Shown: piece after piece, positions 1 through 64,000 of the stretch
Layout: each line of letters starts with the position of its first letter
Position numbering within the stretch: position 1 is the first letter of the stretch
Source: Obrimoposthia wandeli
Lineage: Eukaryota
NCBI GenBank assembly: GCA_977020255.1
Contig: CDROCS010004529.1
Span: 1 to 64,000 of the forward strand
Direction of reading: 5' to 3'
Length of the DNA: 64,000 bases
Made by a program: the position numbers and the translations under genes
Notes under the pieces: model-generated
What the model was told of the DNA's origin: nothing
Databases searched by the model: none
The model's input: the letters and a program-made list of their open reading frames with translations, nothing else

Positions 1-85
1 ATTCACAGCAGCAGGCATTAAATTTCTCCGGTTAGTATTAATCAAACAACTCAGATTTTACTTTAAATTCTAGAATAACAGATAC

Positions 86-122
86 AAAAAAGCGCATGCC
101 ACTATCATAGCCACATGCGCTT
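86..122 (-). terminator. Rho-independent terminator downstream of tsf
   Basis: AAGCGCATG (90-98) / CATGCGCTT (114-122) stem. The A-run at 86-91 reads as a U-tract on the minus strand, 16 bp after the tsf stop. Confidence 0.75.
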
Positions 123-138
123 GAAATTACAGCAATTA

Positions 139-943
139 TTAGCTTTTCAGCTGAGCTGCCACTTCAGTAGCAAAATCAACTTCTGCAACCTCAATACCTT
201 CGCCTACTTCTAAACGAATGAAGCTGACTATTTCACCACCGGCCGCTTTCACCATTTCGCCTACCTTCTGCTCAGGATTTTTAACAAACGCCTGTTCTAT
301 CAATTTCAATAGGCTTACTCGCCATATCAGGCTGCGCCATAATGATATCTTTTTCTTTCTGCACTTCATCGGCAGGCATATCATCTTTGTTTACAACGCG
401 CGGGTTTGTCGCACTGATGTGCATAGCAACATCCTTAGCAACTTCTTGACTCGCACCTTTCACAGCAACCATTGCTGTAATACGGTTATTAGAATGCACG
501 TAAGCACCAACACATTCGCCTTCAACTATAGAGATACGACGAAGGCTGATATTTTCACCAATTTTTTGCACTAGTGCGTCACGCACAGCAACCATTTCAT
601 CAGTCATTATAACGCTAATATCAGTTGTTTTTGCAGCAAATGCTGCATCTGTAACCGTTTGAGCAAAGTTCAAGAAATTTTCTTCACGTGCTGCAAAATC
701 AGTCTCAGAGTTAACCTCAACTAACACACCGTAAGTTCCATCTTCAGCAACTTTAGCCAATACAACACCATCAGCAGCAGTACGACCAGCTTTTTTGGCT
801 GCTTTCATACCTGACGACTTACGCATTTCTTCAATTGCTTTCTCTACATCACCGTCCACAGCAGTAAGCGCTTTTTTGCACTCCATCATGCCCAAACCAG
901 TACGATCACGTAATTCTTTAACTAACTTAGCTGAAACAGCCAT
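139..943 (-). CDS. tsf: Elongation factor Ts, interrupted by an out-of-frame internal deletion at ~300/301
   Basis: [26 protein letters not shown]...EVNSETDF in ORF 281-976 (ATG at 943). The C-terminal part [14 protein letters not shown]...[11 protein letters not shown] lies in another frame (ORF 139-384). About 18 codons are missing at the junction. Confidence 0.95.
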
Positions 944-980
944 TTTATTGCCCCTTTGATTGAACCCAATCAACATTCAA

Positions 981-1007
981 AAAAAGGGGAGCACGGCTCC
1001 CCTTTTT
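981..1007 (-). terminator. Terminator/attenuator hairpin between rpsB and tsf
   Basis: AAAAAGGGGAGC-ACG-GCTCCCCTTTTT perfect stem. An rpsB-tsf intercistronic terminator is known in gammaproteobacteria. Confidence 0.8.
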
Positions 1008-1051
1008 CAATCATATAACTTAATTTGTTTTTGCAATAAACGATTTAACGT

Positions 1052-1771
1052 TTATTCTACTTCAACAAACTCGCTCTTTTCGCCTGCTGCTACTTCAGCA
1101 CCTTCAGTACAAGCATCAGCCATAGACCCAACATAAATTTGAATTGCACGTAGTGCATCATCATTACCTGGAATGATGTAATCAACACCATCTGGGTTAC
1201 TGTTGGTATCTACAACACCGATAACTGGGATACCAAGCTTGTTAGCTTCATTGATAGCAATACGTTCGTGATCAACATCGATTACGAATAATGCATCAGG
1301 TAGGCCGCCCATTTCTTTGATACCACCAATTGAACGTTCAAGCTTTTCCATTTCACGTTGACGCATCAACGCTTCTTTTTTAGTAAGCTGCGTGAAAGTT
1401 CCATCATCTGCCTGTGATTCAAGTTCACGTAAACGACGGATAGACTGGCGAATAGTCTTGTAGTTTGTCAACATACCGCCTAACCAACGGTGGTTAACAT
1501 AAGGCATACCAGCGCGACGCGCTTCTTCCTTAATGATTTTGCTCGCCGCACGCTTAGTACCAACGAACAAGATCTTGTTTTTGTTGCCAGCCATGTTCTT
1601 AACAATGCTTAGAGAATCATTTAACGCAGGAAGCGTATGCTCTAAGTTAATGATATGAATCTTGTTACGTGCACCGAAGATGAACTGGTTCATCTTTGGG
1701 TTCCAGTAACGAGTTTGGTGACCAAAATGTACGCCTGCCTTTAGCAGTTCACGCATTGTAACTTGTGCCAT
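1052..1771 (-). CDS. rpsB: 30S ribosomal protein S2
   Basis: [46 protein letters not shown] motifs. The start is reassigned to the ATG at 1771. Confidence 0.99.
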
Positions 1772-1905
1772 TGTATCTTTTCCTTTAAGTTTTGGGTTCG
1801 ACGTCCACACATCCCATATACTAACCTTCGACTAATTTCCAAGGCACCCAGTAGATGTGACGATGTGTGTGTGATTTTCCCAAGTAATAGCCTATCTATT
1901 CTCGG
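1772..1905 (-). ncRNA. rpsB 5' leader (t44 RNA / S2 autoregulatory element)
   Basis: The minus strand reads CACACACACATCGTCACAT...GGGTGCC...TATGGGATGTGTGGACGTCGAACCCAAAAC, matching the conserved blocks of the gammaproteobacterial rpsB leader. Confidence 0.85.
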
Positions 1906-1920
1906 GCGCACTTTATAACA
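1903..1920 (-). promoter_or_regulatory. rpsB extended -10 promoter with GC-rich discriminator
   Basis: The minus strand reads TGTTATAAAGTGCGCCCG: TGn-TATAAA followed by a GC-rich discriminator, as in E. coli rpsBp. Confidence 0.75.
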
Positions 1921-2403
1921 TAAAAAACCAGTTAAATGAAGGAAAACCTCCTATCTTGTTGATAATTTCGATACAATATATAAAGTTAACACTGACCATA
2001 AATTGCGGTTCACAAAATAAAGCTGTACTCGAAAAAATATTTTTTATTAATAATAAAGCGTTACTAAAAAGTAAGGTAACTTAGTACGAATACTTTTTAA
2101 GCCGCGATACCGCATAGAGCTAGATCGTAATATTTATTAAAATAGCAGGCTTTGAATAGACTAGACTTAAATTAGTAATTTAATTACAGGATGTTTTATA
2201 GTAATTTTGCGATAATACTCTATCATTTTATTTTTTTAATAAATTAACATTGATTTACAATTATTACTTTAAGGCGCTTTCAGGCTGCACCAATTTCGCG
2301 CTTAGTTGTATTTTTGTTTTCAAGCACACAAACAATACACTGCAACGGTTCTTTTACTGACACCTGCGCGCAGAATTCATTAGATTTAGGTTATTAAAAC
2401 ACA

Positions 2404-3174
2404 ATGGCTATATTAATTAAGACAGCTGAAGAAATCAGCAAAATGAGAATTGCTGGCAAGCTCGCAGCAGATGTACTTGAAATGATAGAAGAGCACGTCG
2501 TTACCGGCGTTACAACCAATCAGCTTAATCAAATATGTCATAACTATATCGTCGATGTACAAAAAGCAATTCCCGCCCCTTTAGACTATCACGGCTTCCC
2601 TAAATCTATTTGCACATCAGTTAACCAAGTAGTTTGCCATGGCATCCCTAACGACAAACCCTTGAAAAGCGGCGACATTATCAACATTGATATCACCGTT
2701 ATCAAAGACGGTTACCACGGCGATACTAGTAAGATGTTTTATGTAGGCAAGGTTCTTCCTCATGCAAAGCGCCTTATCGAGGTGACTCAAGAATGCCTTT
2801 ACAAAGCGATTGAATTAGTAAAGCCAGGTGCTCACTTGGGCGATTTCGGGCATGTCATTCAACAACATGCAGAAAAGCACCATTACTCTGTGGTTCGCGA
2901 ATACTGCGGCCATGGTATAGGTGCTGTTTTTCATGAAGACCCACAGGTATTACATTACGGCCGCGCTGGAACAGGCGAAGTAATAATGGAGGGAAATATC
3001 TTTACTATCGAACCTATGATCAACGCTGGAAAACGCCAAGTAAAGCTAAATAAAAAAGACGGCTGGACTGTAGAAACGAACGATAGACGCTTATCAGCTC
3101 AGTGGGAACATACTATTTTAGTGACCGCGAATGGCTCGGAAATTTTAACCAAGCGCAGTGAAGAAAGCTTTTAA
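2404..3174 (+). CDS. map: Methionine aminopeptidase type I
   Basis: FPKSICTSVNQVVCHGIP, DITVIKDGYHGDTS, GHGIG, FTIEPM, SAQWEHT motifs; divergent from rpsB. Confidence 0.98.
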   Translation: MAILIKTAEEISKMRIAGKLAADVLEMIEEHVVTGVTTNQLNQICHNYIVDVQKAIPAPLDYHGFPKSICTSVNQVVCHGIPNDKPLKSGDIINIDITVIKDGYHGDTSKMFYVGKVLPHAKRLIEVTQECLYKAIELVKPGAHLGDFGHVIQQHAEKHHYSVVREYCGHGIGAVFHEDPQVLHYGRAGTGEVIMEGNIFTIEPMINAGKRQVKLNKKDGWTVETNDRRLSAQWEHTILVTANGSEILTKRSEESF

Positions 3175-3562
3175 TCAGCACTCTTTAATTGGACACATTA
3201 CGCCTTTAGTAAGTGATAGAGCTATACAGAATAACGGTAACTTTTATCAGTAACAGGTCTTTATCGATCTAGTCATACTTATTAAATTTACCGTTACTAG
3301 TTGGCTGCATATAACAACGCTCGTTTGACTCCATTTTTTAAGACCAATTGTGACAAATAATTAATCTGTAAACTATTTATACGAGTAGCAATGCTTAATA
3401 TATAAAACTGAGAATGGACTCAACATACATGCCATTTTAGGTAAAAACCTTGCTTTTTAACCCCATCACCACACTCAATTATCGGTTTTTTTTGCTGAGT
3501 CGTACAAAAGACTCTCGTATCTAAATTTGCATTATTGGCATTACCCAACGGGAAGATAAATC

Positions 3563-6268
3563 ATGGCTCAATCTCTAGCCCAACAAATTGATATCAGTTT
3601 GTTTTTTAACTTCAAGCAATTTCAACAACAACTAATTGATTGCAAACAGCCTATCCCAGTTTTTAAGCAAGCCTTGAATGATATGCGCATTAACATGGAT
3701 CGCGAGTTTAAAGCCGGCATTGCCATTCAAAAGCTGATTTATGGGCGCTCGCAAATTTTAGATTTACTTATCACTAGTGCTTGGCAACTTTTCACATGGC
3801 CTAGCTCTGGGCATGTATCTTTAATTGCCGTTGGCGGTTTTGGGCGCGGTGAATTACATCCTCATTCCGATATTGATCTACTCATACTCTTTAACGATAT
3901 TGATCCAGAATCTTACCAACAGAGTATCAGTCAATTTCTAACCCTCCTCTGGGATATTAAACTTGACGTTAGTTCAAGTGTTCGCTCTATTGAAGAATGC
4001 CTTGAACAATCAAAATTGGATTTGACGATAGCCACCAATTTAATTGAATCAAGAACAATAACCGGCAGCAAAGAGCTTCGCGAAAGAATGTATAAATTAG
4101 TAGCTTCTGAGCAAGCATGGAGCGCTAAAGATTTTTTAATAGGCAAGTCAGCAGAACAAAAAAGTCGTCATCAACGCACCAATAACACGGAATACAACTT
4201 AGAGCCAAACATCAAGAACTCTCCTGGGGGCCTACGAGATATTCATACTATAGGCTGGGTAGCTAAACGCTATTTTGCAGTTAACTTGCTCGACGACCTA
4301 GTCAAACACGAGTTCATCTCCGCTTCCGAGTTAAAGATTCTTAATAACGGACAGCATTATCTGTGGAAGATACGCTATGCACTCCACATGATGAATAACA
4401 AAAAAGAAGATCGGCTACTGCTTGATCACCAACGAAGTCTCGCTGATTTTTTTGGCTACAAAGATCAAAAAGGTAAACTTGCTGTCGAGCAATTCATGGA
4501 AAGATACTACCGTATAGCAATGCAGATGACCGGTTTTAACGATATCTTGCTGCAATATTTTGAAGAAAGCCTTAACGAGCATTTACCAAGCGACATTCAA
4601 ACCATTAACAATCGCTTTAACCTTCACAATAATTTTTTAGCGGTATCTCATGACAAAGTATTCAAGTATCAACCTTTTGCACTTATGGAACTGTTTGTGC
4701 TACTCGCTCAAGACCGCAGCATTGCAGGTGTTAGAGCCTCAACTATTAGACTTATCAGAGAGCACTGGCATTTAATCGACGATGATTTTCGTTCAGACAT
4801 CCGCAATATCAGCTTATTCATGGAACTTCTCAGACAACAAGACGGCGTTTCGACTGAGCTAAAGCGCATGATTCGTTATGGCATATTAGGCCGGTATTTA
4901 CCTGAGTTTGGTCGAATTGTCGGGCAAATGCAGCATGACTTATTCCATATTTATACTGTGGATGCACATACTGTTAAAGTCATTAGAAAATGCCGCCAAT
5001 TCAGACACCCCGAGCATAAAGAACAGTTTCCTATCGCCCACGCTGTAGTTAATCAATTACCTAAAATTGAGCTACTATATATCGCAGCTCTTTATCATGA
5101 TATAGGCAAAGGCAGAGGCGGCGATCACTCGGAACTAGGTGCATTGGATGCACTAGAGTTTTGTAAAACACACCGTTTGGGCAAATGGGATTCACAGTTA
5201 ATTGCGTGGCTAGTGCGCAGTCATTTGCTTATGTCAATGACAGCACAACGCAAAGACATTTCAGATCCTGAAATCATTCAAACCTTTGCCGAACATGTTG
5301 GAGACGTTACCCATTTAGATTATTTGTATGCATTAACGGTTGCTGACATCAACGCCACTAACAATAAGCTATGGAACAACTGGCGCGCCTCTTTAATGCG
5401 CCAATTATATAGCGAAACAAAAATCGCCCTTAAACGTGGTCTAGACAACCCTGTAAACCGCCAAGACCTTATAGAGCAAGTACAGCAAGAAGCACTTGAA
5501 ATACTTTCTACTGGTAATTTAGACCCCCAGAAAATTGAAAACTTATGGGCATCTGTTAGCGAGGATTACTTTATCCACGAGAGTGCGAAGAATATCGCTT
5601 GGCACACTAAAGCAATAATAGAAAGTCCTGCCGCGTTTAAAACAGTAGTGCTAATTAAGAAAACCTCATTGAGGCTATATGAAGGCGCATCGGAAGTATT
5701 TATCTACACGAAAAATGCTGATAATCTATTTGCCGTCACTGTCGCCACGGTCGATCAGCTATCCCTAAGCATACAAGATGCACGCATTTACCAAACACAG
5801 AGCGACTATGCTTTCAGCAGTTATACGATTTTAACACAAGAAAATAAATCTATACCTGATAATGAAAAAAACCTACAACTGATAAAAAGAACTATTGTTA
5901 AACAGCTTTCTAGCCCTAAGAAATATTCGTCTATTATCCGACGTAGAGTTAGCCGACAAATGAAATTATTTTCTATCCCCAGTAAAGTGAAATTCAGTAC
6001 TGATCCAAGTTTTAATTACACTCTGGTAGAAATAATATCTCCTGACAGACCCGGTCTTCTAGCGCTCATTGGCGAAGTTTTTGCCACTCACAATATTATT
6101 GTTTGCAAGGCTAAAATGTCTGTTGTTGGCGAGCATGTAGTCGATCTTTTCTTTATAACTGATTGCACCGGTGCACTAGTGGAAGATCCTGAGTTTATCT
6201 ATTTATTACAATGCGAGATCTGCAAACAACTGGACAAACATATCAGCGCCGCATTACAAACCATCTAG
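3563..6268 (+). CDS. glnD: Bifunctional uridylyltransferase/uridylyl-removing enzyme
   Basis: AVGGFGRGELHPHSDIDLL NTase motif, YNLEPNIKNSPGGLRD, HD motif (HIYTVDAH...LYHDIGKG) and C-terminal ACT domains; follows map. Confidence 0.97.
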   Translation: MAQSLAQQIDISLFFNFKQFQQQLIDCKQPIPVFKQALNDMRINMDREFKAGIAIQKLIYGRSQILDLLITSAWQLFTWPSSGHVSLIAVGGFGRGELHPHSDIDLLILFNDIDPESYQQSISQFLTLLWDIKLDVSSSVRSIEECLEQSKLDLTIATNLIESRTITGSKELRERMYKLVASEQAWSAKDFLIGKSAEQKSRHQRTNNTEYNLEPNIKNSPGGLRDIHTIGWVAKRYFAVNLLDDLVKHEFISASELKILNNGQHYLWKIRYALHMMNNKKEDRLLLDHQRSLADFFGYKDQKGKLAVEQFMERYYRIAMQMTGFNDILLQYFEESLNEHLPSDIQTINNRFNLHNNFLAVSHDKVFKYQPFALMELFVLLAQDRSIAGVRASTIRLIREHWHLIDDDFRSDIRNISLFMELLRQQDGVSTELKRMIRYGILGRYLPEFGRIVGQMQHDLFHIYTVDAHTVKVIRKCRQFRHPEHKEQFPIAHAVVNQLPKIELLYIAALYHDIGKGRGGDHSELGALDALEFCKTHRLGKWDSQLIAWLVRSHLLMSMTAQRKDISDPEIIQTFAEHVGDVTHLDYLYALTVADINATNNKLWNNWRASLMRQLYSETKIALKRGLDNPVNRQDLIEQVQQEALEILSTGNLDPQKIENLWASVSEDYFIHESAKNIAWHTKAIIESPAAFKTVVLIKKTSLRLYEGASEVFIYTKNADNLFAVTVATVDQLSLSIQDARIYQTQSDYAFSSYTILTQENKSIPDNEKNLQLIKRTIVKQLSSPKKYSSIIRRRVSRQMKLFSIPSKVKFSTDPSFNYTLVEIISPDRPGLLALIGEVFATHNIIVCKAKMSVVGEHVVDLFFITDCTGALVEDPEFIYLLQCEICKQLDKHISAALQTI

Positions 6269-6312
6269 CATAACTAATTAATTATTATAACGAGATAAAG
6301 AGAGTAATTAAA

Positions 6313-6612
6313 ATGGACCATAAAACACAAACCCAAATAGAAGCAGCGGCTTTTAGACGCTTACTCGAGCACTTAGATTCACGTAAAGATGCTCAAAATA
6401 TTGACTTAATGATACTCGCAGGCTTTTGCCGCAACTGCCTTTCAAAATGGTATGCTAGTGCTGCTACTGAACATGGAGAGACAGTAAACTACGAACAAGC
6501 CAGAGAAATCATTTATAAAGAGCCTTACGCTACTTGGAAAGACAAGCATCAGCTGCCTGCAACTGCAGAGCAAAAAGCAGCTTTTGATATAGCATTTGCA
6601 AAGAAAGATTAA
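6313..6612 (+). CDS. DUF1244 family protein
   Basis: IEAAAFRRLLEHL...QNIDLMILAGFCRNCLSKWY signature. Confidence 0.85.
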   Translation: MDHKTQTQIEAAAFRRLLEHLDSRKDAQNIDLMILAGFCRNCLSKWYASAATEHGETVNYEQAREIIYKEPYATWKDKHQLPATAEQKAAFDIAFAKKD

Positions 6613-6754
6613 TTTGAACTGGGAATTACTAGTCGCTCAAGTCACACATTGATAAGCACTGATCTAGTAAGCTTTAAGACATTACTGTGTTGTGTTTTCG
6701 TTATCAAGCTCTACAACAACCGACCTAGCTCGGTCCCCCGGCACACTTCTTTGC

Positions 6755-6789
6755 ATAAACTCAGTATTTATCTTTAATACTGAGTTTAT
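6755..6789. terminator. Bidirectional terminator-like hairpin between convergent genes
   Basis: ATAAACTCAGTATT / AATACTGAGTTTAT 14-bp perfect stem. Confidence 0.65.
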
Positions 6790-6814
6790 TTCAATTTTTG
6801 AACTGCTATTTAGA

Positions 6815-7486
6815 TTACTGATTATCGATGTATTCTTTGGCATCAAAACTGCGAATCCAATCTGGGTGATAAGTCATAATGGCCGTTAATAACATACCAT
6901 TTAACAGCCCTTCAGGAAAAATAGTCAGCACGATAATGGTAATAATATCCTGCTGGATCTTCAACCAAGAATAAACTTCATTTAAACCTAATATAGCCGC
7001 TACAGCACAGCCAGTGAAAACAGCTGTTAATCCTGCACAAAAAAACCCACAACAAAACATAAAGATAAAAAAGTTTTTCGGAAGCTTATTCGAAACGATA
7101 TGTAAAACTATTTTGGCCACCGCGACAGGCAAAAGAATTGTTATAATGCCATTGGCAGCTATGTTGGATCCACTATCTCCAGAAATAGTATGCAACCCAA
7201 CCAATACGATACTTGCACAAACCACCGCTAAATCCCAGCCGAGTATAAGCGTTAATGCAGTCATTCCTAATAAGTGAATTCTCACTCCATCTATAAGGTC
7301 CGCTTGAATACTCCAAATAATCATGAGCACGACCGTCGTGCCAAAGCACAGATGTTGTAAACCAATGTTACTTTTTAATTTTCTCCAAGGCGAACAGTAA
7401 CAGGCGTAAAAAAAAGCCAGCGCATAAACCACATTAAACAGATAAAAACTAAAGCCGCTTAAAACGGGTGAACTCAGGCTAATCAT
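6815..7486 (-). CDS. Energy-coupling factor (CbiM-like) membrane protein
   Basis: Multi-TM protein with QHLCFG...IHLLGMTALTLILG...FPEGLLNGM...HPDW; same position downstream of rimI as in pseudomonads. Confidence 0.7.
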   Translation of the reverse strand: MISLSSPVLSGFSFYLFNVVYALAFFYACYCSPWRKLKSNIGLQHLCFGTTVVLMIIWSIQADLIDGVRIHLLGMTALTLILGWDLAVVCASIVLVGLHTISGDSGSNIAANGIITILLPVAVAKIVLHIVSNKLPKNFFIFMFCCGFFCAGLTAVFTGCAVAAILGLNEVYSWLKIQQDIITIIVLTIFPEGLLNGMLLTAIMTYHPDWIRSFDAKEYIDNQ

Positions 7487-7994
7487 TGTGCTTTACAGCC
7501 GTTAGATTCAAACTGTAAAGCAGAGCATCTTCCCTTTTACCATTGTCTTTTTTACTGGGATAATAACGTTTACGAGTACCCTCTAAGATAAAACCCATTT
7601 TCTCGTATAGCTCAATAGCATGTAGATTAGATTCATTAACTTCTAGCATAATCCTGCTAATATTCTGCTCTACTAAGTATTTTTCCGTCTTGGTTATTAA
7701 CGTCCGGCCAATGCCTTGATGCTGATATTTTGGATTAACTGCTACTTGTAAGATTTCAGCCTCCTCAAACAATAACCGATAAAAAATAAAACCCAATAGC
7801 TTGCATTGCGAACCCTCAGACGCTAATTCATTCGCCGTTTCAATCACTGCAAAGCTAAGGCTTTTCACACTTGCTAACTGTTGTTTTATTTGAGATTCGC
7901 TCCAATAAGGCGTAAAACTCAGTTTCTGTATTGCGTTTAACTCATTTATTATAAGCGCTGAAGGCTGCGCGGCTAGTAGCGTTAATTTGCTCAT
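7479..7994 (-). CDS. rimI: Ribosomal protein S18 alanine N-acetyltransferase
   Basis: GNAT motifs EAEILQVAVNPKYQHQGIG, LEVNESNLHAIELYEKMGF, RKRYY, REDA. The start may be the ATG at 7994 or the TTG at 8012. Confidence 0.88.
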   Translation of the reverse strand: MSKLTLLAAQPSALIINELNAIQKLSFTPYWSESQIKQQLASVKSLSFAVIETANELASEGSQCKLLGFIFYRLLFEEAEILQVAVNPKYQHQGIGRTLITKTEKYLVEQNISRIMLEVNESNLHAIELYEKMGFILEGTRKRYYPSKKDNGKREDALLYSLNLTAVKHND

Positions 7995-8001
7995 TGAAAT
8001 G

Positions 8002-9045
8002 TCATTTAACAATAGGTGAAGGCTGAATAGAGGGGTTCATTATCTTTTGCAAATCTACCCATACTTCTTTTTTACAGCCGGGCACATTCAACATTTGCGT
8101 TAAACTGTAAGTACTAATTGCCTTAGTTTGTGTACGTAACGAAAAAACAATACCCCGTAAGGCGTCAAAATCATCTTCCACAGCCATGATCATTTGCGCC
8201 GCTGACTCACCCAACATAAGCACTAAACTAGGCGTATAATTTTGTAATATCTTTGCAAGTTTATGTTGTACAGCTGAAACCGCCTGATCCCAGCCCTGAT
8301 CAATGCTTACTCCCGCTAAAGTAGGCCAATTCAATACATAAGGCTGAGTATCAAAGCCGATTCTCTGACTGTCTAATTTCATAGCTTTAATCATATTGGT
8401 TAATAACTGTTCATATTCAGTTGAAGCTAAAGTACCTCTTGTTTGCGTTGGCAGTGAATCCACAATGAGCACATCTTTATATTGCCAAAACATTAAACGC
8501 ATTACTGGCGCTTCTTTTAGACTACTGCTCACCAGCGGTATATGACGAGGCATACTATTGGCGTTTTCACTTTTAGCCGAGCTTATTTCAGGTTGATCTG
8601 CAGGTGAATATTCAGCAGTATTAGGGCCTACAAGCTCTTCATGTATAACAGGTAGATGAGTAACAGTATCTCGTGCTGTTTGCTGTGCAATCAACAATGA
8701 ACTGTTATCTAATAATTCAGCAGATATAGGAGCATTGGCAGATAATACCGGATCAACAAGAGGCTTCTGGTTATTAATTAAAGAGTCAGATAGAGATCTA
8801 GCGGGATTTAAAGCTGCTGTATTGTGTTGCAATGTATGCTTATTAATTGGCACACTTTCGTTTCTGCTAACTTGTGGATTAACTTGCACACCCGTCTTTA
8901 CAATATTTTTTTCAATGACACCTTCATTATAAATGAAATCAGCTTTCCAATTAGGTGATTCTGCAGCAGTTAAATCACACCTTGAAAGCCAACTAGTAAT
9001 ACCCATTACTGCTAAATACTGATGCCTTAGTTGCTGTTGTTGCAT
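8002..9045 (-). CDS. holD: Putative divergent DNA polymerase III psi subunit (Pseudomonas-type HolD-like)
   Basis: N-terminal RHQYLAVMGITSWLSR resembles the psi motif RDWQLQQLGITQW. The gene lies immediately upstream of rimI, as holD does, and has a long low-complexity linker. Confidence 0.55.
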   Translation of the reverse strand: MQQQQLRHQYLAVMGITSWLSRCDLTAAESPNWKADFIYNEGVIEKNIVKTGVQVNPQVSRNESVPINKHTLQHNTAALNPARSLSDSLINNQKPLVDPVLSANAPISAELLDNSSLLIAQQTARDTVTHLPVIHEELVGPNTAEYSPADQPEISSAKSENANSMPRHIPLVSSSLKEAPVMRLMFWQYKDVLIVDSLPTQTRGTLASTEYEQLLTNMIKAMKLDSQRIGFDTQPYVLNWPTLAGVSIDQGWDQAVSAVQHKLAKILQNYTPSLVLMLGESAAQMIMAVEDDFDALRGIVFSLRTQTKAISTYSLTQMLNVPGCKKEVWVDLQKIMNPSIQPSPIVK

Positions 9046-9435
9046 TTAACCTGCCCTACTCGTTAATTAGAAGCTAGTTTAACTATTAACGCCGATGCTG
9101 ACTAGTGAATATATCGTTTACGCTATACAAGCAAGGTACACATTGTGCAATCAAAGTTGTACTATCAATTTTGTTACGAGCTTCTCAGCTTATGCCTGCC
9201 TGCAACCTCAATTTATTACTAATTATTATCCGCATATTTTTTTATTATTTTCAGCATATTCAAAAAACAATTTATACCCAATACCTGACTGTTACGAATA
9301 CACTTTTATAACGATGGATATAAATATAAACTAGTATCTATTAAGCAGCTTATGCATGGCATTACTCTTTATTCATGTAGCAAACTGCTAACAATAAATA
9401 ATCGTTAATTCAAGTGACTTAAGGATCTTACGCGC

Positions 9436-10590
9436 ATGTCTGCAATCAACTTTGATCAACCTATAAATAGACGCAACACTCACAGCACCAAATGGGAACG
9501 CTACAGTGATGAATCTATTTTACCAATGTGGGTAGCAGATACTGATTTTAAGGCGCCCTCAGCTATTACCGAAGCTCTAAGGGAACGCATTGAACATGGT
9601 GTATTTGGCTATACTTCAGTTCCTGCTGAATTAAACCAAACTATTATTGAACGCATGCAGCGCGAATATAACTGGGAAATCAAAGAGGATTGGATCGTTT
9701 GGTTACCTGGATTAGTCTGTGCGTTAAACCTTGCTTGCAGAACCGCAGCGCCTACCGGAGGAACAGCCTTAACCCCATCACCTATATACCCTCCTTTTGT
9801 ATCAGCTCCGCACCTTTCAGGCTTACAAGTGTCCCAAATTCCAATGAAGCTAAATGGTGATCGATGGATAATTGATTCCGCAGTTTTAGAGCAGCAAATA
9901 ACGGCTGATACTAAAATTTTATTGTTTTGCAACCCACACAACCCCGGCGGAACCGTTTATTCCTTTGAAGAACTTAAGGTAATTGCTGATATTGTCGTCA
10001 AGCATAACCTTATTTTGTGTTCGGATGAGATTCACTGTGATTTGTTATTAGACAAACAACTACGCCATATACCAATAGCTTCTCTTAACGATGAAATTGC
10101 CAAGCGTTGCGTAACTTTAATGGCTCCGAGCAAAACATTTAACATTGCAGGTCTAGGCTGTTCATTTGCAATTATAGCTGATGCTGATATCCGCAAAAAA
10201 TTCAATCGAGTACGAAATGGAATAGTACCTAGCGCCAATTTGCTAGGCTATACAGCCACATATGCAGCTTACACCCAAGGAGAACAATGGCTTGAAGCAC
10301 AGCTTGAATATTTTCGCCAAAACCATGATTATTTAATGCGTGAAATTAACGCTATTCCAGGCCTAAAGATGCTACCAAATCAGGCGACTTATTTAGCTTG
10401 GATTGATGTTTCAGCTGCTAAATTAGACAACCCTGCATTATTCTTTGAAGAAGCTGGGGTTGGTCTTTCACCCGGTAGAGATTTTGGTGACAACAATTAC
10501 GTTAGAATGAATTTTGGCTGCACCAAGAGTTTAGTGGAAGAAGCTGTTAATCGTATGCGAAGCGCTTTATTAAACTATCTTCCAGTATGA
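9436..10590 (+). CDS. MalY/PatB family PLP-dependent C-S lyase (cystathionine beta-lyase)
   Basis: LPMWVADTDF, CNPHNPGG, SDEIH and APSKTFNIAGL (PLP lysine) motifs. Confidence 0.9.
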   Translation: MSAINFDQPINRRNTHSTKWERYSDESILPMWVADTDFKAPSAITEALRERIEHGVFGYTSVPAELNQTIIERMQREYNWEIKEDWIVWLPGLVCALNLACRTAAPTGGTALTPSPIYPPFVSAPHLSGLQVSQIPMKLNGDRWIIDSAVLEQQITADTKILLFCNPHNPGGTVYSFEELKVIADIVVKHNLILCSDEIHCDLLLDKQLRHIPIASLNDEIAKRCVTLMAPSKTFNIAGLGCSFAIIADADIRKKFNRVRNGIVPSANLLGYTATYAAYTQGEQWLEAQLEYFRQNHDYLMREINAIPGLKMLPNQATYLAWIDVSAAKLDNPALFFEEAGVGLSPGRDFGDNNYVRMNFGCTKSLVEEAVNRMRSALLNYLPV

Positions 10591-11051
10591 TTTACTCACC
10601 CAGTAAGTATTTTTACATTTAACCTAATATTTAGCTTTCATCAAAGATTTATTATTCGTTTTTTTATTAGATACCGTTACAGCTATATTACTTTTAATTG
10701 ATTAAATTCAGGGCACTTAGTTTTTCTTGATACTATCATCAAAAGCTCCAGTGTGTTCTCAAGTCTATTATCCTTAAAAGCGACAACACTTCAATATCAA
10801 GTGGTATCAAAGATTTTATACGTACAAATCCAAGCCTATATTTTTGACAGAGCAATGACCCTTAATGAACTTTATGCACAATCTTCTATCTACTGTTCTC
10901 ATTTAACTTAAAAAAATCTAAACTGCAAATTCCTTAAAAATGCAGATATAATCAGTAAAAATGTCATTTATCTAGACTATCCACCCATATTAATGCAAAA
11001 TATCTGCTACTTATATTTTTGACAAAACTACTGATAAAGCGAACTTATTTT

Positions 11052-11492
11052 ATGGCAAAGTGCCTACTTCTTAATGGACCTAACTTAAACCTTCTAGGTA
11101 CGAGACAACCTGAGATATATGGAGCACAAACCTTAGGCGACATAGAAGAAAAGCTTATCGCTAAAGCGATGACAGCAGGGCATAAATTAGCTTGTTTTCA
11201 AAGCAACTCAGAGTCAAAATTAATCGACAGAATACATCTTGCACAAACGGAAGGTGTTAATTTCATTCTTATAAATCCAGCCGCATACACACATACCAGT
11301 GTTGCTATACGTGATGCGTTACTAGGAGTAGATATTCCTTTCGTAGAAATTCATTTATCCAATATCCATGCCCGTGAAAGCTTTAGGCACCACTCATATC
11401 TATCCGATGTTGCTCAAGGAGTTATCTGCGGATTAGGTGTTATAGGCTATGAATACGGTTTAGATTTTGCTCTAGCCCAATTGGATAAGTGA
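11052..11492 (+). CDS. aroQ: Type II 3-dehydroquinate dehydratase
   Basis: [45 protein letters not shown]. The start is reassigned to the ATG at 11052. Confidence 0.97.
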
Positions 11493-11569
11493 AAATAAAT
11501 AGATTCACCAGAAACTCAAAAGACTCGCGTTTTAAACCGAGCTAATTTAATTTTATAGAGAACTAATAC

Positions 11570-12010
11570 ATGGACATTCGTAAAGTAAAAAAGTTAATTG
11601 AATTATTAGAAGAATCAGACATTAACGAAATTGAAATAAAAGAAGGCGAAGAATCTGTACGTATAAGCCGTGGATCTGCAACCATCGTAGCGGCGCCTGC
11701 TGCAGTCGCTCAAGCTCCTGCCATGATGCAAGCCGCCCCTGTTGTTGCTGCTGCTCCAATCGCTCCAGCTGTTGATGCTAATGCTGTTTTATCGCCTATG
11801 GTTGGTACTTTTTATCGTTCTCCATCACCTAGTGCTCCAAAGTTCATTGAAGTTGGCCAATCGGTAAAAGTAGGCGACGTCATCTGTATTGTTGAAGCAA
11901 TGAAAATGATGAATCAGATTGAAGCAGATAGAGCGGGAACTGTTAAAGCTATTTTAGTTGAAGATGGTCAACCTGTAGAATTTGATCAACCATTAGTTAC
12001 TATCGTCTAA
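11570..12010 (+). CDS. accB: Acetyl-CoA carboxylase biotin carboxyl carrier protein
   Basis: EAMKM biotinylation motif, Ala/Pro linker, SPMVGTFY. Confidence 0.98.
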
Positions 12011-12034
12011 TTATAGCGCAAAGGATTCACACTT

Positions 12035-13375
12035 ATGTTGGATAAAGTTGTTATAGCCAATCGCGGCGAAATAGCGCTAAGAATACTAAGAGCTTGTAAA
12101 GAACTTGGCATTAAAACAGTTGCCATACACTCAAGTGCTGATCGTGATTTAATGCACGTACGCCAAGCTGATGAAGCTGTGTGCATAGGCCCTGCATCAT
12201 CTTTACAGAGCTACCTGAATATCCCCGCTATTATTAGTGCAGCAGAAGTCACTGATGCCACCGGCATACATCCAGGCTATGGTTTTTTAGCAGAAAACGC
12301 TGATTTCGCCGAGCAAGTAGAGAAATCAGGCTTTAAGTTCATCGGCCCTACAGCAGACACTATCCGCTTAATGGGCGATAAAGTATCTGCTATTAGAGCA
12401 ATGATCAAAGCGGGTGTACCTACTGTACCAGGCTCAAATGGACCACTGCCTGATGATGCTGATGAAATTCGCGCTATTGCTAAGCGCATTGGCTATCCTG
12501 TCATTATCAAAGCAGCATCAGGTGGTGGCGGACGCGGCATGCGCGTTGTTCACTCTGAAGCGGCTGTCATCAATGCCGTGCACGTTACGCAAGGTGAAGC
12601 TGGTATCGCTTTTGGTGATGACACTGTGTACATGGAGAAGTTTTTAGAAAACCCACGCCATGTTGAAGTACAGATATTATCAGACGGCCAAGGCAATGCA
12701 ATTCACCTCTATGATCGTGACTGCTCAATGCAAAGACGCCATCAAAAAGTAGTTGAAGAAGCACCTGCCCCAGGAATAGATCCAGAAGCAAGAGCTGCGG
12801 TATTTAAGTCATGTGTAGATGCCTGCGTTGAAATCAATTATAGCGGTGCTGGCACATTTGAATTTTTATACGAAAACGGTCAATTTTTCTTCATTGAAAT
12901 GAATACTCGTGTGCAAGTAGAACACCCCGTTTCAGAAATGATCACTGGTATTGACATAGTAAAGGAGCAATTACGTATTGCGTCTGGAATGAAGCTATCA
13001 GTTACCCAAGATCAAGTTCAAGAACGAGGCCATTCTATTGAGTGTCGAATTAATGCAGAAGATGCAAAAACATTCATGCCAAGCCCTGGTAAAGTGAATT
13101 TATTCCACATCCCAGGCGGTAACGGCGTAAGAGTTGATTCACATCTTTATGCAGGCTATACAGTTCCACCACATTACGATTCACTAGTAGCTAAGTTAAT
13201 TACTTATGGAGAAGATCGAGCAACTGCGCTGGTGAGAATGCAAATAGCGTTAGATGAAATGGTCGTTGATGGCATAAAAACCAATATTGCTCTACATCAA
13301 GAGATTATGGCTGACGCTAATTTTCAAATAGGTGGTGTTAACATCCACTACTTAGAGAAGAAACTGGGATTATAA
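12035..13375 (+). CDS. accC: Acetyl-CoA carboxylase biotin carboxylase
   Basis: [36 protein letters not shown] motifs. Confidence 0.98.
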
Positions 13376-13380
13376 TTTAT

Positions 13381-13402
13381 AGCCTGCAATAAATTGCAGG
13401 CT
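13381..13402. terminator. Bidirectional terminator between accC and the glycan cluster
   Basis: AGCCTGCAAT-AA-ATTGCAGGCT perfect stem between convergent genes. Confidence 0.75.
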
Positions 13403-13413
13403 CTTTCTATCTC

Positions 13414-15327
13414 TCAATTCAGCAACTGAGTACTCGGTAAAGTATTCAATTTCCTCCATACCAAATCATTAATTCCATCGGATGGCTGAAAACCCGTTGG
13501 CATTTTCAAGATCAATTCGTGCACCAATTCTAAATCATAGCGCTGACAAGCAAGATCTATTTTACTGATCATCGCTGATAGGTCACTCCAAGACAATCTC
13601 TCTTCCGTCGCTTTCATTATTCTACTGTGCTCAGTGCCTTGCACGCTATCGCCTATTAATAGTTCTTCGTAGAGCTTTTCTCCTGGGCGTAAACCTGAAA
13701 ATTGAATTTGGATATCACCTTCAGGGTTATCACCATCCTTCACAGAGTAGCCGCTTAAATGGATCATTTTCACTGCAAGATCGACTATCTTGATAGGCTC
13801 CCCCATATCTAATACAAAGACATCGCCTCCTTTACCCATTGCACCTGCCTGAATAACCAATTGTGATGCTTCAGGGATCGTCATGAAATAGCGAGTGATA
13901 TCGTTATGGGTAACAGTGACCGGTCCACCCTGTGCTATCTGTTTTCTAAAAAGCGGTACCACAGATCCAGAAGATCCCAGCACATTGCCAAATCTGACCA
14001 TTGTAAATACAGTGTTGAAATTTTCCATCGCCAATGCTTGTAAAATCAACTCTGCAATGCGCTTACTCGCTCCCATAACGTTAGTGGGTCGCACTGCTTT
14101 GTCAGTAGATATCAGTACAAAAGAATCCACTTCGGCTGCAATTGCCGCTTTAGCACAGTTTAATGTGCCGAAAATATTATTACGAATTCCCTCAACCATA
14201 TTGTACTCAACGAGTGGAACATGCTTATAAGCAGCCGCATGAAATACCGTATTGACTTGGTAATTAGTCATAGTCTGTACTAATCGTGATCTATTTTGAA
14301 TCGAGCCGAGGATAGGCGCTATTTTAGTGTCAGTATCTAATTCCTTGGTGAGAGCACTAAGGGATTTTTCTATTTCGTAGAGGGAGAATTCAGCATGATC
14401 AAACAACACTAACACACTAGGCTCAAACGCCAGTATTTGCCGGCACAACTCAGAGCCAATAGACCCCCCTGCACCTATTACCATTACCACCTTAGCCTCT
14501 ATATTCTTCTTCATCAATCTACTGTCAGGCTTTACAGAATCACGCCCAAGGAGGTCGCCAATAGAAACTTCGTTGAGCTGATCGATACGAGCAGCACCGG
14601 TCACTAGGTCCGCCATACTGGGAATAGAGAGTATTTCACAAGGTAGTTGTTCTAATACATTCAATACTTCTTGTCTTTTCATAGCACTAACACTGGGCAT
14701 TGCTAGCAATATTTTATCCACTTTGTAACGTTCAATTAAGCCCGAAATTTCGCTGGGAGGATAAATATTTAAGCCTTGGATACTCGAGCTCTGCATTTTT
14801 TTATCATCATCAATAAACGCTACAGCTGCAAATTCTGAGGCTTGGTTGAGCGCAAGATGCAACTGCCTGCCTGAAGCCCCTGCTCCATATATCAATACTG
14901 CGTGTTTGGCTGAGCGCTGCATACGATATAACACCATTCTAAAAAACAAACGGATGCCACCAATTGAAATTAGCGCAAAAGAAAAATAAATTATTGAAGT
15001 TGATCTAGGTAAAAAAATATTAAAATAGAATGCTGTCATCACCATCAGTGCTGTAGAAAAAAGTACGCCTGATAGTACTGTTAGTAAAACTCTAAAACTC
15101 ACATAACGCAACACCGCTCTATATAAACCAAGTTTCACAAACACTACAACGGTCATAGGAGCAAGAAAGCCCAACAACAACCAATGATCTAGGCTATCAA
15201 AAGGGGCAAATTGATCTAATCTAATCCAAAACCCTGCCCAAAAGGCAAAGGTAATTAATATAAAATCTACCAGCACTGAAATTATTCTTTTCTGGTATCT
15301 AGGAATCCCCAAAAATTTATTTAACAT
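13414..15327 (-). CDS. wbpM: Membrane-anchored UDP-GlcNAc 4,6-dehydratase (WbpM/CapD/PglF family)
   Basis: Four N-terminal TMs, GAGGSIGSELC, HAAAYKHVP, STDKAVRPTNVMGASK, GLRPGEKLYEEL. Confidence 0.92.
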   Translation of the reverse strand: MLNKFLGIPRYQKRIISVLVDFILITFAFWAGFWIRLDQFAPFDSLDHWLLLGFLAPMTVVVFVKLGLYRAVLRYVSFRVLLTVLSGVLFSTALMVMTAFYFNIFLPRSTSIIYFSFALISIGGIRLFFRMVLYRMQRSAKHAVLIYGAGASGRQLHLALNQASEFAAVAFIDDDKKMQSSSIQGLNIYPPSEISGLIERYKVDKILLAMPSVSAMKRQEVLNVLEQLPCEILSIPSMADLVTGAARIDQLNEVSIGDLLGRDSVKPDSRLMKKNIEAKVVMVIGAGGSIGSELCRQILAFEPSVLVLFDHAEFSLYEIEKSLSALTKELDTDTKIAPILGSIQNRSRLVQTMTNYQVNTVFHAAAYKHVPLVEYNMVEGIRNNIFGTLNCAKAAIAAEVDSFVLISTDKAVRPTNVMGASKRIAELILQALAMENFNTVFTMVRFGNVLGSSGSVVPLFRKQIAQGGPVTVTHNDITRYFMTIPEASQLVIQAGAMGKGGDVFVLDMGEPIKIVDLAVKMIHLSGYSVKDGDNPEGDIQIQFSGLRPGEKLYEELLIGDSVQGTEHSRIMKATEERLSWSDLSAMISKIDLACQRYDLELVHELILKMPTGFQPSDGINDLVWRKLNTLPSTQLLN

Positions 15328-15362
15328 CTAAGTAAATTCCTTGTTAGTTGAATTTTTCCAAT

Positions 15363-16403
15363 TCAATTCTCTACTTTAGCAATGATAATTTCATCACCCT
15401 TGCCCGCTTTAAAAAAAACAGCCACTAGCAACAGCGGGAAATAGGCTATAATCAACGCTACCACACCCGAAAGCTGTTCATTTATCACTGTTAAAGCAAT
15501 CGGCATTAGCCAAAAAATATTAATACTGATAACGGCATAAGTCACTACTTGGTGTGATTTGTATTTTCGTGAAGCTTTTTGATAGGTATGTGAATTATGT
15601 GCTTCATAAAGCTTTTTTCCACCATGTAACCGAGTCAATAAAGTAACTGTAGCATCGACTATAAAAACACCTAACATTATTAACCACACCCATAATAAAT
15701 CTGGATGTATATTCGCACTATACATTAACAATGCACCGAGCATTAATCCAATAAAACCACTTCCCGCATCGCCCATAAATATTTTTGCAGATGGAAAATT
15801 AAAGCACAAAAAACCCAGTGCACTAATGCTCATTAACCAATGCAAATAAGCGGCAAAAATTTGATCATAAAAAAACACTAAAACACCACCAATCACTAAC
15901 GAGCTTATAACAGCTTGCGAACCGGCTATGCCATCTATGCCATCCATAAAGTTATACAGATTTAACACCCACACCAAAAAAATGACTGCTAATAAATCAC
16001 CTATCAAACCTAGCTCAATCGACCAGTGCAGAAAATTTATTTCAGGCAAACCACCACAGGCAAATAACACAGTGGCTGAGGCCACAAAGTGGGCGATTAG
16101 CCGCCAGCGTGCGGCAACGTGTCCTCTATCATCTATCCATCCTATAATAGCAACCAGCGCTCCAGCAGCAAAAAAAGCAGCTGCTAGATAGAAATCAATC
16201 ACACCCACCACAGCAAAGAGTATCAGCCCCAGTAAATAACTTATGACAACCGCCATCCCTCCACCGCGAGGCGTAGAGACCGAATGCGAGCTACGTGCGT
16301 TAGGTATGTCCAATATATTATGATTATTGGCATACATTTTAATACTATGTGTTAATAGCACTGAGGTTATTAATAAAACTGCCAAACATATTTCAATTAG
16401 CAT
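15363..16403 (-). CDS. wbpL: Undecaprenyl-phosphate HexNAc-1-phosphate transferase (WbpL/MraY family)
   Basis: TPRGGG, GWIDDR, NLYNFMDGIDG, IFMGDAGS, AHNSHTYQ motifs. Confidence 0.9.
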   Translation of the reverse strand: MLIEICLAVLLITSVLLTHSIKMYANNHNILDIPNARSSHSVSTPRGGGMAVVISYLLGLILFAVVGVIDFYLAAAFFAAGALVAIIGWIDDRGHVAARWRLIAHFVASATVLFACGGLPEINFLHWSIELGLIGDLLAVIFLVWVLNLYNFMDGIDGIAGSQAVISSLVIGGVLVFFYDQIFAAYLHWLMSISALGFLCFNFPSAKIFMGDAGSGFIGLMLGALLMYSANIHPDLLWVWLIMLGVFIVDATVTLLTRLHGGKKLYEAHNSHTYQKASRKYKSHQVVTYAVISINIFWLMPIALTVINEQLSGVVALIIAYFPLLLVAVFFKAGKGDEIIIAKVEN

Positions 16404-16441
16404 TATTTCCCTTACTGCTCTATCTAATGTAAAAGTCTAAG

Positions 16442-17398
16442 TTAGTTTTTCTTATCTTGCTGGAATGCCCATGCTGTTTTTAATATCGCATCCTCGATAG
16501 AGTGAGGTGGACACCACCCTAACGTTTGCTTGGTATGTTCAATATCAACTTGCAGCGAACTACACAAGCGCTGGGCAAACTGTTCCTTACCCATTATTTT
16601 AGCTGCAAACTTAATAGCCCACATAGGTAAAGGTAACAAACATGCTTTTTTACCCAGTGCTTCCCCAAGTAGTTTTAGTAATTCAGTGGTTGATACATCT
16701 CGATCATCACTGACTAAAAAAGTTTCGTTAGCAGCTTTAGGATGATCTAAGCATACACAGATTAAATCGACTAGATTATCCATCGCAAGCAAGCTGCGTT
16801 TATTCTTGATAGCTCCAAACGGTAATGGTATTCGGTTATCTAAAACCTTCATCATTGTTAGAAAGTTAGCTTTTACACCTGGGCCATACACTAATGTAGG
16901 CCTAATAATCACTACTTGCATCTCTGACTTTTCAGCGAGTTTTAGCAATCCTTTCTCCGCTTCAAGCTTGGATGTTCCATAGTCGTCTTGAGGCTTAGCT
17001 TGATCGTTATACTTAAAAGGTGATCCTAGCGTTGTCTCCTCTCCTAGAACTTTAATGGAACTGATAAAAACAAACCTTTTTACTCCTGCATGAGCCGCCT
17101 GTTGCGCCAAATTAATAGTACCTTGAGTGTTTACTTCACGGTACTTAGCTAATGCTTTAGCTCCTTCATCATGCATCATATGTACACGTGCTGCACAGTG
17201 GACAATTACATCACAATCAATTAGATGCTCTTGCCAAGCTGTATCTGCATCGATATTATTAATGAGTACTTTCGCCGATGATAAATGCTTTTTATCAGCT
17301 CTTCTTGTTACTAATAAAAGATCAACATTCTCATTCGCTAATTTATCAACTAAAGCAGCCCCTAAAAAACCATTCGCTCCTGTCACTATCACTTTCAT
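16442..17398 (-). CDS. NAD-dependent epimerase/4-reductase (WbpV/WbpK-like)
   Basis: GANGFLG, HCAARVH, SSIKV, YGTSK (YxxxK), VYGPGVKANF; lies upstream of wbpL-wbpM. Confidence 0.85.
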   Translation of the reverse strand: MKVIVTGANGFLGAALVDKLANENVDLLLVTRRADKKHLSSAKVLINNIDADTAWQEHLIDCDVIVHCAARVHMMHDEGAKALAKYREVNTQGTINLAQQAAHAGVKRFVFISSIKVLGEETTLGSPFKYNDQAKPQDDYGTSKLEAEKGLLKLAEKSEMQVVIIRPTLVYGPGVKANFLTMMKVLDNRIPLPFGAIKNKRSLLAMDNLVDLICVCLDHPKAANETFLVSDDRDVSTTELLKLLGEALGKKACLLPLPMWAIKFAAKIMGKEQFAQRLCSSLQVDIEHTKQTLGWCPPHSIEDAILKTAWAFQQDKKN

Positions 17399-17399
17399 G

Positions 17400-18515
17400 C
17401 TACTTTCTCTGACTATATATTTTCATATGAACATCTATTACGTCCTCTATATCAAATTTCTGTTGTGCTAATTCTCTTGAGCGGTTGGCAAATCTATAGC
17501 GTAACTCTTTATCATCAATAAGTTTTAAAATAGCTTCAATCAATGGTATATAAGTTTTAGAAGGAATAAGTAACCCTGATTGATTAGCTAAAACAGCATC
17601 TCGACAGCCCGCTGTATCTGTCGTTATAACAGCTCTACCACAAGCCGCTGCTTCAATTAAGCTCTTCGGCAAACCTTCTCTATAGGAAGGCAACACAATT
17701 ATATTAGCTTGTGAAATTTCTCTTCTTACATCTGAGCTGAACCCCCAGTATTCAATATTTTTTTGACTGACCCATTTATCCAATTGAGGTTTAGTAATAG
17801 ATTGAGGGTTGCTCGGATCTAAATCACCTACTAAAACCATACGAATTTCAGGCCTTTGCTGTTTCAAAGCCGTTGCTGCGTGTACAAACTCATTAACCCC
17901 TTTATCAACCAGTAATCGAGCGATTAACATCACCACGGGAAAGTCTTCGGGTTCAGCAGTTGGTTGGTAATAGTTTAAATCCACCCCCGAACCTGCAGTA
18001 AATATTGAATTTGTGCTATCAACCGCTTTCATGTCAGCTAATATTTTATAGTCGGACTTATTGTGAAAAATAACCGCTGCTGCTTTTTTTAAGGCGATGC
18101 GATACAAAAAAGCGATGAATATTTTAAAAAGCCTAGTTTTGAATTTTTTCGCTATGAATAAGTGTCCCAATCCAGATATCGACGAAACTCTAACCGGTAT
18201 ATTGAATAATCTAGCAACAATATTACCGAACAACACAGGCTTGATAGTAACGGTATGTAATACATCCGGGTGCACCCTTTTTATGACACTAAATATTTGC
18301 CAAAGCAACTTCAACTCTGCTGGTAAACGAGTTCTTCCTCTTACTAAATTCAATGAATGCACTTTGATACCGGTAGCTTCTAGTTCTGCAGCTTTGCTAG
18401 TAACAGTGCAAGCCAAATGCACTTCATAACCTTCTTCCATCGCTTTTAATGCAATAGGAAGACGGTGCGATATGAAAAACCAATCAACATTGACGATATA
18501 CAGAATCTTTTTCAT
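17400..18515 (-). CDS. Glycosyltransferase family 4
   Basis: FFISHRLP, TIKPVLFG, IARLLVDKGV, PSYREGLPKSLIEA. Confidence 0.92.
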   Translation of the reverse strand: MKKILYIVNVDWFFISHRLPIALKAMEEGYEVHLACTVTSKAAELEATGIKVHSLNLVRGRTRLPAELKLLWQIFSVIKRVHPDVLHTVTIKPVLFGNIVARLFNIPVRVSSISGLGHLFIAKKFKTRLFKIFIAFLYRIALKKAAAVIFHNKSDYKILADMKAVDSTNSIFTAGSGVDLNYYQPTAEPEDFPVVMLIARLLVDKGVNEFVHAATALKQQRPEIRMVLVGDLDPSNPQSITKPQLDKWVSQKNIEYWGFSSDVRREISQANIIVLPSYREGLPKSLIEAAACGRAVITTDTAGCRDAVLANQSGLLIPSKTYIPLIEAILKLIDDKELRYRFANRSRELAQQKFDIEDVIDVHMKIYSQRK

Positions 18516-20482
18516 TTATGGTGCTTCTCGTACCATGCTTGGAACATCAAGATATCCCAAAGATGATATTGCCAATTGCGTGTCTTTGATTGATGCTCCT
18601 GCCACATTCTGCTAATAGGTTTCGGATCAAAAAAACCTTCTTGCAGTAAACGTTTCTCATCCAATAGTGCCGCAGCCCATTCTTTCAAAGGCCCTCTTAA
18701 CCAATCCCCGAGCGGGATACCAAAACCCATTTTAGGCCTATCTAACAGCTCTTTAGGTACGTATTTATAGAGCACTTGCTTTAAACACCATTTTGTAACA
18801 CCTTGGCGCAATTTATAATGGAGCGGCAATGACCAAGCAAACTCAGCCACTTTGTCGCTTAAAAAAGGCACTCGTGTTTCAAGGGAAACTCCCATACTGG
18901 CTCTATCTACTTTAGCTAAAATATCATCAGGAAGGTAGCTTAGCACATCTAGTAACATCATCTGTTCAACATCATTCGTTAAATTAGGCCTACGAAGTGT
19001 GTTGTTAAGAACAGTACTAGGCTCTTTAGCCTGCCTTACCACTTTCTCGGGAAAATGCCAGTGAGATACTAAGCTTTTATAGAGCTGAGTAATATCACGC
19101 GAAGCTATAACTCCTGCACCTTTGTGCATTATGTCACCGAGATTAAGTCTGCGATACTTAGCAGGTAATAACTTATTAATTCGATACCAATTAGCGATAG
19201 ATATACAGCATATCATTGCCGACAACATTTTACGCACTACCCTAGGTAACAGTACTAGCTTATGCCACAACTTTTCGGTAAATGCGTAACGATTATAACC
19301 ACAAAACAATTCATCAGCACCATCTCCAGAAAGTGCTACTGTTACTTTCTGTCCGGCCATTTTTGCCACTAAATAACTGGGTATTTGTGATGAATCGGAA
19401 AAAGGCTCATCAAAAATATCTGCCAATTTAGGTATCACATCCAGCACTTGTTGCTCACTGACATAGAGCTCTGTGTGATCTGTGCCTAGATATTCGGCTA
19501 CCTGTTTAGCATAAGTTGCCTCGTTGTACTCTTCCTGGTGAAAGCCTATCGAAAATGTTTTAATCGCTCTACTTGATTGCGCCTGCATTAAAGCAGCTAT
19601 AGTTGATGAATCTATTCCTCCGGATAAAAAAGCGCCCAGAGATACATCAGCAAGCATCTGCTGTTTAACTGACTCCTTTAATAGCTGTTCTAAGGTTTCT
19701 ATTGCCTGCTCATCTGTTCCGCTGAAACGATTTCTCTGAAGCTTCTCAGCCACACCTTTACTTGACCAATAGTATTTAAGCTCAGCTTGCTGAGTTTTTA
19801 TATCCAATATGTGCAGCTGCCCTGGTTCTAACTTACTAATATTTTGATAGATTGAATATGGCGCTGGGATGTAATTGTGACGTAGAAGTAGCGTAATGGC
19901 ATCACGATTTATTTTTCCCTCAAATTCAGGATGGACCCTTAATGCTTTTAGTTGCGAGGCAAATATAAAGGCGCTTCCCTGTCTTCCATAATAAAGTGGC
20001 TTTTCACCAAATCGGTCTCTCCCTAAAGTAAGCGTTTCATGCTTACTATCCCACAGCGCAAATGCAAACATACCTTGGATCTGTGCTAGGCTCTGCTCTA
20101 CCCCCCATATTTTAAAACACGCTAATAGTGTTTCAGTATCTGATGTGCCATGCCACTGAATATCATGTGACTGATTAGCTAGTGCGTCTCGAAGATCAAG
20201 ATGATTATAGATTTCTCCGTTGAAAATTAACACAAAGCGCGCACAGCTGGAATGCATGGGCTGCTCTCCAGCGCTACTAAGATCAACAACTGATAAGCGT
20301 CGATGTGCAAAACCTATTTGGTTCTTTTCATCGAACCACTGACCTGCACTATCGGGCCCTCTAGAGTACAAGCTTTGAGCCATATCATTGAGTACTTTTG
20401 CTGACTGTATTTCACTTTCTGTAGTTCTTTGCTGTCCTGGACTATTAGGCACAAAACTTACAAAACCTGCTATACCACACAC
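18512..20482 (-). CDS. Asparagine synthase (glutamine-hydrolysing)-like amidotransferase, probably sugar-amidating (WbpS-like)
   Basis: N-terminal MCGIAG, FNGEIYN, RDRFGEKPLYY, LSGGIDSS, ALSGDGADELFCGY; embedded in the glycan cluster. Confidence 0.9.
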   Translation of the reverse strand: MCGIAGFVSFVPNSPGQQRTTESEIQSAKVLNDMAQSLYSRGPDSAGQWFDEKNQIGFAHRRLSVVDLSSAGEQPMHSSCARFVLIFNGEIYNHLDLRDALANQSHDIQWHGTSDTETLLACFKIWGVEQSLAQIQGMFAFALWDSKHETLTLGRDRFGEKPLYYGRQGSAFIFASQLKALRVHPEFEGKINRDAITLLLRHNYIPAPYSIYQNISKLEPGQLHILDIKTQQAELKYYWSSKGVAEKLQRNRFSGTDEQAIETLEQLLKESVKQQMLADVSLGAFLSGGIDSSTIAALMQAQSSRAIKTFSIGFHQEEYNEATYAKQVAEYLGTDHTELYVSEQQVLDVIPKLADIFDEPFSDSSQIPSYLVAKMAGQKVTVALSGDGADELFCGYNRYAFTEKLWHKLVLLPRVVRKMLSAMICCISIANWYRINKLLPAKYRRLNLGDIMHKGAGVIASRDITQLYKSLVSHWHFPEKVVRQAKEPSTVLNNTLRRPNLTNDVEQMMLLDVLSYLPDDILAKVDRASMGVSLETRVPFLSDKVAEFAWSLPLHYKLRQGVTKWCLKQVLYKYVPKELLDRPKMGFGIPLGDWLRGPLKEWAAALLDEKRLLQEGFFDPKPISRMWQEHQSKTRNWQYHLWDILMFQAWYEKHHK

Positions 20483-21660
20483 TAGATTAATTCCCCATTG
20501 TACAATGCTTTATAGAACTTCTTATATTGATCGTTAGTTTGGTTTTGACTGTAACACTCAACAACTCTTTGATAAGCCAATTCACGCATTTGCTGGCGCT
20601 GCGTCGGTGAACTCTTTAGCACTTTCATCATCCCCTGTGCTATAGATTCTGAATTCACTTGTGACACGACTACCGCTAATTGGTTATTAACCTGATGAGA
20701 GATTTCCTGTTGAATGCAGGCTAGCCGCTCATTGGGCTGTAGAATTTCACCGACATCTCCCACTGGCGTTGCCACACAGATACACTCAGCAGCCATTGCT
20801 TCGAGCAGAGCATTCGGGAATCCTTCTGTCCTTGAGGTTAAGCAAAAAACATCCATACTCGACAAATAGGCAGCGATATTGTCACTCTCCCCTAACAAGA
20901 ATGTTTTATCGCTTATACCGGCATTATCTAGCCATGTATCCAGTTGTTGATTATCAGCATCCATACCAGGACCGAGCATTAAAAAGCGCACTTGGGGAAA
21001 GTATTTAGCCACTTTTTTTGCAGATTCAACGAACAAATCAGGCCCTTTATCCTGACTAAACCGAGCAATAGTGCCGATCAACGGTTGTTGCTCTGTAATA
21101 CCCAAACGCTCTCGTAACTGCGATCTGCGGTGTGCATTGAAACTAAATCTTTCAGCATCGCAACCATTATTGATGATATGTAGTTTAGCCGGTGCGTAAC
21201 CTAATGCCCTGTGAGTTTCCAAGCTAGACTTAGCAACACACAATATTTTTGTCGGTAGCACGTAAGATAAAGCTGCAAGCAAAAATCTTATTATACTTGT
21301 CGCATAACTACCTTTTTTCAGCTTTGTTGTGCGCACTCCCCAAACAACTATTTTTACATGTGCCAATTTAGCGCTAATGCCACCGATCAGGTCTGCGTGG
21401 TACAACCATGTTTGCACTATATCGGGACGCAATTTTATCAATAATTTTCGTAACTCAATAACGGTTTTAAGCACACCAAACACATTATTCATTCCAAGTG
21501 CATAAACTTCAATGCCTTGCTGTTGCAGCAACTCACCTATTTCACCTACTTGAGTTAAAGAAACTACAACTGTCCTATCTGAAGAGGCTAGCACTAAGCG
21601 CTTGAGTGCATGCTCAGCGCCTCCAACATTTAACCCCGTTATAATATGCACTATTTTCAT
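20482..21660 (-). CDS. Glycosyltransferase family 4
   Basis: HIITGLNVGGAE, QTWLYHADL, EGFPNALLEAM. Confidence 0.9.
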   Translation of the reverse strand: MKIVHIITGLNVGGAEHALKRLVLASSDRTVVVSLTQVGEIGELLQQQGIEVYALGMNNVFGVLKTVIELRKLLIKLRPDIVQTWLYHADLIGGISAKLAHVKIVVWGVRTTKLKKGSYATSIIRFLLAALSYVLPTKILCVAKSSLETHRALGYAPAKLHIINNGCDAERFSFNAHRRSQLRERLGITEQQPLIGTIARFSQDKGPDLFVESAKKVAKYFPQVRFLMLGPGMDADNQQLDTWLDNAGISDKTFLLGESDNIAAYLSSMDVFCLTSRTEGFPNALLEAMAAECICVATPVGDVGEILQPNERLACIQQEISHQVNNQLAVVVSQVNSESIAQGMMKVLKSSPTQRQQMRELAYQRVVECYSQNQTNDQYKKFYKALYNGELI

Positions 21661-21742
21661 GGTGCTAGTAGTACTCTATGTAAAATCATTCGATTTTGTA
21701 ATGAATAATCGTAGCTGAATTTTTTCGAGAGAATAGCGGCCA

Positions 21743-22897
21743 TCATTGATCATGTTCTCCAATATTTTTAGGAGCGTTCTCGAGTACTACTTTTAAACGA
21801 TGAGCAGTATCATCTAACATTTTTTCAACAGTAAATTCACAGCTTATTCGATACCTATTTTTCAGTGCTATATCAGTTCTTTTTTGGCTCGCTAAATTTA
21901 CCACCGCCTTTGCCATAGCATTATCATCATCAGGTGCTACTATGACACCGCAATCACCTAATATGTATTTTGCATCACCAACATCTGTTGCAATGCAAGG
22001 AACACCGCAAGACATAGCTTCAGCAAGAGCGTTAGAAAAACCTTCCCCATAACAAGAAGCAGAGCAAAACATATCAATAGCACTGTATACTGCCGGCATA
22101 TTAGTCTGAATATCCGCAAAAATGATGCATTCATCCAGCGCTAACAATTGAATTTGCTGTACTAATTCTACTTTATATTCAATACTGCCAACACCGACAA
22201 AAACCACCCGTAAATTAGGTATGTATTCTCGCACTTTCACTACGGTTTTTAGGAACTCTAGCTGGTTTTTCATTTTTTCTAAACGACCAATCAAACCTAC
22301 TAAATACTGATCATCACTCACTTGCCAAAGCTTACGAAACTGATCTCTTAAACCTTTATTGTAGCTGAAGTATTCACTATCAATACCATTACCGATCACT
22401 GACATTCTTTCTTTACAGAAACCTTGAGCTACAGCATCACTCATTCCTGCATGGGAGTTTGAGATTGCCGCATCACAATATTTCGCTAGGACACCCTCCA
22501 GTTTATAGATTAAATTAGATAACCAGTCATTAGCGGTAAAATCTAATTTTGTAGCCCTCACCCCCCAAACAACAGGGGTTTTTGGGAGTATAAACTTAAC
22601 TAATAATGACAAAATATTTGCCACTGACATATAGCTATAAATTAATGCAGGGTGTTCATTTTTAAGTACTTTTACAAAGCGTATAACAAAAAATATCAAA
22701 TCCCAACGGCCTTTTTTGTTTAGACTAATCAAGCGTATATTGGAGTGCGCCAAAGATTGTTCATAAAACCCATCTGCATAGAAAGTAAGTACGACTACTT
22801 CAAATTCCCGGTCCGCTAAACCTTTTGCAGCGAGTAGCAGTTGACGCTCAGCACCACCTGCATTAAGAGAGCGTATAAAAAAAATAATTTTATGCAT
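21743..22897 (-). CDS. Glycosyltransferase family 4
   Basis: SLNAGGAERQ, IGRLEKMK, EGFSNALAEAMSCG. Confidence 0.9.
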   Translation of the reverse strand: MHKIIFFIRSLNAGGAERQLLLAAKGLADREFEVVVLTFYADGFYEQSLAHSNIRLISLNKKGRWDLIFFVIRFVKVLKNEHPALIYSYMSVANILSLLVKFILPKTPVVWGVRATKLDFTANDWLSNLIYKLEGVLAKYCDAAISNSHAGMSDAVAQGFCKERMSVIGNGIDSEYFSYNKGLRDQFRKLWQVSDDQYLVGLIGRLEKMKNQLEFLKTVVKVREYIPNLRVVFVGVGSIEYKVELVQQIQLLALDECIIFADIQTNMPAVYSAIDMFCSASCYGEGFSNALAEAMSCGVPCIATDVGDAKYILGDCGVIVAPDDDNAMAKAVVNLASQKRTDIALKNRYRISCEFTVEKMLDDTAHRLKVVLENAPKNIGEHDQ

Positions 22898-22918
22898 ATA
22901 TAATTACAATTTTTCGTC

Positions 22919-23629
22919 TTAATTTGACTTTTTACAAACAGCATAAATATTAGGTTGAGCGATTGCCGCTCCAAAACGTCCTAAAATATACCTTATGCAT
23001 GATTTTAAAAAATTCTTCGTGCCTTTTCTTTGCCAATCAGGGAAGCATCGAGAAATTATTCTTAAAGTCGTAAAATCTTTATTTTCTATTAGATTTTGTA
23101 ATGTTTCTATAGTAAATGATTGTTTATGTCCCCAACGGTGGTTACGCTCAGAACAATTAGCGCACACAACAACACTATCGTTTAAACGCTCTTCAAAAGG
23201 AACTGTAATAAACAACAACCCATTCAGTTTAAGAACCCTATGTATCTCTGAAAAAGATTTATCTGCTATTGAAACATCTAAATGCTCCAACACTTCAGAC
23301 ATAACAACGACATCAAATAATCCACTGGAAAATGGAATAGCGTCACTGTAACCAACTTGCGCTTTTTCGCTCAGTTGGTATTCACTTTTAACAGTTTCAA
23401 TTGCTCTTTCATTTGGATCTAACGAATAAATATCGATGTTCTTTTTTAAAGCTTCTCGTTCCAATATCCCCCCCCCTATACCTATATTTAATACAGTTAA
23501 TCCGCTACTTATTTGAGAAACTAGATAACGCAATCTAGGTAAACTTGCATCGAATGCATCTACACCTTCGTTTTGAAAGTAATCCCAAATTACTTCCTGC
23601 TCAGTAGAAGCCTTTTTTTCATCTGTCAT
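22919..23629 (-). CDS. Class I SAM-dependent methyltransferase
   Basis: VLNIGIGGG motif I, FDVVVMSEVLEHL, GLLFITVP. Confidence 0.85.
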   Translation of the reverse strand: MTDEKKASTEQEVIWDYFQNEGVDAFDASLPRLRYLVSQISSGLTVLNIGIGGGILEREALKKNIDIYSLDPNERAIETVKSEYQLSEKAQVGYSDAIPFSSGLFDVVVMSEVLEHLDVSIADKSFSEIHRVLKLNGLLFITVPFEERLNDSVVVCANCSERNHRWGHKQSFTIETLQNLIENKDFTTLRIISRCFPDWQRKGTKNFLKSCIRYILGRFGAAIAQPNIYAVCKKSN

Positions 23630-24936
23630 TATTTTGACCTTTTATTAAATTGCAATCTATACAAATAAAAGTAGATTAAACCACAAGATACCGCGTAAAC
23701 GATAACTGTGGAGATTGCAATTCCAGCAGTTCCAAAGTATTGCATTAAGATATAGTTTCCGAGAATGTTCGTGAGTAAATTAATTAAGGAAACCTTAAAG
23801 ATAATATAATTACCTTGAAGTGCATTTAATAGCTTAACGCCGACCATCCCTAATATGTAAAATGGAATCTGAAATACAAGTACCGCTTGTATCTGGCTTA
23901 CTACAAGTGTGTTTTGATAACCAAATCCCCCCCTTTCAAATACAAAACTCACCACTTCCCTCGCGTAGATAAACAACACAATAACAATAGGAAAACTACA
24001 ACCGATGATTAAAAAAACGTACACTTTTAAGCTAACATAAATATTATTCCAATCGTTCTTAGCTACAAGACCTGAAAAGTGGGGTAAAATCACACTACTC
24101 ACTGCAAACCCTGCTGTAGCCAAGACAAAGCCTGTTAGTTTGTTTGCATAGCTTAAAGTAGCAACATTACCCGCACCTAATGTCGCCGCCATTGTTTGAT
24201 CTACCAACAACGTACTTCCCATCAGTAAGCTACTAAGCAATATAGTTCTATAATTTAATGCACTTTGCTTGAGCATACCCGAAGCCCCATACCAACGGGG
24301 AATAATTGCATCACTTTTTCGAGCAGAAAACCAGAGTATAACAAGCTCTAATAATGCACCACTAACAACACCAACCACCAGCAATTCAACTTTAGGTTCA
24401 CTGGAATTTAGCAACAATAACAAAGTGATACTTGGAGTAATAATAGGTGTTAAAGTGGTTATTTTAAACCTTTGATGGGCGTTTAATACTAAAACATAAA
24501 ATTGTGCTGAGCCAGATATCAATAGAACTGAAACCAGCCAATAGCTTAAATTCACCGCTGTTATTGTCACCTCAAAGCTAAAGTTATAGCTTATTTTAGC
24601 CAGCACATATTCTAATACTGCCCACAACAGCACACTCAATCCGAACAAAAAAATAACACTTAAATACATTGCTGAACAGAGTAATTCTCTGGCCTGCTTA
24701 AATTTTTTATTACTGCATAGCTTCATGTAATTGGGCATCAGTGCGCCATTGATTGCGCCACCGAAAATGTTAAATATGAAAAGCGGTAACATAAATGCAA
24801 GAATAAATGCATCTAAATGAGCGCTGCTACCAAAGTAATTAGCTATTGCTATTTCTTTACCCGCAACAAAGAAATTAGCTATGACAGCTAACAACACAAC
24901 GGACAACATTGAGGATAAAACTCTTTTCATGTTCAA
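23629..24936 (-). CDS. MurJ/MviN-like lipid-linked oligosaccharide flippase
   Basis: KEIAIANYFGSSAHLDAFILAFMLP N-terminal MurJ motif, LSYANKL, VSFVFERGGF; multiple TMs. Confidence 0.8.
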   Translation of the reverse strand: MNMKRVLSSMLSVVLLAVIANFFVAGKEIAIANYFGSSAHLDAFILAFMLPLFIFNIFGGAINGALMPNYMKLCSNKKFKQARELLCSAMYLSVIFLFGLSVLLWAVLEYVLAKISYNFSFEVTITAVNLSYWLVSVLLISGSAQFYVLVLNAHQRFKITTLTPIITPSITLLLLLNSSEPKVELLVVGVVSGALLELVILWFSARKSDAIIPRWYGASGMLKQSALNYRTILLSSLLMGSTLLVDQTMAATLGAGNVATLSYANKLTGFVLATAGFAVSSVILPHFSGLVAKNDWNNIYVSLKVYVFLIIGCSFPIVIVLFIYAREVVSFVFERGGFGYQNTLVVSQIQAVLVFQIPFYILGMVGVKLLNALQGNYIIFKVSLINLLTNILGNYILMQYFGTAGIAISTVIVYAVSCGLIYFYLYRLQFNKRSK

Positions 24937-25021
24937 AGAAACGCCTTTTTCTCTGATTTATTGAAATTTTTCAGAGTTTCAATATACATTCTTATCTGCC
25001 ACTTACCCTAATCACTCATTC

Positions 25022-26038
25022 CTAGAACTTATCAATGATCCAAGGCAACATTTCATCTAGCCCCTCCTTTAATTTATAACCAGGGTGGTAGTTTAGTTGA
25101 TCTTTTATTCGATAAATATCTGCTTGTGAGTGCTGAATATCTCCCTTTCTAAATTCTAGATGTATAGGATTTTTACTATAAAAAATAGACTTTTTAGCGA
25201 GGCTATCCACCATTTCACTATACAATTCTAACAGTGAGGTTCGCTCACCTAAAGCAACGTTATAAATTTTATTGAGCGCATCAGGTTTAGCTGTTGCAGC
25301 GAGAATATTGGCTTGAACGACATTATCGATAAAACAAAAGTCACGACTTGTTTGGCCATCACCATTTATCATAATGTCATCATCTTTTAACATAGCGCAG
25401 ATCCACTTAGGGATAACTGCCGCATATGCACCCGCTGGATTTTGGCGTTTACCAAAAACGTTAAAATAGCGTAGCCCTATGCTATTAAACTGATAACTCT
25501 TATAAAAAACATCAGCGTAAAGCTCATTAACATATTTAGTAACAGCGTAAGGAGATAAAGGTTTCCCTATGATATCTTCACGTCGTGGCTGAGCTGGGTG
25601 GTCTCCATATGTAGAACTTGAAGCGGCATAAACAAAATTCTCTACCTTTGCCTGCCTCGCTGTATCTAACACGTTCAGAAAGCCTGTAATGTTAGCTGCA
25701 TTTGTTAACAAAGGCTTGTCTAACGAGCGCGGAATTGAGCCTAAGGCTGCTTGATGAAGTACATAGTCAATATTTTGCATAACTTGCTCACACTGCGTCA
25801 CATCACCGATATCTCCTTCTACAAACTCAAAGTTTCTCCACTGTATCTCACTCACTACTGCCTCAACTTCGGTCAGGTTACTCATAAAACCTGTAGACAA
25901 GTTATCTAAACCTACTACTTTTTGATTTAATTTAAGCAGCTCTTCGAGCAGATTAGAGCCTATAAAACCTGCAACCCCGGTAATTAACCAGCGTTTTGGC
26001 TGGGCAAGCAATCTCTTTTTAACTATGTTGTAATGCAA
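25022..26038 (-). CDS. wbpP: UDP-GlcNAc(A) C4-epimerase (WbpP/TviC family)
   Basis: [58 protein letters not shown]. Confidence 0.9.
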
Positions 26039-26283
26039 TATAAACCCCTTAGCGGCTGTATTGACGAATCGATTGTTAATATTTATTGCAAAGATGACAA
26101 TAACTTAGCATTTGATGAACTTAATGCACTGGTAACGAACAAAAAATACGCTATGTAAAAGAAGCTGCTATTAGCGTAGCTATTTTAATATAACTAAAAT
26201 TAATTTAGCTTTACAACATAAGATCGTCGTTTATTAAAGCATTTATACCAAATTCATTTACGTTCATCACGAAAAACCTTATA

Positions 26284-27558
26284 TCACAGCCTTATCGTAG
26301 AAGACTCTTTATCCAATACATACTTTAAATCATAAACAACATGTTTTTCTTTACAAAAACCATGTATTTGTTCTGCTTGCAGCTCTCTAAATTCATCATG
26401 AGCTACAGCTATCACTATTGCATCATATTCATCATTTTTAGGTTCACTTAAACTCAAGCCATATGAACGCTGTATCTCATTAGCATCGCACCAAGGATCT
26501 GTTATTTCAACCTCGATACCAAATTCAGTTAATTCGCGAACGATATCTATTACTCTAGTATTTCTTATATCTGGGCAGTTTTCTTTAAAAGCAAAACCCA
26601 TAATAAGCACTTTTGCACCTTGTACTTGAATCTTTTTCTTGAGCATCGCTTTAATTAATTGCGAAGCAACGTACTGCCCCATACCATCGTTTAATCTTCT
26701 ACCCGCCAATATCATCGCTGGATGGTAACCTACACTTTGTGCTTTATGGGTTAAATAATAGGGATCAACACCGATACAATGCCCTCCTACTAGGCCTGGT
26801 CTAAAGGGTAGAAAATTCCACTTACTTCCCGCCGCTTCTAATACTTCTAACGTATCTATTTCTAATTTATTGAAAATAATTGCTAACTCATTAACTAATG
26901 CAATATTTACATCTCGCTGAGTATTTTCAATAACTTTAGCAGCTTCCGCTACTTTAATAGACGATGCTTTATAAGTTCCTGCGGTAATAATTAAGTTGTA
27001 TACATAATCTACAAAATTTGCAGTTTCACTATTTGAGCCCGCCGTTATTTTTTTAATACTCGTGACCCTATGAACTTTGTCACCAGGATTTATTCGCTCA
27101 GGACTATAACCAATAAATAAATTTTTATTAAACTCTAAACCAGATATTTTTTCTAGAATTGGTACGCACACTTCTTCAGTTGTGCCGGGGTAAACCGTAG
27201 ATTCGTAAACGACAACATCGTTTTTTCTTACCACTTTTCCAAGTAATGTACTCGCTTCTTTCAAAGGCGTTAAATCAGGCTGTTTACTTGCGTCTATGGG
27301 TGTTGGCACTGTCACTATATAAAAATTACAATCCACTAATTCATCAACTTCATGAGTCAGTGATAATCTATTTGCAGATTCTAGCTCTTCACTACTGACT
27401 TCTAATGTAACATCTTGACCATTAGATAAATTTGAGATCCTTTCTTCATTAATATCAAAACCAATCGTTGTTATTTTTTTACCGAATTCTACCGCTAATG
27501 GTAAACCAACATACCCCAAACCTATGACTGCAATTTTAATATCTGCTAGTTCTAACAT
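26284..27558 (-). CDS. wbpO: UDP-N-acetylhexosamine 6-dehydrogenase (WbpO/TviB family)
   Basis: [48 protein letters not shown]. Confidence 0.92.
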
Positions 27559-28070
27559 TTAAACCTCACCAATAACTTATAAGTGCTCAATATTTCTTGT
27601 AGGCTAATTTACTTTCGAATCATTAACGTGTTTATTGTCTGATACATAAAAATTTAACATCAGAACTTCGACGCCACAGCTAGTCGAGTTAAATTTATTA
27701 CAAAAATTAAGGAAGTGTATACCAAGATAAAAAATCATAGAATCAACTCTAAGTTAAAACCATATTTTTCAAAGATATTAGCAGCTTATACAAGTGCAGC
27801 ATTGCATTTTAATTCTATTATATAAAAACATAGCACTAATAACATGCACCATAGAAGCAACTTCGCTTTATCAACTTCAATTTATGCCTCTACAGCCCAA
27901 ATAAAGTTATTTTAGCGGCCTTAAAATTTGCATATATTAGCAGCCACAGTAATAAAGCGTTACCTTTTAAAGGTTTGAAATTTAAAAAATTCGAATATAA
28001 AATTCTTGAATCAGCTTGTTATGCTATGCATACGCTCTGTTAAAAGAATCATAATTAGTAGCAGTTCAGA

Positions 28071-29192
28071 TTAATTCAACTTCACGGAGGCAAAGCTGGA
28101 TTCTCCGCTTGCAGCGCTGAGCACTTGATGTACCTGAGATTCTTGCACGAGATTGACTGATCTCATATCCATTTCTAAAGTACCAAAATCGAGGCGTGTG
28201 TCTGTCCACATGCCTGTACGGTCTTCTCGGGGAGAGAATCCAATATGCTTTCGATAACAACGGCTAAAATGAGGTGTCGAGACAAAACCACACGCAGAAG
28301 ATACTTCTATAATTGATAAAGTCGTTTGTTTTAATAATTGCCTCGCTCTATCTAATCGAAGCTTTAAATAATACCTCGAGGGTGTGCAATTTAAATAACG
28401 GTGAAATAATCGTTCTAACTGACGCCTAGAAACACTGACAAAGCTTGCCAGCTCATCTAAGTCTATCGGCTCTTCTATATTTGCTTCCATTAACTCTACT
28501 ATTTCTACTAATTTAGGCTGCGCAGTACTCAGAAGATGACGCAGTGGTACTTTTTGCTGATCTCCTTGTGAACGCACTCTATCGCATACAAACATGTCAG
28601 ATATAGCGCTGCATAATGCACGACCGTGATGCAAAGCAATAATATACAACATCATGTCCATCGGCGCTCCGCCACCTGAACAGGTAAGTCTATTTCTATC
28701 ATGGGTAAAAAGGCGTCGATTACATTTTACTTTCGGAAAAGCTTCTTGCAAAGGAGCGATATATTCCCAATGCGCACTGCATTCATATCCATCCATTAAT
28801 CCTGCATCAGCTAACAAGTAAGCTCCTGTGCAAATCCCACCTAATACAACTTTTTTAGCTGCTAAAGACTTGACCCAATTAATTTCTGCTTTAGTATATT
28901 TTTTTGAAACATTGATGCCACCAGCAACAATCAGCGTATCCAGAGGTGGCGCATTATGCATTGCAGCATCAACCTCTACTTTCATGCCATCACTAGCTTT
29001 CACACTTTTACCATCAGCATTTAATAAATACCAACTGTACAATTCTTTACCTGATAACTGATTTGCCATCCGTAATGGCTCAACTGCTGAGGCTAGCGCT
29101 ATCATGGAATAATCACCCAGCAGCAAAAAGCCAATACGTGAAGTTTTAACATTTGAGAAGGGATCTGCTGATATTGTAGCCTGTGTATCCAT
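28071..29192 (-). CDS. gbdR: GlxA-family AraC regulator, glycine-betaine responsive type
   Basis: IGFLL...LASAVEPLRMANQLSGKELY, GGICTG, and QPKL...MEANIEEPIDLDELA...SRRQLERLF HTH, close to Pseudomonas GbdR. Confidence 0.8.
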   Translation of the reverse strand: MDTQATISADPFSNVKTSRIGFLLLGDYSMIALASAVEPLRMANQLSGKELYSWYLLNADGKSVKASDGMKVEVDAAMHNAPPLDTLIVAGGINVSKKYTKAEINWVKSLAAKKVVLGGICTGAYLLADAGLMDGYECSAHWEYIAPLQEAFPKVKCNRRLFTHDRNRLTCSGGGAPMDMMLYIIALHHGRALCSAISDMFVCDRVRSQGDQQKVPLRHLLSTAQPKLVEIVELMEANIEEPIDLDELASFVSVSRRQLERLFHRYLNCTPSRYYLKLRLDRARQLLKQTTLSIIEVSSACGFVSTPHFSRCYRKHIGFSPREDRTGMWTDTRLDFGTLEMDMRSVNLVQESQVHQVLSAASGESSFASVKLN

Positions 29193-29536
29193 GTTGGTTT
29201 CCTATCAGCAGCTGATGTTTAAAACAGCTGTCTGTTTCATTGTTTTTATAGCAATCAATTAAGAACATGATAATTAGCTAAGAGACTCATCGACATAAAA
29301 CCAATTAAAGCTCTCTATTTCACTACTTATCATGCTTGCTAGAATACTACTAAAAACCCAACACAATTAGTTAAAAGCGACGCCCTTATACTTACATGTT
29401 TCGCGCTTCACACTCGCGCTATAAAACACTGACATTCTGTTAATTCAGCAACACAACATTCCTAAATTTTCAGAGTTAAGTGCCTTCAATTTAAAAAGCC
29501 TCTAGTTAACAGCTTTGTTACCTCACTTAAAAAGCT

Positions 29537-32098
29537 TTAATCTTTATTTTCCTCATTATCCCCAAGCTCGTCATAACTTTTGGGGCCTTCATCAATACTG
29601 CTAACCCACTCTCCTTCTATTGACTCTTTACCTTCACTGATATTATCCATCATTATTGATGCTGAATCGGGGAGTATGTCAACGACAGCTGCTGCAACAT
29701 CTGAGATATTTTCTGGAGCAGCTTCAGACAAACGCTGCACCAAATCAATGGCCACATCCGTATTAATGGCAGCCTGATGCGCTTTATCCATTTTAGAATC
29801 CGAGCTGTTTGGCAAAATCTCTTCGGATTCATCGTGCCAGCTATTGATAACTTCAGTGGCAATCGCCCCAGCACTTTCAGGCACCGCTTCTGCAACAGCT
29901 GCTGCTACATCTAGATAATTTTCAGGTGCTGCTTCTGTTAAAATCTGCACCAAATCTATCGCTGCATCTGTCTCATATGCCTCTTGCAACATTTGATCAA
30001 GTTCTGAATCCACATCTTGATTATCTTGTATTAACGGTGCCTCTAATTCATCTACATGATCTGTAATATTAGCCGCTAACTCAGATGCCACTAACCCTGC
30101 AGAGTCGGGAATACTTTCTACTACTGCTACCGCAAGCTCTACAGCACTTTCTGGCACCGCTTCAGTTAAGCGCTGCAATAAATGAAGTGCGGCATCAGCC
30201 TCCTCATTTTCACTACTTACATCATCAGAGGATGTTATTTGAGCTAAAGCATCCGATTGCACAATATTTTCAGCGAACTCTGTTGCTAAGGATACTGCGG
30301 TATCTGGCATAGCTTCTGCCATTGTGACTGCTACATCCAATGCTTGCTCAGGAGAAGCATCCCAAAGCTCACTAGCTATTTCTAACATATCTTGCTCACT
30401 GGTATCTTCTGCTTCATCAGCAGGACGCAGTGCTTCACGCTCATCCGCAACTACTTTTGCATAGTACTCAGCCACTTGCAATGCTGAGTTCGGTGCAGAT
30501 TCAACTGCTATTTTAGCCATCGATACACGTAATTCAGGATAGGCATGGCCCAATTCTGCTGCCACAGATACCACTTGATTAGGATGTGATTCAGCTAACT
30601 TTTTAACTAACTCATAAGCCAAAGCTGGTTGAACCGCAACAATTTCACGCGTTATTTCCATAATACGATAAGGCAATGCCTCACGCATCACTTCATACAA
30701 TCTTAGTACATCTATGTTTTTCACTGTAGCAAGTGCGCATGCCAATTCTACTGCACGCTCAGGCTGGCTTATTGAAATGGCGCGTACCATATTTACCGCA
30801 GCACCTTGATCATTTTGAGCGATTTCGATGGCTGTTTGCGCTTCACTACTCAACTGGTGCACTACTGGTATATATTCCGTTCGCGGATCTAAATCTACCA
30901 TTGCAGCAATTGCAGCACCTTGCATGACAAAGTTTTCTTGTTTGGCTATTGGTAACGCTTTACTGACACTCATACGATACAAAACGAATAGCGCTAAAGC
31001 CATTTGTACCACAGCTAAGAAATAAAATAGTGAGTTGTTACCGAACACCTCCATCACCATCGAAGCGGAATACGGGCCTAACACCCCTCCTAAAGAAAAA
31101 CCTAAAATCATACTACCCATCGCTGAAACCATTTCATTTTGACGTAGCTTATCAAAAGTTTCAGAAATACTCAGAGGATAGAGACAAGCGATGATGCCTG
31201 TGGTTACACCTGTGGCAAGAAAAAGCGCCCATTCCAATTGAAACGAAGCGGCAACGGTGGCTGCTAATCCAATACCTGATGAAATCAATAATAAGAAAAA
31301 TATCACTGATCGGCGATCAAACTTGTCAGACAAATAACCCACAGGAAACTGTAAAACAAAAGCCCCTAAAATAGCTGCCCCCATATACAGTGTGAGTTGG
31401 AAATCTACTATATTGTTATATTTCGCAAAGACTGGCAGCATGTTAAAAAGTGCAGCATAGATAAGCCCTCCTACAACACAACAGGCAACACCTAAAGGTG
31501 ATTTTTTAATAAGCGAAAAAATTGACATAGGCGCAACATCTTCGATTACTGGCCCTGTATTGCGCCCTAAGGCGATTGGAATAACCGCTAGGCACAACAG
31601 TATCCCGCCGATAATAAACAAAGTATTTTCACTAGGTGACGCGATATTTAGAATAAATTGCCCTGCAAATAAACCACTCAACACTACTGCGTTATAAGCG
31701 GCTAATACTTTGCCACGGCTCTCTTTGGTTGAGCTATCACTTAACCAGCTTTCCATTGCGGTATACGCACAAGCGTTACAAAACCCAAGCGCTATACGCA
31801 TAGCTCCCCACAAAATAGGATCAGCTTCAAAACTACAGAGCAAAATGCTAACAGCTCCCAATGCAACAACACCTGCAAAAACGCGTACATGACCTACCCG
31901 TTTAATCAAAAATTTACTATAAACAGCTCCTACTAACATACCCACATAATATAAAGACAGCACTAATCCAATAGTGCCAGTATCAATACCTCCAAGCTCC
32001 ATCTTCACAGGCAGTAAGACGTTAACTAAGCCATTACCCATCATCAGGATAAAACAGCTAGCAAAAAGTGATATTAAAGAAAGCAGTGTTGCGCCCAT
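29537..32098 (-). CDS. MFS transporter (YcaD-like) fused to a ~440-aa acidic helical-repeat C-terminal domain
   Basis: About 12 TMs with RVGHVRVF, ESWL and QFPVGYLSDKFDRR, ending at DPRTEY (~30872). The frame continues through Pro-punctuated repeats. The start is reassigned to the ATG at 32098. Confidence 0.85.
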   Translation of the reverse strand: MGATLLSLISLFASCFILMMGNGLVNVLLPVKMELGGIDTGTIGLVLSLYYVGMLVGAVYSKFLIKRVGHVRVFAGVVALGAVSILLCSFEADPILWGAMRIALGFCNACAYTAMESWLSDSSTKESRGKVLAAYNAVVLSGLFAGQFILNIASPSENTLFIIGGILLCLAVIPIALGRNTGPVIEDVAPMSIFSLIKKSPLGVACCVVGGLIYAALFNMLPVFAKYNNIVDFQLTLYMGAAILGAFVLQFPVGYLSDKFDRRSVIFFLLLISSGIGLAATVAASFQLEWALFLATGVTTGIIACLYPLSISETFDKLRQNEMVSAMGSMILGFSLGGVLGPYSASMVMEVFGNNSLFYFLAVVQMALALFVLYRMSVSKALPIAKQENFVMQGAAIAAMVDLDPRTEYIPVVHQLSSEAQTAIEIAQNDQGAAVNMVRAISISQPERAVELACALATVKNIDVLRLYEVMREALPYRIMEITREIVAVQPALAYELVKKLAESHPNQVVSVAAELGHAYPELRVSMAKIAVESAPNSALQVAEYYAKVVADEREALRPADEAEDTSEQDMLEIASELWDASPEQALDVAVTMAEAMPDTAVSLATEFAENIVQSDALAQITSSDDVSSENEEADAALHLLQRLTEAVPESAVELAVAVVESIPDSAGLVASELAANITDHVDELEAPLIQDNQDVDSELDQMLQEAYETDAAIDLVQILTEAAPENYLDVAAAVAEAVPESAGAIATEVINSWHDESEEILPNSSDSKMDKAHQAAINTDVAIDLVQRLSEAAPENISDVAAAVVDILPDSASIMMDNISEGKESIEGEWVSSIDEGPKSYDELGDNEENKD

Positions 32099-32572
32099 AT
32101 CGATTGATCTCAAAGAATATTATTTAGGTAGTAAGGACTTTGGCAAATAAAGATTATTTACCTCGAATAAAAAGTATTTATATTTGTAAGAGAGCAGGTT
32201 CGCAATGCTAGTTCTGCGATTTTCTTTCGACTTACGCCTTTATAGGTATAGCACAAGATAAATCATTTAACTGCTAGCACTGAGTAATCAAATACAACTT
32301 ACTGGATTTAAACTGTCATTAATATATTTTCATACTGGTGTTGAGCAATCCCACCGCTATAATTATTATGAGTGCAAAGTAGCATTGCTAAAAGCCGATA
32401 ATATACAAACTTTTTCAATAGTAAATGCTACTAAACGACAAAATGTAAAAAAAACTCAATTTAAGAATAATTGCGTTATAATTCTCGTTTTTTAAGGCAC
32501 TATTCAAGTTTAAAACTGCAGCCTAGATCAAACTCAAAACAAATATTTTGTACATCAGTTTAAGGAATAAGA

Positions 32573-33655
32573 GTGGAATTACTCGTAACACAATGCCTTG
32601 ATCGCCCTTTGCGATTAGAAGGTTCAATGGCAGGCTGGCAGCAGCTTTTTTGGGATAACCAATTAGTTGCTCAACAAGCAGCTAGTAATGATGACTCTTG
32701 TGAGCATAGTCACCAATTTCAATTACAAAATGGTGAACAAAGCATTACCTGCCAATTGAATATCAAGCTAGCTTGGCAACCCTTCCATCTAAAATATCAG
32801 TTACTTATAGACGATGAAGTTGTCATTAGCGGGGAGCGCGATACAAAAGATATAGAAAAACAAGCACCTGTCGTAAAAATTCAAGAGAAGAAGAAATTTA
32901 GTTTAGTCGGTTTAGGCTATTTAGCTTTAAAGTTATTCAAAAGCGCCAAAGTCATTAAAGTCGCGTTAGCTGGCGCAAGCCTTGCGGCCTATAGCTGGTT
33001 GTTCTCAATCGAATTTGCCCTTTCACTGATTGCTTGTTTAGTTTTCCATGAATATGGCCATATCCGCGCTATGAAGTATTTTAAAATGCCAACTAAAGGT
33101 ATTTACCTCATTCCTTTCATGGGGGGCTTAGCGTTAAGTGACGGTAAAATAAATACTCGCTGGCAAGATGTTGTTATTTCCATTATGGGCCCCACTTTTG
33201 GCATGTTCTTATCAATAGTAGCCCTAATAATATATTGGATTACAGACCTTCAATTTTTTGCCGCTCTAGCTTCGCTTAATGCGTTACTTAATTTATTCAA
33301 TTTGCTGCCTATTCTACCGTTAGATGGCGGGCACATTTTAAAAAGCATCAGCTTCTCTTTCAACTCTGTGGTGGGTATTGGCCTCTGTGCGCTTGCAGCA
33401 TTAGCGGGTATTTATTTCTCATATCTTTTTCATTTAACATTATTAACAGTCATGTTGTTAATTGGCGCTGTGGATATTTTATTTGAATGGCGTGCCCGCC
33501 ACTCTTCCCACTTACTACCTTTAGATAGATATGGGCAAATTTTCTCTACACTTTGGTACTTTTCCACTGTCGCTATCTTATTAGCAATCATTTTTAGTGT
33601 GGCAAGTAGTGGAGATCCATTATTGAGTATGCCTTTAAAAATATTAGGCAGTTAA
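32573..33655 (+). CDS. Site-2 protease (peptidase M50) with soluble N-terminal domain
   Basis: HEYGH zinc motif, GP motif, NLFNLLPILPLDGG. Confidence 0.9.
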   Translation: MELLVTQCLDRPLRLEGSMAGWQQLFWDNQLVAQQAASNDDSCEHSHQFQLQNGEQSITCQLNIKLAWQPFHLKYQLLIDDEVVISGERDTKDIEKQAPVVKIQEKKKFSLVGLGYLALKLFKSAKVIKVALAGASLAAYSWLFSIEFALSLIACLVFHEYGHIRAMKYFKMPTKGIYLIPFMGGLALSDGKINTRWQDVVISIMGPTFGMFLSIVALIIYWITDLQFFAALASLNALLNLFNLLPILPLDGGHILKSISFSFNSVVGIGLCALAALAGIYFSYLFHLTLLTVMLLIGAVDILFEWRARHSSHLLPLDRYGQIFSTLWYFSTVAILLAIIFSVASSGDPLLSMPLKILGS

Positions 33656-33883
33656 GTCATATTTTCACAGTATTCAGCAAAGCTTCACTAGGCTATAATC
33701 GACTGCTGTTTACTAACTAAGAAACTCATTATTTTTAAGTATAAAAAACCACTTTGCGTTAACTATCGAGATAGTTGATGCAAGTTGTTATCTCTTAAAT
33801 TAAGCAAAGCTCAGCTTGTTTCACTTAGTTGCAATGTATATAAACAGAAAAAACACCCTTTTAAACTTTGTGTGAGGAAGAAA

Positions 33884-35098
33884 ATGAATCCAGCGTTATT
33901 AGAATTACAACCCTACCCTTTTGAAAAGCTGGCTGCATTGAAAGCGCAAGTGACTCCACCTGACATAGAACACATTGCTTTTTCTATCGGCGAGCCAAAA
34001 CATACTTCCCCCGCATTTGTTGCACAAACCATTACGGATAATATTGCCGGTTTAGGAAAATATCCAACTACTAAAGGCATTCCCGAGCTAAGTGAATGCA
34101 TTGCTAAATGGTGCGAAAGTAGATTTAACCTAGTGCAAAACAGCGTAGATCCTTTATGCAATATCGTACCCGTAAATGGGACAAGAGAAGCCATTTTCGC
34201 CTTTATTCAAGCAGCAATAACTCGCAAAGAGGGAGCACTTGTTGTTTGCCCAAATCCTTTTTATCAAATATATGAAGGCGCTGCTTACTTAGCCGGTGCG
34301 CAGCCTCATTATTTAAATTGTGATAGTGACAACAATTTCATTCCTGATTACGATGCGGTTCCTGCTGATGTTTGGCAGCACTGCCAAGTGCTATTTATTT
34401 GCTCACCTAGTAACCCTACCGGAGCGGTAACTGGCTTAGAAACACTTAAGAAGCTCATCGCGCTCGCCGATAAGTACGATTTCATTATCGTCAGTGATGA
34501 ATGCTATTCAGAAATCTACTTTGATGAAGCCAATCCACCTATCGGCTTATTAGAAGCTTGCGCCATTTTAGGGCGCAATGATTTTAAACGCTGCGTGGCG
34601 ATGCACAGCTTATCTAAACGCTCTAATTTACCAGGGCTGCGCTCAGGATTTGTGGCGGGCGATAAATCATTATTATTACCCTTTTTAAAGTATCGTACTT
34701 ATCACGGCTGTGCCATGCCAGTACAGCATCAACATGCTTCTATCGCTGCTTGGTCAGATGAAAATCATGTACGACAAAACCGTGATGTATACCGTGAAAA
34801 ATTCACTAAAGTACTAGAGATCCTCAGCCCTGTACTAGAAGTTTCACAGCCAGATGCTAGTTTCTATCTTTGGGCAAAAACGCCTATCGATGATGAAATC
34901 TTTGCTCGTGATTTATTTGCCCAGCAAAATTTAACCTTATTACCCGGCAGCTATTTATCTCGTGAAGTTGATGGCAAGATACCCGGGAAATATTATGTTC
35001 GTATGGCATTAGTCGCTACCTTGGATGAATGTTTAGCAGGCGCACAACGTATCCGCAATTATGTAGAAAGTATTCAGCAAGGAGATTCGGCCCAATGA
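33884..35098 (+). CDS. dapC: N-succinyldiaminopimelate aminotransferase
   Basis: LQPYPFEKL, GEPKH, GTREAIF, PNPFYQIYEGAA, SLSKRSNLPGLRSGFVAG; clustered with dapD/dapE. The start is the ATG at 33884. Confidence 0.92.
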   Translation: MNPALLELQPYPFEKLAALKAQVTPPDIEHIAFSIGEPKHTSPAFVAQTITDNIAGLGKYPTTKGIPELSECIAKWCESRFNLVQNSVDPLCNIVPVNGTREAIFAFIQAAITRKEGALVVCPNPFYQIYEGAAYLAGAQPHYLNCDSDNNFIPDYDAVPADVWQHCQVLFICSPSNPTGAVTGLETLKKLIALADKYDFIIVSDECYSEIYFDEANPPIGLLEACAILGRNDFKRCVAMHSLSKRSNLPGLRSGFVAGDKSLLLPFLKYRTYHGCAMPVQHQHASIAAWSDENHVRQNRDVYREKFTKVLEILSPVLEVSQPDASFYLWAKTPIDDEIFARDLFAQQNLTLLPGSYLSREVDGKIPGKYYVRMALVATLDECLAGAQRIRNYVESIQQGDSAQ

Positions 35099-35448
35099 GT
35101 ATCGTTTTGTACGGTATCAAAAATTGTGACTCCATTAAAAAAGCAAAAAAATGGCTAGAGGCACAAAGTATCGATTATCGTTTCCACGACTATCGTGTTG
35201 ATGGTATTGATCGTGCTTTAATGGATGAGTTTTTAATCACACAAAGCTGGGATATCCTATTAAATAAACGCGGCACTACTTGGCGTCAGCTAAGTGACGA
35301 TACTAAAAACAGCATTGATGAACAAAAGGCTATCGAATTGATGCTGGAACAGCCAGCAATGATTAAACGCCCAGTAATGACTACCCCCAATTCAGTAATG
35401 GTCGGCTTTAAAGCTGATCAATACCAAGCAATTTTTGCTACTAAATAA
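35095..35448 (+). CDS. ArsC/Spx family YffB-like protein
   Basis: LYGIKNCDSIKKA...FHDYR...LLNKRGTTWR...PAMIKRP. The start is the ATG at 35095. Confidence 0.9.
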   Translation: MSIVLYGIKNCDSIKKAKKWLEAQSIDYRFHDYRVDGIDRALMDEFLITQSWDILLNKRGTTWRQLSDDTKNSIDEQKAIELMLEQPAMIKRPVMTTPNSVMVGFKADQYQAIFATK

Positions 35449-35467
35449 ACAGTTTACGGAGAGTAAT

Positions 35468-36502
35468 ATGAGTTTTTTTGCATTTGGCATCGGTATCGGC
35501 ACCCAATCTTCAACAGGTGAGTGGCTAGAAGTTTATTACAACCAACCGCTTTTAAACCCTTCAGATCAATTAATAAAAGCTGTGGGTGATTGTATTGGTT
35601 ATGAAGCAGGCTCTGATTCTGCTATTGAAATTTGCCAAGAGCAATTAAAAGAACTTGAAATAGCACTACTAAGCATTAACGAAGAGCAGCAAGCAGAAAT
35701 CGTTGAAATCCTGCAGGGCACCCAGCAGCCGTTAGTTGTCACCATTTTAGCAACAGATTCGGCACCGGCTTCAACACCTGAAGCTTATTTAAAACTTTCC
35801 ATGCTTTCTGCAAGGTTAGTACAACCACATAATATTGACCTTACTGGCCAATTTGCTTTACTTCCCAATGTTGCCTGGACCAATGAAGGCGCTATCTCAT
35901 TAGAAGATTTATCAAAGCGTCAATTGTCAGCGCGTGCTCAAGGGCGTGTACTTGATGTTATCTCTGTTGATAAATTCCCTAAGATGGCTAACTATGTTAT
36001 TCCAGCAGGCATTCGTATAGGCGATGCTTCTCGGGTACGTTTAGGCGCGCATGTCGGCAATGGAACGACGGTTATGCATGAAGGATTTATTAACTTTAAT
36101 GCCGGCACTTTAGGTGTAGGCATGGTTGAAGGACGCATCTCTGCTGGTGTTGTTGTGGGTAACGGCACAGATATCGGTGGCAGCGCATCAACAATGGGCA
36201 CATTATCTGGCGGTAATAACGTGGTTATTTCGCTAGGTGAAAACTGTTTACTTGGCGCTAACTCAGGTACCGGTATTCCACTAGGTGACAGATGCACCAT
36301 TGAGGCAGGCCTTTATGTGACAGCCGGTGCGAAAGTAACGGTCCTAGACGATCAAAATCAGGAAGTATCTAGTGTTAAAGCTGCGGATTTAGCAGGAAAA
36401 TCTGATCTATTATTTCGTCGCAACTCGAAAAATGGCCGCATAGAAGTAAAAACTAATCAGTCAGCTATTGAGCTTAACGAAGCTTTACATAAACATAACT
36501 AA
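35468..36502 (+). CDS. dapD: Tetrahydrodipicolinate N-succinyltransferase (long Pseudomonas/Mycobacterium type)
   Basis: SVDKFPKMANYVIP, RVRLGAH, VMHEGFINFNAGT, EGRISAGV, LLFRRNS. The start is the ATG at 35468. Confidence 0.95.
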   Translation: MSFFAFGIGIGTQSSTGEWLEVYYNQPLLNPSDQLIKAVGDCIGYEAGSDSAIEICQEQLKELEIALLSINEEQQAEIVEILQGTQQPLVVTILATDSAPASTPEAYLKLSMLSARLVQPHNIDLTGQFALLPNVAWTNEGAISLEDLSKRQLSARAQGRVLDVISVDKFPKMANYVIPAGIRIGDASRVRLGAHVGNGTTVMHEGFINFNAGTLGVGMVEGRISAGVVVGNGTDIGGSASTMGTLSGGNNVVISLGENCLLGANSGTGIPLGDRCTIEAGLYVTAGAKVTVLDDQNQEVSSVKAADLAGKSDLLFRRNSKNGRIEVKTNQSAIELNEALHKHN

Positions 36503-36516
36503 TAGCAACATAGAAG

Positions 36517-36546
36517 AAGGCTTTCACTGTAATAATTGAAAGCCTT
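36517..36546. terminator. Hairpin between dapD and dapE
   Basis: AAGGCTTTCA / TGAAAGCCTT 10-bp stem; no clear U-tract. Confidence 0.5.
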
Positions 36547-36624
36547 ATCACGTTTAACATGCGTTTATTGCACCAATAACATTCTAAAATGCGACTCTCC
36601 TCATCTGCTGTTTAAAGGCCTAAC

Positions 36625-37761
36625 ATGAAAAAATCCGCCACTATTGATCTCGCCTGTGACTTAATCTCTCGTCAATCTATCACTCCTGAAGATGCTGGTT
36701 GTCAGGAGGTGTTAATAGAGCGCCTTGTAAAAATGGGCTTTGTTATCGAAAAAATGCCTTTTGAAGACGTTAAGAACTTCTGGGCAAGACGAGGCACCCA
36801 AGCGCCTTTATTATGCTTTGCTGGACACACGGATGTAGTGCCGCCTGGACCCATTGAAAACTGGAGCAGTGATCCTTTTATCCCAACCTTCAAAGATGGC
36901 TTTTTACAAGGGCGTGGCGCTGCTGATATGAAAGGAGGCATTGCCGCTTGGTTAACAGCTTTAGAGCGTTTTATCGAACATCATTCAGATCATAAAGGCT
37001 CTATTGCAATGCTTATCACTAGCGATGAGGAAGGGCCTTTTGTCAACGGCACCACTAGAGTGATTGACACTTTAGAAGCGCGTAACGAAAAAATTGATTG
37101 GTGCGTGATAGGAGAAGCCTCAAGCACAGAGCACTTAGGGGACGTCATTAAAAACGGCCGTCGCGGCTCTTTAAGTGGTAAATTGCGTGTTAAAGGGATT
37201 CAGGGGCATGTTGCCTACCCGCACTTAGTTAAAAATCCCATCCATATGTGTGCAGCAGCCATTGCTGAAATAACCAATGAGCAATGGGATGACGGAAATG
37301 AATTTTTCCCACCCACCAGTTTCCAAATTTCTAATTATCATTCAGGTACTGGTGCCAACAATATAGTACCTGGTGAAGCGGTGTTAGATTTCAACTTTAG
37401 GTTTTCTACGCAATCTACCCAAGCGGGATTAGAATCTCGTGTACACGCTATACTTGATAGTCACAATTTAGACTATGCCATTGAATGGGCTTTTTCAGGA
37501 AATCCATTTTTAACTAGCGGCGGTGAGCTTATTGAAGCAAGTAAAAAAGCAATTAAATCTGTCACTGGATTAGACACCGAGCTATCGACGTCTGGCGGCA
37601 CCTCTGACGGACGCTTCATTGCCCCTACAGGTGCACAAGTTATTGAATTAGGGCCTATAAATGCCACTATTCATAAAGTAAACGAACGCGTGAAAGCAGC
37701 AGATTTAGATACTTTATCCAGCGTTTATGAAAATATTTTAGCGAGAATGTTAGTAAACTAA
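36625..37761 (+). CDS. dapE: Succinyl-diaminopimelate desuccinylase
   Basis: [50 protein letters not shown]. Confidence 0.97.
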
Positions 37762-38588
37762 TGACAAATAACTCTGTACTTAGCTGCCCTTTATGCCAAC
37801 AGCCGTTAGTTGAGCACCCTCAATTAATGCGCTGCGCTAACAATCACTGCTTTGATCGCGCCAAACAAGGTTATTGGAACTTGCTAGCCGTACAACAAAA
37901 GAAGTCAAAAGATCCGGGTGATAACCCTGAAATGGTAGAAGCTCGACGCCAGTTTTTAGATTTAGATTGTTATTTACCGCTGGTGCAAGCTATACAAGAA
38001 AAAATAGCATTAAACTTACCTTCTGTTGATAGCCAAATACTCGATATGGGCTGTGGTGAAGGGTATTACACTGATAAATGGCAACAGGCACTGAGCTCAC
38101 ATCATTTTATTGGTTTAGATATTTCTAAGCACGCGATTAAAGCGGCAACCAAACGTAATAAAACTATCACTTGGATAGTCGCAACGGGCGCTAAAATGCC
38201 AATTGCGAAGCAGAGCTTAGATTTGATGACAGTTGTGTTCAGCCGCTTAATGCCACAGCCCTTTGCCGATGTGCTTAAGCAAGATGCTAGTCTCATTTTA
38301 GTGTGGCCAACAACGCAACATTTGCTACAGCTCAAACAAGCAATGTACACTGATATTAAAGAATCAGTATACGACCCGGCAGCTGAACTAGACTCACTTT
38401 TTAAGTTATCATCCCAAGAGCTACTAACTTTTGAGCTTAATATTGAAACCGAACAGCAGCTTTCGGCACTTTTGAAGATGACCCCTCATGGTCAACGTAT
38501 CAACGATCAAAAAAGGCAGGAATTACAACAAGAGCTACCTATGGCTGTTAGTTTTAGTGTCAATATTGGCTGCTTCAAAAAGCGTTAA
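37761..38588 (+). CDS. rlmA: 23S rRNA m1G745 methyltransferase-like protein
   Basis: Zn finger CPLC...CANNHCFDRAKQGYWNLL, LDMGCGEGYY, GLDISK, LKMTP. Confidence 0.85.
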   Translation: MTNNSVLSCPLCQQPLVEHPQLMRCANNHCFDRAKQGYWNLLAVQQKKSKDPGDNPEMVEARRQFLDLDCYLPLVQAIQEKIALNLPSVDSQILDMGCGEGYYTDKWQQALSSHHFIGLDISKHAIKAATKRNKTITWIVATGAKMPIAKQSLDLMTVVFSRLMPQPFADVLKQDASLILVWPTTQHLLQLKQAMYTDIKESVYDPAAELDSLFKLSSQELLTFELNIETEQQLSALLKMTPHGQRINDQKRQELQQELPMAVSFSVNIGCFKKR

Positions 38589-38605
38589 TTGTACTGGTAT
38601 CGCAA

Positions 38606-38908
38606 ATGAAACTTGAGAATAAAGGTTTAAATAAAAGTTTAGCCCAGCGCATCAAATATCGCTTGCAGCAACAAGCGGTAAAAACTCAACAAAACTTGAG
38701 CCTTATACTAATAGGTTTTGCATTATCGCTGCTTGGTATAGGCTTAGTGATGGGCGGTGAATTTTTAGTGAACAACTCGCTACACCGCGAGCTGGTTGCG
38801 CTGGCAGGTGTAGTTATCATCGGTATTGGTTGTATATTAGCAGCGGCAGGTTATTTAAGTTTGAGCTTATTAAAAATCTTTTATGTGATAACCAAAGATA
38901 AAGACTAG
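38606..38908 (+). CDS. Small two-TM hypothetical membrane protein
   Basis: 100-aa ORF in operon orientation with two hydrophobic segments. Confidence 0.65.
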   Translation: MKLENKGLNKSLAQRIKYRLQQQAVKTQQNLSLILIGFALSLLGIGLVMGGEFLVNNSLHRELVALAGVVIIGIGCILAAAGYLSLSLLKIFYVITKDKD

Positions 38909-38927
38909 ATGTAACCCATAGACTAGC

Positions 38928-39089
38928 TAGTGTTCATCCTGAAACGGGGTCGTCGCGAGAGCGACTCAATGATTCAAGATAGCACTACTAGATATGGGCG
39001 TTTGGTTATTCCAAACAACTATATCTAGTAGTAAATAGATTGTGTTAGTGAGGCATTCGTAGTAGACAACCGTTTCTGGATGGACACTA
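38928..39089. mobile_element. MITE-like palindromic element, family A, copy 1
   Basis: 20-bp TIRs TAGTGTTCATCCTGAAACGG / CCGTTTCTGGATGGACACTA, internal CTACTAGATAT/ATATCTAGTAG stem; homologous copy at 53905. Confidence 0.8.
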
Positions 39090-39117
39090 GCTAATAATAA
39101 CCCACGCATAACCACTC

Positions 39118-39714
39118 TTATTCATCATTTATCAACCAGCCATTCTCACAAGCTAAATCAATCTGTTGATTCACGTACTCCCAAAGCTTAGGTGCCAAAT
39201 GCTGCAAATAAATATTACGCTGAATCACTTGCGACTTACGTACTTTATTAACGGCCCAGCTACCACCTTCATTCGCCATGTTTTGCACTAAAGGTAAAAT
39301 TCTGTCGATTGCTTTGGCAAACTGAGCATCTACTGTTGCTGCCTCTTCAAATTCTAACCATAACGTTAAAAAAGCTTGAGATTGCGTCGCTGGTAACAAG
39401 CCAAAAATACGCTGCGCCGCTGCCAACTCTTTTTCCTCTTGGGCCTCTTGTAATGCTTGCGCCTCAAATGCAAATAAATCACCGGCATCAATCTCTACAA
39501 TATCGTGAATTAATAACATACTTGTTACACGACTAATATCTACTTGTTGGTGCGCATATTGATGTAATAACTGCGCGCTTAAAGCAATTTGCCAACTATG
39601 CTCTGCACTGTTTTCCTGACGATTATTATCCGCTTTAACCATCGTACGCCGATAAACACTCTTGAGCTTATCTATTTCAATAATGAAAGCCATTTGCTGA
39701 GCAAGTTCTTGCAT
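39118..39714 (-). CDS. HD-domain phosphohydrolase (HD_3/YfbR-like)
   Basis: RQENSAEHSW, LLIHDIVEIDAGD, EFE, AIDR. Confidence 0.88.
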   Translation of the reverse strand: MQELAQQMAFIIEIDKLKSVYRRTMVKADNNRQENSAEHSWQIALSAQLLHQYAHQQVDISRVTSMLLIHDIVEIDAGDLFAFEAQALQEAQEEKELAAAQRIFGLLPATQSQAFLTLWLEFEEAATVDAQFAKAIDRILPLVQNMANEGGSWAVNKVRKSQVIQRNIYLQHLAPKLWEYVNQQIDLACENGWLINDE

Positions 39715-39985
39715 AATACCTACCTTAATTCGATTTTTTTATTAACTTAGATTCAATTCTAAAGCGCATCTAAACCAACAGAAAGAAAGGCCAGCTGAAG
39801 GTAAGCCTATGTAATGGTTAAAAACTTTAGCGGTATATTCTAGTGCGCTAGTTTAAGTGAGTGTTTTAACTGACGCGCTCGTTCAGCAAGGCTATAAACA
39901 CACTCTCAACTCTGAACCAGTCAGTATATTGCCAATCTTTAGCACTGCGGGACTCAGTCTATAAAGCAGTCCCTCATTGAGCATC

Positions 39986-40134
39986 ATTAGTCTCCGGTTT
40001 GATTTATGTTGCTCTTTAACTCATTGATTTCACGTTAACTACAAGTGTTATTTGGCTTAAAAATTCCAATTACCTATACTAGAAAACCTTAAATCAATGA
40101 GTAAAGAGCTTACCCTATTTAACCGGACAGCAAT
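39986..40134. mobile_element. MITE-like palindromic element, family B, copy 1
   Basis: Ends ATTAGTCTCCGGTT / AACCGGACAGCAAT, internal ACTCATTGATTT/AAATCAATGAGT arms; homologous copy at 42579. Confidence 0.8.
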
Positions 40135-40147
40135 GATTGAGCATAAA

Positions 40148-42169
40148 CTAATTAAGCATTTTAAGTAGTTCTGACGCCTTTTTCGAAGAATCATCTGAAA
40201 CGGCTTTAGTCATTTCTACCACATGATTAATGCCTTTGGTAACACTCATCGATAAACTTGAAGCCTGATTGGTATTACCTGCAATCTCTTCTGTTACAAG
40301 AGACTGTTCTGAAGAGGTAGCGGCGATAGCTTTTACTTTGTCTGATACATCAGTAGCACTATCGATTATTTGCACAAGTACTTGCTCTACTTGATTTGAA
40401 ATATCCTTACCTTGGTGAACTTTATCACGCCCAATATCCATACTTTGCTCAGCGATTTGTGCATCGTTGCGCATGCGCTCAATTGCTTGATCCACATCGG
40501 CTGTCGCATTCGTTGTTCGACTAGCCAGCAGGCGTACTTCATCAGCAACCACTGCAAAGCCTCTTCCTTGCTCTCCCGCGCGTGCTGCTTCAATTGCAGC
40601 ATTCAGTGCTAGTAGATTAGTTTGCTCAGCAATTCCTCGAATGACCTCGAGAATAACTTCCACCTGCTTATTTTGTTCACTCAATGATGCTATAGATTTG
40701 GCGCTTGCATCAAATGCCTCACTTATTTGATCCATCTGCACTAAAGAGCTTTTGACTAAAATACCTCCTTGCTGAGCAGTGTCTAATGAGTGCCCTGCTG
40801 AGTGTGCTGCTTGCTCACTACTATTTGATACATCCTTTGAAGAGGCTGAAAGCTCTTCAATAGCAGCAGCTATCAGACTAATCTGATTACTTTGTTGATC
40901 GATGCTCTTTGACATATCAGTATTAGCTAGAAAGATGTTATTGGCCTCTTTTGAAACACCTTGTATTGATTCAGCAGTGCTAGATACGGTATTAATCAGT
41001 GCTGTGTTCATTTTGTTAACCGCATTAGTCAATACTGCAATTTCATCTCTACCTTTGACGGCCAGTTCTGGTGTCGATAAGTTATTCTCTGCTACTTCTA
41101 GTGTTTTTTGTAGTACAGGCCCTAAGCGGCTCAATAGGTCACGACTGAACCACAATGCTACCAATACAGAGACAATAAAGGAGACAATTGCGCCCGAGAG
41201 TAAAACTGTTTTTAGCTTGCTAGAATCATCTTGTAAAGCAAGCGTATCAGCTGCCAACAAACTGCTTTGCGAATCTTGCATTTGGCGTAAGTAGCTTATT
41301 GCGAGAGCAGCATTGGGCGCAGCTTTTGTGCCTAAAATGTAGTTCGCCTGATTCCAATCGGGTGCAGATCTTAATTCAAACATTTTTTGTGGTAGCTTTG
41401 AAAACTCTTTGCGAGAAAGTAAATACTGGTTCCAATGTTTTTTTTGTTCAACCGTTAACAACTTAGAGTATTTACTATTCAGTAGCTGCAAGGCCTTATC
41501 ATTAGCTGCCCATTTAGCTGCAAAAATCTGTTTAAACTGAACATCACCTGAAAGCAAAAACGCTCTAATATTTGCGATGCCTACAGCAAAGGATCCTCTA
41601 GAATTCGCTAATTGAATTAACATGGCTTTGCGCTCAGCGTTAGCGGGTTGCTGCTCTTCAATATCTATGATAGCAGTCACCGCTTGCAAAATAATACCAG
41701 CGCGAGGAGCCGCTTCTTGTAACAACATTTCATAAGATGAAATATTCTCACTTTTCTGTGCAATGTTTTCTACTAACAATTGTGTCTGTTTAAACTCACT
41801 CAGTACTGCTTTTAACTTAGCCAGGGTTTCTATATTTTGTGGGTCAGTCCAATTCTGTGACATATCATCAAATACGTTTATGCTCTGCTCGATCGATACC
41901 CAAGCTTGTGCACGCTGAGCTTTTAACTCTGTTGCTTTTTGCGGATCGCTACCTAAAATCATGTATCCACGTAAAGCTGCTAATGACAGGTTAATTCCAT
42001 TATTTATATCTTTTCCTGCATTGACAGTTTTAAAACGCAAACTAGTTACTCTTTCCTGAATAACAGACACTTGACTGACATAAGATAAATTTAAAGCAGT
42101 CGTAATTAATAACACGACAAAAATACTACCGAAAGCCATAGCAAGCTTAGTGCGAAGTGATTTAATCAT
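40148..42169 (-). CDS. Methyl-accepting chemotaxis protein
   Basis: TM1, large periplasmic domain, TM2, HAMP (RDEIAVL), and [34 protein letters not shown]. The start is reassigned to the ATG at 42169. Confidence 0.96.
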
Positions 42170-42578
42170 AATAATTCCCTTTATAAAATTAATCGCTTTG
42201 ATGGGTGTCTTTACCACAAAAAAACTATAATAGTGAACGTCCATGTAAAAATTAATTTCGTATAATTTAGTAAAACTAAAAAAGGCAGTCTCTGACTCCA
42301 AGTCATAGATTAAAGTGCGTTTAAAAGCTTAATAATTGTTACTTATCCCTGCCGTCTAGTTATTTTATTTAAAGAAGAGTTAGCTGCTAGGCTTCGCACT
42401 TTAAAGATGGTGTAGCGCTAGCATCAAATCTTGCTAATACGCCACGAAGGTGGGCCTAAGTTGCTAGTACCAGCTTTGCCCAATAGATAAAATAACATGG
42501 CTAGAATAATTACACATAAAGATAATTATCATTAGGTGTGAAAAGTTGCATCTTCTCCTAATTTTACCGTTTAATACC

Positions 42579-42728
42579 ATTAGTGTCCGGTTAAATTTTT
42601 GTTGTTCTATAACTCATTGATTTTACGTTAACCATAACGTGCTATTTGGCTGAAATAATCCAATTAACTATGCTAGAAAACCACAAATCAATGAGTAAAG
42701 AGCTTACATTTTTTAACCGGACAGCAAT
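42579..42728. mobile_element. MITE-like palindromic element, family B, copy 2
   Basis: ATTAGTGTCCGGTTAAA / TTTAACCGGACAGCAAT TIRs; about 85% identical by eye to 39986-40134, same orientation. Confidence 0.8.
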
Positions 42729-42969
42729 AGTTTAATACATTGAATTGCTCCTCCTTGTTCATGTATTACATAGCTATCTACGCTATTTGACCACCCCTAC
42801 CTCTATTTAGTATTACCTTTACCAGCTTCTTTTTTTGTATATACATTATTTTTATATGTTTTTTGCAGAATGAATTTACCTGAAAAAACGCTGCTTTTAA
42901 TACACATAAAGTGCCTTTAACAACAGATAATTGAAAAATCAGTATCAAATACTAATTATTATCCAATAA

Positions 42970-42981
42970 TGGTATAGACAA
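42970..42981. promoter_or_regulatory. Candidate GntR/HutC-type operator upstream of the kinase operon
   Basis: TGGTATAGACAA fits the HutC-subfamily GTnTAnAC palindrome. A second site TTGTATATACAT lies at 42835-42846. Confidence 0.6.
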
Positions 42982-43053
42982 AACATAAAAAGATGATTTA
43001 ATATTGATTTAACCATAACGAACATGGCTTAGAATAATAATACGAGGCAATGT

Positions 43054-43941
43054 ATGAGTTTATCTGCAAAATTGCGGGCTGAACAGCTTAGCTGTTGGGA
43101 AGAATCCGTAACAGCCATTCCACTTGCGGGAGGGCTAACCAATACAAACTTCACAGTCCACTATCAAGAAAAAGATTATGTAGTGCGTATCGGTGAAGAC
43201 ATTCCGATTCATGGCGTAATGCGCTTTAACGAGCAAAATGCCAGTGTGGCAGCTTTTAAGGCGGGAATATCACCTGAAATTATACATATTCAAGAAGATG
43301 CTTTAGTCATGCGCTTCATAAAAGGGCGAACTTTGAATGCAGTTGATTTACAAAATCAAAGCATGTTAGAGCGCGCCCTACCACTTTTAAAACGCTGTCA
43401 CAATGATGTGCCAAATTACTTAAAAGCCGGCTCTTTGAGTTTTTGGGTGTTTCAGGTGAATCGTAATTATGCGGGTTCACTGAATGAAACTCAAAGCTTG
43501 TATAAAAAGCAGATAGCACGTTTGATGGAAATTAACATTGAACTGGAGAAAGCGGTGGGCAGGGTCACTATGGCTTTTTGCCATAATGATATGTTAGCGG
43601 CAAACTTTATCGACACACCAAACAAACTATGGCTAATCGACTGGGATTACGCCGGATTTAATAGCCCTTTATTCGATTTGAGTAATTTAGCAACTAACAA
43701 TGGTTTGAGTTATCAGCAGGAAGTTTGGCTGTTAGAAAACTACTTTGAAACACCGATCAATAATAAGTTATGGCGCAGCTACTGTGCCATGAAATGCGCT
43801 TCACAGTTGCGCGAATCTATGTGGAGTATGGTTTCAGAAGAGTACTCCAACTTAGATTTTGACTATCGAGAATACACTCAAGACAATCTGGATCGCTTTC
43901 AACAAGCCTATCGAGAATTTACTGCCCTAGGGGAGAGATAA
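43054..43941 (+). CDS. Choline/ethanolamine kinase family phosphotransferase
   Basis: LAGGLTNTNF, YVVRIG, FCHNDMLAANFI (Brenner motif), LIDWDYAG, FDL. Confidence 0.88.
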   Translation: MSLSAKLRAEQLSCWEESVTAIPLAGGLTNTNFTVHYQEKDYVVRIGEDIPIHGVMRFNEQNASVAAFKAGISPEIIHIQEDALVMRFIKGRTLNAVDLQNQSMLERALPLLKRCHNDVPNYLKAGSLSFWVFQVNRNYAGSLNETQSLYKKQIARLMEINIELEKAVGRVTMAFCHNDMLAANFIDTPNKLWLIDWDYAGFNSPLFDLSNLATNNGLSYQQEVWLLENYFETPINNKLWRSYCAMKCASQLRESMWSMVSEEYSNLDFDYREYTQDNLDRFQQAYREFTALGER

Positions 43942-43946
43942 TAAAT

Positions 43947-46394
43947 ATGAGTTTACCTAATCAAGCACAAATCGTCATTATTGGCGGCGGCATAATAGGC
44001 TGCAGCACTGCCTACCATTTAGCAAAGGAAGGTGCTAAAGATGTAATCTTGCTTGAGGGAGGGCAGCTGACTAACGGCTCTACCTGGCACGCTGCCGGGC
44101 TAGTAGGACAGTTGCGCAGTTCAGCAAACATCACTCAATTACTCAAAAACTCTGTTGATTTGTACAAAAATCTCGAAGCAGATACAGGGCTGGCAACAGG
44201 TTGGAAGATGAATGGCGGTCTACGTTTAGCTTGTAATAAAGATCGCTGGACAGAGGTTAAACGTCAAGCGACAACGGCGCATAGTTTCGGATTGCCCATG
44301 GAATTACTCAGTGCGAGTGAAGCGCAAGATTTATGGCCTTTAATGGATGTATCCGATGTGGTCGGGGCGGCTTTTCTACCCACAGATGGCCAAGCAAACC
44401 CTTCGGACATTACTCAATCACTGGCTAAAGGTGCCAGAATGCGCGGCGTGAAAATTTTTGAAAACACGCGGGTAACCGGTATTGAGGTTATCAATGGTGC
44501 TGTTGTTTCTGTGCAGACAACCGCGGGAAAAATCAACTGCGAAAAAGTCGTCAACTGCTGTGGCCAATGGGCTAAAGACGTAGGCAATATGGCTGGGGTC
44601 AACGTCCCTTTACAAGCTGTTGAACATCAATATATGGTAACAGAACCCCTTAAGCCGGTGGCTGTACCCTCAAATTTACCCACTTTGCGCGATCCGGACA
44701 GGTTAATATACTTTAAAGAAGAAGTGGGCGGATTAGTGATGGGTGGCTACGAGCCCAACCCAATCGTTTGGGCTAAGCATGGCATCCCCGACAACTTTTA
44801 TTTTTCATTGCTCAACGAAAACTGGGATCACTTTGAACAATTAATGGAACAGGCACTAATACGGGTACCTGCATTGGAAACAGCAGGCATTCGTACCTTA
44901 ACTAATGGCCCTGAATCTTTCACTCCCGATGGCAACTTCATTTTAGGCGAAGCACCTGAGGTTAAAAACTTCTTTGTGGGTGCTGGTTTTAACGCTTTTG
45001 GCATTGCTTCAGGGGGTGGTGCAGGACGCGCGCTAGCTGAGTGGGTAATAGCAGGTGAGCCACCAATGGATTTATGGCCAGTGGATATTCGCCGCTTTAG
45101 CCAAGTACATCGTGATGCTGAATTTGTCTGCAAGCGCACTTTAGAAGCTTATAGTAAACACTATACGATGAGCTGGCCTCACGAGGAGCATACAAGCGGC
45201 CGACCTATTTTAACCTCGCTTCTCTACCCTACTCTTAAAGATCAAGGGGCATGTTTCGGCTCTAAAAACGGTTGGGAGCGCCCTAACTGGTTTGCCCCAG
45301 CCGGTGTTGTTCCACAAGATGAATATTCATACGGGCGTCAAAATTGGTTTGACGCGGTAGGTGAAGAGCATTTAGCTTGTCGCGAATCTGTAGTGGTTTT
45401 TGATCAGAGCTCTTTTGCCAAGTTTAGACTGCAAGGCACAGATGCAACCAAAGCATTAAATTGGATTTGTGCTAATGATATAGATAAAGCAGTTGGTAGC
45501 TTAATTTACACACAAATGCTCAATGATAGAGGGGGCATTGAGTGTGACTTAACCATTTGCCGCAGCGCTGAAAATGATTACTACATAGTGACAGGCACTG
45601 GTTTTAGAGTGCATGACTATCAATGGATCAAAAGCAATTTAGATCCGAGCTGGGATGTACAGCTAACTGATATTACCCAGCAGTGGACAACACTGTCCTT
45701 AATGGGGCCTAATTCAAGAGCAGTGTTAGCACAATTAACCACGACAGATATCAGTAACCAGGCCTTTCCCTTTGCAACTTTACAAACTCTCACTATCGCA
45801 GGCCACGAGCTTAAAGCACTGCGTGTAACCTATGTAGGTGAACTGGGGTGGGAATTACATATGCCTCGCGCAGCCGGCAGTGATGTGTACCAGGCCTTGA
45901 TGCACGCTGGTGCCCAATTTTCGATTCGTAACGCAGGCTATCGCGCCATTGAATCACTGCGTTTAGAGAAAGGATATCGGGCTTGGAGTTCTGATTTAAC
46001 ACCAGACCACACCCCTTTTGAAGCGGGTTTAGGTTGGGCTGTAAAACTTAAATCGCAAATTGATTTTAAAGGGCGCCCTGCACTTGCAGCACTGTATAAC
46101 CAACCACTTAAAAAACGTATGGTATGTTTTAGTATCGCAGATCCCGCTGTAATTTTACTGGGTAGGGAGACAATTTATCGCAATGGTGAAGCGGTGGGCT
46201 ACCTAACCAGCGGCGGTTGGGGTTATACCGTGCAAGCAAATATAGGTTACGGCTATGTCAAATGCGCAGCCGGGGTCGATATACAATACTTAAAGGATGG
46301 TAAATATGAGTTGGAGATAGCTTGTGAAAGAGTACCTTGCCAGCTGCAACTAGCTCCTTTGTATGATCCTAAAATGCTTAGAGTAAAGGCTTAA
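43947..46394 (+). CDS. GcvT-family FAD-dependent oxidoreductase (sarcosine/dimethylglycine dehydrogenase-like)
   Basis: GGGIIG, GSTWHAAGL, GPESFTPDG, GWERPNWF, and C-terminal GcvT folate-binding domains (YTQMLNDRGGIECD, SLRLEKGY). Confidence 0.92.
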   Translation: MSLPNQAQIVIIGGGIIGCSTAYHLAKEGAKDVILLEGGQLTNGSTWHAAGLVGQLRSSANITQLLKNSVDLYKNLEADTGLATGWKMNGGLRLACNKDRWTEVKRQATTAHSFGLPMELLSASEAQDLWPLMDVSDVVGAAFLPTDGQANPSDITQSLAKGARMRGVKIFENTRVTGIEVINGAVVSVQTTAGKINCEKVVNCCGQWAKDVGNMAGVNVPLQAVEHQYMVTEPLKPVAVPSNLPTLRDPDRLIYFKEEVGGLVMGGYEPNPIVWAKHGIPDNFYFSLLNENWDHFEQLMEQALIRVPALETAGIRTLTNGPESFTPDGNFILGEAPEVKNFFVGAGFNAFGIASGGGAGRALAEWVIAGEPPMDLWPVDIRRFSQVHRDAEFVCKRTLEAYSKHYTMSWPHEEHTSGRPILTSLLYPTLKDQGACFGSKNGWERPNWFAPAGVVPQDEYSYGRQNWFDAVGEEHLACRESVVVFDQSSFAKFRLQGTDATKALNWICANDIDKAVGSLIYTQMLNDRGGIECDLTICRSAENDYYIVTGTGFRVHDYQWIKSNLDPSWDVQLTDITQQWTTLSLMGPNSRAVLAQLTTTDISNQAFPFATLQTLTIAGHELKALRVTYVGELGWELHMPRAAGSDVYQALMHAGAQFSIRNAGYRAIESLRLEKGYRAWSSDLTPDHTPFEAGLGWAVKLKSQIDFKGRPALAALYNQPLKKRMVCFSIADPAVILLGRETIYRNGEAVGYLTSGGWGYTVQANIGYGYVKCAAGVDIQYLKDGKYELEIACERVPCQLQLAPLYDPKMLRVKA

Positions 46395-46408
46395 CTGTTA
46401 AGTTATGC

Positions 46409-46482
46409 CCATCCATAAGCAAAGTCGCTAGAGTGCTGCAATGATTTAAATTTTGTACATTTTACTCTTTGCTGATGGATGG
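46409..46482. repeat. 74-bp inverted-repeat element downstream of the GcvT-like gene
   Basis: CCATCCATAAGCAAAG / CTTTGCTGATGGATGG 16-bp arms with 1 mismatch. Confidence 0.6.
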
Positions 46483-46588
46483 ATTAGTGATTAAAAAGAC
46501 AAAAGAATGAAAACTAATATTAGAGAAAAAATCGATACTACCAATAAAACATGTTAATTTTATATTTTTCCTGCCTATAAATGAATAA

Positions 46589-46600
46589 TTGCATAGACAA
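46589..46600. promoter_or_regulatory. Candidate GntR operator (autoregulatory site)
   Basis: TTGCATAGACAA (reverse complement TTGTCTATGCAA), 46 bp upstream of the GntR start. Confidence 0.5.
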
Positions 46601-46646
46601 TACTATAGAATGGTTACTATTAATGACTATTTTATAGAAGCATTCA

Positions 46647-47630
46647 ATGACTAATCACTCCATTGCTAAAAGCATTTCCCACACTTTGATTATCCGTGAG
46701 TATATACTTGAATTAATCGGGAAAAACGCACTCAACAAACAAAATAAATTACCCGCAGAAAGACTGTTATGTGAACGCTTTAGCATCACACGGATTACTC
46801 TGCGACAAGCGATGGTGCAGCTAGAAACAGAAGGCTTTGTTTACCGACAACATCAGCGAGGTTGGTATCTGTCTCCCCCGAGAATACTTTATGATCCAAC
46901 CAAGAATTTAAGTTTCACAGCATTAGTACTCAGCCAGGGAAGAGTGCCATTAAATCGTATTTTATCTAGTAAAAGACAGCTTGCTGATAAAACAATGCGA
47001 AAGGCTTTGCAATTACAAGAGCATGAAACTGATCTATATTTGATAGAGCGGTTGCGCTCAGTTGATGGTCGACCTGTGATGGTAGAGCATTTGTACATCA
47101 ATGCTGCATTGTGTGAAGGTATTCTCGATTGCGCTATAGAGCAGTCTCTAACTGAGTTATTAAAACAGCATTTTGCCGTCGAAATTGTTCGCTCCAGTGT
47201 CAACTTGCATTCAACAGCTCTGACTCAAACACAAGCAAAAGAGTTACACGGAGCAGCAGGCACTCCCTCTATCAGTGTTATACGCACCAATTATGATCAG
47301 CAAGGGCGTGTGATAGAAATTGATCATGAGTTTTGGCGACACGATGCTCTGGAAATTACCGCTAGCTCATCCCCTAACACTTCCTTTGACAAAAACAATG
47401 GGCACAACTTTACAAATACAGTAGATGCGGCAACTAAGCAGCCAATAGTCACTTATAATTTTTCAGTGGCCTTAAATACTCTGATAAGTGAATACACCAC
47501 AGGTGTGCAACAAAGTGCTCTACAACTGCAGCAGCTGAACAAAGAATTCAACGATTATCGTCTTCGTACAGATAATGAACTAATGCTGTGTCGTTCGCGG
47601 ATAGCTACTTTAGAAGAAAATGCTGATTAA
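46647..47630 (+). CDS. GntR (HutC/PhnR-like) regulator with UTRA domain and extra C-terminal extension
   Basis: KLPAERLLCERFSITRITLRQA wHTH, UTRA ending at EIDHEFWRHDAL, plus ~85 additional residues. Confidence 0.9.
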   Translation: MTNHSIAKSISHTLIIREYILELIGKNALNKQNKLPAERLLCERFSITRITLRQAMVQLETEGFVYRQHQRGWYLSPPRILYDPTKNLSFTALVLSQGRVPLNRILSSKRQLADKTMRKALQLQEHETDLYLIERLRSVDGRPVMVEHLYINAALCEGILDCAIEQSLTELLKQHFAVEIVRSSVNLHSTALTQTQAKELHGAAGTPSISVIRTNYDQQGRVIEIDHEFWRHDALEITASSSPNTSFDKNNGHNFTNTVDAATKQPIVTYNFSVALNTLISEYTTGVQQSALQLQQLNKEFNDYRLRTDNELMLCRSRIATLEENAD

Positions 47631-47666
47631 CACAGCAATAGATTTAATCTCAGTGTTAAATGACGA

Positions 47667-47700
47667 CAACTGAACACTCTTGTTGGTTTGTGTTCAGTTG
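47667..47700. terminator. Hairpin between convergent gntR and eutH
   Basis: CAACTGAACAC / GTGTTCAGTTG 11-bp perfect stem. Confidence 0.55.
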
Positions 47701-47870
47701 ACTAATTAGCATAACCGAGCCTGCAGCAACTGCTAGGACCTGTTACAGCTACTGAGCAATCCCTATACCCATGTTAAGCTCCACTCTTAGAAGACTTTCA
47801 TATCAAGGGCCTAGGAACCGACCCCTGATGGTTTTTCTTGTATCTGGCGTCTCCTCACACTCTCTGTCTG

Positions 47871-49100
47871 TTACACTGTGGCATCTTTATTTTCTTGTTG
47901 CTCAAGAGCTTGATCTTGCTCTAGTAATTTAGCGGCGGGGACTGCAATCCATAACGCGATGACAAAGCCTGCGGCACCGCCTACCAGTTTACCCAGCAGT
48001 ATCGGCAAAATCATATTGGGCTGAAAATTAGCCGTAAATGCCAAGTGATCGCCAAACATAAAGGCACCACACACGGCAAAGGCTATGCATAAAACTTTAT
48101 CGCGAGCCTTCATATCGCCAATTAAATGAAACATTGCCAAGATATTTGCAGCTGCTGCAAGTAATCCTGCTGCACCAACCGTATCCATACCTAAGCGACT
48201 GCCAAAAAAGGTCATGGGCCCAGCGAGATATTTTTTAATCATATAAACCATAGGGAATGCACCTGAAAGCATAATACCTATGTAACCGGCAATTTCTAAG
48301 GCTCTAAACATATCCGCCTCATCAGCAATGATAGGATCAAAGCCCCAGCCGCCTAAAACATTAGTGAATACTCCGGTAAAGTACTCGACGATAGAAAAGA
48401 CTAGCACCAGCTTTAGTACAGCATCCATAGTGCGACCAAACACTAAAAAACCTCTAATCATCTGCGAAGGGAACAGCTTTAAACCGATAGCAATACTGAT
48501 ACACACGATGATGAGAGGTAATATATTAATCAAAATAGTGCCTGCATCTAAAGCTAAGGCCAATGAAGACTCACTGTTGGTTGAAACAATCTCTCGCACC
48601 CCGGGGTTAGATAAACCAACCAATAAACTGGCGACGAACACCCCCACTGGAACACTGAGAATACCCGCCATTACCCCTAACGCCATATACTTATGATCAG
48701 CTTCTTTAAGCATCGCTAGGCCAACGGGGATAGAGAAAACGATAGTGGCCCCTGCCATGTAACCTACTACCATAGCAATAATCCAACCTTCACGGCTTTG
48801 TGCTAAGTTATCAGCCAGTTGATAACCTCCCATATCTACCGCGATGAAAGTTGTCGCTGCAATTGCAGGATCTGCACCAATTGCAGAGAATAAAGGTCCA
48901 AAAACCGCGGATATAAATTGAGAGAGGTAGGGAATAGAGGCCATGATCCCAGCCACGGGAACAAATATTGGCCCGATACTGTAAATACCACTCATAAATT
49001 CGGCACCTAAGCCGGTTTCGTGATTGCGGATGGATGCGAAAGCTCCGATTACCGCACATATCATTATTAGATAAATGACATAGTTACCAATTTCAGCCAT
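47871..49100 (-). CDS. eutH: EutH-family ethanolamine transporter
   Basis: GPIFVPVAGIMA, DMGGYQLA, GATIVFSIPVGL, ALEIAGYIGIMLSGAFPM, FGDHLAFTANFQP. The start is the ATG at 49100. Confidence 0.9.
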   Translation of the reverse strand: MAEIGNYVIYLIMICAVIGAFASIRNHETGLGAEFMSGIYSIGPIFVPVAGIMASIPYLSQFISAVFGPLFSAIGADPAIAATTFIAVDMGGYQLADNLAQSREGWIIAMVVGYMAGATIVFSIPVGLAMLKEADHKYMALGVMAGILSVPVGVFVASLLVGLSNPGVREIVSTNSESSLALALDAGTILINILPLIIVCISIAIGLKLFPSQMIRGFLVFGRTMDAVLKLVLVFSIVEYFTGVFTNVLGGWGFDPIIADEADMFRALEIAGYIGIMLSGAFPMVYMIKKYLAGPMTFFGSRLGMDTVGAAGLLAAAANILAMFHLIGDMKARDKVLCIAFAVCGAFMFGDHLAFTANFQPNMILPILLGKLVGGAAGFVIALWIAVPAAKLLEQDQALEQQENKDATV

Positions 49101-49265
49101 GTTAACTCCTTTTTTATCGTTATTAGATGTGAGCTTGCTTAACATCGATCTTTGCGTACAAAAAGCAAACACAATTCGATATAGCGTATTCATTTAAGCA
49201 TTATTGCCTATTCATTAACAAGTATAAAATCTAGAATTAGACCACAAAACAAATTTTATTATTTT

Positions 49266-49277
49266 TTGTCTATACGA
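49266..49277. promoter_or_regulatory. Candidate GntR operator upstream of eutH
   Basis: TTGTCTATACGA, 11/12 identical to the reverse complement of the site at 42970 (TTGTCTATACCA). Confidence 0.6.
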
Positions 49278-49591
49278 TTTTAAAAATATAAAAATATAAA
49301 AAACTAAAAAAATAGAGTAGATATTCTTAATCGCTATAAAATCCTGAGGTTTATGCACAAAGTATCGATCGATAATAAAGAAGAAATTGGTAAAATAGCA
49401 TTATCAGCGTATCTCTGCTCGTTGCGCATTACTGAAGTAAATGAGCCTATGAGCCGGTTTTTAACGTTGTATCATTAAGCGATGCTATTATCTGCTCTGG
49501 GTAAACTATACTCAGATCTCACCCCAATACTTGGTTATTATAGATAACGTCAATATCGTCAAACTGCTAGGGTAACACCACTATTTTTTTA

Positions 49592-49666
49592 AAATATAGA
49601 GTTTTATTTTAGTAGGATAGTGGATAAGCAACAGCCTTATTTCTTGATCCACACTATGATTTATGA
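49592..49666 (+). pseudogene. higB: HigB (RelE-like) toxin C-terminal remnant
   Basis: Translates KYRVLF**DSG*ATALFLDPHYDL*, resembling the HigB end YRLIFQW...YLDPHKY; contains several stops and directly precedes a higA remnant. Confidence 0.6.
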
Positions 49667-49674
49667 AGTGCAAA

Positions 49675-49875
49675 ATGATGTCGAATCTGCACATATCCGC
49701 ACACCCACCAACCAGTGTTGGCGAAGCGCTCACACAAGAGTTCTTCGATTGTTTAATATCACCTGGCAGCCACGATGGCTACCGATGATAAAGCAGTGAA
49801 TACTTAATACTTGCTAAAGTATTTAGCACCACGACCGAGTTTTAGATTAATCTTCAAACCCTAAATAAGCAGTGA
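49675..49875 (+). pseudogene. higA: HigA antitoxin remnant
   Basis: HPPTSVGEALTQEFF, then after a deletion/frameshift LAKVFSTTTEF*INLQ; both are HigA signature segments. Confidence 0.75.
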
Positions 49876-49982
49876 GGAAACACTGCATAATAGAAATTAC
49901 AGCTGATAATAAATAAAGACGACTAGGGGCCATCTGCTGTAAAGAAATCCATTACTATTTTTCCTATAAAACTGCGCTACTT

Positions 49983-51989
49983 TTAAACAGATTGACGCTT
50001 TATCTTACGTTGCCATTCCCGTTGATGAACAACTTCTTCACCTTCTATTGCCTGTTGTGAAGCTACTATATAAAAATAATCAGCATCGCAATGCAGCTTA
50101 AGCTTACTTGCTACACTAACTTGCCAGTCGCCCCTCCCAGCTTGATAAGACCAGGCAATATCTGCAACAGTACTATTTGGATCGTACGGTTTAACCCGAT
50201 ATTCTTCGTGGCAAGTTTGGTGAACTTTTAAGCCATGATTCAAAAAGTGGATATGACCGAAATCGTCTTCTATCCTTGTACACAACTCGCCATTTTCCAC
50301 ATTCTCAGTGACTGTGCGACTATTACTGGACGGGCTTAAATACTCTAAAGGCTCCGGTGCGGCACCTTCTGGACGCGCAAACGGTAAAGGAGTTTTCTCG
50401 CCTTTAAACTGCGGTAGCTCAATAAAGTTTTCGATGCCATGCATCATCAAATTAACAAATTTAGGCGCTGGCCAAATAAGCGGAAAGTAAGCACTTGAAA
50501 TAGCAACCCGCAGCTGGTGTCCTGCTGGAACTTTATAGCCGGTATCATCTAACAACAATGTGACGTCGTAAACGTGATTAGGGATAAGTTTTTCAGGGTG
50601 TTCTAGGCTGTTGCGCATTTGTAAATTAAGACAACCATAAGTGATACGTGTGACTTCGCCCGTTGGGGATACATCATTTAATCGCACACAAATTTGACCA
50701 CAATCTTGATCGCTACTTAGCTTTAAATGGATGCGTGGCGCACCTAATAATGCTAATTCTTCACTTAACACGCTAGTTGTAAAACACAGTGAGTGAGCAT
50801 CATCACGTCGCTGATCAGTCGGAGATTCTGGCCCTAACCAAATGGCACAGTATTCGCCTCCTGCACTGCCTGTGGATAAGGGTGAATTTATTTTCTGCAT
50901 GCTGGGTGTTACTGGTTTATCTACGCTCAGGCTTGCGTTGTTTAAGTACAACGTTTTACTGCTAGTTTTTGACTCAGTCCAACTATCCATTTGCACCCAA
51001 TCACCGCTGCGCTTTGCGTAACTCGATTGAGGTGCCACTGCATCTTGAATATAAGCGGTGTACTTAGGCTCATCCATTATGCCGTTATCAATATCTTTGA
51101 GCCAATAATCCCACCAGCGTATTGCTTCTTGAAGAAAGCCAATCGCTGGATCAGGCACCGCAAAATGTGGGTACTTGTGCGCCCATGGGCCTATCAGCGC
51201 TTTACGCGGGCACTGTAAATTTTCCATCATTCTGGGCACTGTATTTTTATAAGCATCGCCCCAACCACCCACCGCCATTACTGCTGCTTTGATAGCGGTG
51301 TAATCTTCGCAAATAGAGCCGTGTTGCCAGTAGCTGTCTCGTGTTTGATGACTTAGCCAATTCTCTAATAACAGTGGCATATTATTCAATCGATCTAGCC
51401 AGCGCTCGCGCCAATCATCAACTAATAGAGGGTCGGGCACTGCTGCTGAAAAATTAAGCATCGTTGCCGCCCAGCCCACATTCTCCAATAACATGTTGCC
51501 GCCTTTGTAATGGATATCATCACTGTAGCGATCATCAGTAGAGCAAAGCGTAATAATTGCCTTTAACGCTTTGGGCTGAAGTGCAGCAATTTGTAAGCTG
51601 TTAAATCCGCCCCAAGAGATCCCCATCATGCCAACATTACCGCTACACCAAGGCTGAGCACAGAGCCAATCAATCACTTCCAAACCATCTGCTAGCTCTT
51701 GTGCTAAATACTCATCGTGCATTAACCCTTCTGATTCCCCATTGCCACGCATATCGACTCTAATACAAGCATAACCATTACCTGCAAACCAAGGGTGCGT
51801 CAGCGCATCGCGCACCGAAGTGCCATCCCGTTTACGATAAGGCAGGTACTCTAAAATTGCCGGCACCAACTGCCCGTCATCACATTCTGGTAACCACAAA
51901 CGCGCAGCCAAACGAGTGCCATCTTGCATGGGGATATATAGGTGCTCAATCTCATTGACGACATAGGGGAATTCAATCCGGGTTTTCAT
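49983..51989 (-). CDS. CocE/NonD family serine hydrolase (peptidase S15)
   Basis: IPMQDGTRLAARLWLP, EYLPYRKRD, GMMGISWGG nucleophile, GPWAH, C-terminal PepX-like domain. Confidence 0.93.
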   Translation of the reverse strand: MKTRIEFPYVVNEIEHLYIPMQDGTRLAARLWLPECDDGQLVPAILEYLPYRKRDGTSVRDALTHPWFAGNGYACIRVDMRGNGESEGLMHDEYLAQELADGLEVIDWLCAQPWCSGNVGMMGISWGGFNSLQIAALQPKALKAIITLCSTDDRYSDDIHYKGGNMLLENVGWAATMLNFSAAVPDPLLVDDWRERWLDRLNNMPLLLENWLSHQTRDSYWQHGSICEDYTAIKAAVMAVGGWGDAYKNTVPRMMENLQCPRKALIGPWAHKYPHFAVPDPAIGFLQEAIRWWDYWLKDIDNGIMDEPKYTAYIQDAVAPQSSYAKRSGDWVQMDSWTESKTSSKTLYLNNASLSVDKPVTPSMQKINSPLSTGSAGGEYCAIWLGPESPTDQRRDDAHSLCFTTSVLSEELALLGAPRIHLKLSSDQDCGQICVRLNDVSPTGEVTRITYGCLNLQMRNSLEHPEKLIPNHVYDVTLLLDDTGYKVPAGHQLRVAISSAYFPLIWPAPKFVNLMMHGIENFIELPQFKGEKTPLPFARPEGAAPEPLEYLSPSSNSRTVTENVENGELCTRIEDDFGHIHFLNHGLKVHQTCHEEYRVKPYDPNSTVADIAWSYQAGRGDWQVSVASKLKLHCDADYFYIVASQQAIEGEEVVHQREWQRKIKRQSV

Positions 51990-52301
51990 AACGCAACATC
52001 TCCGATCATCATTGGCATTTATGGTGCTTTTAGAGCGTCAAAATTTTTGATTCACTATTAGCGTTTAACAGTAAATTTAGGACGACCTCTAATCAAATGC
52101 AACACAAAACTTTTACATTCAATATCTTACACTAAATTATTCTCTAACATCTGATGCTAGGAAAATGAACGGATACTTGTTTTGGGAAGCCAAAATACTA
52201 CCTGTTGGAGCAGAGAACAAGCCTTTAACACCACACATCGATTGGATTTGCACTGTTAAATAGCTCACATGCCGAAGTGGAAAATAGCTTTACGATTGGT
52301 G

Positions 52302-53735
52302 CTACAGCCCTAATTGCTGATTGATTAACTCACATAACCGTTCTAATTTATCACTTACCCGTAGGCCACACTTCAGTTTGTAATCTAAAGGCCAGCCTAT
52401 ATTTAGGCGTATACAATCTTTGTATAATGGTAATGTAGAAAACTGCGCTCCATTTTTAAAATATAGCCCCTGCTCGTTTGCTTTTTCATAGACACTTAAA
52501 AAATCTATTCCTTGCACTTGTATCCACATCACCATACCGCCTTGCAAAGTGCTAACACAAGCAAGTTTTGGTAGGCGCTCTGTGATAAAGCGATGATAAG
52601 TGGTAGCGTGCAGAGACAAGCTAAGAGTGGTTTTTTTAAGATGTTTACTATACTGGCCACTATTGATAAATTCAAAAAAGGCAGCTTGCACAGGCACATT
52701 CACCGCCAAAGAATTTACCTTGCGATGATTGATGTAGGCTGTATAAAAACGACCGGGCGCACACCAGCCCAATCGATAGCTTGGAGCGACTGTTTTAGAA
52801 ATCGATCCACACCAGATAACCCAGCCTTGATCATCCCAATATTTAATCGGTTTAGGTTTAAAGTTATTAAAACCCAACTCTAAAAACACATCGTCTTCGA
52901 TAATAGGCACTTGATATTTGGCTGCTAATTTAACCAATGATTTCTTTTGCTCAATCGATAAACATAGCCCATGCGGGTTGATAAAATTTGCACTAAACAA
53001 ACCTGCTTTTAAGGCACCAGTGCGCATATGAGATTCTAATTGCGTTAAATCTAATTGTGCATTATGACAAGGTATTTCAAGTACCTTTCGCTTCATACTT
53101 AGCAGCAAATTCAGCAAGCCACTAAAACACGGAGAAGAGATGGCGATAGTATCACCCACCTCTGAAACAATATCTATGGCACTGCGCACGGCATCGATAC
53201 AGCCATTAGTAATGATTAACTCTTGTGCAGATAACGTAAAATAGTTCTGTGTTACATGTTCAGATAAAGCGCTACGCAGATTCAATTCACCGCTCGCGGC
53301 TGGATATTGAAAATTATCATTGATACTGCGCAAATTACCGCGATGAAAGCAGCGATTTAAGACTTCTCTTGGAATCATACCTGCTGCCAGCTGGGCAGTA
53401 TAAAAAGGTTTTTCACTATTATGCCCTTCTACTTGGGCATCGGCGTGCGTATAGGAGTTAGCATAGCCATTAGGCACGGTAACTGACACTGAAAATTTAG
53501 GAAACTTAGGTGTATTGGATATCGTTAATGGTCGAGCAACAAAGTATCCGGATTGTGGCTTAACACTCAGCCAGCCTTGTTCGTGTAATTTGTTGTAACA
53601 GTTTAAAGCCGTGGTCATGCTGACAGTATGTAACTTAGCAAATTGCCTAACTGAGGGCATTCTTGCGCCTAAAACTAATCGAGCATCGGTAATATCTTGC
53701 ACCACATTGCTAGCTAACTGTTTATAACGAATCAT
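52302..53735 (-). CDS. MocR-family GntR regulator with PLP-aminotransferase domain
   Basis: RMPSVRQFA wHTH, PQSGYFV, IIEDDVF, GSISKTVAPSYRLGW. Confidence 0.92.
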   Translation of the reverse strand: MIRYKQLASNVVQDITDARLVLGARMPSVRQFAKLHTVSMTTALNCYNKLHEQGWLSVKPQSGYFVARPLTISNTPKFPKFSVSVTVPNGYANSYTHADAQVEGHNSEKPFYTAQLAAGMIPREVLNRCFHRGNLRSINDNFQYPAASGELNLRSALSEHVTQNYFTLSAQELIITNGCIDAVRSAIDIVSEVGDTIAISSPCFSGLLNLLLSMKRKVLEIPCHNAQLDLTQLESHMRTGALKAGLFSANFINPHGLCLSIEQKKSLVKLAAKYQVPIIEDDVFLELGFNNFKPKPIKYWDDQGWVIWCGSISKTVAPSYRLGWCAPGRFYTAYINHRKVNSLAVNVPVQAAFFEFINSGQYSKHLKKTTLSLSLHATTYHRFITERLPKLACVSTLQGGMVMWIQVQGIDFLSVYEKANEQGLYFKNGAQFSTLPLYKDCIRLNIGWPLDYKLKCGLRVSDKLERLCELINQQLGL

Positions 53736-53904
53736 CTTTCACCTGTCACTACGCTTTTAAATAAGCTCTATCTATAAACTATTAGTTCGTCATACAACAC
53801 AGAGCACTTTCATATTGTACTCTTTTTTTATATAAAAATTGTATCTGTTATCTTTTTAAACTTAAGAACAAAATAGCTCTCTCCTCAACACCGCTTCTTT
53901 TAAT

Positions 53905-54067
53905 TAGTGCTCATGCTGAAACGGGGTCGTCGCGAGAGCGTTTCAATGACTCAAGATACGTACTACTAGATATGGGCGTTTGATTATTCCAAATAACTAA
54001 ATCTTGTAGTGGGTAGATTGAGTTAATGAGGTGTTCGCAGTAGGCATCCGTTTCTGGATGGGCACTA
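53905..54067. mobile_element. MITE-like palindromic element, family A, copy 2
   Basis: TAGTGCTCATGCTGAAACGG / CCGTTTCTGGATGGGCACTA ends; about 85% identical by eye to 38928-39089. Confidence 0.8.
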
Positions 54068-54120
54068 ACTAGCTCTGCTGCTAAAAAGAGAGGCTAAAGA
54101 TAAAATTTAAGGATATTGTC

Positions 54121-55029
54121 ATGAAACCGTTACACCTATTGATCGCCATTTTTGTTACCTGCTTATGGGGATTTAATTTTTCAGTGATTAAATTTGGCGT
54201 AGATGAAATAAACCCGTTTATCCTTACAGGTCTACGCTTTACCTTTGCTGCTTTCCCTTTATGTTTTTTCATTAAAAAACCAAACACCTCATGGTTCTAT
54301 ATCATCCTATATGGGTTAGCTTTTGGCGTGGGGGTTTGGGGAATAATGGCATTATCAATTAACCAGGGTCTATCTGCAGGAATGGCCAGCACTGTGCTAC
54401 AAACCAGCGCTATGATCACCACATTAATCGGTATTTTTTATTTTAAAGAAGTGCTATCTAACAGCCAATTAGCGGGATTAATCATTGCCACATTAGGCCT
54501 GTTGATGATGTTCTATATTGATGATGGCTCGGTAACCACTATCGGTATTGCGCTAGCGATTACTGCTGCTTGCAGTTTAGCCCTAACTAACTTCTTGATT
54601 AAAAAAGCGCAGATAAAAGAAATGTTTGCTTTTATCGTCTATTCAAGCCTATTTGCACCTATTCCGTTATTCGCAATTGCACTAGTGACAGAAGGGGGTA
54701 ACTTCTCATCTTTTAGCCAAGCACTAAATTCCTCAGCGTTGATCTCAGCTATCATTCAAGCATACCCAACCACATTACTTGGATACTGGTTATGGAATAA
54801 ATTACAGACTATTTACCCTTTATCTATGATGAGCCCAATCCGCTTATTAGTACCTGTTTTTGGACTACTAGGTTCAGTTATTTTCTATGCCGAAGGAGTA
54901 TCTGGTCTTAAGATAATCGCTTTCTCTTGTATTGTTACTGGGGTTTCGCTGCCATTGATTATGGGTTTATTTATGCGCATTAAAAAACAGGCTTTTATGA
55001 GAGACTCTACACGACGTATCGGGCTATAG
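54121..55029 (+). CDS. EamA/DMT family exporter
   Basis: LWGFNFSVIKFG, LRFTFAAFP, GYWLWNKL, LLVPVFGL; about 10 TMs; divergent from the MocR regulator. Confidence 0.92.
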   Translation: MKPLHLLIAIFVTCLWGFNFSVIKFGVDEINPFILTGLRFTFAAFPLCFFIKKPNTSWFYIILYGLAFGVGVWGIMALSINQGLSAGMASTVLQTSAMITTLIGIFYFKEVLSNSQLAGLIIATLGLLMMFYIDDGSVTTIGIALAITAACSLALTNFLIKKAQIKEMFAFIVYSSLFAPIPLFAIALVTEGGNFSSFSQALNSSALISAIIQAYPTTLLGYWLWNKLQTIYPLSMMSPIRLLVPVFGLLGSVIFYAEGVSGLKIIAFSCIVTGVSLPLIMGLFMRIKKQAFMRDSTRRIGL

Positions 55030-55045
55030 TTCGGTTATACGAACT

Positions 55046-55076
55046 AACTAAAGCGATTTAAAAAATCGCTTTAGTT
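55046..55076. terminator. Terminator-like hairpin after eamA
   Basis: AACTAAAGCGATTT / AAATCGCTTTAGTT 14-bp perfect stem. Confidence 0.65.
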
Positions 55077-55383
55077 GACTCGCATATATAAATCCCTTTT
55101 GTGCTAATAAGCAACCTCTGAAATATACTTTTGATGCTACTCAGGCTCGCACTATGAAGCTCTGCAAACTCTGCTACCACCATCGGAGGGTCTGATGTAA
55201 GTAGATTTACAAATGCAAAGATCCCATTGCTTTGAAAGTCCTAGAAAGGTAATCACGCTTGCTCTGTTCTTGGATAATAATGCTATACGCACGGCAGTCA
55301 ATCAAAGGTTAATCGCAGTATTGTTGAATTGTAGTGGTCAACAAATACCGCACTGTTTGTGTCAGTTGTTAGACACTTTTGAC

Positions 55384-56379
55384 TCATTTATCTCCTAGTA
55401 AAAAACACTGCATGTCCTGCTCGCACTCTGCAATCTGATTTTTGAGCCAACAACAGTAATGCTGTTGTAGCCGTGGCACTTGGCGATCCCCTTGACTAAG
55501 CAAAAAATAATTCATACCCGCGACTGATGACGTTTTAAACGGGATAACCAAACGACCACTGCGCAGAGACTCTAAAGCGTAAGCAAGATCGCAAACGACC
55601 ACGCCTACACCATTTTCAGCGGCAGCTAATGCCATATCTAACGTTTCAAATTCGCAACCTTGACTAATATTTAAATGGTTTATATTTAAAGCTTTTGTCC
55701 ATATTTCCCAATGAATATGGCCGTCAATTTTAGTGTGAATTAAAGTTTTATCTACCAAATCAAAGGGTGTGTTTATAGGCCCGTTCTCGGCTATATATCT
55801 TGGAGAAACCATTACAAACAAGTTCTCTTGGCGTAGATGTTCTACTGCTACATCAAGCGCTTCATACTCATAGCAGGCATGAATAACCAGTTCACTCGAC
55901 TGCAGCTGAATTCTATCGTTGATAGTACGAGTCCAAGTCGTTTCAATCCGAAGTTCTAATTCTGGATAGTTGCGGCGTAACAGCTCCATTCTAGGGATCA
56001 ACCAACGTACAACAAATGAAGGAGGCGCTTGTAAACGCAACACACCACTATCTCCTCTTAATTCTTTTACTCCTTGCTGCAGATAGTCGAGTGCTTGCAC
56101 ACAGCGGCGTAAAAATTGTTTGCCTTCTTCAGTCAACATTAGTTGCTGACCTTCCCTGTTAAACAATAATACCCCTAAAAATGTCTCTAGATGTTTAATT
56201 TGTTTACTCACTCCGCTTTGAGTTAGCGCTAATTCTTGACCTGCTTGAGTAAAACTTAAATGCCTTGCTGCCGCTTCAAATACTCTAATCGATTGTTGTG
56301 CTGGCAGACGTTGATACCGACCCTGCTCATGAATTTTTGGCATGCTAACAGAACTATTACTCGTTTGTGATTTAGCCAT
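55384..56379 (-). CDS. LysR-family regulator (GcvA/AmpR-like)
   Basis: RLPAQQSIRVFEAAARHLSFTQAGQELALTQSGVSKQI, RWLIPR, AAENGVGV. The start is at 56379 or 56343. Confidence 0.92.
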   Translation of the reverse strand: MAKSQTSNSSVSMPKIHEQGRYQRLPAQQSIRVFEAAARHLSFTQAGQELALTQSGVSKQIKHLETFLGVLLFNREGQQLMLTEEGKQFLRRCVQALDYLQQGVKELRGDSGVLRLQAPPSFVVRWLIPRMELLRRNYPELELRIETTWTRTINDRIQLQSSELVIHACYEYEALDVAVEHLRQENLFVMVSPRYIAENGPINTPFDLVDKTLIHTKIDGHIHWEIWTKALNINHLNISQGCEFETLDMALAAAENGVGVVVCDLAYALESLRSGRLVIPFKTSSVAGMNYFLLSQGDRQVPRLQQHYCCWLKNQIAECEQDMQCFLLGDK

Positions 56380-56425
56380 AATTTGAATATTCTCAATAAA
56401 ATTGACAGTTCCTAGGAAGTATTCG

Positions 56426-57280
56426 ATGCAAGATAATAACAGCAATGTTCCAGCATTCTACAATGGAAAATACCTCAATGTTCAAGACATTTCTATATCT
56501 CCTTTAGATAGAGGGTTTCTATTCGGCGACAGCATTTATGAAGTTATACCGGTTTATGCAGGAAAAACGCTTGCAGAAGAAGAGCATCTTCAGCGCCTTA
56601 TTGACGGTTTGTTCGCTATTGGAATAACGTCATCACATTCCATAAATGAATGGAAGAACATTATTAATCCACTGTTAGATGTAAACCTAGCAGCACAACT
56701 TATTTATATACAAGTGAGCCGTGGAACAGAAAACATACGCAAGCACCGTTTTCCGGTTAACTGTGAACCCAATGTTTTACTTTTTTCCAATCAATTCAAC
56801 CCGCCAATTAAGCTTGATTATCTCGGTTGTGCAGGGCATTTACAGCAAGATGTCCGCTGGCAGCGCTGTGATATCAAGTCCACCAGCTTGATGGGTAACG
56901 TATTAGCTTACCAGTTGTTATACAGCCAAGGCGTAGCCAATGATGAAGCACTGCTGGTGCGCGATGGAAAAGTCGTTGAAGCCCCCAGTAGTAACCTATT
57001 TACCTATAAAGATGGAGTTATTTATACCCCACCCCTTGGCAATATTTTAGGGGGAGTAACTCGCACCCAAAATATTCAGCTTGCGCAGGCAATTGGCATA
57101 AAGATCGTGGAAGAGGCGCCAAGTTGTGAATTCATTAAAACAGCCGAGGAAGTTTGGGTAACTAATTCAATGGAGGAGCTTAAACCAATAGTAACTATAG
57201 ACGGTGAATCTATAGGCCACGGAGTGCCAGGTGATATTTGGAAACAGCTATTTAGCGATTATCAATTACTTAAAAAATAA
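56426..57280 (+). CDS. dat: Class IV PLP aminotransferase, D-amino acid aminotransferase type
   Basis: DRGFLFGDSIYEVIPVY, IYIQVSRG, RWQRCDIKSTSL, EAPSSN, ILGGVTR. Confidence 0.82.
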   Translation: MQDNNSNVPAFYNGKYLNVQDISISPLDRGFLFGDSIYEVIPVYAGKTLAEEEHLQRLIDGLFAIGITSSHSINEWKNIINPLLDVNLAAQLIYIQVSRGTENIRKHRFPVNCEPNVLLFSNQFNPPIKLDYLGCAGHLQQDVRWQRCDIKSTSLMGNVLAYQLLYSQGVANDEALLVRDGKVVEAPSSNLFTYKDGVIYTPPLGNILGGVTRTQNIQLAQAIGIKIVEEAPSCEFIKTAEEVWVTNSMEELKPIVTIDGESIGHGVPGDIWKQLFSDYQLLKK

Positions 57281-57459
57281 CGCAACTACAGGCTATTGAG
57301 CACAAAGAGTGAAAAATATACACAAATAATTATTTACTGCACAACGAATACTCAAGCTGAATTAACACCCGGCTAGATATTCTTTAAATACAACAGATAT
57401 CCCTTATGATCCTGCTTAGCAGAATCTATTCTATTATAAATATAACAAGTGAGAATAAT

Positions 57460-58563
57460 ATGAACGCAACGTTTTTTCAACGGGTTTTACTACCCGGCTT
57501 CCTATTGCAGTCAGTACTAATAGGGGGTGGTTATGCCACAGGCAGAGAGTTGGTTGAATTCTTTTTGTCTTCGGGTGCTCTTGGTGGTTTTTTAGGTTTG
57601 ATAGTCGCTACCGCGCTTTTTAGTTTAATTAGTGCGATTAGCTTTGAATTTGCGCGAATGGCCAACAGCTATAACTATCGTAGCTTTTTCAAGCGTTTAT
57701 TAGGCAAAGGTTGGTTTATTTATGAAGTTGCATATCTTGCGCTAGGCATCCTAGTACTGGCGGTGATTGGTTCAGCGGCAGGCAAAATTGTAGCTGAACA
57801 GTTAGGTCTAAATGCAAATATAGGCAGTATTGTTCTAATGCTAAGTATTTGTGTACTGGTTGCGTGGGGGACAAAACTGATTGAAAAGGTACTCGCCGGC
57901 TGGTCATTTTTACTCTATGCGGTGTACGCAGTCTTTGTCTACTTATACCTATCAGAGTTTGGGAGTAGTCTGAGTGTTGATTTATTTTCAGGAGCAGTAA
58001 AAGATGACTGGTTTGTCAATGCAGTAAAGTATGTTGGTTATAATATCGCTGCTCTGCCTTTAATTTTGTTTTGTGTCAGGCATATGCGTACACGCAGTGA
58101 CAGCTTCTTAGCAGGTGCTTGTGCAGGACCTTTAGCGATGATTCCCGCAGGCATTTTTTACTTGGCCATGGTTGCTGCTGGAGATGCATTAATCGACGCA
58201 GGTGTACCTTCAGCTTATATGATGCAACAATTAAATAGCCCGGCGTTAGAGGCTGTATTCTACGTTGTTTTGTTTGGTACTTTCGTCGAGACAGGTACAG
58301 CTTTTATTCACGCCATGAATGAGCGAGTTGCTGAAGTATACACTGAAAATAAACGCGAAATGCCTAAATCTTTTCGCTTTACCTTAGCGGCAGTAGTACT
58401 CGTTTTAGCTATTTTCTTGGCTGGAAAAATTGGCTTAGTCGGTTTAATAGGTGGCGGCTACGGCACGTTAACTTGGGTGTTCATTGCGGTTTACGTAGTC
58501 CCTATCTTAAGTTACGGCCTGTTCTGTATTTTTACTAACAAAGAAAGACTCTCTTGCACGTAG
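57460..58563 (+). CDS. YkvI-like multi-pass membrane protein (possible amino acid transporter)
   Basis: QSVLIGGGYATGRELVEFF, SYNYRSF, VKYVGYN, TFVETG; about 10 TMs. Confidence 0.8.
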   Translation: MNATFFQRVLLPGFLLQSVLIGGGYATGRELVEFFLSSGALGGFLGLIVATALFSLISAISFEFARMANSYNYRSFFKRLLGKGWFIYEVAYLALGILVLAVIGSAAGKIVAEQLGLNANIGSIVLMLSICVLVAWGTKLIEKVLAGWSFLLYAVYAVFVYLYLSEFGSSLSVDLFSGAVKDDWFVNAVKYVGYNIAALPLILFCVRHMRTRSDSFLAGACAGPLAMIPAGIFYLAMVAAGDALIDAGVPSAYMMQQLNSPALEAVFYVVLFGTFVETGTAFIHAMNERVAEVYTENKREMPKSFRFTLAAVVLVLAIFLAGKIGLVGLIGGGYGTLTWVFIAVYVVPILSYGLFCIFTNKERLSCT

Positions 58564-59056
58564 ATAAGTATGAGCCATCTTTTGTTTAAAAACTCATAAT
58601 TACTCGATGCAACTTAATATTGCTCTGTGATAATAAATGAGTACGGCTTAGATTAATTTAAGTAACTCAAAGAAGCCACATAAACCCTTGTATTGAAATG
58701 CAGCTATTGGTTATTGCATTGAAGAACCAACTATCTGGCTAAAAGAGAGCAGCACTATAACCATCATTACCAATAAAGCTGGTGGGTTAAAAATAAACCG
58801 AACACACAGGCTCCTAAAAACAGCATATGAAGTAAGGTAATCAGTGCCATTTGGTATTAAAGCTCATATTGGAATCGAAGCTAACTCGGGCTTATGTATG
58901 TTTTTGCAAGCACCGCAACGATTCAGCACAACCTTAACGAAGCACGCAACATTCTTTATAGAGCACAAGAATATGTATTTACAGATTCCCGACAGGGCTG
59001 GCCTATGTCCGATAAACACCTAGCAATAGGTCCCTACAAATACTCTTCAAAGATAA

Positions 59057-59410
59057 CTAAGTACGAAATATATCTAGACTTAATTCAACTTCATTCCCTA
59101 ACCAATACGCATACTCAGTATGATCTTGCAGGTTATCATCGGTTAATGCATGCACTAATACACTTAAACCATGACGGTTATCTTCAAGCCAGGCAATAAA
59201 CTGCTCAAAATCAGCTGATGAAAAAGCTATTTGGCAGCTCCACATAGGGTGAGGACCAATAGCTTTTTGATGTACCCTACCCATCTTCAAGGCAAATAAA
59301 CTTGCCGCTTTTTTACATAAATCTGTAGCGAATTCTAGCGTTTCTTGTTCAAAATAAACATGGCAATGGTAATAGTCATGAATATTAATGGGAAGTTTCA
59401 GTTTATTCAC
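59057..59410 (-). CDS. DOPA 4,5-dioxygenase family protein
   Basis: YHCHVYF, GRVHQKAIGPHP, LSVLVH, DH...WLG; GTG start with RBS. Confidence 0.85.
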   Translation of the reverse strand: MNKLKLPINIHDYYHCHVYFEQETLEFATDLCKKAASLFALKMGRVHQKAIGPHPMWSCQIAFSSADFEQFIAWLEDNRHGLSVLVHALTDDNLQDHTEYAYWLGNEVELSLDIFRT

Positions 59411-59574
59411 TTATTTATTTCCTTCTTTACATCCGCTATAGATAAAGCTGGAATGCGTTACGTTTAAGAGATTAGTATAGATAATAAAACCATCAAATAT
59501 TGATTATTTAAAGCCTCCCTATCAGTCACTGCTACAACAATATTAATGGGCCCCAGGACGAAAAACGACAGTGC

Positions 59575-60195
59575 TTAAAATATTTGACTGTAACTCGATA
59601 CCAAGACCTTTAATGTAAAGTGCGATTCATTTTGACCAATACCACTACTATCAATAAATGAGATGTCGGTAATACCAATAAATCCCAATATATGTCTTAT
59701 ATATGCGGAAATAAAATCAATTTCAGTGCCTAATTTAGTATCCCCAGAAACAATAACAATATAAGCTTTTTTGTGATTCACTAAACCAATTGGCCCACTG
59801 TCACCATATCGAAAGGTTAATTTAGATCTAACAACTTGGTCAATCCACGCTTTAAAAGCGGCCGGCACACCAAAGTTATAGATAGGAAGACCAATCACAA
59901 TTAGGTCAGCATTATTGAGTTCATCAACTAATATATCGGACGTTGCCAAGCACTTTTTTTGCTCGGCGGTGCGTTCATCAACAGCAGTGAAATTAGCTTT
60001 AGTCCAGCTTTCATCAATTAAAGGGATACCATCAGCCAAATCTCTAATCGTTACCTGGCTATATTTCTCGCCCGTATGTTGCTTGTTTGTAAGTTGTTTA
60101 CTAATCAGCTGCTTAATTAACTTGTCTGATAAATCTCGACTATAAGAGCCTGTTTTTCTGATACTTGAATCAAGTCTTAGGATATTTAGCGCCAT
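59575..60195 (-). CDS. azoR: FMN-dependent NADH-azoreductase
   Basis: ILRLDSSIR...SYSRDL, PIYNFGVPAAFKAWIDQV, FRYGDSGPIGL, LGFIGI. The last ~15 aa look atypical. Confidence 0.88.
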   Translation of the reverse strand: MALNILRLDSSIRKTGSYSRDLSDKLIKQLISKQLTNKQHTGEKYSQVTIRDLADGIPLIDESWTKANFTAVDERTAEQKKCLATSDILVDELNNADLIVIGLPIYNFGVPAAFKAWIDQVVRSKLTFRYGDSGPIGLVNHKKAYIVIVSGDTKLGTEIDFISAYIRHILGFIGITDISFIDSSGIGQNESHFTLKVLVSSYSQIF

Positions 60196-60238
60196 GTTCC
60201 CCCCAGTTTTAATATTGATAATACATTGAATAAAAACT

Positions 60239-60275
60239 ACACCTACCGTTACCTCTAAGTAATGAAGGTAGGTGT
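60239..60275 (-). terminator. Terminator-like hairpin after the SDR gene
   Basis: ACACCTACC / GGTAGGTGT stem, with a T-rich run following on the minus strand. Confidence 0.55.
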
Positions 60276-60289
60276 TTGCGTTTGTTACG

Positions 60290-61045
60290 TTAAGATAAAA
60301 GGGGGTTTATATTCATTCCACCATCAATATTGTATTCTCCACCTGTGATGAAAGAAGCATCATCAGAGGCTAAAAATGTAACGAGTTTTGCAATATCTGC
60401 TGGTTGCCCAAAACGCTTCAAGGGGATTCTATTTTGCATCGCCCCTGCGAATTCATTTAACTGTTCTTCCGGCATCCCTGTTTTAGCAAAAATAGGCGTA
60501 TATGTCGGCCCTGGGTTAACAGAATTCACACGTATCTTACGTGGTGCAAGCTCAGTCGCAGCCGTTCTTGTATATGAATTTAACGCCGCTTTAGAGGCCG
60601 CGTAAATAGCCGTATTTGGCATACCGGTATAAGCATTAATAGAAGAAAGGTTAATAATAGCAGCGCCATCATTAATAATAGGTAAAAATTTTTCAGTGGT
60701 AAATACCGCACCTTTGAAGTTAATGCCCATCTGAGTATCAAACATTTCCTCTGAATTTTGGCCTATTGGCGCAGGGCTGAAAATTCCCGCATTCACAAAT
60801 AATACGTCGATGCTGCCAAATTCTTGTTTCACTTGCTCTACCAGTGCATCAATTGCAGATAAATCTATAACATCAGCAACGATACCTTTAACCCCTAATT
60901 CAGTCGCTGCAGTCGCCACCTTATCAGCAGATCTACCCGTAATGATCACGTTTGCGCCAGCGTTTTTAAAATATTTTGCCGTTTCATAACCAATACCACT
61001 ATTACCACCAGTGACTACCGCTACTTTTCCCGTTAAATCATTCAT
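60290..61045 (-). CDS. Short-chain dehydrogenase/reductase
   Basis: TGGNSGIG, NAG, YAASK, RVNSVNPGP, DGG. The start is reassigned to the ATG at 61045. Confidence 0.95.
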   Translation of the reverse strand: MNDLTGKVAVVTGGNSGIGYETAKYFKNAGANVIITGRSADKVATAATELGVKGIVADVIDLSAIDALVEQVKQEFGSIDVLFVNAGIFSPAPIGQNSEEMFDTQMGINFKGAVFTTEKFLPIINDGAAIINLSSINAYTGMPNTAIYAASKAALNSYTRTAATELAPRKIRVNSVNPGPTYTPIFAKTGMPEEQLNEFAGAMQNRIPLKRFGQPADIAKLVTFLASDDASFITGGEYNIDGGMNINPLLS

Positions 61046-61083
61046 TCGTTTATTCCTTATCCATTTTATGTAAAAAGCCATTA

Positions 61084-61132
61084 TGTACCGATCGTTCCAG
61101 ATATTGACAATCTATACCGAACGGTTCACAAT
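61084..61132. promoter_or_regulatory. Two TetR-type operator palindromes around a sigma70 promoter
   Basis: TGTACCGATCGTTCCA (61084) and TATACCGAACGGTTCA (61113) flank TTGACA (61104), with CACAAT 17 bp downstream. Confidence 0.6.
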
Positions 61133-61161
61133 TACAAGCATATATTTTATTAAATTTGGAA

Positions 61162-61764
61162 ATGACTATGACAGCAGGCCGCCATCGCAGCTTTGATAAA
61201 GACAATGCGCTTGAAAAAGCCATGCTGGTATTTTGGAAGAACGGCTATCCCGGCACCTCGTTAACTGATCTAACTAATGTCATGGGTATTAATAAATCGA
61301 GCCTTTATGCTGCTTTTGGCAATAAAGAACAATTGTTCAATCAAGCGATAGATTTTTATTTAAATAAACACGGGATAGTTCATTTAGCTGAGCTTTATCA
61401 AACAGAACTAAGCCTAAAGACACGAGTCAAAAACTACCTATTATCTATTGCTAACATGCTAATAAACCCAGACCTACCTAAAGGCTGCTTAATTTGTCTT
61501 TCTACTGCAGAAATAGCGGGTGCTTGTTTACCTGATAATTCGGCAAAAAACATTGGTGACATCAATCAACAAACTATTTTGACGTTAACTGATTTTTTTG
61601 AAAAAGAGCACAAAGTGGGAAATTCAATTGAGGGGCATTCGCCAAACAGGATAGCGAACTATCTTTTAACCTTACAATTTGGCTTAGCTGTTTCTGCGAG
61701 AAACGGAGATAATATAGGAGAGCTTAAAGAGGTTATAAACTTCTCTATCGAACTATTTAACTAA
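61162..61764 (+). CDS. TetR/AcrR regulator (ComR/NemR-like)
   Basis: GRHRSFD...AMLVFWKNGY...SSLYAAFGNKEQLF, GCLI. Confidence 0.93.
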   Translation: MTMTAGRHRSFDKDNALEKAMLVFWKNGYPGTSLTDLTNVMGINKSSLYAAFGNKEQLFNQAIDFYLNKHGIVHLAELYQTELSLKTRVKNYLLSIANMLINPDLPKGCLICLSTAEIAGACLPDNSAKNIGDINQQTILTLTDFFEKEHKVGNSIEGHSPNRIANYLLTLQFGLAVSARNGDNIGELKEVINFSIELFN

Positions 61765-62051
61765 CGGCCTTTGGCAAGACTGCAGCTACCACCCTTTGCC
61801 TGATTTTTATGCAACTTTTACCTCTATTTCTCCTAGGGGTTTAACGCCACCTAGATAACTGGCTTTGAGCGCCTAATCTCTCAAGAGCAACGTTTTGGGT
61901 TGTGAATACTAGAATCAATTGTCGTTCTGCCACTCCTCCCCCTATATATACAGGCTGATGACCACCCCATGTTCCAACCTTTAAGTAACAAGAGCGATTG
62001 CGAGATCTCGATATTTATAAAAAGTGCTGATTATTTCTTCATGCTTCCTAT

Positions 62052-62729
62052 CTATACCGGTAGGAAGCACTCATCCATGTCATCTATGAGTTGATACTCT
62101 TTCACCACGTTAGCTATCGCCTTACCTAGCACTAAATGCTGATCTTGATCTAAATGTATTCCATCAATAACACTGGCATCAGTCACACCTGCCGCATCAA
62201 AAAAATGAACATCGTGCTGGCTACAAACAACTTTTAGATGCTGGCTTAAACCAACACTTCTCATTTGAGAATCTATAAATTTTGTTACTAGCGCTCCTTT
62301 AGGTTCCCCCATTTCAGGAGGGGACACTACCAAAATGTGGGGAATCGGCATATCAGGCTCAATAGGGGCGGTTTTAATTATATTCAGTAATTTCGACATG
62401 CCTTGAGCAGACATCCACGCGTTATTATTATGTGTGCATTGAAAATCATTCGTGCCTAACATTATAATAACTAGTTGTAATGGCGCATGCATTTCCAGTA
62501 TTTGCGCGAAACCTATGGATCCATTGCGACCTTCTTTGAAAGGATCATCCCATACTGTACGTCTACCATTTAAGCAATTTTCTATAACTTTGATAGCAAA
62601 GCCATCTTCTTTAAGTTGATTTTCAAACACACCTGGCCAGCGCTGCTTAAAATCTAAACGACGCCGAGTATTTGGAATAATCCCCCAAGTTAAACTATCA
62701 GAATATATTAAAACATCTTGCATACGCAT
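62052..62729 (-). CDS. SGNH/GDSL hydrolase
   Basis: SDSLTWG, GRRT, MLGTND and DGIH blocks. Confidence 0.9.
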   Translation of the reverse strand: MRMQDVLIYSDSLTWGIIPNTRRRLDFKQRWPGVFENQLKEDGFAIKVIENCLNGRRTVWDDPFKEGRNGSIGFAQILEMHAPLQLVIIMLGTNDFQCTHNNNAWMSAQGMSKLLNIIKTAPIEPDMPIPHILVVSPPEMGEPKGALVTKFIDSQMRSVGLSQHLKVVCSQHDVHFFDAAGVTDASVIDGIHLDQDQHLVLGKAIANVVKEYQLIDDMDECFLPV

Positions 62730-63020
62730 CCTTAAACTATATTTAGCTATGGTGTAAGTAACTATCGATCTAATGAAAATTAGTCATTATTGATGCACTT
62801 ATATTTTCGCTACCACCCTGATCTTAGGAATTAATGAAATTTCGCAGCAGTTATAGGAAAATCAAAGAGAATATGATGTAGGGCTGTTTTTTTAAATAGG
62901 TTTTCAAAAGAGTAGTTAAAAAACTGTCAGTATTTTGCACTGATTAATGGCTCTTTAGAGTCTGCCTATAATCACTAATCAGCGCAAAGCTTTCAATGGT
63001 AAAAATTACTTTATCGCAGT

Positions 63021-63485
63021 TTATTCAATGTCCTCCACAAGTTTTACTTTCATTTTCCCAACACTCACTTCGAACACTTCTACCTCTTCACCTGAAGCAA
63101 TCGGTTGATCACTTGATATTTTCCAACTAATACCAGAGTACTGATGCACAATAACTGCTTTTTCAGCCAATGCTTCTTCTAGGCGAAAACGATAGCCAAT
63201 TATGTCACTTTTTATTTGCTTCTTTTCAACACTGTTTTGCATTTTTTTTAATGGCAGCCATAATACAATCGCAGAGACACTACTAATAAGAGAAACACTA
63301 ACTAATGCTCCAATAGCAGTTTGCTCTATTGCTCCCGCAAAGAATATCAATCCAGTACTGACTAAACCTATTCCTAAAAAAAACAAGAAAAATGTTGAGA
63401 AGCCTAACACTAAAACTTCTATTGCTAATACCATCAAACCAGCAATAAGAAGTGACTCGGCCATATTTTGCGTCAATATTGCCAT
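63021..63485 (-). CDS. NfeD-like (YbbJ-type) partner of the SPFH protein
   Basis: Hydrophobic N-terminus and C-terminal OB fold (YSGISWK, GEEVEV); coupled to the SPFH gene. Confidence 0.8.
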   Translation of the reverse strand: MAILTQNMAESLLIAGLMVLAIEVLVLGFSTFFLFFLGIGLVSTGLIFFAGAIEQTAIGALVSVSLISSVSAIVLWLPLKKMQNSVEKKQIKSDIIGYRFRLEEALAEKAVIVHQYSGISWKISSDQPIASGEEVEVFEVSVGKMKVKLVEDIE

Positions 63486-64000
63486 TAAGCCCCCTTGTTC
63501 AAAGTATTAATTATTGTCATCGCTTGTGCGACAACACTCGATGCATCTGTTGCCCCATCAGGCAGTAACACAACGGTTGAATCTTTTGCAATTGCCTCTT
63601 TAGCAGCGATCGCTTTAGTCGCGAGATCTAGTTGAACCGCTTTTTGCCCTTCATCTGTTTTAGCCGCATTACCGATTGTTATCAGTGCTTCTGCTTTTGC
63701 AGCAGCAACTGCTACAATGGCCTTCGCTTCACCTTCTGCTTTTAATACTTGCTCGGCTTTATCAGCTTCAGCTGCAAGAACTTGTGCTTGCTTTTGGCCT
63801 TCAGCAACATTGATTGCAGATTGCCTATCACCTTCAGATTCGAGTATTTGTGCGCGTTTTACTCGCTCAGCTTTCATCTGTGCCTCCATCGCTTCCATGA
63901 TGGTTGCAGGCGGGACGATATCTTTTATTTCATAACGCAAAACCTGCACACCCCAAGGCTCTGAAGCAGAGTTTATTGACTCAACAATATTTGCGTTTAA
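63485..64000 (-). CDS. SPFH/stomatin (QmcA-like) protein, 5' part outside the window
   Basis: LNANIVESINSASEPWGVQVLRYEIKDI...QMKAERVKRAQILESEG; the frame is open to the window edge. Confidence 0.92.
   Translation of the reverse strand, partial: LNANIVESINSASEPWGVQVLRYEIKDIVPPATIMEAMEAQMKAERVKRAQILESEGDRQSAINVAEGQKQAQVLAAEADKAEQVLKAEGEAKAIVAVAAAKAEALITIGNAAKTDEGQKAVQLDLATKAIAAKEAIAKDSTVVLLPDGATDASSVVAQAMTIINTLNKGA

Follow-up and report, generated by a model that had tools for sequence, protein, structure and literature searches.

A four-gene bacterial unit with a EutH permease, proposed to demethylate N-methylated ethanolamines in a kinase-dependent manner

A four-gene unit comprising an importer, a kinase, a folate-dependent flavin dehydrogenase and a regulator has been identified in a marine bacterium, and most likely serves to strip methyl groups from N-methylated ethanolamine after phosphorylating it. 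The unit lies in a 64-kb window (the whole stretch of DNA analysed, positions 1 to 64,000 of contig CDROCS010004529.1, assembly GCA_977020255.1). Its kinase-dehydrogenase core is widespread in bacteria, and no description of such a pair, or of bacterial demethylation of phospho-methylethanolamines, was found in the literature searched. The proposed function rests on comparative genomics only, with the substrate being inferred, and a probability of about 0.6 is assigned to it.

Gene content of the locus

Four open reading frames have been confirmed, at 43054-43941(+), 43947-46394(+), 46647-47630(+) and 47871-49193(-), and together with the associated operator-like sites they constitute the following features:

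42833..42844 (-), distal operator-like site, GTATATACAAAA, with the palindromic core GTATATAC, about 130 bp upstream of the proximal site
42968..42983 (+), proximal HutC-type operator, AATGGTATAGACAAAA, the core of which begins 82 bp upstream of the kinase ATG
43054..43941 (+), choline/ethanolamine-kinase-family small-molecule kinase (295 aa), a proposed N-methylethanolamine kinase
43947..46394 (+), FAD- and folate-dependent dehydrogenase of the DMGDH/SARDH family (815 aa), a proposed phospho-N-methylethanolamine N-demethylase
46585..46612 (+), conserved block upstream of the regulator gene, holding a weaker operator-like site, GCATAGACAATA
46647..47630 (+), PhnR-like GntR/HutC-family regulator with a UTRA effector domain and a C-terminal extension of about 90 aa
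47871..49100 (-), EutH-family permease (409 aa from the corrected start), the proposed importer of the amino alcohol
49264..49280 (-), operator upstream of eutH, AAATCGTATAGACAAAA, about 165 bp upstream of the ATG

The kinase matches the Pfam Choline_kinase family (PF01633) with 86.6 bits, against a cut-off of 29, and its best solved relatives are the choline kinases 3dxq and LicA 4r77. Segments which appear to represent the Brenner phosphotransferase motif (HNDLLAANF, following the pattern HNDLxxxN) and the choline-kinase motif (IDWDYAGFNSPLFDL) have been detected, with their key residues invariant in an alignment of 22 sequences. The dehydrogenase (DH), whose ATG is 5 bp from the kinase stop, shows a DAO + FAO_M + GCV_T + GCV_T_C architecture, with all four domains scoring above their cut-offs, and scores 553 bits to rat DMGDH. 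Its STWHAAGL, EHQY, IYF and ECD segments align with DMGDH His91 and with DMGO His225, Tyr259 and Asp552 (PMC5082570), which indicates that the covalent-FAD His, the His/Tyr dyad and the likely folate-site Asp are conserved.

In the regulator, Pfam GntR and UTRA domains have been detected. The best NCBIfam hit is PhnR (TIGR03337), although its 255.6 bits fall below the 296.75 cut-off, and the C-terminal extension has no family match. The permease scores 651 bits against the EutH model NF011668, above its cut-off of 575. Its true start is almost certainly at 49100, as placed by the first-pass annotation, considering that an AAGGAG ribosome-binding site precedes this position, that sequence conservation begins there and that the family model starts at residue 32 of the longer open reading frame. 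A tblastn search with E. coli EutA/B/C/L/E/G found nothing in the 64-kb window except EutH, and no PhnW/PhnA/PhnY homologue, phosphatase or ethanolamine-degrading gene lies in it. The upstream MCP gene and the downstream S15 hydrolase, MocR and EamA genes are not conserved with the module beyond the 97%-identical relative and are not regarded as parts of it, while the 13-27 kb region is a polysaccharide cluster and is unrelated.

Conserved operators

A conserved HutC-type operator with the core GTATAGAC lies upstream of the kinase operon, of eutH and, more weakly, of the regulator gene. The exact 12-mer occurs only twice in the 64 kb, at the proximal kinase site and upstream of eutH, where it has the same orientation relative to its gene. 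Comparison with related loci (designated here by an L and a number) has shown that the proximal block is invariant in L081 and L083 within a diverged spacer, at the same distance from the ATG, and AATGGTATAGACAA also lies 96 bp upstream of the kinase in L001. The distal site is a 1-mismatch copy of the 12-mer, and the same TTTTGTATATAC is present upstream of the kinase in L081 and L083. The eutH operator is conserved in L081 within an otherwise diverged spacer. The block upstream of the regulator gene, which differs from the 12-mer at 2 positions, is nearly invariant in L081 and L083, with one A/G difference, while the flanks diverge, and autoregulation is probable. Syntenic copies of the regulator gene exist in L081-L083 and L001. 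A promoter and terminator scan performed no better than shuffles.

Genomic context of the kinase-dehydrogenase pair

The kinase-dehydrogenase pair is not a local arrangement. In 52 of 70 loci with enough sequence, a DH-family gene starts within 350 bp downstream of the kinase on the same strand, whereas 18 of the 70 lack the dehydrogenase. The loci span Alpha-, Gamma- and Deltaproteobacteria, SAR324, Myxococcota, Acidimicrobiia and Bacteroidota. Thousands of metagenomic proteins also match the pair, whose members are annotated only as "phosphotransferase" and "GcvT family protein". A second, paralogous kinase (25% identical) sits next to a second dehydrogenase (47% identical) in 5 loci. DH1 and DH2 both score about 554 bits to mammalian DMGDH, which is uninformative as to whether either is the "true" DMGDH.

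The usual partners of the pair are a DeoR regulator and an OpuAC/ProV/ProW (OpuA-type) ABC importer, replaced in this lineage by the PhnR-like GntR/UTRA regulator and EutH. EutH takes the place of the ABC system in the window, L083, L084, L090, L085 and L156, in five different gene orders, and the EutHs linked to the pair form one clade (100/99 support) nested among EutHs that sit in eutABC operons. All kinase-linked EutHs descend from one recruitment, so that the five arrangements are not independent gains. EutH has also been detected beside LicC-LicA-like kinase fusions in L120 and L136, and beside a choline-kinase-family hit in L143.

Additional aspects of the related loci are consistent with a phosphorylated substrate. 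The regulators are of phospho-ligand types (DeoR, RpiR-SIS or PhnR-like UTRA), and a histidinol-phosphatase-like gene is present in 9 of 80 loci, lying directly after the dehydrogenase in L155 and L156. A GlpT/PgtP-type MFS carrier is adjacent to the dehydrogenase of L085 (DH85) and to the DH1 orthologue in L157, where no kinase is adjacent, suggesting that such an organophosphate carrier can stand in for importer plus kinase. ETF genes lie next to the dehydrogenase in L001, L084 and L158. In L158, from Parasalinivibrio latis, an operon of GS-like ligase, aldehyde DH, Fe-ADH, GATase amidohydrolase and phosphatase is transcribed divergently from kinase-DH-ETF and matches, at the level of domain content only, the gamma-glutamyl ethanolamine pathway (PMC10132767). 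The phosphatase and these pathway-type genes point to ethanolamine as the end product, and so to N-methylated ethanolamine as the substrate.

Proposed function

Taking these observations together, the unit is best read as a self-contained catabolic system for N-methyl- and/or N,N-dimethylethanolamine. In this model, EutH lets the amino alcohol in and the kinase phosphorylates its hydroxyl, trapping it and providing the anionic group that DMGDH-type enzymes need next to the amine. The FAD/THF dehydrogenase would then oxidise the N-methyl group and pass the C1 unit to tetrahydrofolate, yielding phosphoethanolamine and 5,10-methylene-THF, with electrons going to ETF. Phosphoethanolamine would subsequently be dephosphorylated, and the ethanolamine degraded by genes outside this window. 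The PhnR-like protein is proposed to bind GTATAGAC-type operators before the kinase operon, eutH and its own gene, and to be released by the phospho-intermediate. The identity of the substrate, the order of the steps, the effector and a repressor rather than activator mode are all inferred, without biochemical or expression evidence, and no RNA runs contain this DNA.

The first-pass annotation had proposed a B12-independent route in which an N-methylated ethanolamine-type compound is imported by EutH, phosphorylated, and demethylated or oxidised, with the phospho-intermediate as inducer. Each element of this inference has gained independent comparative support, although none of it amounts to biochemical proof, and the system is a lineage-specific variant of a very widespread module rather than a one-off. 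In a broader reading, perhaps as likely as not, many marine and soil bacteria run a "reverse phosphobase" pathway, in which mono- and dimethylethanolamine are phosphorylated, demethylated on the phosphate ester by a DMGDH-like enzyme that delivers the methyl carbon to tetrahydrofolate, and then dephosphorylated to ethanolamine, with EutH, an ABC importer or a GlpT-type carrier as interchangeable entry points. Methylated ethanolamines are head groups of common bacterial and algal lipids and products of anaerobic choline demethylation, and no aerobic bacterial route for them was found in the literature searched. If the proposed function holds, a large family of unassigned DMGDH paralogues gains a function, EutH serves something other than the B12-dependent lyase, and phosphorylation acts as a substrate handle for a flavin amine dehydrogenase.

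Alternative explanations

It is possible, although unlikely, that the dehydrogenase is an ordinary dimethylglycine or sarcosine dehydrogenase of glycine-betaine/choline catabolism and that the kinase has a separate role. The closest solved relatives are mammalian DMGDH, ETF is adjacent in some loci, and OpuAC-type binding proteins, together with BetA/BetB-like neighbours and a GbdR-like regulator in L001 and L090, would also fit betaine-related substrates. Nonetheless, dimethylglycine and sarcosine have nothing to phosphorylate, yet a kinase is tightly coupled (gaps of 5-80 bp) across phyla, a second paralogous kinase-DH pair exists, and a phosphatase, phospho-ligand regulators, EutH and a GlpT-type carrier all accompany the dehydrogenase. 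No NCBIfam model reaches its cut-off for this enzyme, and close homologues are named only generically or by automatic labels. A similarly low likelihood is given to ethanolamine itself as the substrate, with the flavoenzyme oxidatively deaminating phosphoethanolamine in a B12-independent route. This would agree with the kinase family and with the EutH clade, which is 55-73% identical to the EutHs of eutBC operons among which it is nested. However, the dehydrogenase keeps the complete folate-binding half and its likely key Asp, which is only useful for a C1 unit taken from an N-methyl group, and the phosphatase accompanying the pair in L155, L156 and L158, with a full gamma-glutamyl-type ethanolamine gene set in L158, would result in a futile cycle.

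A role in aminophosphonate metabolism, with demethylation of N-methyl-2-aminoethylphosphonate and sensing of a phosphonate, appears the least likely. The best family of the regulator is PhnR, a 51%-identical dehydrogenase lies with a GlpT-type carrier and PhnW/PhnA/PhnY in L085, PhnW lies near the kinase in L029 (confirmed by NCBIfam) and a PhnW homologue (45%) lies near it in L004, and N-methyl-AEP oxidation by other FAD enzymes is known (PMC10590968). Even so, a phosphonate needs no kinase, the window and most loci have no phn genes, EutH and betaine-type ABC importers do not fit anionic phosphonates, and the PhnR score is below its cut-off. Activity on both the phosphonate and its phosphate-ester look-alike is possible and would not contradict the main reading. 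The same logic of import, phosphorylation and demethylation could also apply to a different N-methylated amino alcohol, such as an N-methylated aminopropanol, serinol or homoserine derivative, since nothing in the sequences fixes the carbon skeleton and the phosphatase partner is closest to histidinol-phosphatase, which acts on a substituted amino-alcohol phosphate. This remains improbable, as the EutH ancestry, the choline/ethanolamine kinase motifs, the PhnR-like sensor (AEP being the phosphonate look-alike of phosphoethanolamine) and the gamma-glutamyl ethanolamine-type neighbours all point to the two-carbon ethanolamine skeleton.

Relationship to characterised systems

The dehydrogenase shares its four-domain build and aligned catalytic residues with mitochondrial dimethylglycine/sarcosine dehydrogenase and Arthrobacter dimethylglycine oxidase (PMC5082570). 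It is, however, roughly 40% identical as judged by eye from the alignment and always coupled to a small-molecule kinase or to an organophosphate carrier, with a phosphatase in a number of loci, and its proposed substrate carries a phosphate ester where the known enzymes bind a carboxylate. The kinase belongs to the same fold family as LicA and the eukaryotic CK/EK, which feed CDP-choline or CDP-ethanolamine biosynthesis, whereas here the phosphate is proposed as a catabolic handle that is removed again by a HisN-like phosphatase. When compared to the eut operon, where EutH occurs with the B12-dependent EutBC and a microcompartment, this EutH clade is always beside kinase-DH instead. The regulator shares its GntR + UTRA architecture with the PhnR regulator of 2-aminoethylphosphonate utilisation, but carries the C-terminal extension, has no phn genes beside it and is proposed to control the kinase-DH and eutH units.

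The PbfB/PbfC/PbfD FAD oxidoreductases also carry out flavin-dependent oxidation of an N-methyl-2-aminoethyl-P compound, N-methyl-AEP, but are single-domain DAO proteins that produce phosphonoacetaldehyde (PMC10590968), while the present enzyme has a folate domain and should remove only the methyl group. The gamma-glutamyl ethanolamine pathway of Chromohalobacter/Phaeobacter starts from free ethanolamine taken up by a TRAP system (PMC10132767). Gene sets matching it at domain level neighbour the pair in Parasalinivibrio latis and, partly, in L156 and L084, and the module described here would sit upstream of this pathway and feed it.

Identity of the four genes

The four ORFs were confirmed at the positions assigned to them by the first-pass annotation. 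They encode, in order:

a choline/ethanolamine-kinase-family protein
an 815-aa dehydrogenase with DAO, FAO_M, GCV_T and GCV_T_C domains
a GntR + UTRA regulator, whose best curated family is PhnR, at 255.6 bits against a cut-off of 296.75
a convergent EutH, which passes its curated cut-off (651 against 575)

The kinase stop and the dehydrogenase start are separated by 5 bp. The start of eutH is almost certainly at 49100, rather than at the longest-ORF start of 49193, since an AAGGAG site precedes it and conservation with a relative begins there. E. coli EutA/B/C/L/E/G proteins found nothing else in the window. The regulator also carries a C-terminal extension of about 90 aa beyond the UTRA domain (47364-47630), for which no NCBIfam match was detected. 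This extension is conserved in the 54%-identical regulator of L001, another locus carrying the kinase, where the tblastn alignment runs to residue 325.

Distribution of the kinase-dehydrogenase pair

The kinase has thousands of relatives at 50-70% identity, and in one genome per species 587 of 600 pattern-matched stretches encode a relative. In 52 of 70 loci with at least 1.5 kb downstream, a DMGDH-family gene starts within 350 bp on the same strand, with these loci spanning Alpha-, Gamma- and Deltaproteobacteria, SAR324, Myxococcota, Acidimicrobiia and Bacteroidota. Reciprocal look-ups point the same way, with three of four dehydrogenase orthologues (71-80% identical) having the kinase directly upstream and the fourth having a carrier instead. 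A second kinase (25% identical to the first) sits next to a second dehydrogenase (47% identical) in five loci (L008, L020, L033, L043 and L045), in the order dehydrogenase-kinase and often right beside the first pair. Kinase-dehydrogenase pairing has therefore arisen or been kept twice, and the second pair may handle a different methylation state.

Transporters and regulators associated with the pair

The common arrangement comprises a divergent DeoR regulator, followed by an OpuAC binding protein, a ProV ATPase, a fused ProW permease, the kinase and the dehydrogenase. A relative with a 65%-identical kinase, from an Oceanospirillaceae MAG, has this arrangement. In the lineage of the window both the importer and the regulator are replaced, and EutH lies beside the pair in five different orders (L numbers denote the fetched loci):

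kinase-dehydrogenase-GntR facing EutH: the window, L081 and L083
kinase-dehydrogenase facing EutH: L090
kinase-dehydrogenase-ETF-ETF facing ETF-QO and EutH: L084
EutH divergent from the kinase: L085
EutH-kinase-dehydrogenase-phosphatase in one direction: L156

In a tree of 53 EutH proteins these six form one clade (100/99), nested among EutHs that sit in eutABC operons. This means one recruitment from an ethanolamine operon, after which the linkage survived repeated rearrangement. EutH also lies directly after a fused nucleotidyltransferase and choline-kinase gene (LicC-LicA-like) in loci L120 (2672-5598) and L136 (1873-5015), lineages in which it would supply an amino alcohol for CDP-activation rather than for catabolism, and beside a choline-kinase-family hit in L143. 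Feeding an amino alcohol from EutH to a kinase is therefore not unique to this module.

Regulatory sites and other elements

The 12-mer GTATAGACAAAA occurs exactly twice in the 64 kb, with one copy beginning 82 bp before the kinase ATG and the other located about 165 bp before the eutH ATG, both in the same orientation relative to their genes. The kinase site is invariant in relatives whose kinases are 97% and 86% identical, at the same distance and within a spacer that has otherwise diverged, and a second, palindromic site (GTATATAC) lies about 130 bp upstream in all three. AATGGTATAGACAA also lies 96 bp before the kinase in L001, whose kinase is 70% identical and which is the only other lineage with this regulator. 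Among 158 fetched loci, the 10-mer GTATAGACAA has nine matches, five of which are at these predicted positions. The eutH site is conserved in L081, while a weaker site before the regulator gene is conserved in L083. The core GT-N-TA-N-AC appears to correspond to the usual operator shape of the HutC subfamily.

Other elements were noted in the window:

42584-42723: a MITE-like fold-back element of about 140 bp in the kinase upstream spacer, with terminal inverted repeats TGTCCGGTTAAA / TTTAACCGGACA, the terminal motif occurring again at 40118-40129
46409-46482: a 16-nt inverted repeat (94% complementary, 42-nt loop) following the dehydrogenase stop
28071-29192 (-): an AraC + DJ-1/PfpI regulator (GbdR-like)
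15363-27558 (-): a long polysaccharide biosynthesis operon with TviB- and TviC-like genes (TviB model above its cut-off), several GT4 glycosyltransferases and an asparagine-synthase-type amidotransferase

The 186-nt stretch containing the fold-back element (42560-42745) folds at -25.6 kcal/mol (z = -4.65), and the element may be related to the dispersed fold-back families noted just beyond the window. The inverted repeat is conserved in L081 but absent in L083, and is not a classical terminator. The GbdR-like regulator is 76% identical to the one that lies between the ETF genes and the GntR regulator in L001, although here it is 14 kb away, next to the MFS-fusion gene.

Predicted activities and evidence for a phosphorylated substrate

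The dehydrogenase aligns over its full length with rat and human DMGDH and with Arthrobacter DMGO, keeping the histidine that carries the covalent FAD, the His/Tyr dyad and the folate-site aspartate (PMC5082570). It should therefore be an active enzyme that oxidizes an N-methyl group and hands the C1 unit to THF. Such flavin enzymes need a lone pair on the nitrogen, and choline or phosphocholine, which are quaternary, cannot be the substrate. ETF genes follow the dehydrogenase in L001, L084 (with ETF-QO) and L158, the Parasalinivibrio latis locus, so it is a dehydrogenase and not an oxidase. The kinase keeps both motifs of choline/ethanolamine kinases, and its best solved relatives are choline kinases.

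Gene context suggests that the dehydrogenase substrate is phosphorylated and that the product is phosphoethanolamine. The regulators found with the pair are DeoR, RpiR-SIS or PhnR-like UTRA, all types which usually bind phosphorylated ligands or, for PhnR, the phosphonate look-alike of phosphoethanolamine. A histidinol-phosphatase-like gene (225-272 bits, just under the 275 cut-off) occurs in 9 of 80 loci in varied positions, and directly follows the dehydrogenase in Ruegeria marisrubri and in L156. Histidinol phosphate is itself an amino-alcohol phosphate. A GlpT/PgtP-type MFS carrier (the two copies are 77% identical) sits next to the dehydrogenase orthologue in L157 (9001-12862), with no kinase adjacent, as well as next to a 51% paralogue in L085 (5656-13237), beside PhnW, PhnA and PhnY. 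Where an organophosphate can be imported directly, the kinase is not needed. The L085 arrangement suggests folate-dependent demethylation of N-methylated aminoethylphosphonate. PehA-like phosphoric/sulfuric ester hydrolases (560-611 bits, below the 900 cut-off) lie next to the module in L087 (2305-3873) and L029 (11440-13065), and may release the head group from a diester.

In P. latis, an operon encoding a glutamine-synthetase-like ligase, an aldehyde dehydrogenase, an iron alcohol dehydrogenase, a GATase-type amidohydrolase and the phosphatase is transcribed divergently from kinase-dehydrogenase-ETF. At domain level this is the gamma-glutamyl ethanolamine pathway described for Phaeobacter and Chromohalobacter (PMC10132767), with partial versions occurring in L156 and L084. 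A phosphatase plus an ethanolamine pathway next to an ethanolamine kinase would be a futile cycle, while the arrangement makes sense if the kinase acts on a methylated precursor.

Proposed pathway and alternatives

The proposed route consists of import of N-methyl- and/or N,N-dimethylethanolamine through EutH, phosphorylation, THF-dependent oxidative demethylation to phosphoethanolamine, followed by dephosphorylation and ethanolamine catabolism elsewhere. The window lacks the phosphatase and any ethanolamine pathway. The regulator would be released by the phospho-intermediate. While the gene-level observations are established, the substrate, the effector and the order of steps are inferred in the absence of expression or biochemical evidence.

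An ordinary DMGDH does not explain the kinase, the phosphatase, EutH or the organophosphate carrier, and ethanolamine as the substrate does not explain the intact folate half or the phosphatase. A phosphonate role is suggested by the PhnR-like regulator and by PhnW neighbors, but a phosphonate needs no kinase; nonetheless, dual activity on the phosphonate and the phosphate ester remains possible. A different amino-alcohol skeleton cannot be excluded.

Neither the pair nor this chemistry was found in the literature searched, and public names for the proteins are generic. The pathway logic and this EutH/GntR variant appear undescribed, while the enzyme families are known.
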